A stretch of 63,552 nucleotides of DNA, filler included, from Dirinaria sp. TL-2023a (GCA_051941275.1; 2 parts of 2 records of this genome joined end to end with filler, not necessarily neighbours in it), one strand, 5' to 3'; shown: positions 1 through 63,552, counted from the first letter of the whole stretch. The notes: generated by a model not told the origin, from the sequence alone. Translations and numbers: made by a program.

Positions 1-24
1 AAAAAAAAAAAAAAAAAAAAAAAA
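1..24. repeat. poly(A) homopolymer at window start
   Basis: Run of 24 A, about 400 nt downstream of the KCS1 stop; low-complexity intergenic tract or contig edge. Confidence 0.8.
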
Positions 25-420
25 TTGAATATACATTTTCTAGTATTGTGTGCTGTGAGGTAGATGGTCTTGAATACCGCCAAATATTTCCAGCTCCCTT
101 AGCCATCTACACTTGATCTAATAGCAGTACCATACATTCATAAAATAAGACAAAAATTCAGTGGCCATTTTTGAGTACTTCGCACTTTTTCTTTCTCTGC
201 GAGAAACCAGCCACAACGTGGACTACAAGTAGCTTCCATTTTTTAATTTTTCTAATTCGAAGAACAGCAATCGCTGTCTTCATAGTCTACGTGCTAATAC
301 TAGGACTGTCCAGCATGTTGGAATGGATATCAAAAGGCTCCGAACACCACGCTTCACCAGCTTCAAGCAGCATAATCAAGATCCAAAAAAGACGCACGCA
401 TCACACTTTTGGGCATTCAC

Positions 421-3400
421 TCAAGTACTGACATAGCCTTTTTCATCCTCAGCGCCCCCTAAGGGTCCAAAATCTTGCGCCGCTTCATCGCCATCTTCGT
501 GCTGGGCGTTCATATCTTGGCCACTGACCTCGTGCCAGGTCCGTAGTAAACACCTCTTAAGGGTCCGCAGCCCCCTTAAGTATCCATTGTCGATCATATC
601 AGGGAAATGTGGGGGGCAAGGTACATCTTTGATTTCGTCGTCGGCTGTTACGCTGCTGGCGAAGTCCACCATCTTGAGATCAATACCGGTCACGGTGCTA
701 TCCTCACGTTTAAGTTGCTCGGTTCGATCTTGCGGCTGTGAACCAGACTTATAGTCGGATGGCCGTGTGGATGGAAAGCTCTTGCCAAGCTCAGCGTCAT
801 ACATCACCAGAAGACTAGTGGCATAAAATCGGTAGCCACGTAGCTCGCAAATGACATTTTCAAGCTTGACAAGCTTCTCCAGAAGTACCTTGATACGCTC
901 CAATATCTTGGGCTCGGGCTCGCTATCACCTTGTGAAAGAAAACGTTTCAGGGTGTCATTGAACTCTTCTTCAGTTCTGATTTTGCGCCCAAAGTATTTG
1001 TCTTCGAACAGGTACTCATGCTTTTGGCTGTCCCAAGTCTGCATACCGCATATGCGAACACCGAGTTTCTGAGAGGTGGTTTTGGAGCATTTCTCCCTTT
1101 GAGATCGTTTCTTCTTGTCATCCGCGTTGACTCCGTATTGTCGGGTACCCATCTTCAAATCCAGAACGCAAGGCTTATTTAGGTTGGCAGTCAAGTCCTC
1201 CAGGAGAAGGAAGAATGCCTCCTTATCGCTGTGCTGCACACGAGCTTGTTCTGGGTTCAAAGGCGTTTGTCCCGATCGGGGATGGGAGAGCTGCGCATGC
1301 AGTTTCCTATTAGACGTATTACTTGATAGTGGAATAGACAGCTGGTCCATAGCTGCTCCCCAATTTCTACTCTGTGGCTGACCTGCTTCTGGCATAGGTG
1401 CAGTGAGGGGAACAGCAGGATCCATCTCCATTGAAAAAATGTCATCTTCTTGGTCTCCTCCATAACCCTTGTCTTCATAATATTGCAAGCTACTGCGTTT
1501 GTCACTGTCCACGTTGCTCTGTTTGCTCAGGAGACCACTTCCAGAATGGCGCCTCCTGATTTGTTTTACACCTGAGACTACTGCATCCTCTGTATTGGAG
1601 ACTTGAGAATGGGTATGAGGCATATTATCTGAGCCTGAAATAGGCAGCTGTGCCAGCTGCATCCTATCTTTCGGTTGCTTGATATCAGCAGTAGATTCGT
1701 AGGGATCATCTTCAGCGTTGCGCTGCGCGGTCTTCGATGCTCCAGCGTCTGCGACAGCAGTCAATTCATTAGCCACACCAAAGCTCTTCGACTGATCGAG
1801 GAAGGCTGTTGCCTCCGGCAATGCTCTTTGCAAAACCCGATCGTCTGCCTCTCTCGCCCTGGGTAAAGTGTTGTAGCCTCTGCCACGGTGACGACGGCGA
1901 TGAATGGTTGGAGGAGCAAAAACTTCTTTTAAGATCTGCGCCTTGAGTTGCTCATTGACCGTTGAAACACCCCAACTAGCGTTGTGCTTGTGCAAAGCTG
2001 GTCTTGTATGCGTGCCATAGCTTTCATGTGACAGCTTTTCTGGGCTTTCGCTATCCGCTGAGGGGAGATTCCAACTTTCGTTCTGAGGCAGTCCAGAATT
2101 TTGGTCCTCCGGAACCTTCGTGCTTCCATTGCCTTGGAAGATACTGAGAGGAAATATATGACGGTTGTTGGCCAGTAGAACTTCGGGGACTTGCTCGATT
2201 TGCTGGGAATGACTTACGACTCGATGATGGTCGGTTGCATCCGAGGTGCTAGGACCTTCCGGCGCTTGGGTATCAGGCACCGATGCGGGATGTAAATGGT
2301 CGTATTGTCGATTATCGGAACTAGATGAGGTGATTCCTTGAGAACGTGCTGAATCCAATGCTTCAACACCCTTCTTCTTTCCCTTCACTACCTTCCAGTT
2401 CGCGTTAATCACACCCATATATCTACCATAAAAAATTTAGCGTAATACTTTCCTAGATCATGTAGATGAAATCAAGACTGACTTAGGCAAAAATTTCAGC
2501 AACTCCGGGTGCGTTTGCTCCACAACTTCATAGAACTCATTTTCGCCATTGGTGAGTGTCTTGCAGACACCTTTCTCATGGAGGCGCCAAACTGTGTTAT
2601 GACCACCAACTTGGTGATTGAACGGTACTAGCTCGACAGCCTGAACAGGGACCGTCTGCGGACGGCGGCCTTTCCGAGGACGAGTGCTAAGGAACGTACC
2701 GTGAGTGGCAGGAGTCGCTCTCGGAGTGGTTTCGGTATCTGTGAGGCTGTAATCGGATTCGGAGGCAGAAGAAGCATCACTATCTGTTCCGCGCGAAGAA
2801 AGAGGCTCCTGGTCGCGATCCCCATACAATTCGCCATGCAAATGTCGCACTTGATTGTGCGACTTGATCGCAATATCAACGTCCTGGAATGCGTCCGCTT
2901 TTTGGACTTCAGGAGAAGCAAGGTCTGGGTGAGGAAGCTTGACATCGTCAAGAGAAATTTGAGAGACCGCTTTATGGGGATAATATATCGCCGAAGATAT
3001 CTGTTCTTTGTCGGAGTCATCATCTTCCTCTGCCTCCGGAGCCTGTGGATGCCTTCTTGGAAAATTCCGAATTTCTTCGAGGAACGGATATGGCATGTGG
3101 TGTTCAACCTGACCCTTGTCCGCATCCGCTTTCGAAATTGTTTCACTCCGAGATTCGTTAGTAACATCAGCAAGCGGGCCTTGGGTCGTCGGAGGCACTG
3201 TCATTGACGTCTGTCCCTGTCGCTGCTCAGGCATCGGTTGTCGTCGTGACTCAATATCCGAAAGACTGGGACGAGGTTTTGGCCTCTCGCCTTGGTCAAG
3301 GGCAGCTTCACTAGGCATGTGCTTGAAAGACTCTGCGGCGCCTGAACGTCGAGGCGAGATATACCTTCGTTCGGTGAAAGCGCCGCTAGCCTTCGATTTT

Positions 3401-4263
3401 GGCTCTTGTGGTGCCTTTTCCTGCCCTTTCTTTTGCTCAGAAGAGGTGTCCTTAAAAAGCTGCATCATGTGGCTAGATTTGCGACTTCGGGCATTAAAAC
3501 TGGGCTCGGCGTCTGCCAGAGTAGCCTCAATGTGTTTCTCCACGTGCCCCTTGCTCCCTGTGCTTGTGCTTCTCTCCCGCTCTGCAAAAGCTTTTCCATC
3601 GTTGACATCGTCCACAGCATGATTGTCCTGCATGCTTCCCAAGTCTCTGGCTGTCAAGGTCTGGTGGTGCAGGGGTAATTGGTTTTGTGCAGGCGACGAT
3701 TTCGTTGCAGGCAATTGGACTTTCGTAGCGCAAGGAAGAACGGATTCTGCGAATTGGGTAGTGATACTCGAGTTCCTTCGTGCACTGCCTACTCCTTCAT
3801 TGGCAGCGTGTATAAATTTCGATTGATATGTCTGAGATGAATTTGGGGATGCTGAACGAAAACTGCTTATATTCGATAGTGAAGGTTGAGATGTTTGTTG
3901 TGACAGACGCCTTGGAAAGTCCAGGGCGTTTGCACCACTGCTAGTGAGAGGCAGGAGTTCGCTACTTCCATTTTGAACAGGTCGGAGACGGGGGGTTCCT
4001 TCATTGCTGGTACTGGTGTAGGAATGGTCACAGTCTGACTCTTGCCCGTTGGGTATTTGCTGCCTTGCAAAGTCGGTAAGGCCAGTCAGAGGTTTTGAGA
4101 GGAGATCTGCTTGATGGTGAGCAGGATTAGTGGGTGTTATCGCCTTTGGCTCCTCCTTGGATGCTGGGGATACATGATGCTGCTGGTGCTGGTCAAACCG
4201 GTACCAAGACCTCACCAAATCAGCAGGTGAGGCGGTTTCTGAGAACGAGGAGGAATGTGACAT
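421..4263 (-). CDS. KCS1: inositol hexakisphosphate/polyphosphate kinase (IPK family), 2 exons
   Basis: Motifs PFNHQVGGH, ENEFYE..HPELLKFLPKYMGV, FLLLEDLT..KPCVLDLKMGTRQYG, LGVRICGMQ, YRFYATSLL, KMVDFA. Intron 2423-2482 (GTCAGT..GCTAA..TAG) joins LPK/YMGVIN in frame. Start taken as ATG at 4263. Confidence 0.9.
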
Positions 4264-5648
4264 GAAGTGGACATTGGCAGGGAGCTTTAAAAGCCTCAAG
4301 TCAATGGTGTGGGAGGATCAATTGCAGCCAGAATTATTATTGTCGATAATTGTCGATAATTGTTGATAAGACGCGGGCGCCGAGAGATCAACACGAAGGA
4401 TTTCTACTTCAGATTTGACCGTTCAGATTTTCTGGAACGACGTCTAAACAGGCGGTCAAGCCGTTCAACGTTGAACCGGAGGACGGAGAAGCCGGGGTGA
4501 GACCGTCGGGGCCTTGCAGTACCTGAATCCTGCAAATGATATCAGAAACAGCAATTATCCGCACGAGCACGTTGCTTGATCCTCCGCTGCTACAGGTGGG
4601 ATTGATCTTGCGGGGGTTCAAAGCCGAGGAAAGTCTTCTGCAACAGGTCTTGGCAATATTTTTTTCCCCAGTCCAATGACGTCACGTATCATTGGATCTT
4701 ACATACCTTAGGTAAGCTACCTGTACATGGGAGTGAGGTACTTTACGAGTACCTTACTGGCAACAAATATCGTCATGTATCTTGGATACTGAGGTACATC
4801 AAGGTACACTATTTAGTTGTAGGCAGCAGGTAAGGTAGATAAAGGAATAAGAGATAAGATACCGAAATGATCCCATCTTCCACTCCGGAATGCTTGCAAT
4901 CGTATGTAGATACCGCTGCTCTTATCGATGGGACGATCATACCAGGTAGAGTGCACCGGCTACATAATAATAACGCACCCAATCTTCCTCGCATCGCACA
5001 ACCTTCCTCAATCGTGTCAGATAATAATAATGACGGTCGAAGAAAACCATCGCCCAATCGTTGAACAACGTGATTCGTCCGCTGCTGCACGCTCCCCCCT
5101 TTGTCTTACGACACCGGATTTCGCCATTGGCTTCCGATCAACCGTGTGCTCGGTTTAGTACAGTAGACATTATTGGCGATGAGTACTTAAGGTATGCGGA
5201 GCCATAATAATAGGCGCGGCAAGGTGGCCCCTTACTGCCTGAGGATCCTCCATGTGGCGTGGAAAGGCAGATCAAGGGCACGACTTGACGCCAAAATTGC
5301 GGAATCAGTGTTCCGAATCCGCGCATCCACGATTGCTCCATCCACCGGATTATTGAAATTGTACAAGCTCCATTTCTTCAATAGCAAGTGCGCTGAACTA
5401 AAAGTAAACATCGTTTGACTCCACGTTCAGCGGAAGGGGGGAAAAGAAAAAACAGTGCACGATCATTCGGCGGACCCGACTTGCAGGAAGTTCATGGAGA
5501 AGGTATTAAATATTTACATTATCAATTAGGCAGTAGTATCAATATCTAAGTATCTCTATCGCATCAGATCCCGATCGCCTTGAAATGTTGCTACAGATCG
5601 TTCCATGTCGTATCTCGTGGAATTAGGATTAGGAAGTACGCCGCCCCA

Positions 5649-8600
5649 TTAGCCTCGAGTGTCCCGTTCAAAGCGCAGCTTCACACTGCGGCCCGCCCTC
5701 TCGGCGCGCTTCGCTTTGGACTCCGGTGTCGGCTCGGTCGTATTGGGTTTGATGACGGCCTTATTGAGCGTATTGGCCATCTTGGGCGTGCCAGCGGAGC
5801 TGACTGATGACGGTGTGTTTTTGTAGACGTTGAGAATTGAGCCGGCCCCGCAGAACTCTTTGCTATTGCCAGTACACAGCATGTTACATTTGCTTGCGTC
5901 AGCCACTTGAGCGGAGCTGGGCAGCGATGATCCACAGTAACATTCTTGAGCGTACTCGAGACCGGCATACGTCGCACCTGAAGCCTGGCAGAACTCGACG
6001 CAGGATTCGACCGTCATTCCCGTGTTGTTCGTATAGGATTGGCCCGACAGAAGACGGCCGTTGGAAGCCTCGTTGTAGCATCCCTGGCTAAGGTAGGTCC
6101 CCACCTGTTTGACGGTGGTTGGGGGCACGAATGTGGTTAAATTATAGACAGAAAGCCTGCTTGGCCCGCCGCATAGCTCTGTCTTATTGCCAGTGCATGC
6201 CATATTGCATCCGTCATGGCCTACCGTCGAGTACGACTGTAGGGCATTGCCACTGTGCCAGGTTAGCATGGACTGCGCTTATTGGGCTTTCGGCTGTGCC
6301 AAATTTGACTCACCAATAACATTCACCACCATACTCAATGCCTGCCAAGCCATAGTTGTTGTTGCTGCTACTACAGAATGCCTGGCATTTCTCAACAGTC
6401 ATGGCGGTATTACTGCTGTAGGAAGCCCCTGATAGTGCGCGTGGGGCGGTTTCATTAGCGCAACCCAGATATGCCCAGCCGTTGGTGATGGATCCAACAC
6501 TTGGTGTAGCAGTCTGTGCTACTGATGATGATGTCGTAGTAGACGTCGATGTTGTACTGGTTTTTGAAGTTGTTGTCGGTTTCGAAGTGACTTTGGCGGT
6601 CGTGGCCTTGGCTTTGGTGCTCGTAGGCTTTACGGATGCTTTCGCAGATGATTTAGCTGTAGGAGAGGCTTTGGACGAGCTCTTGGAAGCAACCGCAGCT
6701 TTCGTAGTCACGGCAGCCTTACTACTCGAAGACTTGGCAGCGGCAGTAGTATTCAGTTTGTACATGTTGAGCCTGGTGGTGAATCAGCAACTAAACCATC
6801 GCCGCAGCGTGAACTTTCTCTGACCTGTTACCAGCGCCACAATACTCCGATGGAGCACCTGGACATTGGAAATTGCAGTCGTTTTGATTGGCAACTTTCG
6901 CGCTACCAGCTGCTGGGTTGGTGCCGCAGTAACTGCTAATGTTAGCCTATTACATGGAACTCCAATAGCATTGTCGTACCATTCACGCCCATACTCGACA
7001 CCGAACATCGCATAGCCTTTGCAATCTTGTGCACACATTTCGATGGTCATGCTGTCATTGGCGAACACAGCAGCACTCAACGCTCTACCTGTCGTTGCCT
7101 CGCTCCAGCATCCTTGAGAAACATAACCGCCAACACTCTGAACGACGGTCGGCCCAACAGGTTTCTGGGTCGCCGATGCGACGGGCGCTTTCGTGCTGGT
7201 AGCTGCTCCTGTGGACGTTGAATTCTTTGCGTACAGCGAGAGTCTGGAAGAGTTAGCTGCGAGTCCAGACAGACGTTTGCAGCGTCACTCACCTGTTAGG
7301 TCCACCACATATCTCTGTTCCGTTGCCATTGCATTTCATTGAACAATCGCTGCTGGTCGCTAGCTTCGAGCCTGCTGCCAGGACATTGCCACAATAACTG
7401 CAAAAAGTTAGTTTATGCTGTAATACGGTACTAGAGACGTGTCTTACCATTCCCCACTATACTCAGTGCCAAAGTATTTGTAGTTATTACAAGCCGCTGC
7501 GCATTTCTCAATGGTAAGTGTTGCAGCCGCTACAGGATTCTGAAGTCCACTAAGAGCTCGCGAATTCGTTCCTTCCGTGAAGCATCCTTGATAGGAGAAG
7601 CCAGGCACATCAACGTGGTCGACGGGTCCGGTGGGAGTTGAGGGCGCTTTAGTAGAAGAGGGAGCGGCGGGAGTGGTTGTAGTAGAATTTCGACGATATG
7701 CCGTCAGACGATTTGGACCACCACATATCTCGTTCGTATTCCCGTTACAAGTCATCGAGCAACCTTTGTCCACGTCGGTGTTGCCTGTTGCAATGACAGA
7801 CCCAGCATTAAACGAGTTGCCGCAATAACTGTACTCAATCAACAAATGGCCGGCGGCAAGATACAGATACTTACCATTCACCGGAATACTCAGTCCCAAA
7901 ATATGTATACTTGCTACAAGCTGCCGCACATTTTTCAATCGTTAGAGTTGCACCTGCAACTGGATTTTGGAGGTCGCTGAGAGCGCGCCCATTTGAGCCT
8001 TCTGTATAACATCCGGCGTAGCTGTAGGCACCAACTGACGGGACCACTGAAGGACCACCTGTTGCAGCTGGAGGATTTGTCCCCCCCGCAGTTGAGGTGG
8101 GTGCCGGCAAAGATCCATTCAGTTTGTACATATCAAGCCTGCACAAGTATTTAGTTTCATTACATTCTGCGAGTGACCGAGTTACGTACCGATTGGGCCC
8201 GCCGCAATATTCGTTTTCCTATCATCAACGAGTCAGCACGCAAGCATCAATAATTCGCATCAAAAGCGGAAGAACTCACGTTGCCTCCGCAAACCATTGA
8301 ACAATCTCCTATATCTTTCTGCACAGATCCTGCGTTGATGGCATTGCCGCCTGAAGGTTTCCCGGGTCAATATCATGTTATTAATTACTAGCCAACAGCA
8401 CTTACAGTAGCATTCGTTCGCATATTCCATGCCAAAGTATGTGTACCCTACACAAGATTTCTGACAGGCCTCAATTGAACCACCAGCAGCGGGCGCGGCA
8501 GGGGCCTTGCCTGACAGAGCACGACCCGCGGTTGCTTCAGAGTAGCATCCGATAAAGTTGTAATTGGCAGTGGTGTTGACTGTTGTAGGTCCTGTCGTTG

Positions 8601-11600
8601 GACCAGTAGGGGTTGTCGTTCCTGTGTCATTCCCAGGAGTATACCGTGTAGCGTCATAATAGATGGAAATGAATCCACCAGCCCCTCCGCAATCTTGAGT
8701 GGCATCGCCTGAGCAAGCGAATGAACAGCTCGCTTCGTCAGCCTTGAATGAGCTTGGTGGAGGCTTATTGCCGCAATAGCATTCGGTTTGGTATTCAGTA
8801 CCAGAAAAGATGAAATTACCATTGGCGCAGTCGGTCTGACATCTTCCGTTATCATTGTTATTATCGGCGTATTGCTGCGTTGGCAAAAGGCGACCAGCTG
8901 CACCAGTCCTCTCGGAGTAGCACCCAAGGTAGGTGTAAACGGCGTCACCCGTGGAGTTCGTTGGCCCAACTTTCCTAGAAACCAGCGTTCCCGTGATTTC
9001 GACCACGTGAACACCAAAGTTCAGGTCGTCAGTATTCAGAGTCCAGGTATTAGTAAAGGTTTGGTCCGGGATATTGGGATCTTCTGCGTTGGTGACGAAC
9101 AAAACAGTAGCGTATGCGCATTCATTGACAGGAATGTCTTGAGACTCATGCAGCGATGTGGGATCTTCCGGACGGAACGCACCGTTTGGAGGTTTGCTCT
9201 TCGAGACTTCGAGGACGGAACCACCTTGATTGCAGATCCGAATTTGTCTCTCGGTCGTTGTTCCTGGCGCAACCTTCCCAAAATCCATGACGAGATTACT
9301 CTGCGGCAACCAACCGCCTTCTCCATTGCTGATTGAGAAATTTGCAATCGGAGCAGTGGACGCTGAAGCTTCAAGAATGATGCTCGTTGAACCACCGTCG
9401 GACCAGGTAAGGAGATAAGACTGGTAGGCGCCAACGCCTTGAATTGGGTCGAACACAAGGTCGATAGCTACCTGCCCACCAGCCTGGATGACGGTGCCCA
9501 CAGCAGGTAGATTATCCGACGTGAAGCCGACTCCAAGATCGTAGATACCATCTGTGGCAGTGACGTTGGTATAATCAACATCATCGTCATCCAGGTCATC
9601 TGTGGTGTATGCATAGCCTTGTATAGTGAGTGGGTTCAGGCCGGCATTGCTTATTGTAAAAGGGGCTGTCACAGTCGGCGTACTCTGGTTGGGGAGCAAC
9701 ACGACACCGCTAAAGTCGACCGTTATTGGTGCCTCAACAAGAAACGCGTTCTGAGAAACCTCGGTGCCAGTCAAACTGATCGGGAAGTTTGTAGAATAGC
9801 CTGCTACGGCGTTGACGGTGGTTAATGTCAAGGCGGTGCTCTTTACACCTGGTGAGACACTTCCATAAGAAGCGTTTGCGGTGTTTCCACTCTTCGTATT
9901 AGTGAGGTCCCAAGTCACTGGAAAGCTGAAGGTGGCCCCTTGAGCCACCGCACCTTGTGGGAGGGTCGAAGTATCAACTGTGAAGTGAGCATCGCCGGTC
10001 ACGGCATTTGCAACTCGTGTGAGAGCTATATTGGCCTTACAAGTTACCTGCTTGGTCCCTTTCGATCCCAATGCGACCGAGCCGAAATTGACAGGTGAAG
10101 AGCAATTCAAAGGCAGATTTACGGGCGAGCCGAGACAGTACAAGCCGCCGGTGGCGTCCGTCACGTAAAGGCGAGTGTCGCCAAAAGCTGGGCGCTGGAA
10201 TTTATTCAGGCCATTCACTTGAGGGAGATTGATGGTCTTCAAGTAGCCATTGGATGGGACCGCGTACCAGGCTCGAAGACCAGCATCAGGATCACCTGTC
10301 AAATCCACAGTCAGCAATCGCTTCTCAACCAAGACCCGTCTCTCGCGCAAAATGCTATTGAAGCCTCCATGATTTCACAGCTCTCGAGCATGAGAAGTGA
10401 GGACGAGATCGGAGAGCGAGCCAGTACTTACACATCCAGAGGATTGCAGTCCCCTCCTTGCCTTGGTAGGTAGTCACTGTTGGGATACCGACCCCTACAC
10501 GTCCAGCAGACTTCTCGGGCGACTGGCCTACCTGCGAAAAAACTGGCTTTCCTGAATCGCTGAAGCCGAGCTTGTAGACGTATGTAGGATATCCGACCGG
10601 GGTGGAATATATGTACCCGCCTTCTAATGGGTATGATCCAGAACCTCCAAAGACTGACTTCCCGGTTTCGATGGTCTGAATAATGCCATCGGTCTGACCT
10701 GGGCCAAGTCTGTAGCCGCCGAGGTTGTTTGCATTGAGGATATATATCTTGCCGTTTTTTCCAGCAGTGACTGCGATCTTTGAAACACCAGTGCCTTTGA
10801 AAACTGTAGGATCTAGAAGTGCAATACCACCTGAACCAAAATCCTGGTCTCCGCCGTCCACTTAAAGTTCAACGTCAGCATTAGTTCCTGAAGCAGGCAC
10901 ACCGTGGCGTAAAAGATGTCGATGGATTGAAGTTGAATGCGCCGTCACAAAATTTCAATGTGTAACAAGGGAATGGAATTGGTAGACGAGAAAATAACGT
11001 ACTGTTCTGGTAGTCGTAGGGCTGGAAGTAATCCGTCAGGGAGAGTTTACCGCCATCACCAATGCCCAAATTGACCTATGAAATCTGAATTAGCTGACGA
11101 TGCGGACGGAAAAATAATGCGCGACTTACGCAAGCTTCTCCAAGAGTCCTGCATCCAGAACTTCCGCTCGCTGGGGTACCCGCATTTTCATGGCCAACCC
11201 CATTGCCAGACACCCAGAACAGTCGGTCGCCATCAGTGGAGAGGGCCATGCCGCTCATCCAGATGCCTCCCTGGCCACCTCCCCCATTCTGGTTCCATAC
11301 ATTGGTTTGCGGCACCAGGGGCCCCGATTCCACAGCAAAGTTTGTGACGATCTTCTTCTGGTTGATATCGATACCGACCACAAGACCAGTGTAGTTGAAC
11401 AAATCGCAATGGCCTCCGAATGCACCGTAGACAACGGATCCAACCTGGGCCAATGAAGGCCGCTGCAAGATGATGCCTCCGACGAAAACTTTCTCCGGCG
11501 CATTGTCGCTTGGAGATCCATCGAGGAGGATGGGAAAGCCATCGACATCAGCAAGGGTGTTCACGTTGACGCCGTGGAAATAATAGACGCCATTGAAGGT

Positions 11601-12373
11601 CCCGGTGGCTCCTGCAGTGCGGTAGTTGGGAATGTAGGTCTTGGAGAAGAAATATGCAATGTCCGTGGCCGGATCGATGACCGGCGTTCCGATGATGCCG
11701 ATGAAGTTCGGAATGTCAGTGCACCCGATCTGGATGACGAGCGTCAGCATAAAGTAATGTAATCTTTTCTTGGCACCAGCCGCCGAACTTCTTGTCTTTC
11801 GTACATGCACAACAATGTTTGGCACTCCCACTGCCTGTGCGAGAGGGCTTCCAAGCCAGCACAGCGAAAGCAAAGAAAGGCAAAAATAAAGAAGAAGAAA
11901 AATAAAACCAATTAAAAAAAATCCAAGGATGGTAAGCAAAACATCAAGGTACTCACGTCGGATTGCAAAAAGGGTGTGTGGACTTGTCGCTGGTTGATGG
12001 CGTCGCCCGTCTTGGCGTCCAACGTTCGAATATAATTCTGAGATGAAGCGAGGAAGAGAATTTGTGGGCCGCCGGCAAGTGGTGTGTAGACCAGTGGCTT
12101 CGCATAAAACTATGTAACAAGCGCATCAGTCATCGACGACCTTTGATTGTGAGTGTCCGTGCAGTTGCATACCTGCTCTTGAGCGTTGAACGTCTTCTTC
12201 CACAGTTGACCGAATTCCGAGCTGTCGACCACAGCTGGGTCCATGTTGTGATTTGGTAGGTAACCGGACTGCCCAATGTCCGCGTCCGTATAGCTGTCTG
12301 TCGAAGCAGCGGCTGACACTCGAGGAACGAGTGCCGCTGCCACCGCCGCCAACACAAAGAGTGGGTGTTTCAT
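5649..12373 (-). CDS. secreted multi-exon protein: signal peptide, PQQ-like beta-propeller, Ig-like (ASH-type) domains, seven WSC domains with Ser/Thr linkers
   Basis: N-terminal MKHPLFVLAAVAAALVPRVSA signal peptide. Propeller-like motifs GIIGTPVID, LQRPSL, GGIWMSG, DQDFGSGG, AGKNGKIY. Seven WSC units (YxGCxxE..RAL..C..C..Y.G.EY..EC.CG..C.M.C.G...CGG) between ~8930 and ~5820. Many GT-AG introns; some exon boundaries are approximate. Confidence 0.85.
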
Positions 12374-15300
12374 GGCGAACTTGGCCCTGGGTCCTTTCTA
12401 TCAAAGAAGCCTATCCCACTCCTCACGAACGCACAAAACGAATGACTCAACGACTGAAAAACGAGTGTCTTGCCGAGTAAAAAAGAAAAACGCAGGGACC
12501 CATCCGAGCTTTATCATCTTCGAGAAATCCGCCTAGCTGCATGTTGATGCCGCCTTCCCCTTTTTGTTGGACGAGAAGCGTGAGCCTCGCCGCCGGCCTG
12601 GGCGTCTGATAGTTGACCGTCATCCATATTTGGACAGCTCAAAGCAGGATGTACTATATTTTGTCTAGCCAGATTCAAATAACCCAATAAGGAAATGGAC
12701 AGGCATGGCTGAGAGGCTTGATGAGAAAACCCACCCATGAAGAAATGGAATGATATTGGTAAAGTCGGTCCAATACCAATGGTCGAGCTAGCCGTGGAAA
12801 GGAAGGAATGCTCGACCAACTGCTCATTAGCCTGGCTCTGGCCACTTGAACCAGCCAAGGTAGGGTTCATTATTTGCCAGAAAGAAGAGAAAACATGTGG
12901 TCACCCAGGCCGGAGATGGGCGAGCCACGCCGTGGCAGCCGTTTGTCCTGCTTTCGATTGGATCGTTTCGCGAAGCTCCAGACGCGGACTCATAAGCCCG
13001 CGAACCGTTCGTGTCCCTATCGACAGCCCCACCATGGGAATTCCGTGCATAAGGTAAGGTAGGGGAGAAAATCATCTACGGATACGAGGTCCGCCCACCA
13101 GCACGGCCATGTGATAGGATTTGCCACATGGCGAACGAGGGGCTGCTACGGTATCCCTTAGTGCCTCGAGGAGATATGTGGAAAATAAGGAGGGTTAAGG
13201 GTATGCCACGCAACCTTAGTTCCAGCTGCAAGGGGAAATCGTATCTTGCCATCTTGCCATCTGCATAATCTCTTCGTAGTCGACATGGCTCAGGTGTGTG
13301 ATGATGCTGTACCTTCGGACATGCCCTGGAACACCTACCTTACCTAAGGTACCTTATCCATGAGGATCCACAATAAGCGCATGCAAGCACGGGAAAGGTA
13401 TCGCTTCCAAGAGCGGAGGAGATTCGCGTGCTTCTTGTTGGCCAATTATCGATTATCCCGTCTACGATTTCGCTTAAGTGCATGCGCTAAATGAGCCATC
13501 TTGAACCAGCTAACCACCGCTGGGATGCCTACCTTATGGACTTGTGGCTCTCAATATTCTACACCGCCTGGATCTCATAAAGTGCTGACAATTATTTCGT
13601 ATACAAAGTGGCAGCATGAACGGGCATGATAAGGGGCGGCGCTGAGTAAGAGGATTTGAACCACTCTGTTGAGAATGTGAGCTTAACGGAATCGATCTCA
13701 GAGACTGTACGAGTACTAGTTCGAATACAGGGGCAGGGGCCTACTTGATGAAAGTGCCTTCAACCCTGCTGCTCGGGGTTCCCGGGCTCTCTTCTACCCT
13801 CACTTATTCCCACTGGGATCTTGAGGTGAGGTAGCCTGCCTTAAGGTCAGGTAGGGGTTGCGGCCCCGGATCTGCAAGTGTGCTCCTGTCGTACCTTAAT
13901 GTACCTTGCCTTATCAGGGGTTCCATCCAAGCCCCGACCGAGCGGTTCGCGTTCTCGCGCATCGAAGCGACAGATGACCAGCAGACAAAATCGCTTTCGG
14001 GCCGAGAGAGGAACCCTTTCCTCTCTTATGAGTGAACAATAATGTACACCTCTTTTGGTCGTTCGGAAGCTGCTGTTAGCAGTTCCTGCAGGAACACAGC
14101 GTCATACTAACGGTCATTTTTTGAGTTTTGGCTCCCCACGGATTTGCAGGGTTTTTGGACCCAGTACCGGATTTTGCAGCCGTGGAGGTTGTGGAGAATC
14201 CTAGTAGGCCCCCCAAGATCTAGAAGCAGAAGGAGCGTCTGATTTCCAGGCCCCAACCTCGCTTCGGTGATTAAAGCATTTTAAAAGGCCACTAGCCCTG
14301 AAGAACGAGGTTCTGGTCGTAATCTTACTCGCCTTCGTAAGCTAGTAATATGGAGGCTCCTATTCCTGGCTCCGCCAGATTCGGGTACCTTACGCCATCC
14401 AGTCGGCGCCCCGATGCTAACCATTCCGACTGATCCCGGCACTACCGAACACTCCCGACATGTCTTGCTCGAATCTCGAATCTCGAATCTCGACTCCATC
14501 TCACTGTATGCGAAGGAAGGGAGGATATAGTGGGTTTCCTCAACTGGCTGACGATTTCCCTGTTCTCATCTCAAATAAAATAATGTCGCATTATCTCCAC
14601 TCGACGTGAAGAGCGTCTTCAAATAGTCTGCCAGCTAGGATGACGATAACGAGGGCATGTTGGTGTGCAAATCTCGGCTCTTCAAGCCCACATTCAAATG
14701 CGTATCCGGCAACAACCGCGCAGGAGGATCAAAGTACATGGGAGATACTACCACCTCCAATGCACCAACATCGGCATCAATCCGTCAATCAAGCATTGCT
14801 TTAAGGACATAAGCCTACGTCTTCGCAGTATCTTATGGCTCGATTATAGATCGAGCAATTTGGGGTTGATAGGGGCAAACGCCACTCACCGTTGAAGGGA
14901 TTTATTGCTTCAGGCCACCAATATGCAGGTCGCGAAATATATGGACCACCAATATGCAGGTCACGCATCTGGAACCCACCTGTTCGTCTGTCATTTTAGA
15001 ATCTGATAGTCTGAGGTCTCGGAAACAACGGAGTTTGTTTACAACAGGACGTTTTGCAACGCAGTCCGCTTGGCCTAAATCGGATTATCTGTTTCACGGC
15101 CTTACGCTCCTGGCAGCGTGATCACGGTGTGCAGCCATTCTTGGGCATCGGCGATAATAGACCGTTCCCAATCCAATTGACGAAGGGAAAGATAGGATAT
15201 CTGGTCAAACACGCTCTTGAGGTACAGGTTTTGTATAAAGACAATCCTAAATATCTGAATACCTCGACGCCCGCCTCGGCCCTTACTACCAGTCATGCAC

Positions 15301-15877
15301 GATATTTCAATTATGTGACCATCAATTGGTCAACTGAATAGAGGTGTGCATGTTGGCCCTGCTGTTGCTTTCAAAGTTCTCTGATGTGAAGCTTGGGGGG
15401 TCACAAAAAGGAGAAAATGGGAAAAGGTGCGAAGGAGCACCATAATGACTATTGAAGGAAGAAGCCCATACCGAGTACAGATCAGAGCATTCGTAAAGTA
15501 ATGATATAATTGGCCTTTCATTATTGTAACGCAAGAATAATAAATCGAGGATTTGAAGCTCACAGCTTTTCTGCCTATTCCCCCACCCCTTTCTAGTACC
15601 CGGCAAAAAAGTCCCGAAGCCTGCTTTCAAGTTCGAGTTGTTATATGCACAGTAACTTCGTGATGTACATAGACCGCGAGTGATCTAAGTACCAGTACCG
15701 TAGATTCCTCATTCCCCGACTGTGAACCCTATTATAACCCTGATATCTTGGCATCAGCGCTTTACCCTACTTTATCTTGGCCTACTCTCATTCCATTTGC
15801 TTTTCAATATTATTGTTACATTCGGGTTTCTTGAACTACCTAATATCTGTGCTTGTCACCACGCAAAATGCGTTGAC

Positions 15878-18800
15878 ATGGCCTTAACTTCGGTACGCTT
15901 TTCACAGACAGATCGACAGTGCCTAAGAAACGTCGCTAAAATTATATCTCAGTGGAAGACTTTCAACTTCTTTGATGTCACGGAAGTGAAATTACCAGAG
16001 GATCCTTCAACCTCAATCGCATTCGATGTTCGTGCTACTTCCATTTAGCCCCCCTTTGCCCCCCATACAGAGCATTGTAATCAGTGAATGCTGACTCTGC
16101 AAGAGCAATGACTTCAGCTCCATATGTTCAGGCTCGGACAATCTCTTCATAGGCAGCAATGACGGCAATGTCCGAATCCTGAATCAGGCATTCAAGGTCC
16201 TTCGAACCTTCAAAGCTCACGATGTGGGCTCGATCACGCACATCAAACAGGTGGAGGGAACCGCACTCCTCGTCACCATTGCTGAAAACCTTTCAAACGA
16301 GCCGACTCTGAAAGTGTGGGCGCTGGACCAGGCAGGGAAAAAAAATGGAGGACCCAAATGCCTTTCGACTCTGTCAATCCACAACGGCCGCAAGCAATTC
16401 CCGGTATGACCTCAGTGTCAGTATTTGCTAGCCGTGTCGTCAATTCTGATTGCTGCAGATTTCAGCCTTCGCAGCATTACATGATCTGTCGCAGCTAGCC
16501 GTGGGCTTTGGGAATGGCGCAGTCACGGTAGTACGAGGCGATCTGATACATGACCGTGGCGCCAAGCAAAGGACTGTATTCGAGTCCGAGGAACCCATAA
16601 CGGGCATCGAATTCCGTGAAGGCCCTAATACGACACTATACATCGCGACAACTGGAAGGATTTTAACCCTTACAATTACCGGTAAAGGTCAGGGGCAGCC
16701 GGCAAAGAATCTAGAAGATACAGGGTGTGGAGTCGGATGTATGACTGTAGATCAGGAAACTGGGGACGTAATCGTCGTGCGCGACGATGCCATCTACTCC
16801 TACGGCGCTACCGGTCGTGGGCCCTCTTTCGCCTACGAAGGGCCTAAGCAGCTAGTCAGTATCTTTCGCAACTACCTTGCTTTAGTGTCTCCTCCAAAAT
16901 CCTCGTCACCATCCAAAAGCAGTGCTATAGGACGATTCGTGTCGGGCCGCGCAGATGCTCTCTTCGACATGTCAACTTTTGCTCTTCTCGACACGGACCT
17001 AAAATATGTTGCCCATACAGAGACCATATCATCTCGAGTGCGGGTTTTGTTCATCGAATGGGGCGATATTTTCTTGCTTACAGTCGACGGAAAGGTGAGT
17101 TGCGAAGCTGCTAAGACAAATGAGATCACGCTGATGGAATAGCTGTTCCGGTATCATGAGAAATCTCTCCAGCAGAAACTCGAAATTTTATTTCAAAGAG
17201 ATCTCTACGTCCTTGCCATCACTTTTGCTCAAAAAGCCGGTGTCGATGCTACCCAAAGGAACCTCATTCTTCGAAGATATGGGGATTATTTGTACAGAAA
17301 AGGCGACTACGATACGGCGATGCAGCAGTATTTAAAGGCGATCGACAATACCGAGCCTTCTCAAGTCATTAGAAAGGTAGGTGAAGACTTTCGTTAGCCT
17401 TCGCTTTAGTGCTGATAGACAACCTTTAGTTCCTTGATTCGCAACGTATTAATAACCTGATCGAATATTTGGAGGAACTGCATGAGCATGACAAGGCTAC
17501 AGTAGACCATACGACGCTCCTCTTGAACTGCTATGCGAAGCTTAAAGATACTGATAAGCTTGAAACGTTCATAAAATCAGGCACGAATTTTGACTTGGAC
17601 ACCGCGATCAGTATGTGTCGGCAAGGTGGCTATTATGGCCAGGCCGTGTTCCTCGCGAAGAAGAATAGCGAGCATGATCTGGTGGTCGACATCCTCATTG
17701 AAGATTCCCAGAGGTATGACGAAGCACTGGACTACGTTTGGCGGTTAGCGCCTGATTTGGCATATCCACTACTAATGAAGTATGCACGAGTTCTTCTTGA
17801 GCATTGCTCGAAGGATGCCACACAGCTTTTCATAGACTTCTATACTGGAGCTTATCGACCAAAAAAAGATACTCAGGAGACGGCACAAGATGGAGCCGCT
17901 CGAGCAGGGCCTATGGCTGTGCAAAATCTTGCCTCCTTCATTCCGTTACCTTACAGACAAGTATCAATGGCGCCTTCGCCTGCTGCAGCAGGAAACCAGC
18001 AAATTACGTCGCAAGATTTCGATTCTGCGGCAGCTGAAGCTGCAACGACAGCTGAAGAATATGATATTCCAAAGCCTAGGACGGCCTTCTTGTCTTTTGC
18101 TGACCACCCACCGGAATTCATTGTCTTCTTAGAAGCGTGTCTTGCCCAAGCCGAGGTAGATGAAACAGATAAGAACGATATGTACACGACACTGTTTGGA
18201 TTATATCTCGAGAGTGCAAGGTCAAGAAAGGGAGTCGATCGGGAAGAGTGGGAAGCGAAGGCTAAGCGACTCATAGACCTTAAAGACGTAAGACTCTTCT
18301 GCTAGCGAAACATCATCAATGATTAACATAAGAAGATCCCGATCGAGAGTTCGGACGTGCTTCTCTTATCACATCTGTCCAACTTCGAAGACGGCACGGT
18401 TGTGGTGCGTGAGCAGCAAGGGCTACGGTTCGACATTTTTCGATCGTACACCTCTGTCAACGACACCTACGGAGCAATCAAGGCGCTCAGGAAGTATGGC
18501 CCCGAAGAACCACAGCTTTATCCCGCAGCACTAGCATATTTCACGTCCAGCCCGAAAATCCTTGAAGAGGCTGGTAGTGAGCTCGACGTAGTGCTGAAGA
18601 AGATTGAAGAGGATGGTCTTATGGCGCCGTTACAAGTGATTCAAACGCTGAGCACGACCGCGGTGGCTACGATGGGTATGATCAAGAAATACCTGAGCCA
18701 AACAATCGAGAAAGAAGGCAAGGAGATCTCAAACGTATGCGCCCCCCTCCCTTCCACTAAAACAAGGCAAATAATCCCTCAATCCACACTCCCCGCCTCG

Positions 18801-19253
18801 AAATCCTGGTGTAGAAGAAGCTAACAAAACCCCAACTAGAACCGCCGCCTGATCGAAAGCTACCGCTCCGAAACCGAAGCCAAACGCAAAGACATGGACG
18901 ACCTGGCGCACAAATCCGCCGTCTTCCAGACCCGCCGCTGCTCCGCCTGCGGCGGCTCCCTCGACCTGCCCACCGTGCATTTCCTCTGCAAGCACTCGTT
19001 CCACCAGCGCTGCCTCAATCAGCCTATCAATGACGACGACGACCAGCAGGAGCTGCAATGCCCCCAATGCGCGCCCGCGAACAACAATATCCGCGCTTTT
19101 CGCCGCGCGCAGATCGAGTCGGCCGATCGACATGAGATGTTCCTCGATGCGTTGCGGTATAGTCGGGATCGGTTCGGCACGATTGGCGAGTTCTTTGGCA
19201 GGGGGGTCATGGCTGTTCCGTCTACGACGACGACGACGACGATGACGGAGTGA
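15878..19253 (+). CDS. VPS11: HOPS/CORVET subunit Vps11 (PEP5): beta-propeller, clathrin repeat, C-terminal RING
   Basis: MALTS/WKTFNFFDV N-terminus split by an intron; DHTTLLLNCYAKLKD; RING CSACGGSLDLPTVHFLCKHSFHQRC..CPQC; ends EFFGRGVM. About 7 introns. Confidence 0.93.
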
Positions 19254-19254
19254 G

Positions 19255-20100
19255 ATTGAAATGTACGATAGATAAACATTTACATGAGAAATGAACTTCT
19301 TTGATCACAATTTTTTTTTTTCGCCCAAATTTGCTAGAAGCCCCCCTTACTAGCATTATTGATTCACAAATACAATCCATCCATCCGCATCAATCCGCCC
19401 CAATTTTCTTTCTCTTTTCCGCTCATTTCTCATTCTCCATAAAAATACAAGAGCCAGAGAAAAGAAAATATGCGAAAAAAAAAAAAAAGGATTCATCGAT
19501 CAATCAGCAATCAGCGGTTTCTCTCTCTCCCTCTCTCTCTCACCAACCCGCCCATCGAGTCACCGCCCACTTTTTTCACTACCTCTCTATGGTATGTATA
19601 AGATGTATAATGTAGAGTGCGTAATAAATCATTATTTTCCCGAAACAGGACAGGATGAGGGGGGAAGAAGGGAAGAAAAAACAAAAAATAAAATGGAGTA
19701 GATACTTTCAGATACATACATACATAGATATAACCAACAACAACAACAAACAAACAATACAAATTTTGCATATAAAAGGCAATGTAAAACGGAGGGGGGG
19801 GGGGTAAAACAATTTCCTTTCTTTTTTTTTTTTTCAAGAGAAAACACAATCCCAATGGATGAAATAACCTCTGTTCTACACATGTAACTATTGTACATTA
19901 ATGTACATATACTCTAGTTAATTTATCATTTCTATTCATACAGTAGTAAGATTGCCTTATGTGCAAAAAATCAAAGCCTTCAGCCCCGAGCTTTGTCCAG
20001 CTCCAGCCAGCCAGCTGAAGCAGTAATCTCTTTCTCTCTCTCTCTCTCTCGTAGCTTTTTCTTCCACAAAATTAAAAAAAAAAAAAAAAAAAGGGAATCA
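19255..20100. repeat. homopolymer/microsatellite-rich region between convergent genes
   Basis: poly-T, poly-A and poly-G runs, (CT)n near 19520 and 20030, (CAA)n near 19735. Confidence 0.8.
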
Positions 20101-20105
20101 TCAAT

Positions 20106-22303
20106 TCATTTCTTCACGATCTTCAACAGCGGCGCAATTCGCGCCCTCTTGCTTAACCCGACCCTGTAAGCCACTTTCCCACTCGTCAACGGGCTGTGCT
20201 TGTCCGGGCCTTTTTCACCTGTATTAGTAGTGATAGTAGCAGGGGTTTCCTTCTGTGGGGTCTTGGGCGGCGTTGTGAGTTTGTTGGTGGTGGTTGTTGA
20301 TGATGGAGGGGAGCGGTGTTGCTCTGCTGTACTAGTAGTAATAGTAGTGACCTCCTTTTCATCGATTGTCCGGCGCTTATTCGGCCGATTGCTGTTGTTG
20401 TTCTTGTTGCCTTCGGACTGCGAGAGAGGGATATCCGGTCCATGGTCTGAGAGAGGTTGAGATTGAGGTCTGTCGTCCGTGTCGGACGCGGAATCTTCAA
20501 GGATTGTTGGGGGCGCGGGGTCGGCTTTGCGCTTCTTGCGAGTGGTCTGCTGTTGCTGTGTTCCTCCACCTTTGGTGCATTCTTGCAATGTCGACGGTTT
20601 CTCCTCGGGGTCGTTTCGGACAGCTTGAGCTGTCGATTCTTCAGTGTCGGTCTCAGCGCTCTGCTTCCGAGGCCGGCCTCTCTTCTTTTTCTTCTTTTGT
20701 GGAGAGCTAGAGGGCGCCTGCTGTGCTGTTTTCTCATGGATTGGGGGGTTGCTCTTCTGGGGTACCTCCACTGCTACGATTGACCAGGCTTTCTGAGCCG
20801 CGTCAGAAGCCTGATCTTTGAGTTCAACTCCTCCCTCGAACCTTTTCGCAATTGGTTCTGTATCGTGATCCCACTTCTCTAAATTACTAAATGAAGGAGA
20901 GACAGAGTCTGCCTCGTCATCTACCTCGACTTTGGGACTTGGCTTAGCAAGCGCCGTAGTCTTCCTCCTTTTACTCCCCTTCTTCTTGGCAGCTATTTCC
21001 GGCCTCTTGGAAAAGTCAGACGGGATCATGAGCTCTTCGTCGTTCCGCTGAGATCGAGAACGACTAGGTCGAGGCTGATACTGCTCCTTTGGTAGTCCAA
21101 CGATAGGTTCATCCAAGCCTAATTCATCCGCGTGCAACAACGCTGTTGCCTGCGATTGCTCACTTACATGTGCTAGCCTATGTTGACCTGCGCTCGCAGA
21201 TGTCTGTGAGACACAGCACGCAAGCTCATCATGGCCTTCAGCGGACTCTTCTCTGGCATTGATAGAATCATCGGGTGGCTGTACGCTTGTACCAGATTGC
21301 GCAATTTTAACAGAAGGCCTAATATCATGCGCCTCGTTACTGTCGTTTTCGAAGACAGCTCTGGAGCGTTTGTTCGTGCTTGATTTGCTTAGCTCCTGTT
21401 CAGCGACTGCTTTGATCGACTGTAAGCTTTGCTCCATGTCCTGCACGATGCCATACTGTTCGTTAGACGCACTCGACTTCGCGGCTGTTGCAGGTGTTAC
21501 ATTTGCAGATGTCACGTCAGAAATAGTAGGTAAGGTAGGTACAGTGCTTGGCTGGGAATGGGGTTCTTGGGTTCTTGCGACTTTTGGTATCCCTGCATAC
21601 GTAGTATTGTGGATCGACGTATCGAGCAGAGGAGCTGAGTCGAAGCTAGCGATGCTGGTAGTACAATCATCTTTCACTGCATGATATTCCTGCAGCATAA
21701 CCTCCACCCTCTTGGCCGCGCTGTCTTCGGTCTGGGGCCAATCCTCTGCATCATTTCCCTTTTCATCACACGTTGGACGGACTCCATTTTTTCTCTTCGA
21801 CTTTCTTGATGGTTCAAAATTGCCTTCGTCATCACTGTGTCGGTCAAATTCCGCCGTATGCTGACGAGCTTTGGACCTGTAAGTCTTTAATGGTCTTTTC
21901 GCATTTGGTTCTTCGAAGGCTGTAGTTGCTCTCCGTCTAGTGGTCTTCGAGTTTGAGGTCGAACCGCTAGGCTGCGAAGATACTGCTTTTATGTTGAGAT
22001 CAAATCCTGAGTCATTACTCATTGGCTCGGGGGGCGGGCTATGGCACTCGAGCGTCGCATGATTCGACAGCTCTATTGACAGTTGATTAGCGATGCGTCT
22101 TGGGGATTAGGTAGCTAGACGACATCGAGGTTACCTGTAGATCCTGTGCTTGGCCCTTCGGGAGCCGAAGAGTATTCGAGGTTGATAATTGGGCTCAAGC
22201 TCAAATCCCTCAGGCTCGAAGGGCTGATAGTGTGTTCGCCTCCAGCGTCCGAGTCGGCACCGGATTCCTCATCCGAGTCCCGCACAATTTTGGACTTCCC
22301 CAT
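20106..22303 (-). CDS. AT-hook domain nuclear protein (conserved fungal hypothetical)
   Basis: KKKKKRGRPRK AT-hook, GLPKEQYQPRPSRSR, C-terminal YRVGLSKRARIAPLLKIVKK. Intron 22073-22134 (GTAACC..GCTAAT..TAG) links ORF 22303 to ORF 22022 in frame. Confidence 0.8.
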
Positions 22304-22602
22304 AACATTTTACATGTTGCAGCTTCATGGAAAATGACCGAAGTACTTGTCCATACTTGTAGGTCCAGATGAAAGTAGCAAGACGCGCAGGTCGTGGTGG
22401 CCCCGCGATTTCGACGCGTGATACATGTGACGCCAAGCCAAGATGACTAATCACATCGTTAATAAGGCAGGCTGGTTTAATAAGTAGGTACTTTACTGTA
22501 CTGTATCTATGGTAGCATTGCTAGTCGCTCCGCAAAGGCTCTCTCTACATATATATGTAGAATCTCGGCAATTCTAGCCATCATGCTATTCCTGCTCACA
22601 AA

Positions 22603-24954
22603 TCAACACCGCTCAAAGACCTTATACAGCCCCTTCAGATCAGCCACCTCGACAATCCCGCTCAACAAGCCCCTCGTAGCCACCAACCTCGCCCTAAAAG
22701 CAGGGAACAGCACATGCTCAAGTACCCGTGAAATCTCCTCCCTCCTCCTTCTGATCTCTTCCGTTTGTCCATTCTCGTCCATCCCACTGTCGTTCTCGCC
22801 CGCTACTCCTCCAGAGCCATCCCGAAAGTCATTCGGTAGTTGCTCCGGTGTATAAAAACTCGCCAGCTCCCTGAGAAAGGTATGGAAACACGCTTTTTCC
22901 TCGTTCCACTCCACGCAGGGGCCCAGCCTCATCAGAAACCGGGGTAGTTTGGTTAGAGACGGCGTGTACCCCTTGATGAGAAGCGGGAGACCAATCAAGT
23001 CGCCTTCTTCAGAAACTTCGAAGGAGAAATATTCCAGTAGCATTTCCCGCCTGCTCACTAAATGCGTCGTGACCGTTTCCGGAACCTCATCCCACTCCAC
23101 GGCCGCGTCTGGGTTCTCGGCTCGCTCAATTTCAACGCCCACGCGTATGAGATCTGGGATTGACAAGGGAGGATCGAAGCGCATGGCGCCGAAATTGCCA
23201 AAGTCCGTGAGTCCGAGCTGATAGAAGTATTCGTTGGAGATCATGCCGTAGTCGACGAGGAAAAGCTTGACGCCGCCTTGGATTGCTACTATTCGTCGAC
23301 GAGAATCTACCAGCCCAATGTAGGTGTGTGAGGCAAAAGTCTCGGTCAGGGTGGAGTGTATATTGTCGCGGACTGCACCGCGGAGCTCTTTGACAGTGGT
23401 CAGACGGCAATGAGTCGCGGCGCGGGGATTAGTCAAATAGGTTGGCTGCTGAGGAGACTGAGTAGATGTGTGCTGTGCAGAGGGTGTGAGCATAGAAGTG
23501 ATTTTCCGGAGTGAGGGATCAGTGCGAACGAGGTTGTTTTCGTACGGTCTATTTGGCATAGCTTGAGAACCTCGCTGGTTTTTGGGTCTTTGAGTCGAGT
23601 CCTTTGCCTCTGAGGTCGAGGTCGGGACTTTTGGACCGGAGCCCGGCAGTAGTGACTGCGTCATGAAGGTGCGGCTGGTATCAACTTGAGAGAGCTGAAT
23701 CCGGATTTGGGTGCAGGTTGCTTCGATAATTTCATCTTCGTTGAGGAAATGGACTTCACGTTTGGTTGGATGTACATTCACATCCACGCGCTGAGGTTCA
23801 ATTTCAAGAGATAGGTAGACGAACGGGTGCCCGCCTTTGGGGAGAAATGTTGAATACGTCTGTTCCAGAGCTTTCTTGATTGCAGTGGACTCGACTGAGC
23901 GATGATTGATAAATAGAAGGAAGGTGGTCTTCTTGACGTGATAGTTCGCATTGGTGGTGTAGCCCGAGGCGGTGAAGCCCCATTTATTGTCAGCGACGCT
24001 GAACGGGATGAGCTCATTCGCAACCGCGGAGCCATGAATTTGGCGGATACTATCTATGGTGCTGGCGTCCTTAGGCGTGGAGAGACTGAGGCTAGAATCA
24101 CCATGCTTCTTGCATGAGAATGCCACACCGCTACAATGTATGGCGTAACGACCAACGACGTCAAGGATTTTGGCATACTCTTCACTTGGAGATTTGAAGG
24201 CCTTCTGTCGAGATGGAACGTTGTAAAAGAGATCCTCGACCTTCAACGATAAGCAACAAAGTCTACAACAACCTCGCTCGATGAGAGGAAGAGCTCACTG
24301 TGATCTGAGTTCCACCACGACCTGCCGTGGGCCTAGGGTCTGCGCTCTGGCCTGGCTTTGCTGGGGCTAGCTTGCCATCTGCGTAGTTGGCTCGCCACGC
24401 ACAACTCGAGTCTGCCGTCTTAGTGGTGATGGTAAGATGGGCAATATGGCTGATGCTGGCCAAAGCTTCTCCACGGAAGCCGTACGTGCCAATGGACGTC
24501 AGATCCTCGAACGTCTTCAGCTTCGACGTCGTGAACCTTTCGCAGAGGATGGGCATATCATCTCGCTGGACCCCTGTATCAGCTAAAGTCCGAGGATCGA
24601 AAGCTGCAAGTTTCGGAGGGACGAACATTGATGCCATGCCCATTGTCTGTAATTTGAAGAAGCTTCAAGCCTCCATCTTTGACCAGAATCTCAATAGATG
24701 TGGATCCAGCATCAACAGCATTCTCGATCAGCTCTTTCAAGGCATGCACTGGGGCAACAATGATCTCTCCCGCAGCGATCTTGTTCACCACATCTTGATC
24801 AAGCGCCTGTAGAGAGCCATCAGCCTAGAGGCTCGTGGCATGTCTAATTGTCTACCTTGATCCTTTTGGGAGCTGAAGCACTGGACCGAGCATCGTCGGC
24901 CTTTCTTTTAGTACCGCGGGCCTGCCCATGGTCGACTTCCATCGTGTCTGCCAT
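22603..24954 (-). CDS. MLH1: DNA mismatch repair protein Mlh1 (MutL family)
   Basis: [63 protein letters not shown], diagnostic C-terminal YKVFERC; 3 introns. Confidence 0.96.
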
Positions 24955-25207
24955 CTTGATGATCAATAATTCATTGAATTATTATTGTGGTAGTTGGGTA
25001 TTTGCTGTACGATGTAATTGTCACATGTTTACGAGCCTCTCGATCCTGTGTGCAGGTAAATACTGTAATTCCCGTAGGGTACCCGTGCCTACTACATTGT
25101 AAGATCTTACATAAATTCGCTTTCTCGAAGCGAGTTAATTCCCTTTTACCCGCTTCTATCATATATCATATCGCGTGCGAGTAGTCTCTGATTGGGCTAC
25201 TCAAAAG

Positions 25208-25270
25208 CAGCTCTGTTTCTGAAGGTTCCAAGCGCCGGATGTAAAGCGACCGAGATCCCTGTAAGGACTA
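25208..25270 (+). repeat. bipartite direct repeat, copy 1
   Basis: CAGCTCTGTTTCTGAAGGTTCCAAGC + 14 nt spacer + GACCGAGATCCCTGTAAGGACTA; second copy at 28197-28273. Confidence 0.85.
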
Positions 25271-25894
25271 CGAAAGAAAGTCTGCATTGACACCTGTGAG
25301 CGATGTCTCTCACCTGATTTACTTTGTGTTGAGGTGATGAACCGAAAACTCAAGGATTATCAATACTATTGCTCTAAAAGAGACCGACGACCGCGTGGTC
25401 GGACCTCGGTTTTTTGAGCAATGACGCCAGTGCCGCAGTGCGCCTATCACAGCTGTTTCATCACCTCACTTATCCACAGCCTCGCACACCTCTCCTGCCA
25501 CGACAGCGGCATCATATCTATGTACCTATTGCACAACGCCTTTTACCTAGAGCAGTAAACCGAGCTACATATCATCGGAATCTCAGTCGAGTCATATATA
25601 ATTTGATGCTTCATCGATCGTCTGTGGGCGCTTTTCATCTCTCTCAACGCTTCCCCTAGTCGCTCATCGTTCTCTGAGGACACGCATCAGTTGCGGAGTC
25701 ACAAGAGTTCAAACAACAGCAGCTCTGCTAGCATTATTTCCGACAGCATAGTCACACAGATCGCGTCGATACCTTATGGAAATGACGGTGTTTCCGACAC
25801 GCAAAACAAAGGGGTCTGGGCGCGAACAAAAGGCGTCAAGGGGTCGTAGAGGCAAAAAATGGAGGTGACGAGACGGTGCCAGCTTGGTGAAGCC

Positions 25895-26098
25895 AAGAAG
25901 ACAGAAATCTAGCCCAACCTCACCCTCCCTACTCCGTACCTTACGTAACCCCCCATCGGGCCTTGGGTGAGCGCCTCCTTAAGGTCGCGCGACCCTAGCT
26001 CGCCTAGCTCGCCTAGGTGATCCGGGGGGTGTCCGGGTGATCCTGAGTAGCTGCTGGTGCTGCCCCCCTCTGAGCTGGGGGCAGATTTCTGTCTTCTT
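25895..26098. mobile_element. MITE-like ~204 bp element with terminal inverted repeats
   Basis: AAGAAGACAGAAATCT (25895-25910) is the exact reverse complement of AGATTTCTGTCTTCTT (26083-26098); pairing continues imperfectly to ~28 bp. Non-coding GC-rich interior; no clear target-site duplication. Confidence 0.55.
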
Positions 26099-26582
26099 TA
26101 TTACCCGCCATTACTGCTGATGAACATCAACTTTCCCGCGGTCGCAAATTGAAAATTGGACAGATAAAAGTACAAATTCAGCTCTATCAAGCTTGCCCAG
26201 TTTGACGAAATTTCGGCAAGGAAGCAAAAATGTAGTGGGGGTGAGAAGTTTTACATCTTGGATTGCACGTGTTTAAATCTCTCTGGATAGCACAAAACTG
26301 TCTCAAAATGATTGGGAAGGGGCAATCCGTGGCACTGGTAAATGTTCAGAGTCTGATTTCCATTGGTGCCTATTTGCTGAGTACGGTGTCCCAAACCAGG
26401 AGGAGGCACGCGTTTGAGTTCTACATTAAAAGGATGAATCATGGATGGGTGTCAGTGCCACAATTCGTACAACGATACTCAAAACCGTTATTTAGGCTGA
26501 AGGGATGGGAGCGAGATCAGTCTAAAAGACCTCGTCATCATGAACCTTTTCCCCGACGATAAATTTTGGAACCAGAAATAGA

Positions 26583-27056
26583 ATGATTTCGAATCAAATT
26601 CCAGCGCCGTTAGCCAACTTCTCATTTCCTCCAGGAACAGGTGAAAAACTTGAATTCAACTACATCGATAGCTTCGTGACCACTTGGGTAACCCCTGAGG
26701 ATTCACAACATCCTTGTTTCCTATCCCTTTGGTACTGGAATAGCTCGGATCCCCAGGGTCCATGGAAAAGCCGTATGCTCGACGCCTTTTCTTCCGTCTT
26801 AGATTTCTCGAAAACCCTGTAGCGCGATGACTGACTAAAAATGATCAGAATTCAATCAAACTGTTCCTTTGAACAGCACGAAAATTGTGCCTTTGGACGT
26901 GATTAGCTCAAATGGTCTCGGACAGCTGAAGCTAGACTACATAGATCCAGTTAGTAGCCACATAAAAATTTTCGGCCCAATTTTTCATGTCAATCACGAT
27001 CCTACTCAGCCCAGGGCTATTACCTGGAATCAGAAAGCACTTTCACCATCATCACC

Positions 27057-27088
<32 letters not shown>

Positions 27089-27531
27089 GGTCATCATCAT
27101 CATGGTCATCAACAACAACGGCAGCAACAGCAGCAGCACAATCGACTTTCAAATTAGCACGATCTACAAGCACCGTGCCATCCTCATGGGCAAGACCCTC
27201 CGTCAAAGCCGCGAATACCATCGCTCATCCCTACCTCTCCGGCCCAACCTCAACCTCTGCCCAACACTCTTCTTCTTTCTCTAGCGCAAAGACTGCCAGC
27301 ATCACCCTCGGCATTCTATTGGGTGTTATCTTCGCAACGATTTCCGTCATGTGCTGCATTCGAAAACGACAGCAAAAGAGGACATCAGCGCAGACTATTT
27401 GCAAAGCATCGGCTACACCACTTCCCGTGGCCCCGCTGACTTCTACGGTACAAGAAAAGGACGCTGAGAAAGATGCCCCTGAACTAGGGGCTCAAGATAG
27501 CCGATGGGAATTGGATGGCGGCAGGCGCTGA
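26583..27531 (+). CDS. Ser/Thr/Pro-rich single-pass membrane protein (Mid2-like architecture), hypothetical
   Basis: Intron 26773-26848 (GTATGC..CTGAC/CTAA..CAG) joins the two ORFs in frame. S/T/P-rich stalk, TM segment ITLGILLGVIFATISVMCCI followed by RKRQQKR, C-terminal ELG..ELDG. No obvious signal peptide. Confidence 0.65.
27030..27140 (+). repeat. coding trinucleotide repeats (CCA/TCA/GCA)
   Basis: Encode poly-Pro, poly-Ser and poly-Ala/Thr tracts. Confidence 0.8.
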
Positions 27532-27869
27532 GGAGAAGCAACGAGGAGTTTCTTGATTGGAGTTTGGAAAAATTGTATTATTTTTGGGTACGACGGGCAC
27601 AATATCGATGGAATGTTAAATTAAGAAGTTTACAGAGGGCTGCAAGATTTTATCTTGAGTGTTACAGAGTAGATTCCAGAGCCTCGATAAGCTATGTCGC
27701 AGATATCGGGCAAGACCACGGATTCTGTGAGGGCTATGCAAACTTTCCAGTCGCGAAATAAAGTATGAATTACGTACGTGCATGACGAGGACTGGTGAAG
27801 TGGGTAACGTGGACAACGTGGGCGGCATTATTGGGGGTTATGGGTTTAGGTAGCAGGTCACAGATGGCT

Positions 27870-28196
27870 TCGGCGCATCAGCAGACTCGGCTTCATATTC
27901 TTGGTGTTATTCTCTGTTTGACGAGCGTCGTGCTTGTAATCATTGACTTCAGTTCTCTTCAAGAAATTCTCGAGCGAAGCTTCTCTTCGACTCATGTTCG
28001 AACAGAATTGAAGAGAATATCGAAAATGAGTAGAAGGAAGAGAAACGATAGCGATTTGGAGATTGAAAGAGCGAAAACTGACGATGCATCGGTTTTTTTT
28101 TTGGTCTTCATCACGACATTCATTTTTAAATTTATACCGTTGGTGATTGTGATTGTGAATTTCAAAAATTTGTTGTGAGCTGACGTTGTTGTTTTT
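27870..28196. other. AT-rich degenerate (RIP-like) relic fragment
   Basis: By eye GG/CC-poor and TCGA/TGA-rich, like 58.4-63.5 kb; abuts direct repeat copy 2. Confidence 0.4.
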
Positions 28197-28273
28197 CAGC
28201 TCTGTTTCTGAAAGTTCCAAGCCGTCGGAAGTATGTACAGTACATGAACCGACCGAGATCCCTGTAAGGACTA
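28197..28273 (+). repeat. bipartite direct repeat, copy 2
   Basis: CAGCTCTGTTTCTGAAAGTTCCAAGC (1 mismatch versus copy 1) + 28 nt spacer + identical GACCGAGATCCCTGTAAGGACTA. Confidence 0.85.
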
Positions 28274-28931
28274 AGGGAACTGGTTCATCTAAGGTACAGT
28301 AGGTAATCATGTGTGGACCGTGCTCACGATTTGTTGTAACTTCATCATAATAATGTAATCATTGCATGTATTTATTATTATTGCAACACCTCCAATGCTG
28401 ACTTGTTTCTATCTATAACACTTGTTCGGCTCCTGATCTGCGCATCTATGACAGCGTAAGGAATCCGTCACTCTCTTCCCCTTGCCCAACTGAGCCAATA
28501 GCTCTATGAAAGGTGTATCAGCTGAATATAGAAAGGTACATGTAACGTGGACATGAAGATGGTAGATGCCGATCCAATCCGGGCGAGGGGAGCGAGAGAG
28601 CCCTCGAGCGTCATATAAATCCCAAAACGCATCTTGGCAGCCAAGGCGCGTCTTGGCAGATCTCTTGGAGGAAATTTGATCTGGGCATCGAGGACATCGA
28701 GCAGCATACTCTGTACACGGGAATCATGATCTGAATGGGAGGCTAGGAATTCTCCAAGTCACGTCATTAACACTCCGCGCCGGCCGGAACCTCTGACAGA
28801 GAGCTATCCTGGGCCACTTGCGACTCCAGGACACTGTGCATAGCTGAAGAAGCTTATCGCAACCCGTTCAATACGCATGCTGGACCGCGAAATAAAGGCT
28901 CCTTGCGAGCTCTGCTCAGAGGGTGGAGGGG

Positions 28932-31704
28932 ATGTCTTCGTTTTTTGGGAGCATCTTCCCCGGTGACAAAGAGCTAGGGAAGAAAGATGATGACCACAGG
29001 CCCGGAAGAAGCCCTGCGTTACCCAGAGCGTGGTCAGCGCGCAAGCAGGTATCCGGCGTGCGGAGGAGAAGGGTAACATACCTGATACTGGGGCTGCTGG
29101 CGATTGTTTTGTTCGTCAAGAACATACCTACCGATCTGGGGCCAAACAGCGCGAGGAGAGATGTCAGGGTGCCCTACCCGGACAGAAGTCTGCCTCAATC
29201 CCCCAACCAAGAGGCCCCAACCGACAAACCCCCTCGTCGGTCTCCATCGTCTGAGGCGGAAGATCACTACTATGACGGCCCGGTCAAATTCTACAAGCTT
29301 GCCGCTTCGCTGCATGCGGTGGCAATGTTAGCCGGTCGTGGTGGGAAGAATAAGAACATTCTGTTCGCGGCATCGAGCCTGAAGAGCGCCTCTGCAATCA
29401 TGCCAATGGCCTGTGAGATGGCTGCGCAGAAGCGGAACGATGTACACTTCGCTTTCATGGGCAGAGAGGAGCTGGAAATACACGAGATTCGCGAGGTGAA
29501 CGGAATCAATGAGGATGATTGCCCGGTCAATTGGCATGATGCGCGACCGGACTATTCGCGTTGGAGCTCAGACCTGCGCATGGAAGTCAGTGTCCGAGCT
29601 GGCCTGGGGCATATTAATAAGTTCGTGATGCCACAGGCGCTCATCATCGACTATGAAGGTAGAGAGGATACTTTCTTCGTCAATTCAGCTAGGATCAAGG
29701 CGCTCGACATGGGGAAATCTCTTGTCCGGCTTCCACGAGACGCTGCGACGGACATGATGTGGATCACACATTTAGACAGCGGGGCGCTTGCTGGTAATTT
29801 GTACCTGCGTGCTTGAATCGGCTATCTTGGCTAATGGGTTTCCAGCATGGCAAACAACATACATCGATCTTGTCGTTCACGCCCTTCCTCATTCTTCCGG
29901 CTCATTGCTTAGGCTCTTAAAGTCTATCGAGGCGGCCGACTATTTTGGGCATCGACGACCGCATCTAACAATCGAAGTCCCCTCCGACATTGATGGAGCT
30001 ACGGATTGGTATCTACAGAACCTGATATGGCCGCCGCTGGATTGGTCTGGAGCGCTCCACACCTCCCAAGTCACTCTTCGCCGTCGCATACCTAAAAGAA
30101 CGTTCACTGCAGCAGAAGCATCTTCCCACCTCGTGGAATCTTTCTATCCTGCACGTCCAGAAGATTCGCACATCCTCATTCTTTCCGCTCAGGCGGAGCT
30201 CTCACCGCTGTACTATCATTACGTAATGTATAATCTCCTCGAGTACAAGTACTCAAAGGGCCAACGCTCGGATAATCTCGTGGGCATCAGCCTCGAGCTG
30301 CCTCTGAATCACCTTAATGGCACAGAGCCGTTGAGCCCGCCTCACCCAAAGGGAAAGCCCGACACACCCACGCCTTTTCAATGGCAAGCTCCTAATAGCA
30401 ATGCGGCCCTCTACTTCGGGGACACGTGGATGGAATTGCACTCCTTCCTGACCAATCGCATCTCCACCATGACCTCCAAAACCCCGAAATACCAGAAAAA
30501 AATCAGCGAAACACAGCCGGCATGGGTAGAGTATCTCCTTGAGCTTATGCGCGCAAGAGGCTACACAATGCTCTACCCGAATTACGCCTCTACATCTTCC
30601 AATGCCATCGCAGTCAGCCACTCCGAGCTATACCAACCGCCAGAAGAATATCCTCAAGACCGACGAAAATCGCCATCCTCCACCGACGCTCCTCCCCCTC
30701 TTGATCCCACCGACCCATTCACCGCCGAGCCTGTGACAGAAACAATGAAGCCATCTGCTCAACCAGAGCCCGAACTCCTCACCACCACGCTCCTCGACAT
30801 CCTTCCGCAACCAGGCGATCTTCCACCCCTGTCCGCATTACCCCTCCTCTCCTACGACGGCACTCTTGCTTCGCCGTCGGCCTTAGAAGACTCAGCGTCA
30901 GCATTCACATCCACCTTCCGCCGCGAGATCGGCGGCTGCATCTACGCCAACGGCGAACCCGATCCCGAACCAGCAGTGTACACGGGCAGCGCCAACGATC
31001 TCTTCTGCAACCTCGACTCTATCACCGAAGAAGACCTCGCGGGGGAACCCGGCGACGCAAGGCTGCTCACGGGCGATCCCGACCTCGACGTCCAAGACCT
31101 ACCACCACCACCACCACCACCACAACCAATCCCAGCGCAGGCAGCACAGGCATACGCGGAGCCCTCTCCGCCCCCCGTGCCAGCCGACGAGGTACGTCAG
31201 ATGAAAAACGAATTCACAGCACACCTCCAGCGCCAGAAGGAGAAGAAGGGGCCGAAGAAGCTACCTACGAAACCCCTCAAGGGCGGCGATGAGAAAGAAG
31301 AGGAAAAGGTCTTAGTTCCTGCCGCGCAGGTGAGCGCGCTCTCGAAGGCCGGCGGCGGCGGCGAAGACGACGCAGTCTTTCCATCCATGAAAACCCCCGA
31401 GGAAGTCGAAGACGAGAAACACGTGATCCCGCACGCGGAGCGGGGGAGTGCGAGGAATGAACTTGCGTCGCATTTGAATCGGCAGCAGCAGAAGCAGAAG
31501 AAGGGAGAGGGGAAGGAGAAGAACGATGAAGGAGGAGGAGGAGGAGGAGGAGGTGGTGGTGGAGGAAGAGCGGGGCAGAATATAAAGGCTAATAAAGAAC
31601 CGGCTAAGGCTAAGGCCAAGGAAGAAGAGGAAACAGATGCGAAACGCAGCTGGATGAATGATCCCGACGACGCCGCCGCCGCGGAGAGGAAACCTGGGTG
31701 GTGA
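28932..31704 (+). CDS. type II membrane glycosyltransferase-2-like protein (conserved fungal family)
   Basis: ELGKKDDD N-terminus, TM YLILGLLAIVLFV, YYDGPVKFYKLAASL, WHDARPD, SGSLLRLLKS, ESFYP, WQAPNSNAALYFGDTWMELHSFL. Intron 29794-29845. Low-complexity poly-P/poly-G tail. Gene is solid; the function label is less certain. Confidence 0.75.
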
Positions 31705-31762
31705 ATTTTTTTTTTTCTTTCTTCCTTCTTGAAAGATTCGTTACTTTAGCTTAGCATGTACC

Positions 31763-31862
31763 NNNNNNNNNNNNNNNNNNNNNNNNNNNNNNNNNNNNNN
31801 NNNNNNTTAATTAATTAANNNNNNNNNNNNNNNNNNNNNNNNNNNNNNNNNNNNNNNNNNNN
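31763..31862. other. assembly gap containing synthetic TTAATTAATTAA linker
   Basis: 100 nt: N run, TTAATTAATTAA at 31807-31818 (stops in all six frames), N run. Confidence 0.95.
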
Positions 31863-32887
31863 CCCCCTTACCAATCAAAACCCATTTCTTCCCCCCATCC
31901 TCCGCCGCCGCCGCTCCTCCTCCGTCCTCCGATATCTGCGCTCGCACCACCAAAAACCACGAGTCAACATACCGAGCCTGTCCAACGCGGAACTTGACCT
32001 CCCAAACTTCTCCTCCGCTGTGCTGGCGAGAGCTATAGATTGGCTGTGAAGCTTCAATGACCCATTCCCGGACGGTAGCGGCCGCGCCTCCGGGCACGAA
32101 TTTCGGATTGCGTTTCCGCGGGCTGAAAAGCAGAGATGATATGTGAGCAGAGGGATCCGACTCCGGTGCGGGCGGCAGCACAAAGGCCGGCTTTGAAAAG
32201 GTAGATGCTGGAGAGGAGTGTGTTGGAAGCAGGAAGCGAGGGTGGGGGTTTTTCGAAGCTGATGAGAGTGCGTGGAGCGCGAAAGGAGGCGGCGGCGTTG
32301 TCGGTGGCGACGGTGAGGAGGGCAGCTGTGCAGATGATGGCGGTGTGGTGGCGGCAGAGGAAGAGATGACGATTTGTTCCCCCTCGGGCGCGGGAGGACG
32401 GAGTCGTTTCGCTGAGGTGGATGGTGGAGGAGATGAGGCCTCGTCTTCGTGAAGTTCGCTGACGCTTTTCGCGTTCACATTGAGGGGTTGAGGGTAGAGT
32501 CCCGCGCCTGCGTCGTCTTCGCCGGAGCTGGGCTCATCGATGATTTCTTTCTGCGGTGGGGCAGGTTTGGGGAGGTGCCGTCGCGCTTCGAATGGAGATG
32601 GGATATCATGTCTGTACTGGTTTGGATTGGCACTCCCCTCTCTCTCCCTGTTGGAGGAGCTGAACGTGAATCGCGGCGTCCCTGCAAGCCTCTTTGTGAT
32701 TGAGGAGACAGGCTGAGGAATGCTGTCTTGGGGCGCGTGTAGCGATGAGGAGGCTCGTTGCTCAGAAGGCCTCGTGGAGGACGGGGTAGATAGAATGAAG
32801 CGGTGGGGATTGGGGGTCTATGCTCGGTGTGAGCGGGCTTTTGCAATCAGATGGCATTGCACGGCGTACTATTGGCGGCGGCACCAT
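31863..32887 (-). CDS. conserved fungal hypothetical protein, 3' end lost in gap
   Basis: Exon 1 32870-32887 (MVPPPI), intron 32818-32869 (GTACGC..GCTCAC..TAG), then one open frame TPNPHRF..AGTPRFTF..FSPRKRNPKFVPGGAAATVREWVIE running into the N gap. Confidence 0.7.
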
Positions 32888-33257
32888 GGCCAGATTTTCA
32901 GTTTGCTATCCCATGGCACGTTGTCTGGGCTGATGAATCGCAGTCGAGCATTGAGGTACTTGCATGAGTACGTGACCTGCAGTATAGGTCTTGTTTAGGG
33001 TATTAGGGCTATCACCGATGGAATAGAATAGGTGATTAGCATCTGAAATAAGTGTGAGATATAGGAACCTATGTCAGTATTCATGATCGTATTGTGTGAT
33101 ATTGGTGGAGTTCTTGTCTTAGTACTAGATAATCATGATCTAGAGAGTACCTGAGTAAGCTCTTTGCTCCACATCGCAGCAAGAATGTGAATCCCAAAAT
33201 CTATATATCGAATTCGAAACAATTGCCAGACGGACGGACAAACCCGGTCTTCGCGGG

Positions 33258-33301
33258 ATGTGAAAAAAAAAAAAAAAAAAAAAAATTTTTTTTTTTCACA
33301 T
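33258..33301. repeat. fold-back palindrome at NRPS stop codon
   Basis: ATGTG-A23-T11-CACAT, overlapping the terminal TGA (33296-33298). Confidence 0.75.
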
Positions 33302-36300
33302 GTCCTGGATAAGCAAGTCCCGCACCTTCGCGACCACATCCCTCGCCACGCTCTCATCGATCAATCTGCGGTTTCCTTCGAACGACAAGACCAGCCTCCC
33401 CTTTCCCTCCTTCACATGCGGCGTGGCATAGATCTCAGGTCGAGGTCGGGGCAGCATCGGCGCGTCGTGAACGCTGAAATCGCTTCGCTGCCCCAGAAAG
33501 CTGAATTCTTCTTCCACCGCGCGCTGTCCTCCTCCTGGGCCTTGTTGGAGTGCGGTGCGCCAACCGAAATTTGGTCCATTGTGCTAGTCGGTGCAGTCCC
33601 GGATGATCTTGTTCATACCTAATCGTTCGTGCGGCGCATCTTGTATGAATTGATCGTGCAGCGTGCTCGCCACGCTCGCCACGGTATCGCACGGTGCAAC
33701 GCTGATACGGATCGGTATCTCCGAGAGACAAGGCCCGACGACGTTTTGGAGCGGAACCGGGAGTATGGAGCGGCCGGTCACCAACCGGCCTACAATCAAG
33801 TCCTGTTCTTGGTGGTAGATGCGCGACAGGACAATGCAGCAAGCAGCGTGGAAAGCCGTCGCTAATGAGAACCCATCGGACGAGGTCGATGCTGGCATGG
33901 GCATGGTCTCTTCGAACGCAATTCGATCTTCAACAACGTAGGATTTAGAGGGTGCTGCCGATCTGTTGTTGGCACTCCAGTGCGGATAGCTGGAGTTTTG
34001 CAGTCTGCTGGTCCAGTAACTTATGCTCCTCGCCTCTTGTTGCTTATCGAAAGCAAGAACTCGTGCGAAGAGCGGTGATTCGGGAATACTTTCGGCCTTG
34101 TAAAGTCTTGAAAGGGTGTCGAACAAAAACGACAGACAGTAGCCGTCAAACAAAGCATGTGAGATCCGCAAAATTAATTTCGGCCTTCGTATGGCATGTA
34201 GTACGACCATGAAACGGATGAAAACAGAACCCAAGTTGCGTTTCTCCTTAGATCCTCGTCGCATAAGCTACTGACGAACCGGCCCATTTCCTCATTCTTG
34301 GTGTCGAATAGCTCAAACTCTGCTGTGACGTTCTCCATTTGCACTTGCAAGAAATTGTTACCTGACTCGACGAAAACGCTTTGTAGAATGTCGAAGTGGT
34401 TCACAAGCATGTCGCATGCTTGTCTCAATCTTCCGAGATCCACATCCGGAGGTAGCTCCACAATATAATGTGGCCATCTGCCGGGAGGATCTTGTAGATT
34501 GTCCTTGATCGCCTGAGTCTGAAAGTCTGATATGGGCAGAACATCTCTCACATTGCCAGTCACCGTTGGATCAAGCAAGGGTAGTACCAATTCAGTGACA
34601 AATGATGCTGTATGTGTGTTGGCTGGAAGCAACGAAAAAGGCTGGTACGGCTGTAAGACCTCTTCTCCTTCCTCTACGGTTATCCAACTCATCACTTGAG
34701 CCAGCTCACAAAGTCGCGGGTGGCGAAAGATGTCCGCTACTGATAGGGACAGCCGCTGCTGGCGTGCCGCAGCCACCAGGCGCATAGCAGCAATCGACTC
34801 TCCGCCGATGCGAAAGAAATTGGTACCAGCGCCGATGCTCGAGGGATGAATCGTTAGTATCGCTGACCATAGAGCTTGTAAATGTGCCTCCATCACAGTA
34901 TTCGGAGCCTGAAAATCTTTGCCCTGCTCATTTAAATTCATCTCCGCAAGCATCGCTGGTGTGTACGTGTTCCCAATCTCTCGCAGGTGACGTCGATTGA
35001 TTTTGTTAGTGCCAGTGAACGGCATTTCTTCCAGGGCGACATAGGCTTGAGGAAGCATATATCGTGGAAGATGTTCCGAGAGTCGATTTTCGACTCCTTT
35101 AAAAACAAGCTTCAATTGGGCCTGCAGATCATTTATCATCTCTCCCGTCGGAACAAGCTTGACAAATATCGCAATGACTGTGCTTTCAGTATTTTTGGGT
35201 ATGATCACTTCTGCTGCAATAGCCACACATAGGCTTGGGTCGTGAAGGTTGGATCGGACATGACATTCGATCTCGCTCAGCTCAATCCGCTGGCCCCGCA
35301 GCTTGATCAACCCATCTTTGCGGCCGATGAAGGTCAAAGTCCCATCGGAATTGTAGCGCAGAAGATCTCCAGTTTTGTAGACTTTGCTTGATCGTCCTTG
35401 GTAGCCTGGAGCACCATTTCGAAGCCATTCTGGCGCGTTCAAGAATGCCGCTGCAGTCCTGTCAGGGTCTCCAAGATATTCCCGTGCAAGCGTCGGCCCC
35501 TCAATTAAAAGTTCTCCAACCGCTCCGATGGGCACGAGCTTCTCCGGATGGCCAGGTCGCACAAGCCAAATTCATGCTCCAAAAGGACGTCCAATATGGT
35601 TATTGGGGGATTTGGCGTTGAGTGGATCTATCAACATCGCCCCTTGAGCGCACTCCGCGGGACCATAGATACCCAAGATATCCTCTACGTGGGTCCAGCG
35701 AGAGAACTCGACATTAAGAAGTGGTTCACCGCCTATTACTAAAGTTTTGAGATTTGGCAGAGTGGCAGGAGTCAAAGAGGCCGCCACCGAGGGCGGAAAG
35801 TGAATATAATTTGCCCGCAATCTGTTGAAGGCGCCAGCGAAATCATTCATACGTTCCCATTCTGATGGTATACACAAGCAGCCTCCACGTATCAAAGTGT
35901 TCAGTAAGTTGGACCAGGTGATATCGAAGCTGTACGAAACAAAATCGAAGACTCGCGAATCCCGTCCGACTAGCAACGCCTCCCCCTGATGTGACACAGC
36001 GGAAGAAAACGCTTCATTTGTCATCACTATTCCTTTCAGTACACCCGTAGATCCTGACGTGAAAAGAATGTATAGGACATCACTGGGAGCGAACTTGCGC
36101 TCAGGCGTGTGCAGGTTTGCTGTAGAGCCACAGGCTGTGCCTGAAAACCATCTGGCGTCGACGACAGTCACCTCGGCATTCGAAATGTTACTCGCCAGCT
36201 CGAATGTATCAGCAGATGCAAGTACGAACTTCGGTCCAACCTGTTTACAAATAGCCCGAAGTCGCTTCTGGGGTTGCTGCACATCCATGGCTACACAAGT

Positions 36301-39300
36301 CGCGCCAGCCATGATTGCACCCAGAGCAGCGACAGGTTGCCACATCGATTTTGGGAAGCATAAGGCCAGTACGTCGCCATTTCTCACCCCAATATCAATC
36401 AAATGGTTCGCCAGCTGGTCCGAGAGCTCTTTCAGACGTCTATAAGTGAGCGAACCGTCCCATGCACATATGGCTTGGGCCATTGGCTGGAGGTTTACGG
36501 CTTGAACAATCCTTTCTTGAACGCTGACCTTTACAGCACGAGGGACTTGAGCATTCCATTTGCAGAGCTCAGTCATATCTTCTGGGCTTGCTACGTCTAG
36601 TTCTCGTAGCAACACCGATTCCGACACACAAATCTGTCGTAGCACGTGTTCCATCTGGGAAGCAAGTCGTTCCGCCTGCGTGGCGTCAATGACTTTGGAG
36701 TCAAAGCTTAGCTCCAACCCCAAGTTATCGTCATGACTCAGCTGACACGTCACCATTAATGCATGAGGATTGAAGTTGCCAAGGCCACTACTGATCGATG
36801 ATGAGAGCTCGATGCAAGATTTGAAGGGACTCAAAATGTCTGTATCCGGCGGATCTTTCGGGATGGACGGAGGTTGTATGACCAGTAGAGTATTGAATCT
36901 GGTTGCTTGTTCAGTGTCTGCATTTATCCGGCGGATTTCAAGGAATTCTGTGTGCTCGTAAGGAATCATCTCAACAGATTGTTGGTGTATCTTGTCCAAA
37001 AATTTCTCAAGCCGTTCTTGGGGGTCAAACATGACCCGTATAGGAAGAGCAGCAATCAATGGAGCGATGATGCCTTCAATGCCATCGATTGGAGCCTGGC
37101 GTCCGGTGACGAGGGCTCCAAAAACCACATCATCAACAGCTGTATATTGTGCAGTCAGTATTGCCCAAGCTGCCCTGATAATTGTCGAAGCTGTCACATC
37201 TTTTTTACTGAAAGAGATGTTATCAATATCACGCCGACACACGCTGTCTGCTTTGGGCACATATCCATGATGCGGAAGAGCTGGAAAATGAACGGCCTCG
37301 ATGCCCAAGCACTGACGGCGCCAGAATTTTTCCTTGTCTTCTTTATCAACAGTCGTCACATGTTTGATAAACGTCTGGAGTGTTGCCGTGGGTGGCTTAT
37401 ATTCTCTGCAAATGCAATCTGGAGGCTGAGAATATGCCTTGGCGACCTCTTCGAACAAAAGCTGTAATGATGTACCATCATACAAAGCGTGGTGTTGCGT
37501 AAAAATGCAGGAACGCTGCTTGATATGACGTTTGTTGTCTTTTGCGGGCTCAATAAATCCAAGTCGAGTGAGGGGCTGAGCTATGGCCATGGTCTCTCGG
37601 GAAATTTTCTGGACGTACTCGTCGACATCGTGGGAACGATTGCACGCAATGGGCTCATCAACTTGAACTGTGACCAAGCCACCCTGACTGAGGATTTCCA
37701 CTATTCTACATCGTAATATAGGTGCCTTGGATCGACTCACATACTCCCAAGCTTGTTGGAGTCGATGGATATCCACATGATCGTGTAGCTCAAGGTTAAA
37801 GATGGCGATGCAATCACGTGGCGATTTTGCCGTCATCGATAGGAGTTCTTTTTGTACACCTGTACACGGGAACATGTCCTCGATCCTTGCGACATTAACT
37901 CCCAACTCTACGGCTGTGTGTCGCCTGCCAGCATCTACATCCTTAGGGCGTGGAAGTAGAGAGAATGGTTCTACCGGTGCTCCACTGGTCTCCCTGTCGA
38001 CGTCATCGACGGCCAATCCGACAGCCATATCACGCAGTCGGGGGCAGGACAAAATATGCTGCACAGTTAAGGGCGTACCTTGACTTCGTGAAAGTGATGC
38101 TAGCCTCATCGCCGAAATTGAATCACCCCCCAATCGCAAGAAACTGGTATCTGCGTTGATATATTCCCGGGAAACATTAAAAATTGATGTCCAAAGCTGT
38201 CGTAGGCGGACTTCGCGCTCTGTGGTAAGATCTGATTTGATTGATCTAGCTGCTTGGGTCGTGAGCTGCGCAACGCTCAGAGAGGCACCAATCGCCTGAA
38301 GTCGCTTTCTGTCAATTTTCTTCCCTGCAGTCAAAGGAATCTCTACAATTGACAGGTAATTGCTTGGGACCATGAATGATGGCAATCGCTGCGGCAGCTC
38401 CACGTGCAGTCGATCGGCTAGTTGTTCAAAACGCAACTGATCCTCACCGTACTCAATCTGCACGAAAACTACTAAAGCTTGTCGCCGCGTGACATTGGGA
38501 ACTATGACCTCAGCGGCTACTGCGAAGCCATCTTTTACGTTCTCTGCCATACACGATCGAACGTGATGCTCAATTTCTGAAAGCTCGATTCTCTTCCCAC
38601 GAAATTTTACCTGGGTATCTTTTCGTCCTAAGAAGAAGATCGTGCCATTTCTAGGGTCATATTTTACCAGATCTCCGGTTTTATACATTCGGCCTGGTCT
38701 TCCAGGCACGCTGCCGTCCGGGGCTCCTTGTAGCAGCCACTCAGGGTCCGTCAGAAATGATAGCGCATTCAGTCCATCTAATCCCAAGTAGCCTTGGCCT
38801 ACAAGTGGGCCCTCGAGACAAAGCTCTCCGACTGCACCTATTGGTGAAAGGTCGGAGCCGGTTTGCGGATTCACTATCCAGGTCGAGACACCCTGTCCGT
38901 TACCTATAGAGAGCTTATTGGGAAGGTCTCTACAGCTTGGTAATCTGAAATACAATGATATGGCTGAACACTCGGTTGGGCCGTACACGATAAAAGTATT
39001 CTTAGCGTGAAAGAGCCAAGGCTCAACATCTGCCTTCAATACCGCTTCTCCACCAATATAAATGCTACAAAGCGTGGGAAGCTTCGCAGGATCCAGCTGT
39101 CGCGCAGTAGCTGGGGTCAGAAATATGTCAGTGGCATGCCGGCGGTGGATACTCTCTTCCAATGCTGTGCTTCTTTCTTCATCGCTCGGAATACACAGCG
39201 TGCCGCCGTTAGTCAGTACGTGAAAAGCACTCCAATAGCTCCCGTCGAACGCATAAGACGAATAGTCGTAAACGCGAGAACTACTGCTCAGCGCCAGGAG

Positions 39301-42300
39301 GTGACGTTGATGTGCTACTGCACTACTGAAGTTGCGATGTTGTATCATACAACCTTTTGGGTTTCCCGTGCTTCCAGAGGTGAAGATGACATACAGAAGG
39401 TCCGTTGATGCAACTGTCGGCAGCCTTTGATGATATGGGAAGCCTGTCCCACTCTTCCAATCACGTACAGCATCCATGCCCGACCCTATGATCAAGGTCT
39501 GAATGAGAAATTCAGCTGCAAATTGAGCGTTCGCGACAGAGGTCAAAATCAACTGAGGATGAACTTGTGCCAGCATCGCTTTGAGACGGATAAGTGGTAG
39601 CGTGACGTCAACGAGCCATACAGCAGCGCCAGCTTTCACCACTGCTAGGAACGTGATCGGCATCCACTTTGACTTCTCGAAAAACAAGGGGACAATTGTG
39701 CCCCGCTCGACCCCAAGGTCAACTAAATAGCATGCAACATGAGAGGAAAGCCCATCCAAACGATCATATGTCAGATCGCCATCCCACGCTGAGACCGCAA
39801 TTGCATCAGGCTGCTCCCGTGCTACCTCAGCAATGATCTCATGCATGCAGCGTTCGTAAGTCGCATGGACTTTGGAATTCCACTTCCAACATTGATTGAG
39901 ATCGAAATATGTCGTAGCGCTGATCTCAGACACGCTTATTTTATCGACAATTTGCTCAGAACAAAGCCGTCGGAAGATTCGCTCAAACTGACGTGCCATG
40001 TAATGCAATGTCGCATGGTCTAAAATCCGAGAGTCGAAGCTGAATTGCAGGTCTAGATTGTCCTCTCCCATGGTGCACACCAACATGAGCGCATACACAT
40101 TGAAATTGTTATATCGGTCGCTTTGACCTGTAGTTAACCGTGAAGAAGCATACAGGAAACTGTCGCCCATACCCACCTCTGGTGGCTGCACAACTAAGAC
40201 GCTCTGAAATTGGCACGCCTGTGAAGCTTCCTCGCTCATTCTTGCAATTCTTGACAATCCGGTCTGCTCGTACGGGATCATCTCCGTCGCCTGATCCTGC
40301 AGGCCCCGCAATAGAGAGTAACAGTCTTCCTGGGCGTCAATCTTCACTCGGATTGGCACAGCACAGATAATAGGGCCCGCTATTCGTTCTATGCCAGTTA
40401 CGGGTGCTTTGCGACCAATGTTGATAGTGCCGAACACCACATCTCGAATGCTCGTATACTCCGAACACAAGATTGCCCATGCCGCGCGCATCACTGTTGA
40501 TGGGGTAAAATCATCCACTCGCCAGGCTACATTCAATATCTTGTGCGTTGCAGAAGAGTCGGGCTTTGGTTGAAACGTCGTAGAAGGAATTGAGGGGAAC
40601 TGAGGTGCCTCCAAGGATTCGAACTGTCGTGTCCAAAAAACTGTCTCCGCATCCTGGTCCTGGTTTGATATGTATTTGACAAAGCTTTGGAATAGCCAAA
40701 GGGGAAGAGACGGTCGATCATTATACAAGCTTTCCAGAGTCTCGAGAATGAGAGCGTTAGTGACACCATCGTATATGGAATGGTGCATCGTCAAGGCAAA
40801 TATAAATCTCCGATCTTGATTATTCGAGAAACTGAAGTCCGGAAACAATCCGCACCGCATGAGTGGCGAGCCTAATGCTATAGGCAACTTTTGGTCTTTC
40901 TCTACATAGTCCTCTAGGTCTTTTGCTGCTAGCCATGATGTCTTGTGCTTGACGACTGCTTGAACGAGTCCTTGATTCGGTAGATCAACGATCCTTGTCC
41001 GTAAGATAGGCGTTCGAGCAACTACCCTTTCCCAAGTACGCCTGAAATGATCGACGTTGACCGAGGGGGACAATTCCAGAACTTGACGATTGATGTATGC
41101 GGCCTGGTGTCTCTCACTCAATGCTAAAAGACCCTCTTGTAGCGGCGTGCAGGGAAATAAGTCTTGGACGTCAAGGGGACTAATACTGCATGATGAGGCT
41201 ACAAGCTGGCACTGATACTTGAAATTCGCACTGTCGTCCAATAGCTCAAAGGGATGAAAGTCTTCCCGACTAGGTTTATCTTGAACCTTCAATTTCTTAG
41301 CCATCTGAGAGAATCTCGGATTTTGAAACACATCAGACGCGGTAATTTCGAGGCCCTGCTGCCTGGCTAGTCCCACTAAGCGCATCGCTGTGATGGAGTC
41401 ACCTCTCTGGAGAAAGCTATCATTTGCAGAGATACAGTCGGCGTCTATCTGAAGTACTGCAGACCAGATCTCACGGAGTGTTCTCTCTGCAATGCCCTCT
41501 GGCTCTTGTCGCGACCCGTAGCTCCGTTTTGAAGCCTTGAATGCGGCCCCAACTTCTTGAAGTCGAGCTCTATTCCGCTTGCCTGAGGGAGTGAGCGGTA
41601 AAGAGTCAATCGGGATGTAAAGCCTAGGGACTGAGTGCCAGGGTAGCAGAAGGCTTAATTTCTCACCGAGATTGATCGTCAGCTTCTCGAAATCAAGAGG
41701 GGACATAGGGTGTTCTTGAGAAAAGCAAAGGAAGGCAGCGAGAGTCTGGTCTTTACTGCTTTCGGGTATTACTATATCCACCATCACCTTGATGTCTCTC
41801 TCATGTGACAAGCACTGGTGTATGTGGTGCTCGATCGTTTCTGGAGAGATTAAATTGCCACGTATCTTAAACAAGTCGTCCTTCCTCTGTAGAATCTGCA
41901 TGTCGCCATTGGCCTTATATCTAGCCAGATCTCCGGTAAGATATATTACACTGCTTTCATGAGAGGCAGGTGAGGTTAGTGCTTGACAGAGAAAGGCAGG
42001 GTTCTTGAGGAAGGACTTCGCGGTCCTGTCGAGATCTCCAAGGTAACACTCAGCACATGCGGGTCCTTGGACCGCGATTTCACCAATGCCGCCCAAAGCA
42101 ACGAGGTTGTCGGGATTCCTGGGGTGGACAAGCCAGCAACGAGACGATGCACTCGAATTGGACCGGCCAATCACACCGTCAGACCATGTTTCATCTACAT
42201 CAGTGAAGCATGCAGTGGCTGCTTCACATGGACCATACCAATTGAAAACTCGACATCTGTCCCTCCATCGAGAGACGTTATCCTCGGTAAGCTTTTCACC

Positions 42301-45300
42301 ACATAGTCCGAGTGTTTTAACGCAGGATACGTCGGCTGGTTGTAACAGTTTTGCGGTCGATACAGTCACGATAAGGAAATTGCAGTGGAAGCGTCGAATG
42401 GTCTGCGCGAATGCAGTGAGTCTTTCTGACTCGGAAGGAATGCACAGACATCCGCCGTAAGCTAAAGTGGCCATGCTCTCGATCGTACAGGCATCAAAAT
42501 TGTACGCCATGAATTGAAAGACGCGACTGCGTTCTTTGAGCAGCGCAGATCTTCCAAGTGCCATCACAGCCGCTGCCAAGGTCTTATGGCTCCACAATAT
42601 TCTCTTAGGCTTGCCCGTGGTCCCAGATGAGAGTAGTAGCACTGCTCTATCGGTCAAACGTAAGATAGGCAATTGTCGCCATGCCATCCCTGAAACCTTT
42701 TCGCTGGATAGGAGATCCTGGATCGTCAAAGATCGAATTCCACAGTGCGCGATTAGATTCGCATGAAACTTATCCAGACTGAGCGCGATAGGAATATCAA
42801 GAGAATTGAGAACGGAACCAGCATGTTGTTCGATAATCTGTGCTGCTTGTAAGAAGCATATGCCTCCAGCCTTTAGAATCGCAAGCTGCACGATCGGCGT
42901 CCAGCATGACTTGTCCAGGCAGAGCAAAACGATTGCACCTTGTCCACAGCCTAATTCGATCAGGCTACGACCAAGGAGGGTTGATAGATCTTCCACTTGC
43001 TGGAACGTAAATTCACCATCGTGAGCATCAACGGCTGAAGCACTAGGTCGCTCATTTGCCATGTCAGCAATCAAACTTGGCAGACATGTAGTAGGTTCCT
43101 CGGGGTAGACCACATTCTGGCTCCGAAGAAAGCCAATGTCCGCACTGCTTGCCGTCTGGACGGCGTTGACCTTGATTTTTGCAACATTTTCCATGCACAT
43201 CTGTCGTAAAATCTCCCCAAACTGATTTGCAATTCGCTTGGCCACAATGCGTTCGGTGACACGATCGTCAAAACTCAGCGTTAAAGATACACCGGAGTTG
43301 GAAAGTTCGCAGATGAGCATCATGGCGTAAGTGTTGAAAGGATCGGTGCCTCTTGTCCCGATGTTGCTTGCGAATCTTTGCGACCGGGCTTTAAAGAGAA
43401 AGCTATCTTTATTGAGACTTTTCCCCTCCGCAGTGGGCTGGACCACCAAGAGTATCTGAAACAATGACTTTGTGATGCTTCCTATGGCGCTTTGGATCGC
43501 CCGCAACCCAACTTGCTCGAATGGTGTCATAGCCAGGGCTTGACGCTGCACTCGGGCTTGTAACTCACCTACACTTTCGTCGTCATCCTCATCCAGCGCA
43601 ATTGCAATTGGAACGGTTGAGATTGTAGGACCGCCACAATACATTATGCCTTTCATATCCGCCTGTCGACCACTTACGGTCGCGCCAAATATGATATGAT
43701 CAGAGGAGGTATGAGCAGCTGTCAATATGACCCAAGCGCACCGTATCAGAGTCGAAGGCGTCATATCATTACGCGGCCAATCTAACGAGATGAAGTGCCG
43801 CAACTCTGCATTCGCCGCCGGCTCATATCGTGGAGACGGTATCGTGGGAAACTGAACAGGCTCGATTTTGGACAATTCTCGATGCCAAAAAGCGGCTGTT
43901 TTCTCTTGGTCGAAATTTGTGGTATGCTTTATGAAGTTCTGGAAAGGTGTTATGCGCGTAGCCGTTCTGCCCACATATTGTGCCTCAATATCATCCAAAA
44001 TCATCTGGAGGATTTTGCCGTCATAGAGACAATGATGAATGGTAAGAATGAAATGTTGAGAGATGACAGCAGCACGGCAGAGTGGTGTTGCTAGGCCCAT
44101 ACAAAAAGACTCATCTTCGCGTATATAATCGTCAATGTCGGTGCCAGACTGCCAGTGCAAATGGGTTAGCACGGCTTGCACCAATCCTTGCCCTGGAATA
44201 TCCACTATCCGCGTTCTCAAGATCGCGAATTTGTCAACAGTCCTTTGCCATGCTTACTTCAAAAGTTTATGATCGATGTATGATTGAAGCTGCAAGACAC
44301 TACGAGATACATATTGCCCCGAACGCCTTTCTGTCAATGCAAGCAGTCCTTCTTGAAGCGCTGTACACGGATAAATGTCAACAACTTGACAAGGTGGGAG
44401 TTGACAGAGTCGAGCCGCATGCCGCTGTGCTTCGCTTTGCTTAATGCCAGGCCGAAGAAGTGAAAAAGGGGCAGGTGCTGTCTCAGATGTTGAATGCATG
44501 TCTTGTTTGATCACCTTTGCCATCAGACTAAGTTGGGGAAATGCAAAGATGTCTGCAACGGTCAAAGAAAAGCCCTGATCATGGGCAAGCGCAACGAGCT
44601 GCATTGCACCTATCGAGTCTGCCCCAAGCTGGAGGAAGCTATCCCCGGAGAAGATCGCGTCAGAGTCAATGCCAATAACCTCTGCCCAGAGGCACTGCAG
44701 TAACCTTTCCATCTGAGTGGAAGGGGGTCTCGACTTATGACGAGAGGGCTGCATCGCTGCCAATTGTGCGTGTGTGAAAGAGCCTCCAATTCGGCGAAGA
44801 CGTCGTCTGTCAGTCTTGCCGGTGTGGGTCAAGGGAATACTTGCGACAGGGACATACAATTTTGGGATCAGATATGGGGGAAGGCTTTTGGATAGGGTTT
44901 GCTCAAGATCATTGACGGGCAAATTCTGCTTGACAGTCTCGTAGACTTCTTCCACAAGTTTTCCAGTCACACTCGCTGGCTTCACAAAAAGAGCCAATAT
45001 TTCGGACGCGCTCTCTGCTAGAGAAAAGATCTCTGCAATTACGGTGGCTTCGAATTTCCCAGACATAGCCAGCTGCACGCTGGATTCTATATCCCCCAGA
45101 TCTACTCTGCGTCCGTGGAGTTTTCTTTCGGAGTCCTTACTACGACCAAGTATGATCAGCTGGCCGTTTTCACCGTATTTCGCAAGATCCCCGGTCTTAT
45201 AAAGCCGCGTATTCCGCCCTTGGATGTTGTCATAGCCTCGCTGAAGCCATGATGGAGATGAAAATGCTTGTTCGTTAACATTTCGAGCGTTTCTGCCCAC

Positions 45301-48300
45301 GTAGCCAGCGGCAAGAATCGGTCCTTCTATATAGAGCTCAGCAACAGCGCCGACCGGAGCGAGTTTGTTAGCATGAATGGAGTCAACGAGCCAACACAGA
45401 GCATGCGATCCGTGACCAATGAGACCTGCTTTCCAGGTATCTTCCCGGACGAGGTAAGAAGTCGCCACTGGAGCTTCTGCGGGCCCGTACCAGTTGTGGA
45501 AGAACTTGACCTTGTTCAACCATTTCCTCGCAGTACTCTCCCGCAACATTTCACCTGCGCAGACCAGTGTTTCTAACGATGGCGTGTCAAATGGCGCAAG
45601 AGCTTCGGCCACCGACGGTGTAAGGCACATCCAGTTGGCGCGCGTACCGTTGATGGCTGTCGCGAGACGATTCAAACGGTCTGACTCGGTCGAAATGCAT
45701 AGGTAGCCTCCAATCGATAGCGTCGCACATGTCTCCAAATTACTCACGTCGTACTCATAATCGGAAAACTGGAAAATTCGACTCTCGCAAGTGAGATTGA
45801 AGTTGGTGACCATGGCTTGGGTGTTGGTAGATATGGTACCATGACTCCACAATATAGCCTTCGGAGTGCCTGTCGACCCCGACATAAAGAGTATGATAGC
45901 ACCATCGGAGGGATCATTCATGCCAGAGAAAGTAGGGTACGGAAATTCAACCTGATCTAGTGATGAGACCAGCTCATTTATGTGAATAACGGCTACCAGG
46001 CCGTAGAATGCAGATGCTTCCGGTTCCAAAGACGTAATTGCCAGTTTTGGCTGCAAGATTGCATTAATTTCTTGAGCGTTTTGAGCGGACGACACAGCAG
46101 ACAATGGTAGCACAGTTGCCCCTGTTCTCATGGTCGCGATCATTGAGATCGCCATCCACGCAGACCTCTCGAAAGACAACACAACCACGGTCCCCATGCC
46201 AACACCTTTCTGCCGAAGTAGATGAGCGAGGCCGCATGAGAGCGCCTTCAATTGTCCATAGGACGCATTCTTGTCCCAAGCGCTGATGGCCGGACTATCT
46301 GGTCTTCTTATCGCATGTTCATCTAGTGAATCAACGATAGGCTTTACAAACATCTCGGGCACGCATTTGTTCCATTGCCACATGCTGCTAAGATCATTTT
46401 GACTGGCTAATGATAATTCATGTAGGTACAACGTTCCGCAATCTTTGTGGCAGATCTGCTGCAAGATATGCTCGAGCTGCCAGGCAAATCGACGTATATG
46501 TTGCTCACTGATAGCCGCAGGATCGTAGTTGATGTCGAGAGAAAGCCCTTCGCCCTCCACTTGGCATATCACCGACATGGCGTAAGGGTTGAAGACTCCA
46601 ACGTCTTCAACGCCCACTTCTAGTTCCCCTCCACCAGAGATCGAGACAGGTCGTGCAAAAAGGTCAGATCTCGAGCTGTGGGAGGGATCATACTTCGGCT
46701 GGACTGTGAGTAGGAGTTGAAATTCACTGGCATCACGGAGAAATGTACTGATACGGCGAATGTTTTGCAGGCCAAATTGTTCATGTTCTGCAATATTCAC
46801 GGCCTGGTTCTGTATTTGTTCTCTGAATTGATCAACGTGATTATTCCAGTCTAATTCAATCCGCACAGGGGTTGTTGCGATGGTAGGCCCTACCATAAGG
46901 TCAATATCGTGAAGAGATGCTTGTCTGCCACTCGTTACCGCGCCAAAAATAACATTCGTCGAATTTGTGTATGAAGCCAGCAGAATTGCGATTGCGGTAC
47001 GTATCAGGTTCGAGGCGGTGAATCGCGTGCGTGACCATTGCAAATCTGGCATTTGACATGAAAAATTCTTCTTCGATTCTCTAACTCCACGGTTGGGAAG
47101 GGGAAATATCGATGCTGCTGGACCAGCCAACTGATTTTGCCAAAAGTCCACAGCATCGGCATTCTCTCGGGTTAGGATATGCTTGACAAATGGTGTGAAT
47201 GGGGCCAAGTGAAGATCTGCAGGCCGGCATTCATGATATACTTGCTCCATCGCATCTAAAATTAATTTTATGGACCAGCCGTCGAAAATAGCATGATGTA
47301 TGTCGAGAAAGAAAAGCCAGTGCCTATGCTTGATGAGACCTGCTCGACACAAGGGCGTTCCCATGGTGATCGGGTCATCGTCTTCAAGGTAGGACTTGAC
47401 ATCTAAATAAACCCTCCAAGGAACTAGGCGCTTCAAGACCACTTGGACAAATCCGACTCTAGATAATGTTGTCGGGATCGAAGGATGGGTGTTTGATGAA
47501 CGACCTTATTCCAGGCGTCCTGAAATTTAATTTGGTCTACATGTTGAGGAAGTTGAAAGACCTTTCTGGCCACATAATCGCCGGCCGTCTTGGCCGTGAT
47601 CGCGAGCATTCCTTCCTGAAGTGGCGTACAGGGATACATATCTTCTATATCAGAGACATCAACTTCGCAGAGATCGGCCGCTGCTCGACACAGACGCCCA
47701 TCATTGCGTTCACTTGCTAATAAGCTGAACGGCGCGATGATGGTGTCATGGGTCGGGGTCTCGGACATTCTTGCCACCGTAGCCAGATCGATGAGCCTGG
47801 GATTTCTGAAGATGTCGGCGACAGTGATTAAAATGTTCTCTTTGCGCGCCGAAGCCACCATCTGAATGGCTGTCACGGAATCGCCACCTGTTTGAAACAG
47901 ATTGTCTGCGACGCTTATCAATGTAGGTTCTAGATTCAAAACACGAGCCCAGATCTCGCGCAAATGGCGTTCCAATTCGTTAGTAGGCTCCAAGTAGACC
48001 TGCAAAGGGACCAGGATCGACTGTAGCTTGATTGCTTCTGCCCAAGATAATCCGCTGCCCCAGTCCCTAAGTTGCCTACGGTCAGCCTTGCCTGTGGATC
48101 CGATAGGTATCCTCTCAATCGGAACGACCAGCCCTGGGATCATAAACTGCGGTAGTATCTGTGACAACTTCTCGGTGAGACCCTTTACATGTCCTTGAAT
48201 GGCTTCTAAATCCTGGCCACAGGTTTGGACAAACAGTGTTAAACAAGGTTCTTTACTGCCCATCGGTCGTATTACATCCACTATGATCGGCAAGTCCTGC

Positions 48301-49685
48301 ACTATGCAAGTACGGACATGATGTTCAATGTCACCCAATTCAATCCTTTGGCCTCTTATCTTCAACTGTGTCTCGTCATTTCGCCCGACAAACACCAGTC
48401 TCCCTCCCTTGACATATCTCGCCAAGTCGCCGGTCTTGTATAGCCGGCCCGATCTATCCGTCAGTGTACTTTCACCAGACCTTAGCCAAGGGGGGTCTTT
48501 TACGAAAGTTGACGCTGTCATAATCGGATCTTTGAAATAGCCTTGTCCAACCAGGGGGCCTTCAAGGTACAATTCCCCTACGGCACCCAAGTCGGCGAGC
48601 TTGGTACTGTCATGAGGATCGACTAGCCAGGTGCAGCAGCCAATTCCCACGCCGATGTTGGGCCGATCGTTTTCATTCCCAGGCTTGAGGACCGAGAAGG
48701 CAGATTTGAAGGTGCATTCCGTTGGGCCATAGGTGTTAAGAAGTCTGACATGTCCAGCCCATCGGACTATATTCTCTCTGAACGGCATTTCACCACTCAA
48801 GAGTACGGTTTCCAGGCTCTCAGGGATCGGCTCTATCGTGCGCAGAATCGTGGGCGTGACATTGACCAGCGTAGCTTTGAAACTCAAGATAGCTGCGGAC
48901 ACATCATCCAGCATTTGCCCTTGCTCAGCGATGCAGAGACACCCTCCGGCGCCTGCGGTATGCAGAAAGTTGCTCCAAGCAACATCGAAGGAGTACGGTG
49001 CAAAATCGAACACGCGCGATTGGCTACTAAACCCAAGGCTTTGGCCTTGATGATGAATAGCGCTTCTGACATTGGCATGGCTCATACAGGCACCTTTCGG
49101 TGTACCTGTCGTGCCGGATGTGAAAGATATATAGGCGATGTCTGCCGGCGATATGATGGGAAGCTGATGGTCAAGATATTGATGCATATCATCGTTAGTA
49201 GCAACGAGCACACTGTCATCCACTAGCATGATGGGAATCCTAGCCAGCATTGATGCCCTGGCATGGCTGGTGCGGGACGAGAGCATGATTTTGGGCTCAA
49301 TCTGTCGTATGATCGATTGTAATCTGGCATCTGGGTGTGTGGTGTCGAGCGCAACACAGGCGTTCCTTGACATGATTACGCCCAGCATAGCGATTGGCGT
49401 TCATTTTGTCTTTTCGAAAAGTATAGGAATAACCCGCCCAGGATGAGGTCCTTTCAAGGAGACTCGTCTGGCCAGATTGCTGGCTAATGAGTAGAATTGG
49501 GAATACGTGAAGGAGCCATCCCAGGCATCTACGGCGAGGGCAGCTGCCTGCTTTAGCGCGTGTAAAGAGATCAGATCGTGGACGCAGCCGTAGATGGACT
49601 CTGGAACACGGGATCTCTGTCTCCATATCTCCGCATCATCTTGTTCGCTTGGTGGGAGATGGTTTCCTGTCTGTTGGACGTCCAT
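33296..49685 (-). pseudogene. five-module nonribosomal peptide synthetase (A-T-C)x4-A-T-CT, disrupted
   Basis: Five A domains (FTSGTTGTPKG, YGPTEC, GELYLEGP, YKTGDL variants), five carrier domains (GGDS, GADS, RGDS, GGDS, GGES), four C domains (HHAIFDG, HHCLYDG, HHSIYDG, HHALYDG), terminal CT (SHALFDG). In-frame stops at 49401-49403, 44254-44256, 35572-35574, 33584-33586; frameshifts near 47467-47471 and 34241-34246. None is explained by an intron. Confidence 0.9.
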
Positions 49686-50688
49686 TCTTGGGCAAGGGGC
49701 ACGTAGCACTTCCAAGTGATGGCCCCAATGGTCATGAAAGGATGCAACTGGAATTTCCCTGACGATTGCACGATTGATGACCGCAGTCTCCGGTGAAGAC
49801 TAAGGTAAGGTATTCGCACGATTCATTATGCATGTGCATGTGAAGTGAGGGGATACCTTCTACGCCCAGAGCGGTGAAAAGGCTGCATAGAATTCCGTAC
49901 CAGCCTCAAACAGAGATGTCTTAAGGTAAGTAAAGTCAGGTACCTACTCCGTACCTAAGGTACCTAGTGTGGAAATGCCGTGTCTGCCGTGCCTGCCGTG
50001 CCTACCGCGCCGATTACTCTACCCAGCAAATGCGCGCCAAAGGCCATCCTTACGACATCAATCTAGCTAAGGTATGTGCGACAATCCAGAAGGCCAGACC
50101 TACCTTACTACCCTTAGCATGACGTCTCTCGCTCCTCTACGACTGTTCTTGTCCAGGGCTGCCGCTCTCTGGCCGACTTTGTTGGTGTATTGGTTCTCGT
50201 CGACGCCATAGGTATATTCTCATCACCGTGACTAGTGCGGTATTTGTCGGTGAATTTTCCCTGATGGTCACCCTTGGAGAAGCGGCCAAAGCAGCATGGT
50301 CTTAGAGGGAGCCTCGCAGAAGGAGAGCTATGGACGGTCTCTAAAGCACAAGCACTGTCCGGATACTTTGTCTGCGATGTTCATCGTGACCATACTGCCC
50401 TACATATTCGAGGGTCGCGTCCAAGCGTCCAAGTTGGCGCCACTCTGCGTCACTGCGGAGAGACCACACAGTACAGTGATCTAATGCAGGTTCTAAATTC
50501 AGCACATGACTAGCCAAAATGGAAATGAAGGGTCGTCAAAAGATTCACGCAACGGTGCCTGTGATGTCCCTCCAATAGCCAAGGAGTAAACCATTCATGG
50601 AAATCCCTCTCCAAGCGATTGCGATCGGGCCCCACTTCATATTTTCTGCATGAATTTCATCAATTGAAATTCAAGCAAGATCCAAAAG
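49686..50688. promoter_or_regulatory. divergent promoter region shared by NRPS and dioxygenase
   Basis: 1 kb between head-to-head starts; tandem TGCCGTG(T/C)C repeats at ~49976-50010 and dense TAAGGTA/TACCT motifs. Confidence 0.55.
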
Positions 50689-51798
50689 ATGACCGCTAAC
50701 GCTGTAAAGCAGGCCATCCATAAAATAGACGATATAGATGTTCGTGGGCGAGCAGTTCAAGACGTCTTTCCAAGGTTGATCGACATTTTAAAGATCTCTG
50801 GAGGGTGCACTGTTCGCAATTTCATCCCTCAGGAGACCGTCAACCAATTGAATGAGGACTTTGCTCCTTACTTCGATCAAGCTCAACAATTGAAAAGTGA
50901 GTAAAAGCGTTGGTGACTAAAAAGCTAGCCGTGTCGTGCAGGCTGATGCTATCGTCTTGCTGCGACTCAACAGGCAACTTCTGGGCGAAAGAAACCAGAC
51001 GCATCACTGGCTGCATGGGGAAATCAGAACCCTACGCCCTCGAGATCGTGGGGAACGAGTTGTGGCAGAAAGTCGGCCGCCATTTCCTCACGAGTACTCT
51101 GCAGTGGTGGGTAAGTCGATCGAGTGCCAATTTATTTTCCCTTTCTATTGCCCTGCCATGATGCCATCCCTCCTTTACAATGCTGACTTTCACTCTCTCG
51201 AATGAACCAGATTGGGGATAGGCAAGAACACAGCACCAGTGACCCCCAACTCAACAACACCTCTGTTTTCAGGATCCGGCCTGGAGCCACCGCGCAAGCC
51301 CTTCATCGGGACGACTGTATCTGCCATGTCCACCACTCTGCCGCGACAACGCATTACCTCGGCCGGGACTATGGCATTGGACTTTTTGTGGCCGGCACCC
51401 CATCTACCTCCCATAATGGCGCCACGCGCTTCATCCCTGGATCCCACCTCTGGGACTATGCCGTTCCACCTCGCGAAGAAGATGCTGTATATGCTGAGCT
51501 CAGGCCTGGAGATGCATTCATGATGCTCGCAGGCTGCTACCACGCAGGCTCAGCGAACTTGACCTCCGACCAGGATCGCCAGCTCTACACGACCTTCACG
51601 GGCAGAGGCTGGTGCCGCCAGGAAGAAAACCAGTACTTGGCACATAGTGATCTTGAGTGCGTAAGACGATTACCTGAGAAACTGCAGAGCTTTATGGGGT
51701 GGAACTTGAGTCTACCTTTCATGGGGTGGGTGGGGCTCGAGAATCCGATTCGGGCGTTGAAGGATGAGTCCAAGGGGCCAAGCGTGCAATATTTTTAG
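50689..51798 (+). CDS. Fe(II)/2-oxoglutarate dioxygenase, phytanoyl-CoA hydroxylase (PhyH) family
   Basis: AQALHRDD (HxD), NGATRFIPGSHLW, AELRPGDAFMMLAGCYHAGSAN (distal His), RQEENQYL. Introns 50897-50973 and 51111-51210 give an intact frame. Confidence 0.9.
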
Positions 51799-53321
51799 GA
51801 CGACGGGTTGTCGACTTAGGTTGTTTAGGCGGGTACGAAGGCAAAGGCCACAAGTGGGATGTGCGGGGTGCTCGGATGCTTTAGCACTGAATTAGTGACG
51901 GTACCTCAGGCGGAGATAGACAGTACCTTGGGAGATTCCACTCAATTTTGGCCACAAAGCCGGTGAAATGCTGTCTTCTAAGTACAAAAGTCAGGTAGCT
52001 TTCCCCGCTTAAGTGCCTAGCTTAGCTACAGTGAAATAAGAAAGGTAGATAAGGTAGCTAGGCATAGACCACCAGGTTCATTGCTGCCACCTCATAAATA
52101 TATGCATTTGAGGCCATTGGTGCCGTTGCTATATATGCGCATGCGGGTCATCAATGCCACTGTACGCACATTAGTATATGCATTGCCACCCTGCAAGTCA
52201 CCTCCGGCGTGCAATCCCCATTATGGGCGCATATACAGTACTCTCTCAATCTGCAATTAACTGACCAAGGCTTGGCATCAGATCGGCCCGTGTACGTGTA
52301 CGTTGTTCTAGGTAGACCTGCAGTGTCTATGGAGTATCGGGACGAGAGCATCTTCAGCATCTTCAGCGTCTTCAGCACCTCCTCTGGCTTCCGCAATTGC
52401 TTCAATACCGCATCCGATGTCGCATTGTGGAAGCACTCGTTTGCCCACATACGAATTCAAGGTATCAGCCGTATGGTAACTGGCATACCCCCTACTGGCG
52501 GGCACAACGCCACTCCCCTCGAAACCTTGTCTCCTATCGTTTCGACAATTCCCTTTAGAATGTCTCCGCTTGGTCTGTGTGAATTTGACAAAGTCCCGTT
52601 TTTTCATGATCTGTCGCATTTTGCGTCCTTCTTTGCACATCGAGGTCCATCTAACACCTTATCTCAGATAATGCGGCTCCTCAAGGCTTGCTCTCTGCCA
52701 TTCATGTCACTTTCAACATGTTCCGATTGACGACGACCCAATAAGAAGGCAATCTGTTCAATGGATCGTGTGTGCACCTTGCTGTGATTCCATGCTATAC
52801 GTGTCTCGATATGTGTCCTGCCATCCTCGGTGACGCCAGAGATAACCAACAGGATATATTCATTGCCGGCTATAATGGAAGCGGCACCATCATTGTCGGC
52901 TTGTGATGTTCATCTCAGCTCGCAGAGGGTGTCATATGTACCGACTACGAGGTAAACAATCACCTTTGACATGTGCAAAGTGAATGGGGAATGAGTGCTG
53001 TATGACGCGCAGTGGAGTAGGTAGAGAAGCACTTCCAAGAAATAATTGTCGGGTCGAATGAGAGACTGGTGATATTTGACATGTGATATGGATCGCCTAG
53101 AATAGATTAGTGGCGGCATCCCGGATAAACTGCGGCCCTTACCTTTTACCTTTAAGGTATCGAGACAAAGCACACCCGCAACATCACTTTATTATCACTC
53201 CTTGATACTCCTCACTGTAATTCAGAAGCTCCCAAGGTCCGAGGCAGAGCTTCAGGAGAGCCCTGAGTCCAGGCTCTCCCATTCTTCCTTCATCATTGAA
53301 TAGAAGTGGCCTCTCTGCACG

Positions 53322-56300
53322 ATGAGCGCTTTGCGAGACTTGATCCAAGGGGAGGCTGAACTGGATGATGACTCTGAAGAGGAATCCTACGATGAGGAGA
53401 CCGGCGAGGTTCGCCGACACGGAGGTCCTAGGAAGGGTGTCAATGGACACATACAGGACTCGAGCGAAGAAGAGGAAGACGATGATGATGAAGAAGCCCA
53501 GAGACAGGTATATCTCAAGATAGTGCCCTGCTTGCGGACTGCTAACGAATGCTCGCTACTTGAAGGTACGAGAGGGATTCATCGTTGACGAAGAGGACGA
53601 GCTTGATGACGACGAGCGGCGCCGAAGGAAAAAGAAGAGGAGAAGAGAACAACGCGAGGAAGAGGAGGCAAACCTCGATGAGGAAGATCTTGATTTGATA
53701 GGCGAGGCGAATCCAAATTTCGAGCGACGCGCCGCTGCTCAAGTAAGTAGCGCTTCAACACATGTCCACGCCGCCGCTGCTCACGTGATTAGCCCAAGCT
53801 CAAGCGTCTGAAACGAGGATTTAAAGAGGACAGAGAACCGAGAGTGCCACGCGGCGTCGGCGATATTTTCGACTCGGATGAAGAAGAAGAAACGCGTCCA
53901 TACGATAGAGCTAGGCCACGTGGTATTGAGGACGAGTTTGCGGACTTCATCGAGGAAGATTTCTCCGGTGAGGAAGGCCAAGACGGAGAGCCTGACGACG
54001 CGGATGTCAGACGACCTGTTCCTCGCAACTTTCTTCAAGGTGCCAAGGCTGCCGCTGGTATGGACGAAACGGCACTCGAGGATCTTCGGGAGGCTTTTGG
54101 AACTGGCAGTGAGTACGACTGGGCCTTGGCGCTTCAAGAGGAGGACCAGTACGACCAGAGAATGCTTGATGTCGATGATGCGGATGCACTGAACAAGGCA
54201 ATCGAACTTAAAGATGTCTTTGAACCTTCCCAGCTTGCCGAGCGCATGTTGACCGAAGAAGACAATATGATTCGAAATAACGATGAGCCCGAACGCTTCC
54301 AAATCGTGCGGAAGCCTTATCAGCACCTCGAGCTCACGCCTGACCTTATCAAAGATGAAGCCATCTGGGTGTCAAACCTTATTCTCCCTAAGAAGGACCT
54401 TGACTCGCGATTGCACGAGCCCTTCCGCAAGTCCATTACCAAAGTTTTGGAGTTTATGGTGTCTGAGGGATATGAAGTTCCCTTCATCTTTCAACACCGC
54501 AAAGACTACCTGATCCATGCGGAACAAATCCCAGCCATTCCAGATCCTTACAACCCAAATGCTCCCGAGTATGTTACCAGAGCCGACAAGCTTTTGAACC
54601 AGTCAGACCTTTGGACCGTCTTTGACCTAGATCTGAAGTTTCGTGCGCTGGTCGACAAGCGGAACGCACTGCAAAAGACCTATGACGGTCTTAAAGATGG
54701 GGTAGGCATTACCGATGAGGTCTTTGAGGAGATGCTCCCGGCTGCAGTGTCTATGGAAGAACTGCAAGATATCCAAGACTATACACAGTTTCAACACTCG
54801 GCACGTCTTGCAGACTTGGCACTCATCAACGGGTCTCAGTTGAATGGAACGCAGCGCAGGCCGGGTGCGTCGAGGATGATCTACGAGCGTACACGCCAGA
54901 GCAAGGTTTATGCTCTCGTACGCGCTTTCGGTATCTCAGCGGATGCGTTTGCAAAGAATGCATCGAAGACATCGGGTTCGAGACAGTATACGGAGGATCC
55001 TGCAGAGAGGCCTGATGATATGGCGGACAGTGATAACGTACTCGACCCTCCGGACTTCGCAACGGGCGTACAATGCCTGAAGGCGGCCAAATCGATGTTT
55101 GCCGAGGAGATCGTCATGAGTCCAAGGATGAGAAAGGTGATGCGCCGGGCTTTCTATCAAAGCGCCGTGATCGATTGCTATAGGACTGAAAAAGGCTTGC
55201 GTAGGATCGACGATCAGCATCCCTACTATGAATTTAAGTATCTACGAAATCAGCAATTGCGGGACATTGCACGTCTTCCTGGCCGTTTCCTGAAGATGCT
55301 TCGAGCGGAAGAAGAGGGCCTAGTCGAAGTCAAAATTCGATTAGAAGACTACGATTCGTTCAAGAAGAAGTTGTACAACGACTTGGAGTCCGACAATTAT
55401 AGCGAGATTGCGGACGCTTGGAATCGCGAGCGAAGGGAAGCCCTGGATATAGCCCTGGTGAAACTTGTTAAGATCATAGCGAAAGGAGTCAAAGAACAAA
55501 TTAAAGACGCATGTGAGAACGAGATCGCCAAATCCTGTCGCGATGAGTATACTAAGAAGCTTGACCAAGCGCCTTATAAACCAAAAGGCATGGTTCTTGG
55601 CACCGTTCCAAGGGTTCTAGCAATGTCCAATGGCACTGGCTCTTTCGGCAGGGATGCTATCTGCTGGGCCTGGGTTGAAGAAGACGGTCGTGTTTTTGAG
55701 ACCGGAAAATTTATCGACCTCGCAGTAGGTGATAGGGAGCGAGGTATTGAAGATGGCGCAGACGTGCAGAAACTCGTTGAGCTTATCAGCAGAAGGAAGC
55801 CGGATGTCATTGGAGTATCTGGATTCTCCGCCGAGACTCGAAAACTTTACAAACAGATCGAAGATATTGTTGAGACCAAAGATCTGCGTGGCGGCGAATA
55901 CGAAGATGAGGAGGGTCAGGACCGGAGCGACAAGCTCGAAGTCGTCATCGTCAACGATGAAGTGGCTAGACTTTATCAGACAAGCGATCGTGCCAACCAT
56001 GAACATCCTGGCTTTGCTCCTTTGACGAAGTATTGTGTTGCTCTTGCCAAGTATTTGCAGAATCCTATGAAGGAATACGCTTCTCTTGGAGGAGATATCA
56101 TCTCCATATCTTTTGATCCAAGTCAAGCATATTTGCCTCGAGACAAGCTGGTCAGGAGCCTGGAAACTGCGATGGTCGACATGGTTAATCTCTGCGGCAT
56201 AGAGATTAACGAAGCCGTGAGCAATGCGTATTATGCTAACCTTCTACCGTATGTTTGTGGCCTCGGACCGCGAAAATCTGCACAATTACTGAAGGTCATC

Positions 56301-57797
56301 AACATGAACGGTGGCAGTGTAAGCAGCCGAGCGGAACTCGTTGCAGATCCGGAGGTGGGTAGGATGGGGGCTGTTGGACCCAAAGTCTGGAATAATTGCG
56401 CCAGCTTCCTCTTCATCGAATTTGACAGCTCCGAACAAGACTCTGATTATCTTGATAATACCCGTGTACATCCTGAAGATTATGACCTTGGACGCAAGAT
56501 GGCCGCTGACGCGCTGGAGTTGGATGAAGAAGATATCGCAGCTGAAACTCAAGACAATGGAGCAGGCGCTATCGTTCGAAAACTAATCAAAGATGATGCG
56601 CAAGAGAAGGTAAATGATTTAATCCTGGAAGAGTACGCTGAGCAGCTCGAGAAAAACTTCAATCAGAAGAAGCGAGCCACGCTGGAGACTATCCGTGCTG
56701 AACTACAACAGCCTTACGAGGAACTAAGGAGAAATTTCGAATTGCTCTCGACTGAGGAGATTTTCACAATGTTCACGGGGGAGACAAGGGACTCGCTTAC
56801 GGAGGGGATGATTGTTCCCATCTCCATTAAGAGAGTAGCCGATGATTACATTGAAGCGAAACTTGACTGTGGCATCGATGGCACTGTGTCGGCTCTTGCT
56901 ATCTCAAATCGTCCTGACGTCTCAGCCAAGCAGTTATTTTCAGTGCACCAAACGGTGCGAGCCAAGCTCACTCATCTTAATCGTAAGACACTCACTGCCA
57001 GCTTCTCACTCAATGAGAATGATTTACGGATACCATATCACAAAGAAATCGACCACATGGTGGGTGAATGGGACGAACGCCAGGAGGAGAAAGATAAAGA
57101 ATCCTTGCAAGAGAAGAATGATGTTTCCGGTCGCACACAACGAGTCATCAAGCATCCTCTTTTCAGACCTTTCAACAGCATCCAAGCGCAGGAGTACCTT
57201 GGATCGCAAGCTCGTGGCGATGTGGTCATTCGGCCCTCATCGAAAGGTCCAGACCATCTTGCTGTCACATGGAAGGTCTCGGACAACGTATACCAGCATA
57301 TCGACGTACTTGAGCTCGACAAGTCAAACCAGTTCAGTTCAGGTATGACGCTGAAAGTCGGCGGAAAATACAACTACAGCGATCTCGACGAATTAATCGT
57401 CAATCATGTGAAAGCCATGGCGCGAAAGGTAGATGAAATCATGTTGCACGACAAATATCAGAACGGCAGCAAAGCCGATACAGGTCTGTGCCATGGTCTC
57501 GACCTCATTTCTTTCAATCTACTAACGATGTTCTTAGAGCGCTGGTTGACAACCTACACGGAAGCCAACCCCAAGCGCAGCAACTACGCATTCTGCATTG
57601 ATCCTAAAAATCCGGGCTATTTCAATCTTTGCTTCAAAGCCGGTCTCAATGCGAAGTTGCAGAGCTGGTACGTTAAGATCGTCCCTCAAGCGTTCGAGCT
57701 GCAGAAAAACCAGTACCCGGATATGAGGGCGTTGTGCAATGGGTTCAAGCTGCTGTTCTCGAGCATTCAGCAGAGCAAGGGGATGCAACGCCGATAA
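53322..57797 (+). CDS. SPT6: transcription elongation factor / histone chaperone Spt6
   Basis: Acidic N-terminus, [26 protein letters not shown], YqgF and HhH regions ([18 protein letters not shown]), S1 domain, tandem SH2 (VIRPSSKG). Introns 53508-53565, 53743-53792, 57484-57537. Confidence 0.97.
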
Positions 57798-58399
57798 GGC
57801 GGCAGGCCAAGCAGGTAAAAGGCGTTCTGGCAGCTTCGAATAAGCTGAGGCTCAATCAGTACGCTATGAACTGCGAGATACGGAAGTGACCTTCCGTTGT
57901 GTACATTAGATAGAGACCAATCGTTGCAGCCCTATCATCGAACCAAAACCGCAAAGAAAAGTGACTGAGACACTTGCTTTATTGGAGCAAAGTGAGCATT
58001 CCTTGTAACTGAGTCTAAATTGCACTCAATGGCGGTTCAAGGATTCTAAGAAGGGGTCCATGACTTGAAAAAACTCTTCCGCTCGTTATTCTGTGGCCTT
58101 TAATAAATACTGCAGGATCCTCAGCTTGAATCTGGTTTGTTGTTTCGTCATAGTGTTACAGCGACTTGTGCTGACGCTGGGTAGATACCGTAGTACTTGG
58201 TAGCGGCTATTCAGCGATACTTCACTTCGAGAAGAAACATAGTATCTGGCTTGATGTGCTCATTATCCTTGCCCTTCGTACTACAACAAACCGGGTAATG
58301 TCTCCACAGTTGTCTCCCAGAACCTCTTTTACAACGATCCTGCTCTCATTATACGTTGCCGCAGTGGCAATCAAACGTCGTCTTTGTTAACAACGTTTC

Positions 58400-61300
58400 T
58401 CTACTTCTCTTTGGTTTTGCAGGCTGTTTCGACTGTTATTTAGAAAGCGTGACCTATTGTCTTATTATCTCTTCCTATTGGACTTGCATTCATGTGTCTC
58501 GGCTCGAGCGCATCAGACTTCATTGAAAGACAAGGTTTCAGCTTTTGCGTAGATTCGCTAATCCTTTCAACACATGAGCCGCGTATGCTTGCTGCTGAGA
58601 TTAATATAATGTGATCCTCTGACACACTAGCAAGCTGATCGATCAGAGTTTGGCTATCTGCAGCTCTCGATTCATCTCATATTATAGTCATCCGCTTTTT
58701 TATTTCTATCTTCAACCCAAGCCTATATCTATATCATACAACCAACACTTGATCGTCATTCTAATCATTGTTCTGTGCTTTATTAACAAAGTTTTTGACC
58801 ACGGAATCATACGTTGAGACACTATGTTGAAGTTTCTGACTTTCTTGATGGGACTTTTGAAGAGTCAGTGTGACAAAAGCTTGAACAGACGCGTTAAATG
58901 AATGCGCACTTCATAAACTTAAGCACAAAGTAAATATTAATCCCCGTCTTCTTTTTTTCTGCCGTTTACGAAGAGAAAAATAGCTTGTTCGAATTTGTCA
59001 CACATCATCATCATCGCTGTGCGTATAAATCTTGCGAAATTTTGCTACTTCGTTTACCTCGGCAGTTCTCATTTTTTAGAGCTAGCAGATCATGTTCTTG
59101 ATGTGTAAGCCTTGATAAGTCATTTCGGGAAGCACTTCTTGAATCCTGTGGAGCTCAAAATTCAGTTGCTTTTTCTTCCTCTGCTCTTCTCTCAACACAT
59201 CGTCTTTTTTTTGAGACATGACGTTTCCTCTCATCAGCTGTCTGCTGCAATCTCTTTACTCGTTTACAAAAGAATGACAAGCATCAATCGCTTCACTATT
59301 TCAACCCTTTTACAAATACTCAAGAGTAAGTATCTTATCTCATAATGATGTCTAATCTCTACAACAATAGAATTATCGATAAGGGTCACGTAAGCTGAAT
59401 ATTTTTCTCATACTAGAGACAGTCATAGAGCACCAGATTCTAAGAGAAGAGCACAACGGTTTGAAACTGTGATTAGTCATGTTGATAGCTTATTCCTATC
59501 TACGACATGTGCAGTTAAAGATACGAAGTAATACGATGTACAAATCTGATTCTATTGATTTCTCGACAGTATGGTTTACTCCAAGTCTTATCCGTTTCTA
59601 TGTGGTTCTCCGCATCTATCAACATCGAGCTACATTCTTCGTCTTCTTCCGAGTCCCCAAGTTTTCTTCGTCCTTATTAGATTTCTTCAACAAGGAGCCC
59701 TTCACAGCATTGGAAATTTAAAGTGGTCCGATTCGACCCAGCCGATACTTCTGAAATAGTCAGTTGAGATCTGAAATGCGTTGCTCTGTCTAAGAGCAGC
59801 TCGGCGAACAATTTTCAAGCACGGAAAACTGGAGTAAAACAATGCACATAGCTCAGAGCTTGTTCGAAATCCAGTAACGTTGTTTACTAAGTGAAGATCA
59901 TTTTATTAACGCAATACGATTCTAAACATTGATCCTCTTCTGTTTCGAAATCTTCTAGTCTCTAATATGATGATATGAACCATTAAACACCTTGACAGAG
60001 GATGCTTCCTTCTTAAACTTAGTTAACTATATACTCACGCCCTCTCTATTTTCCTTTCGAAACAATATCTCACACGTACAATAGTTCTTTAATGTATTTG
60101 CTTCGTGCAATTATTAAATATTAGCTATTTGATGTCTCTAAAACCAGTGAGCTCTCTGCATAGACAATCTACGACGTCGAAGAAGTATCTATCACATCGT
60201 AGATAAAATTTGACGATCATGGGAGAAAGAGGATAAGAAGAAATGAAAGAGAAAGAAAGAATATCTATACGTACTTTTTCTCTTTTCAGTCTAACAATTT
60301 ATGAACTTTTATCTGAAAAATGCTCATTGCTCTGTGTTTTTACAAATTATCTTGACTATGAGCACCAGGATTATCCAGGACGCATCCATCCATCTACATA
60401 ACAGGATGAGATTTACAGTTTCAGACAACTTAAAATATATAATTTATGACACTATTGTGAAATATTTCACACGATTACAGACGATCATGCAGAGAAGTTA
60501 AATAAGTTTAAGATCGAGTTTTTTCGACTAATGAAGCACGGGAAATGATGAGCAAAAAATGTTTCCGACATCTGTACATTTCTAGAAACTCGAAAATGGC
60601 GTTTGGCGGAAAAACGATCGACAGAGAATGCAGGAAGCGATAAAGATTTTACAATCAAGAAAGTCATTTCTAGTAGAAGATAAAAACGAATAGAACAAAT
60701 GGGTCATTACATAATCATTCGTTTTGACAGAGAAACAATAGAGATAAAGTGAAGATTAAAAAATCTTGATTTACATACAATTGCGTCTTCAGAAGAGATA
60801 ACAAGAATCTATGAGTCCTCAGTCTTATCCAGTTAAGAATACATTGATGCTGTTCGACAAAACATTATTGGGTGGACAAAATCGCAGTACGCATCGACAG
60901 AATCAAGCAAAGCAAATTCTAAGCTCTTCTCACAATTGTTATGTTGTTTTCTATCACTGAGGAGCATTATCGAAATGTTTTCAAATTTCCTCCAGAGTTG
61001 TAGATTCTAATCACGACTTGAGACAATGAAACATAGAAAATGCGTGTTAAAGTATCATGATATTTATTTATCTCGCATTATGATTGACTTCAGTTTCAGA
61101 AGACTGATCAAAGTGATCCCTTTTGCTTCATTCCTATGACAGATGATTGCTCAATCTGGTTCTTACTCGATTACATCTCTAGATTTTTTGATTTGGAATC
61201 AGACGTTCGTTTTGAGACAACAAAGCTATTTTCAGATCTTGATGTCAGTTCCTCAAGGACAACATATTGTAACTACAGCTGCAGACAACAAGATGTAAAA

Positions 61301-63552
61301 AAAGAGCGTTGGCAGATTTCTCATAATTTCTGACATTCGTTTTTGCTCTTGATAAAGCATCGAGCAGATTTGTCAGAGTTATCGCTTGTCGTTAATCGAG
61401 AATCTGTTTCTTTACGATTACTCTCTTCTTCATCACAACGAACTTCAGTGGAGCACACATAACCCAAGAGATTTCGAAATTTCTTCGTCGACTCTAAAAT
61501 CGTTTTTCATGAGCAAACATTGTCGACATGATAATCTTTGAATCGATCATATATATAATTTCAAAAATCTCCACAAGTCGCTCCTGTTAAAGTCTGAAAA
61601 AACAAGACACTCTTAAAATCAACGAAGTTCAATTCTTTTGACAACTAAGTAATAACTCAGTCCTGGACATCTTGAACAGATTCAAGGAAATTTTATACAA
61701 TAAATCTGCAGAAAACAGTTTCCGTCTTTCTGTGGTTGTCTTTCCAAACTCTACTCAGTGAAACGCGCATCTTTCATATCGAAATGTGAACAAATTTGGA
61801 GAATTTGATCATCATTTCGTACAGAGCCCAAAAAAATACATATCGTAAGATTTCATAAAATTTTTAAACTGTACGAAATATTCATTGACACGATCGACAG
61901 CATGCAGACTCGAAAAATCAGTGTATCATTTTTGATCTTGTTCTAGCGCGAGACCAACAGGGTAGCTGAATTTATCAAGAACCCATCATGTTTATCGCGA
62001 ATACAAATGTCATGCAAATCAATTAGATTGCACTGATCTAAAGAAGCTTAATATCAGTCATTTCTTCAAATCACTCGTGATCAAACTCTCCAAGAGGTTA
62101 CTAAATTTATAAGATTTGAGCCAACTCTTTACTCGATTCAATTTCAATTTCAAAAAATCATCGACATTGTGAGAAGACTCACGAAGAGAATGCTCATTGG
62201 AAGATTGCTTCCCCTTTTCATGATAGACGTGACTGACTTCAGCATCTTAGATAGATGTATTACTAGAATGAGTCGTCGCAAACGGTGACTATATTTAAGC
62301 AGAAAAGTTTGGCGGATCGTCTTTTATTTTCTTCAAGTCACTCCTTACCAAAAACTTGTCTCCTAACCGTACCTCATTCCCTTGAATATTCAGGTCGAAC
62401 GCTCAAGTAATTGGGCGACTACAGGACCTTTGAGATCTTGGATTGATTCCGGGGTAATATCTACAATTTTCTCATCAGGCTACATCAACATCTGATGGGC
62501 GGTTCGAGACCATATTCTTTGACAAAGAGCGCTCTAAGCACTCTGTATTTCACGACATTATCTCTTAATGAGTCGGTCGTCAAGCTGCCCTGGGAGAAAA
62601 ATAAAACGGATCGAACCGCCATCGACCGCTCAATCCCGTTTCCGTTAATTTACACCGGCGATATTTACAACTAAGAAAAGTTCTCGATATCATAATCCGC
62701 CAACGACTTGAGAACCAGAAATCTTCGGGCTCACTTGAATGGGGATCGATCGAAAAGAATCTACATTCACACGCTGCCTCATGCGATGAACAGGCTGCGT
62801 TCGGTTTGTAGGACTCTGTATCGATCTCCCGCTAAAAACGGCAATGTAAGATCTCATGGATTGAAGGTCATACCCTTCATACGGACGATATATTAGTAAA
62901 GAATACTTCAAGATGCTGCTACTATGTCAGATATTTCTGATGCAGGAATAGAAGAATGCTAAGTAATACGGCGACACACTTTGCATTTTTTCCACTTGTG
63001 GTGGGGCTCAGCTGGTGGAGTCTAGCTTGGTCTAGAGCAGAAGCTCTGTTGCAACTTCGAATTTCAGGGAGAAGATGATTGATTCTACAGCTTTGTCGAA
63101 AAGAAAGCTTAAAAACGCAGCAAAAACTTGCAGAGTTCTGTTACAGTTTACTGAGTTCTCCTGACTTGAACATATATGTACCATATTGTCGGCACCTGTA
63201 GAAGTAAACGACAACTCCGAGGGCATCAAAAATATCACGTACAGATCTGATGGAATCGATCTGGAATGACTTGATATCGTCGCCACAGAAGATATTAATT
63301 CTCAAGACGCTGACAAGAGTCGATACTCTGAGATTTCTATCCCCCAAATTCAGTCCAAAAAATAAAAGGATTCACCCAAGAATTTGATATCTCGACGAAC
63401 GCGGCGCATCGAATCATATCGCATCCACAGATAGTGGACTTGATGGGAAAAGCCCAGATTTCGCAAACTGCAGCAAAAAAAAGAGCTCAGTGACGAAACG
63501 CTGTCAGATGTCATTGTACGCAGAAAAATCAAGAAACTACTCTTATTTTACG
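58400..63552. pseudogene. AT-rich block of decayed reading frames (RIP-like relic of a repeated or mobile segment)
   Basis: Drop in GC after SPT6 and no long ORF, but protein-like frames broken by stops on the minus (~61100-62300) and plus (~60350-60750, ~63050-63400) strands. Family not recognised. Confidence 0.55.

Follow-up and report, generated by a model that had tools for sequence, protein, structure and literature searches.

The closest described system to the locus reported here is that of MBJ-0110, a hydroxypipecolate-containing cyclic pentadepsipeptide whose synthetase in Penicillium expansum, MbjA (PEXP_055140), was characterised in 2026 (J Nat Prod, PMC13036780). According to that paper, deletion of mbjA abolishes MBJ-0110 and two analogues, 3-hydroxy-MBJ-0110 and Val-MBJ-0110 are described as analogues made by MbjA, and the enzyme is reported to be without an E domain; its A-domain substrates were predicted with PARAS and DtxS1 is cited in connection with terminal CT domains (PMC13036780). 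The paper also proposes that PEXP_055150, a predicted 2OG dioxygenase adjoining mbjA, hydroxylates Pip or Ile, invokes fungal L-pipecolate trans-4-hydroxylases as an analogy, and places homologues of MbjA in 19 species from the Eurotiomycetes, Trichoderma and Lasiodiplodia, with no mention of lichens (PMC13036780).

The locus that we describe lies in a window (the whole stretch of DNA that was analysed, 63,552 nucleotides including filler) from Dirinaria sp. TL-2023a (GCA_051941275.1), and on balance it is best explained as the remnant of an MbjA-type NRPS plus PhyH dioxygenase cassette, with an MBJ-0110-like product route in intact relatives. The NRPS gene, at 33296..49685 on the minus strand, is intron-free (ORF listing, translation and Pfam) and runs from an ATG at 49685-49683 to a TGA at 33298-33296, which gives a read-through of ~5460 codons if each break is written as X. 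Pfam returns five AMP-binding, five PP-binding and five condensation-type matches in the order A-T-C-A-T-C-A-T-C-A-T-C-A-T-C, so that the five modules read as A-T-C four times and then A-T-CT. Module 1 (A1-T1, 47700..49685, boundary approximate) has the P-loop SGTTGTPK at 49095-49118, YGPTE at 48717-48731, the carrier Ser motif GGDSVTAI at 47865-47888 and the specificity code DVSNLSTFKK. The units that follow, all on the same strand and with approximate boundaries, are C1-A2-T2 (44450..47699; HHAIFDG 47278-47298, P-loop 45859-45882, YGPAE 45475-45489, GADSIGAM 44602-44625, code DVLCVAWVAK), C2-A3-T3 (41230..44449; HHCLYDG 44017-44037, P-loop 42604-42627, YGPCE 42223-42237, GDSITAM 41383-41403, code DAIIGCWTAK), C3-A4-T4 (37950..41229; HHSIYDG 40765-40785, P-loop 39355-39378, YGPTE 38971-38985, GGDSISAM 38107-38130, code DGWFYGVAIK) and C4-A5-T5 (34650..37949; HHALYDG 37474-37494, P-loop SGSTGVLK 36034-36057, YGPAE 35653-35667, A10 34993-35016, GGESIAAM 34783-34806, code DISHVGIQGK). 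The gene closes, again on the minus strand, with a condensation-like (CT) domain at 33299..34649 that carries SHALFDG at 34142-34162.

Successive His motifs are 1084-1097 residues apart, leaving no space for an E or MT domain, and neither these nor a TE domain were found by Pfam or from the motif positions. An earlier sequence-only reading of the window had described just such a gene, intronless, with five A-T pairs, four HHxxxDG C domains, a terminal SHALFDG domain and no room for an epimerase or methyltransferase, and the ORFs, Pfam matches and motif spacing bear this out. Terminal CT domains of fungal NRPSs with the SHxxxDG motif, TqaA being an example, resemble the one in the window in that they are condensation-like, have S in place of the first H of HHxxxDG and are not accompanied by a TE; in contrast to the others, the window CT has been disrupted, by one frameshift and one stop. 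The window T2 carrier motif is GADS where 25 of 25 homologues compared have GGDS, and its SHALFDG is SHAQFDG in all other homologues examined, among them MbjA and the lichen orthologues. The translated gene is collinear with an intact orthologue, P0244 (residues 2-724 and 728-5132), and with P0126 (residues 4204-4511).

For comparison with MbjA, the protein P0291 can be equated with PEXP_055140: both are 5403 aa in length and the first 120 residues of P0291 match the PEXP_055140 row in the supplement to PMC13036780. The window NRPS and P0291 are 46.4% identical over 5358 aligned positions and collinear over their full length, and in the search with a 4443-aa read-through query MbjA is 46% identical over 99% of the query. 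MbjA likewise has five A domains (five A motifs in P0291, with the same C and CT motifs), the order A-T-C four times followed by A-T-CT without E or MT, and four HHxxxDG motifs at matching positions. The claim in the sequence-only reading that no known compound could be matched to this locus is therefore out of date. Ten-residue specificity codes, taken by motif anchors rather than by PARAS or NRPSpredictor, agree between window and MbjA at 9/10, 9/10, 3/10, 8/10 and 6/10 positions in modules 1 through 5, respectively. All seven lichen orthologues compared have the module 1 code unchanged, that of module 3 varies among lichens, and the module 4 code of other lichens matches MbjA at 9/10 positions. 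In modules 3 and 5 the codes diverge from those of MbjA, so the product may be substantially different from MBJ-0110.

Unlike MbjA, the NRPS copy in the window is a pseudogene, with six lesions, four in-frame premature stops and two frameshifts, interrupting the reading frame across its domains. The lesions, all on the minus strand, were judged in an alignment of the window NRPS with 18 intact lichen orthologues. They comprise a TGA in A1 (49401..49403; W in 18/18 orthologues), a frameshift in C1 right behind ILRSR (47467..47474), where a lone base at ~47471 parts two frames and the orthologues are ungapped (I in 17/18, V in 1/18), a TAA in C2 (44254..44256; R in 11/18 and other sense residues in 7/18), a TGA in A5 (35572..35574; R in 17/18, C in 1/18), a frameshift in the short A-run AGAAAC of CT (~34241..34245; an orthologue codon for K, E, R or P, with K in 13/18) and a TAG in CT (33584..33586; W in all 17 orthologues that reach the column). 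Introns, considered as a cause of the breaks, were rejected since an ungapped sense residue is found in the orthologues at each of the six columns. The count of six given in the sequence-only reading thus stands, while its suggestion of a repair of the gene loses its point, there being at least 18 orthologues that are intact (5354-5497 aa, 57-64% identity over at least 99% of the 4443-residue query). With four nonsense mutations and two frameshifts no product is possible in this genome. The window differs at 354 of 2482 NRPS sites (14.3%) that are invariant in six matched species, and at 22 of 191 dioxygenase sites (11.5%) invariant in the same six; the resulting NRPS/dioxygenase divergence ratio of 1.24 is within the range for the other species (0.93-4.17), so that the extra divergence is lineage-wide and not decay specific to the NRPS. 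Inactivation of the NRPS, which belongs to a known family, thus looks recent.

Head-to-head with the NRPS, on the plus strand, is a PhyH-type Fe(II)/2OG dioxygenase gene with an intact 310-codon frame at 50689..51798 (exons 50689-50896, 50974-51110 and 51211-51798, stop TAG at 51796-51798, introns GTGAGT..CAG and GTAAGT..CAG). Exon 3 matches Pfam PhyH (PF05721) with E 7.8e-16 and 59.4 bits against a cutoff of 22, and the spliced frame is collinear with P0004 and related proteins; both this assignment and the divergent arrangement had been noted from the sequence alone. HRD (HxD), the distal His within CYHAGS and the Arg within DQDRQLY line up with their counterparts in SwnH1, SwnH2, SptF and TlxJ; we take HxD...H to be the iron triad and the Arg to bind 2OG. 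The best solved relatives, which are fungal PhyH-fold non-haem iron enzymes with the same aligned HxD, distal His and Arg, are NvfE (PDB 9vmf), SwnH1 (9osa) and SwnH2 (9otb), with E values of 2e-62, 2e-37 and 9e-29 using the orthologue P0004 as query and 4e-39, 8e-31 and 3e-19 using the window exon 3. FtmOx1 and AsqJ, which the sequence-only reading had named, turn out to be further removed (E between 1e-9 and 1e-11 for exon 3). NvfE acts on a meroterpenoid endoperoxide and SwnH1 and SwnH2 on pipecolate-derived indolizidines, and we know of no NRPS partner for any of the three. The open frame is too short to show retained function.

The 1003 bp between the two start codons (49686..50688), in which ORFs gave no Pfam match, presumably serve as a shared promoter. 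The pair is flanked by housekeeping or unassigned genes (IPK, WSC, VPS11, MLH1, SPT6 and ORFs without a Pfam match). No transporter, transcription-factor or tailoring family was seen by Pfam in 26 of the 59 listed window ORFs of at least 130 aa, nor in 57 of the 116 ORFs of at least 55 aa around the pair, the latter scan covering ORFs other than those nested in larger scanned ones, in keeping with the earlier remark that neither transporter nor regulator is visible. As at the mbj locus, a predicted Fe/2OG dioxygenase gene adjoins the NRPS, the neighbours being likened here by annotation; the mbj cluster in Penicillium has further conserved genes, whereas at the window the dioxygenase alone was seen. 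No Penicillium species with an MbjA homologue occurs among the best 120 of 976 dioxygenase matches (47-77% identity), and for this reason the lichen dioxygenase and PEXP_055150 may belong to different subfamilies.

In order to follow the pair beyond this genome we have compared locus tags or accessions, with both genes on a contig of the same size. NRPS and dioxygenase orthologues are co-located in this manner in six named lichen genomes from the Teloschistales, Caliciales and Lecanorales: Teloschistes flavicans (006904/006905), Polycauliona (005078/005077), Ikaeria (003085/003083), T. exilis (001859/001861), Heterodermia speciosa (008002/008003) and Usnea florida (KAM0798199/KAM0798198). Nine further NRPS/dioxygenase pairs are found on contigs of equal size (40922, 40338, 26397, 46163, 88771, 835339, 27997, 25706 and 114786), which suggests that these contigs likewise carry the two genes together. 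Co-occurrence elsewhere had been named beforehand as a test of the cluster, and since it is observed in the six genomes and suggested by the nine contigs the objection that the genes do not occur together fails. Letrouitia transgressa and Physcia stellaris have NRPS orthologues, on contigs of 753 kb and 501 kb respectively, for which no dioxygenase partner is present among the matches listed, namely the best 120 of 976 and, for the largest cluster, 15 of its 25 members. Conservation as an NRPS-dioxygenase pair across lichens has not been described before.

We propose that the locus is what would remain of a two-gene secondary-metabolite cassette, apparently widespread in lichen-forming Lecanoromycetes, comprising an MbjA-type five-module NRPS and a divergently transcribed PhyH-family Fe(II)/2OG dioxygenase. 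The intact NRPS would most likely load five L-amino acids without epimerisation; by analogy with MbjA, module 1 would take (hydroxy)pipecolate, module 2 Asp and module 4 pipecolate, with module 3 accepting a lichen-specific residue and module 5 probably an aliphatic one. The terminal CT domain would then free the chain through ring closure, as expected for domains of its kind. The dioxygenase would most likely supply a hydroxyl group. Placed on free pipecolate, this group would create the residue loaded by module 1 and act as the nucleophile that closes the lactone, as in MBJ-0110; alternatively, a different residue would be hydroxylated. Filamentous fungi have Fe/2OG enzymes of the FoPip4H family, by which free L-pipecolate is hydroxylated at C4, and Hibi and co-workers are said to have described such fungal L-pipecolate trans-4-hydroxylases in 2016 in AEM. 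This reaction is the one needed for the hydroxypipecolate of MBJ-0110, and it is by reaction that the present dioxygenase, a possible member of that family, is likened to them. In the genome considered here the NRPS has been inactivated and the product can no longer be made, with the dioxygenase frame still open.

It could be argued that the six lesions arose in assembly or sequencing and that the organism has an intact NRPS, as they are known from assembled sequence, one frameshift sits in a short A-run and the closest record with a name is a genome assembled from a metagenome, an origin that the present assembly seems to share. We regard this as very improbable, however, given that in four of the six a base substitution has produced a stop, an error of a type that assemblers do not usually make, and that the exons of an NCBI gene model, P0124 (4874 aa), are identical to the window translation; the model begins past the first lesion, splices round the second, third and fourth and ends at the first stop of the shifted frame behind the fifth, so that the same lesions are present in that record, which may derive from the same data. 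The evidence for a functional link between dioxygenase and NRPS is adjacency and co-divergence, and the dioxygenase might instead be an unrelated neighbour. On that reading it would come from a PhyH subfamily conserved broadly among fungi, have its own role and sit beside the NRPS in these lichens only through inherited synteny. The 976 dioxygenase homologues, many of them 50-63% identical, do extend over several classes of Pezizomycotina, distant homologues (35-62% identity) have an NRPS within 10 kb at 0 of 80 metagenome loci, and two non-lichen fungi found in both match lists, Xylariales sp. PMI_506 and Xylogone sp. PMI_703, have their listed homologues of dioxygenase and NRPS on differently sized contigs. 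The dioxygenase frame is, moreover, intact although the NRPS is broken, but with lesions as frequent as in the NRPS (6 per 16.4 kb) a frame of 0.93 kb would be unbroken with a probability of ~0.7, and its integrity therefore says little. Against a chance neighbour stand the adjacency in six named genomes from three orders, the nine contigs matched by size, the head-to-head arrangement with start codons 1 kb apart, and pairwise identities of the two genes that co-vary across seven taxa with r = 0.91 (21 pairs, from related genomes that share ancestry and synteny). The characterised homologue MbjA also adjoins a dioxygenase and its product carries enzymatic hydroxylations, and we consider an unrelated neighbour unlikely.

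As to the product itself, the sequence-only reading had envisaged an oxidised cyclic pentapeptide. An oxidatively modified ring of five residues is still plausible, but by analogy with MbjA a depsipeptide closed as a lactone via the hydroxypipecolate side chain is more likely than a head-to-tail pentapeptide. A head-to-tail ring of other composition, tailored by the dioxygenase once finished and produced by an NRPS that resembles MbjA in architecture only, would fit the divergent codes of modules 3 and 5 and the overall identity of just 46%. It would also agree with the fact that fungal CT domains usually form amide macrocycles and that the substrates of NvfE, SwnH1, SwnH2, AsqJ and SptF are assembled scaffolds and not free amino acids. 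The close agreement of the codes of modules 1, 2 and 4, with that of module 1 invariant in the lichens compared, the SHAQFDG motif that lichen orthologues and MbjA have in common and the same order and spacing of domains throughout nevertheless make this a possibility that we view as rather doubtful, and we favour the lactone. Finally, the gene model of one homologue, P0317 from Aspergillus filifer, includes a P5C-reductase dimerisation domain among its Pfam matches, a weak hint of pipecolate supply nearby.

The NRPS reading frame, broken in the window, extends over 16.4 kb of the minus strand from an ATG at 49685 to a TGA at 33298-33296, as followed through open reading frames and their translation. 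Pfam matches to AMP-binding, PP-binding and Condensation were obtained in five of the seven pieces scanned (the first 132 residues and one out-of-frame ORF give no match), and motif positions place the adenylation (A), carrier (T) and condensation (C) domains in the order A-T-C-A-T-C-A-T-C-A-T-C-A-T-C. The condensation motifs read HHAIFDG, HHCLYDG, HHSIYDG, HHALYDG and, in the terminal condensation-like domain (CT), SHALFDG. Successive His motifs are spaced by 1084-1097 residues, too few for an epimerase or methyltransferase domain to fit in between. Pfam, motif positions and spacing thus bear out the architecture described in the sequence-only reading, namely five A-T pairs, four HHxxxDG motifs, a terminal SHALFDG and no room for either optional domain. 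Just two segments are needed to align the intact orthologue P0244 to the window, with residues 2-724 at 49643-47472 and residues 728-5132 at 47466-34243, and the last 300 residues of P0126, the Physcia stellaris orthologue, align at 34267-33311, so that the NRPS must be without introns.

Lesions were judged in an alignment of 18 intact orthologues with the window NRPS read through using one X per break. The six breaks counted previously are all recovered, as four premature stops and two frameshifts on the minus strand, and each of the six columns holds a sense residue and no gap in the intact proteins. In the direction of the gene they are a TGA at 49401-49403 (W in 18/18 orthologues), a frameshift at ∼47471 right after ILRSR in the first C domain (I in 17/18, V in 1/18), a TAA at 44254-44256 (R in 11/18, other sense residues in 7), a TGA at 35572-35574 (R in 17/18), a frameshift at ∼34241-34243 in a short A-run of CT (K in 13/18) and a TAG at 33584-33586 (W in 17/17). 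Relative to the codon types of the orthologues, three of the four stops are single C:G-to-T:A transitions (TGG to TGA, CGA to TGA and TGG to TAG), and transitions would likewise suffice to produce the TAA; four stops are too small a sample for a bias.

A public gene model of the same NRPS, P0124 (4874 aa, labelled as from a MAG of Dirinaria sp. TL-2023a and matching 34177-49388), has exons identical to the window translation. It starts past the first lesion, splices around the second to fourth and ends at the first stop of the shifted frame behind the fifth; since its exons avoid the lesions, the record from which it derives carries them too, although P0124 may share source data with the window. 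As assembled, the locus appears from its sequence to be a recently dead biosynthetic gene, ordinary in itself. The public record nevertheless presents the dead NRPS as an intact protein of 4874 aa, and tallies of NRPSs from lichen MAGs may contain dead genes of this sort.

A 4443-residue read-through of the window NRPS (X at stops) retrieved 18 proteins of 5354-5497 aa, which align to at least 99% of this query and are 57-64% identical to it; five of them are source-named: Letrouitia transgressa, Ikaeria aurantiellina, Teloschistes exilis, T. flavicans and Polycauliona. Orthologues from Heterodermia speciosa and Usnea florida were added by cluster look-ups, and a truncated gene model from Physcia stellaris also belongs here. 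The intact family occurs in seven or more named lichen genomes, which belong to three orders, and in many other contigs. The Physcia model, P0126, has 4514 aa and lacks module 1, while its cluster has a 5467-aa member; it is named 'aurofusarin cluster transcription factor aurR2' at source, which for a five-module NRPS orthologue looks like an annotation error. A next tier of five-module proteins (∼5300-5500 aa, 45-50% identity) comes from Penicillium, Aspergillus, Talaromyces, Trichoderma, Pyricularia, Apiospora, Xylogone and other genera; five-module homologues at 43-50% identity come, in the Leotiomycetes, from Xylogone and Bisporella and, in the Sordariomycetes, from Pyricularia, Apiospora, Seiridium, Coniochaeta, Gnomoniopsis, Clonostachys and Cladobotryum. 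The gene model of one such homologue, P0317 from Aspergillus filifer, carries a P5C-reductase dimerisation domain. In a FastTree phylogeny of 27 sequences the lichen NRPSs form one clade in which the window protein is sister to all others, on a long branch of 0.434.

A characterized member of the wider family is MbjA (PEXP_055140) of Penicillium expansum. According to a 2026 report (PMC13036780), deletion of mbjA abolishes MBJ-0110, 3-hydroxy-MBJ-0110 and Val-MBJ-0110, and mbjA is the only P. expansum NRPS with five predicted A domains in an antiSMASH/PARAS screen. The products are described there as five-residue cyclic depsipeptides of pipecolate, proline, aspartate, (hydroxy)isoleucine or valine, and gamma-hydroxypipecolate, the hydroxyl of the last forming the lactone; all residues are L and MbjA is given as lacking an epimerase domain. 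The same report (PMC13036780) places PEXP_055150, a predicted 2OG dioxygenase and proposed hydroxylase of Pip or Ile, next to mbjA, lists homologues from 19 species and considers horizontal transfer. The database protein P0291 (5403 aa) agrees in length and in its first 120 residues with the PEXP_055140 row of the supplement (PMC13036780), and has five A motifs, four HHxxxDG motifs and SHAQFDG. Over 5358 aligned positions the window NRPS is 46.4% identical to P0291, and by this comparison we would place it in the MbjA family. With the lichen genomes, the Leotiomycetes and many Sordariomycetes added, the range of that family is wider than the 19 species listed in PMC13036780.

Ten-residue specificity codes were taken by motif anchors on the alignment. 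For modules 1-5 the window codes agree with those of MbjA at 9, 9, 3, 8 and 6 of 10 positions and those of seven other lichen orthologues at 9, 8-9, 3-5, 9 and 6-8; all eight lichen sequences share the module 1 code DVSNLSTFKK without a difference. By collinearity we infer (hydroxy)pipecolate, aspartate and pipecolate as the respective substrates of modules 1, 2 and 4, and modules 3 and 5 as peculiar to the lichen clade; the predicted product would carry hydroxypipecolate at position 1, Asp at 2 and pipecolate at 4 and be closed as a lactone, with the dioxygenase as candidate hydroxylase. The locus in this way ties an intact lichen family of five-module NRPSs to the recently solved MbjA/MBJ-0110 system of Penicillium. 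What stands of the interpretation offered in the sequence-only reading is the conserved NRPS-dioxygenase pair and an oxidized five-residue ring product; its novelty does not, since the NRPS is of the MbjA family.

The dioxygenase gene is transcribed divergently from the NRPS and lies 1003 bp upstream of it, with three exons on the plus strand (50689-50896, 50974-51110 and 51211-51798) that are separated by GT..AG introns and encode 310 residues. Exon 3 matches Pfam PhyH, and the protein-atlas label likewise is only 'PhyH family'. The spliced frame is collinear with full-length orthologues, its split codon giving the same Ser that these proteins have, and it keeps the HxD motif, the distal His and an Arg aligned with that of SwnH1, SwnH2, SptF and TlxJ. 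NvfE, SwnH1 and SwnH2 are the best solved relatives; AsqJ and FtmOx1, named in the sequence-only reading, are both more distant. In P0005, the Polycauliona dioxygenase, an 18-residue insert sits exactly at the window's first-intron site, suggesting a retained intron in that model and a conserved intron position. The surrounding genes are IPK, WSC-domain, VPS11, MLH1 and SPT6, plus ORFs without a Pfam match, and neither a transporter nor a regulator nor a tailoring enzyme was found around the pair in a scan of 26 out of 59 ORFs reaching 130 aa or more and, with nested ones excluded, of 57 out of 116 reaching 55 aa or more. To call this a minimal two-gene locus is, by the ORF/Pfam scan, fair for the window. 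Directly downstream of the NRPS 3' end are open frames without a Pfam match at 28896-31704 (plus strand, 306 + 642 aa) and 31807-32817 (minus strand, 336 aa), for which Pfam gave no evidence of belonging to the pair.

The pair recurs elsewhere, as would be expected of the cluster proposed at the outset. Among the best 120 of 976 dioxygenase matches the closest (74-77% identity to exon 3) are from T. flavicans, Polycauliona and Ikaeria, and the dioxygenase/NRPS locus tags (006905/006904, 005077/005078 and 003083/003085, respectively) are adjacent or one apart, with the two genes in each case on equally long contigs. Cluster look-ups give three more pairs, in T. exilis (001861/001859), H. speciosa (008003/008002) and U. 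florida (consecutive accessions), bringing the named lichen genomes to six. Nine further pairs are matched by equally long contigs, an indirect sign of one shared contig. For Letrouitia and Physcia, the best 120 of 976 matches and 15 of the largest cluster's 25 members contained no partner. A metagenome scan with P0166, a JGI-derived orthologue, gave 18 pattern matches and no relatives; a scan with the dioxygenase alignment gave 80 loci of the wider family at 35-62% identity, with no orthologue at 67% identity or above and no NRPS-like sequence within 10 kb, where ∼11 of the 18 loci at 46% identity or above have 10 kb on at least one side. Literature searches, by titles and abstract openings, on MBJ-0110 and lichen pipecolic acid depsipeptides returned nothing describing an NRPS and PhyH pair in lichens, nor was the pair found in those on lichen-forming fungi with NRPS, phytanoyl-CoA dioxygenase, nonribosomal or cyclic peptide; T. 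virens protein id 52861 gave no literature match. The MbjA-type NRPS family itself is already known; what appears to be new is the conservation of the family with a PhyH partner across lichen-forming fungi, and this partner may differ from the Penicillium dioxygenase.

Polyketides are what lichen fungi are known for; products have been assigned to only a few of their NRPS genes. It is conceivable, though we consider it rather improbable, that the two genes move or co-evolve together as a cassette for a hydroxypipecolate depsipeptide, conserved across lichen-forming Lecanoromycetes; if true, the cassette would be the first widely shared non-ribosomal peptide pathway of these fungi. Pairwise identities of the NRPS and the dioxygenase among seven taxa are correlated with r = 0.91 (21 pairs; 0.89 without the window), a value for which common descent would suffice. 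Usnea (Lecanorales) and Heterodermia (Caliciales) share 80% identity in the NRPS and 88% in the dioxygenase, compared with 64-68% and 76-79% between genera of the Teloschistaceae, and the Caliciaceae copy of the window stands furthest from the others in either gene and does not group with the Physciaceae. Such a conflict with taxonomy in both genes would fit a cassette passed as a whole from one lichen fungus to another, or rates that shifted in concert, together with loss in the window lineage; as far as the alignments go, a rate shift or transfer of the pair could lie behind it, and so could a long-branch artefact.

Divergence of the window copy bears also on how long the NRPS has been dead. 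At sites invariant in the 18 orthologues it has 167 private changes in 1838 (9.1%), and against 25 homologues 41 in 1044 (3.9%), compared with 61 in 1064 (5.7%) for MbjA itself. Changes in core motifs (GGDS to GADS in the second T domain, the P-loop Pro to Leu in the fifth A domain, SHAQFDG to SHALFDG in CT) are unexceptional in number. When six species are matched, the window differs at 354 of 2482 invariant sites (14.3%) in the NRPS and at 22 of 191 (11.5%) in the dioxygenase; because the ratio of 1.24 falls inside the 0.93-4.17 of the other species, the extra divergence belongs to the lineage, dioxygenase included. Long neutral decay of the NRPS is therefore unsupported, the unmatched values of 9.1% and 3.9% looking high but lying within the range of other lone lineages. 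By rough, uncomputed reasoning inactivation was recent, since neutral decay giving such divergence would leave tens of stops rather than six lesions. A frame of 0.93 kb, exposed to lesions at 6 per 16.4 kb, would stay open with a chance of ∼0.7, so that the intact dioxygenase frame is no evidence of retained function. RIP-like hypermutation was rejected as the source of the inactivation because the dinucleotide ratios of the NRPS are ordinary, (CC+GG)/(TC+GA) being 0.75 at a GC of 0.498, with neighboring genes at 0.62-0.99. Elsewhere in the window, an AT-rich block at 58000-63552 has a GC of 0.34-0.40 and a ratio of 0.30, well apart from that of the genes.
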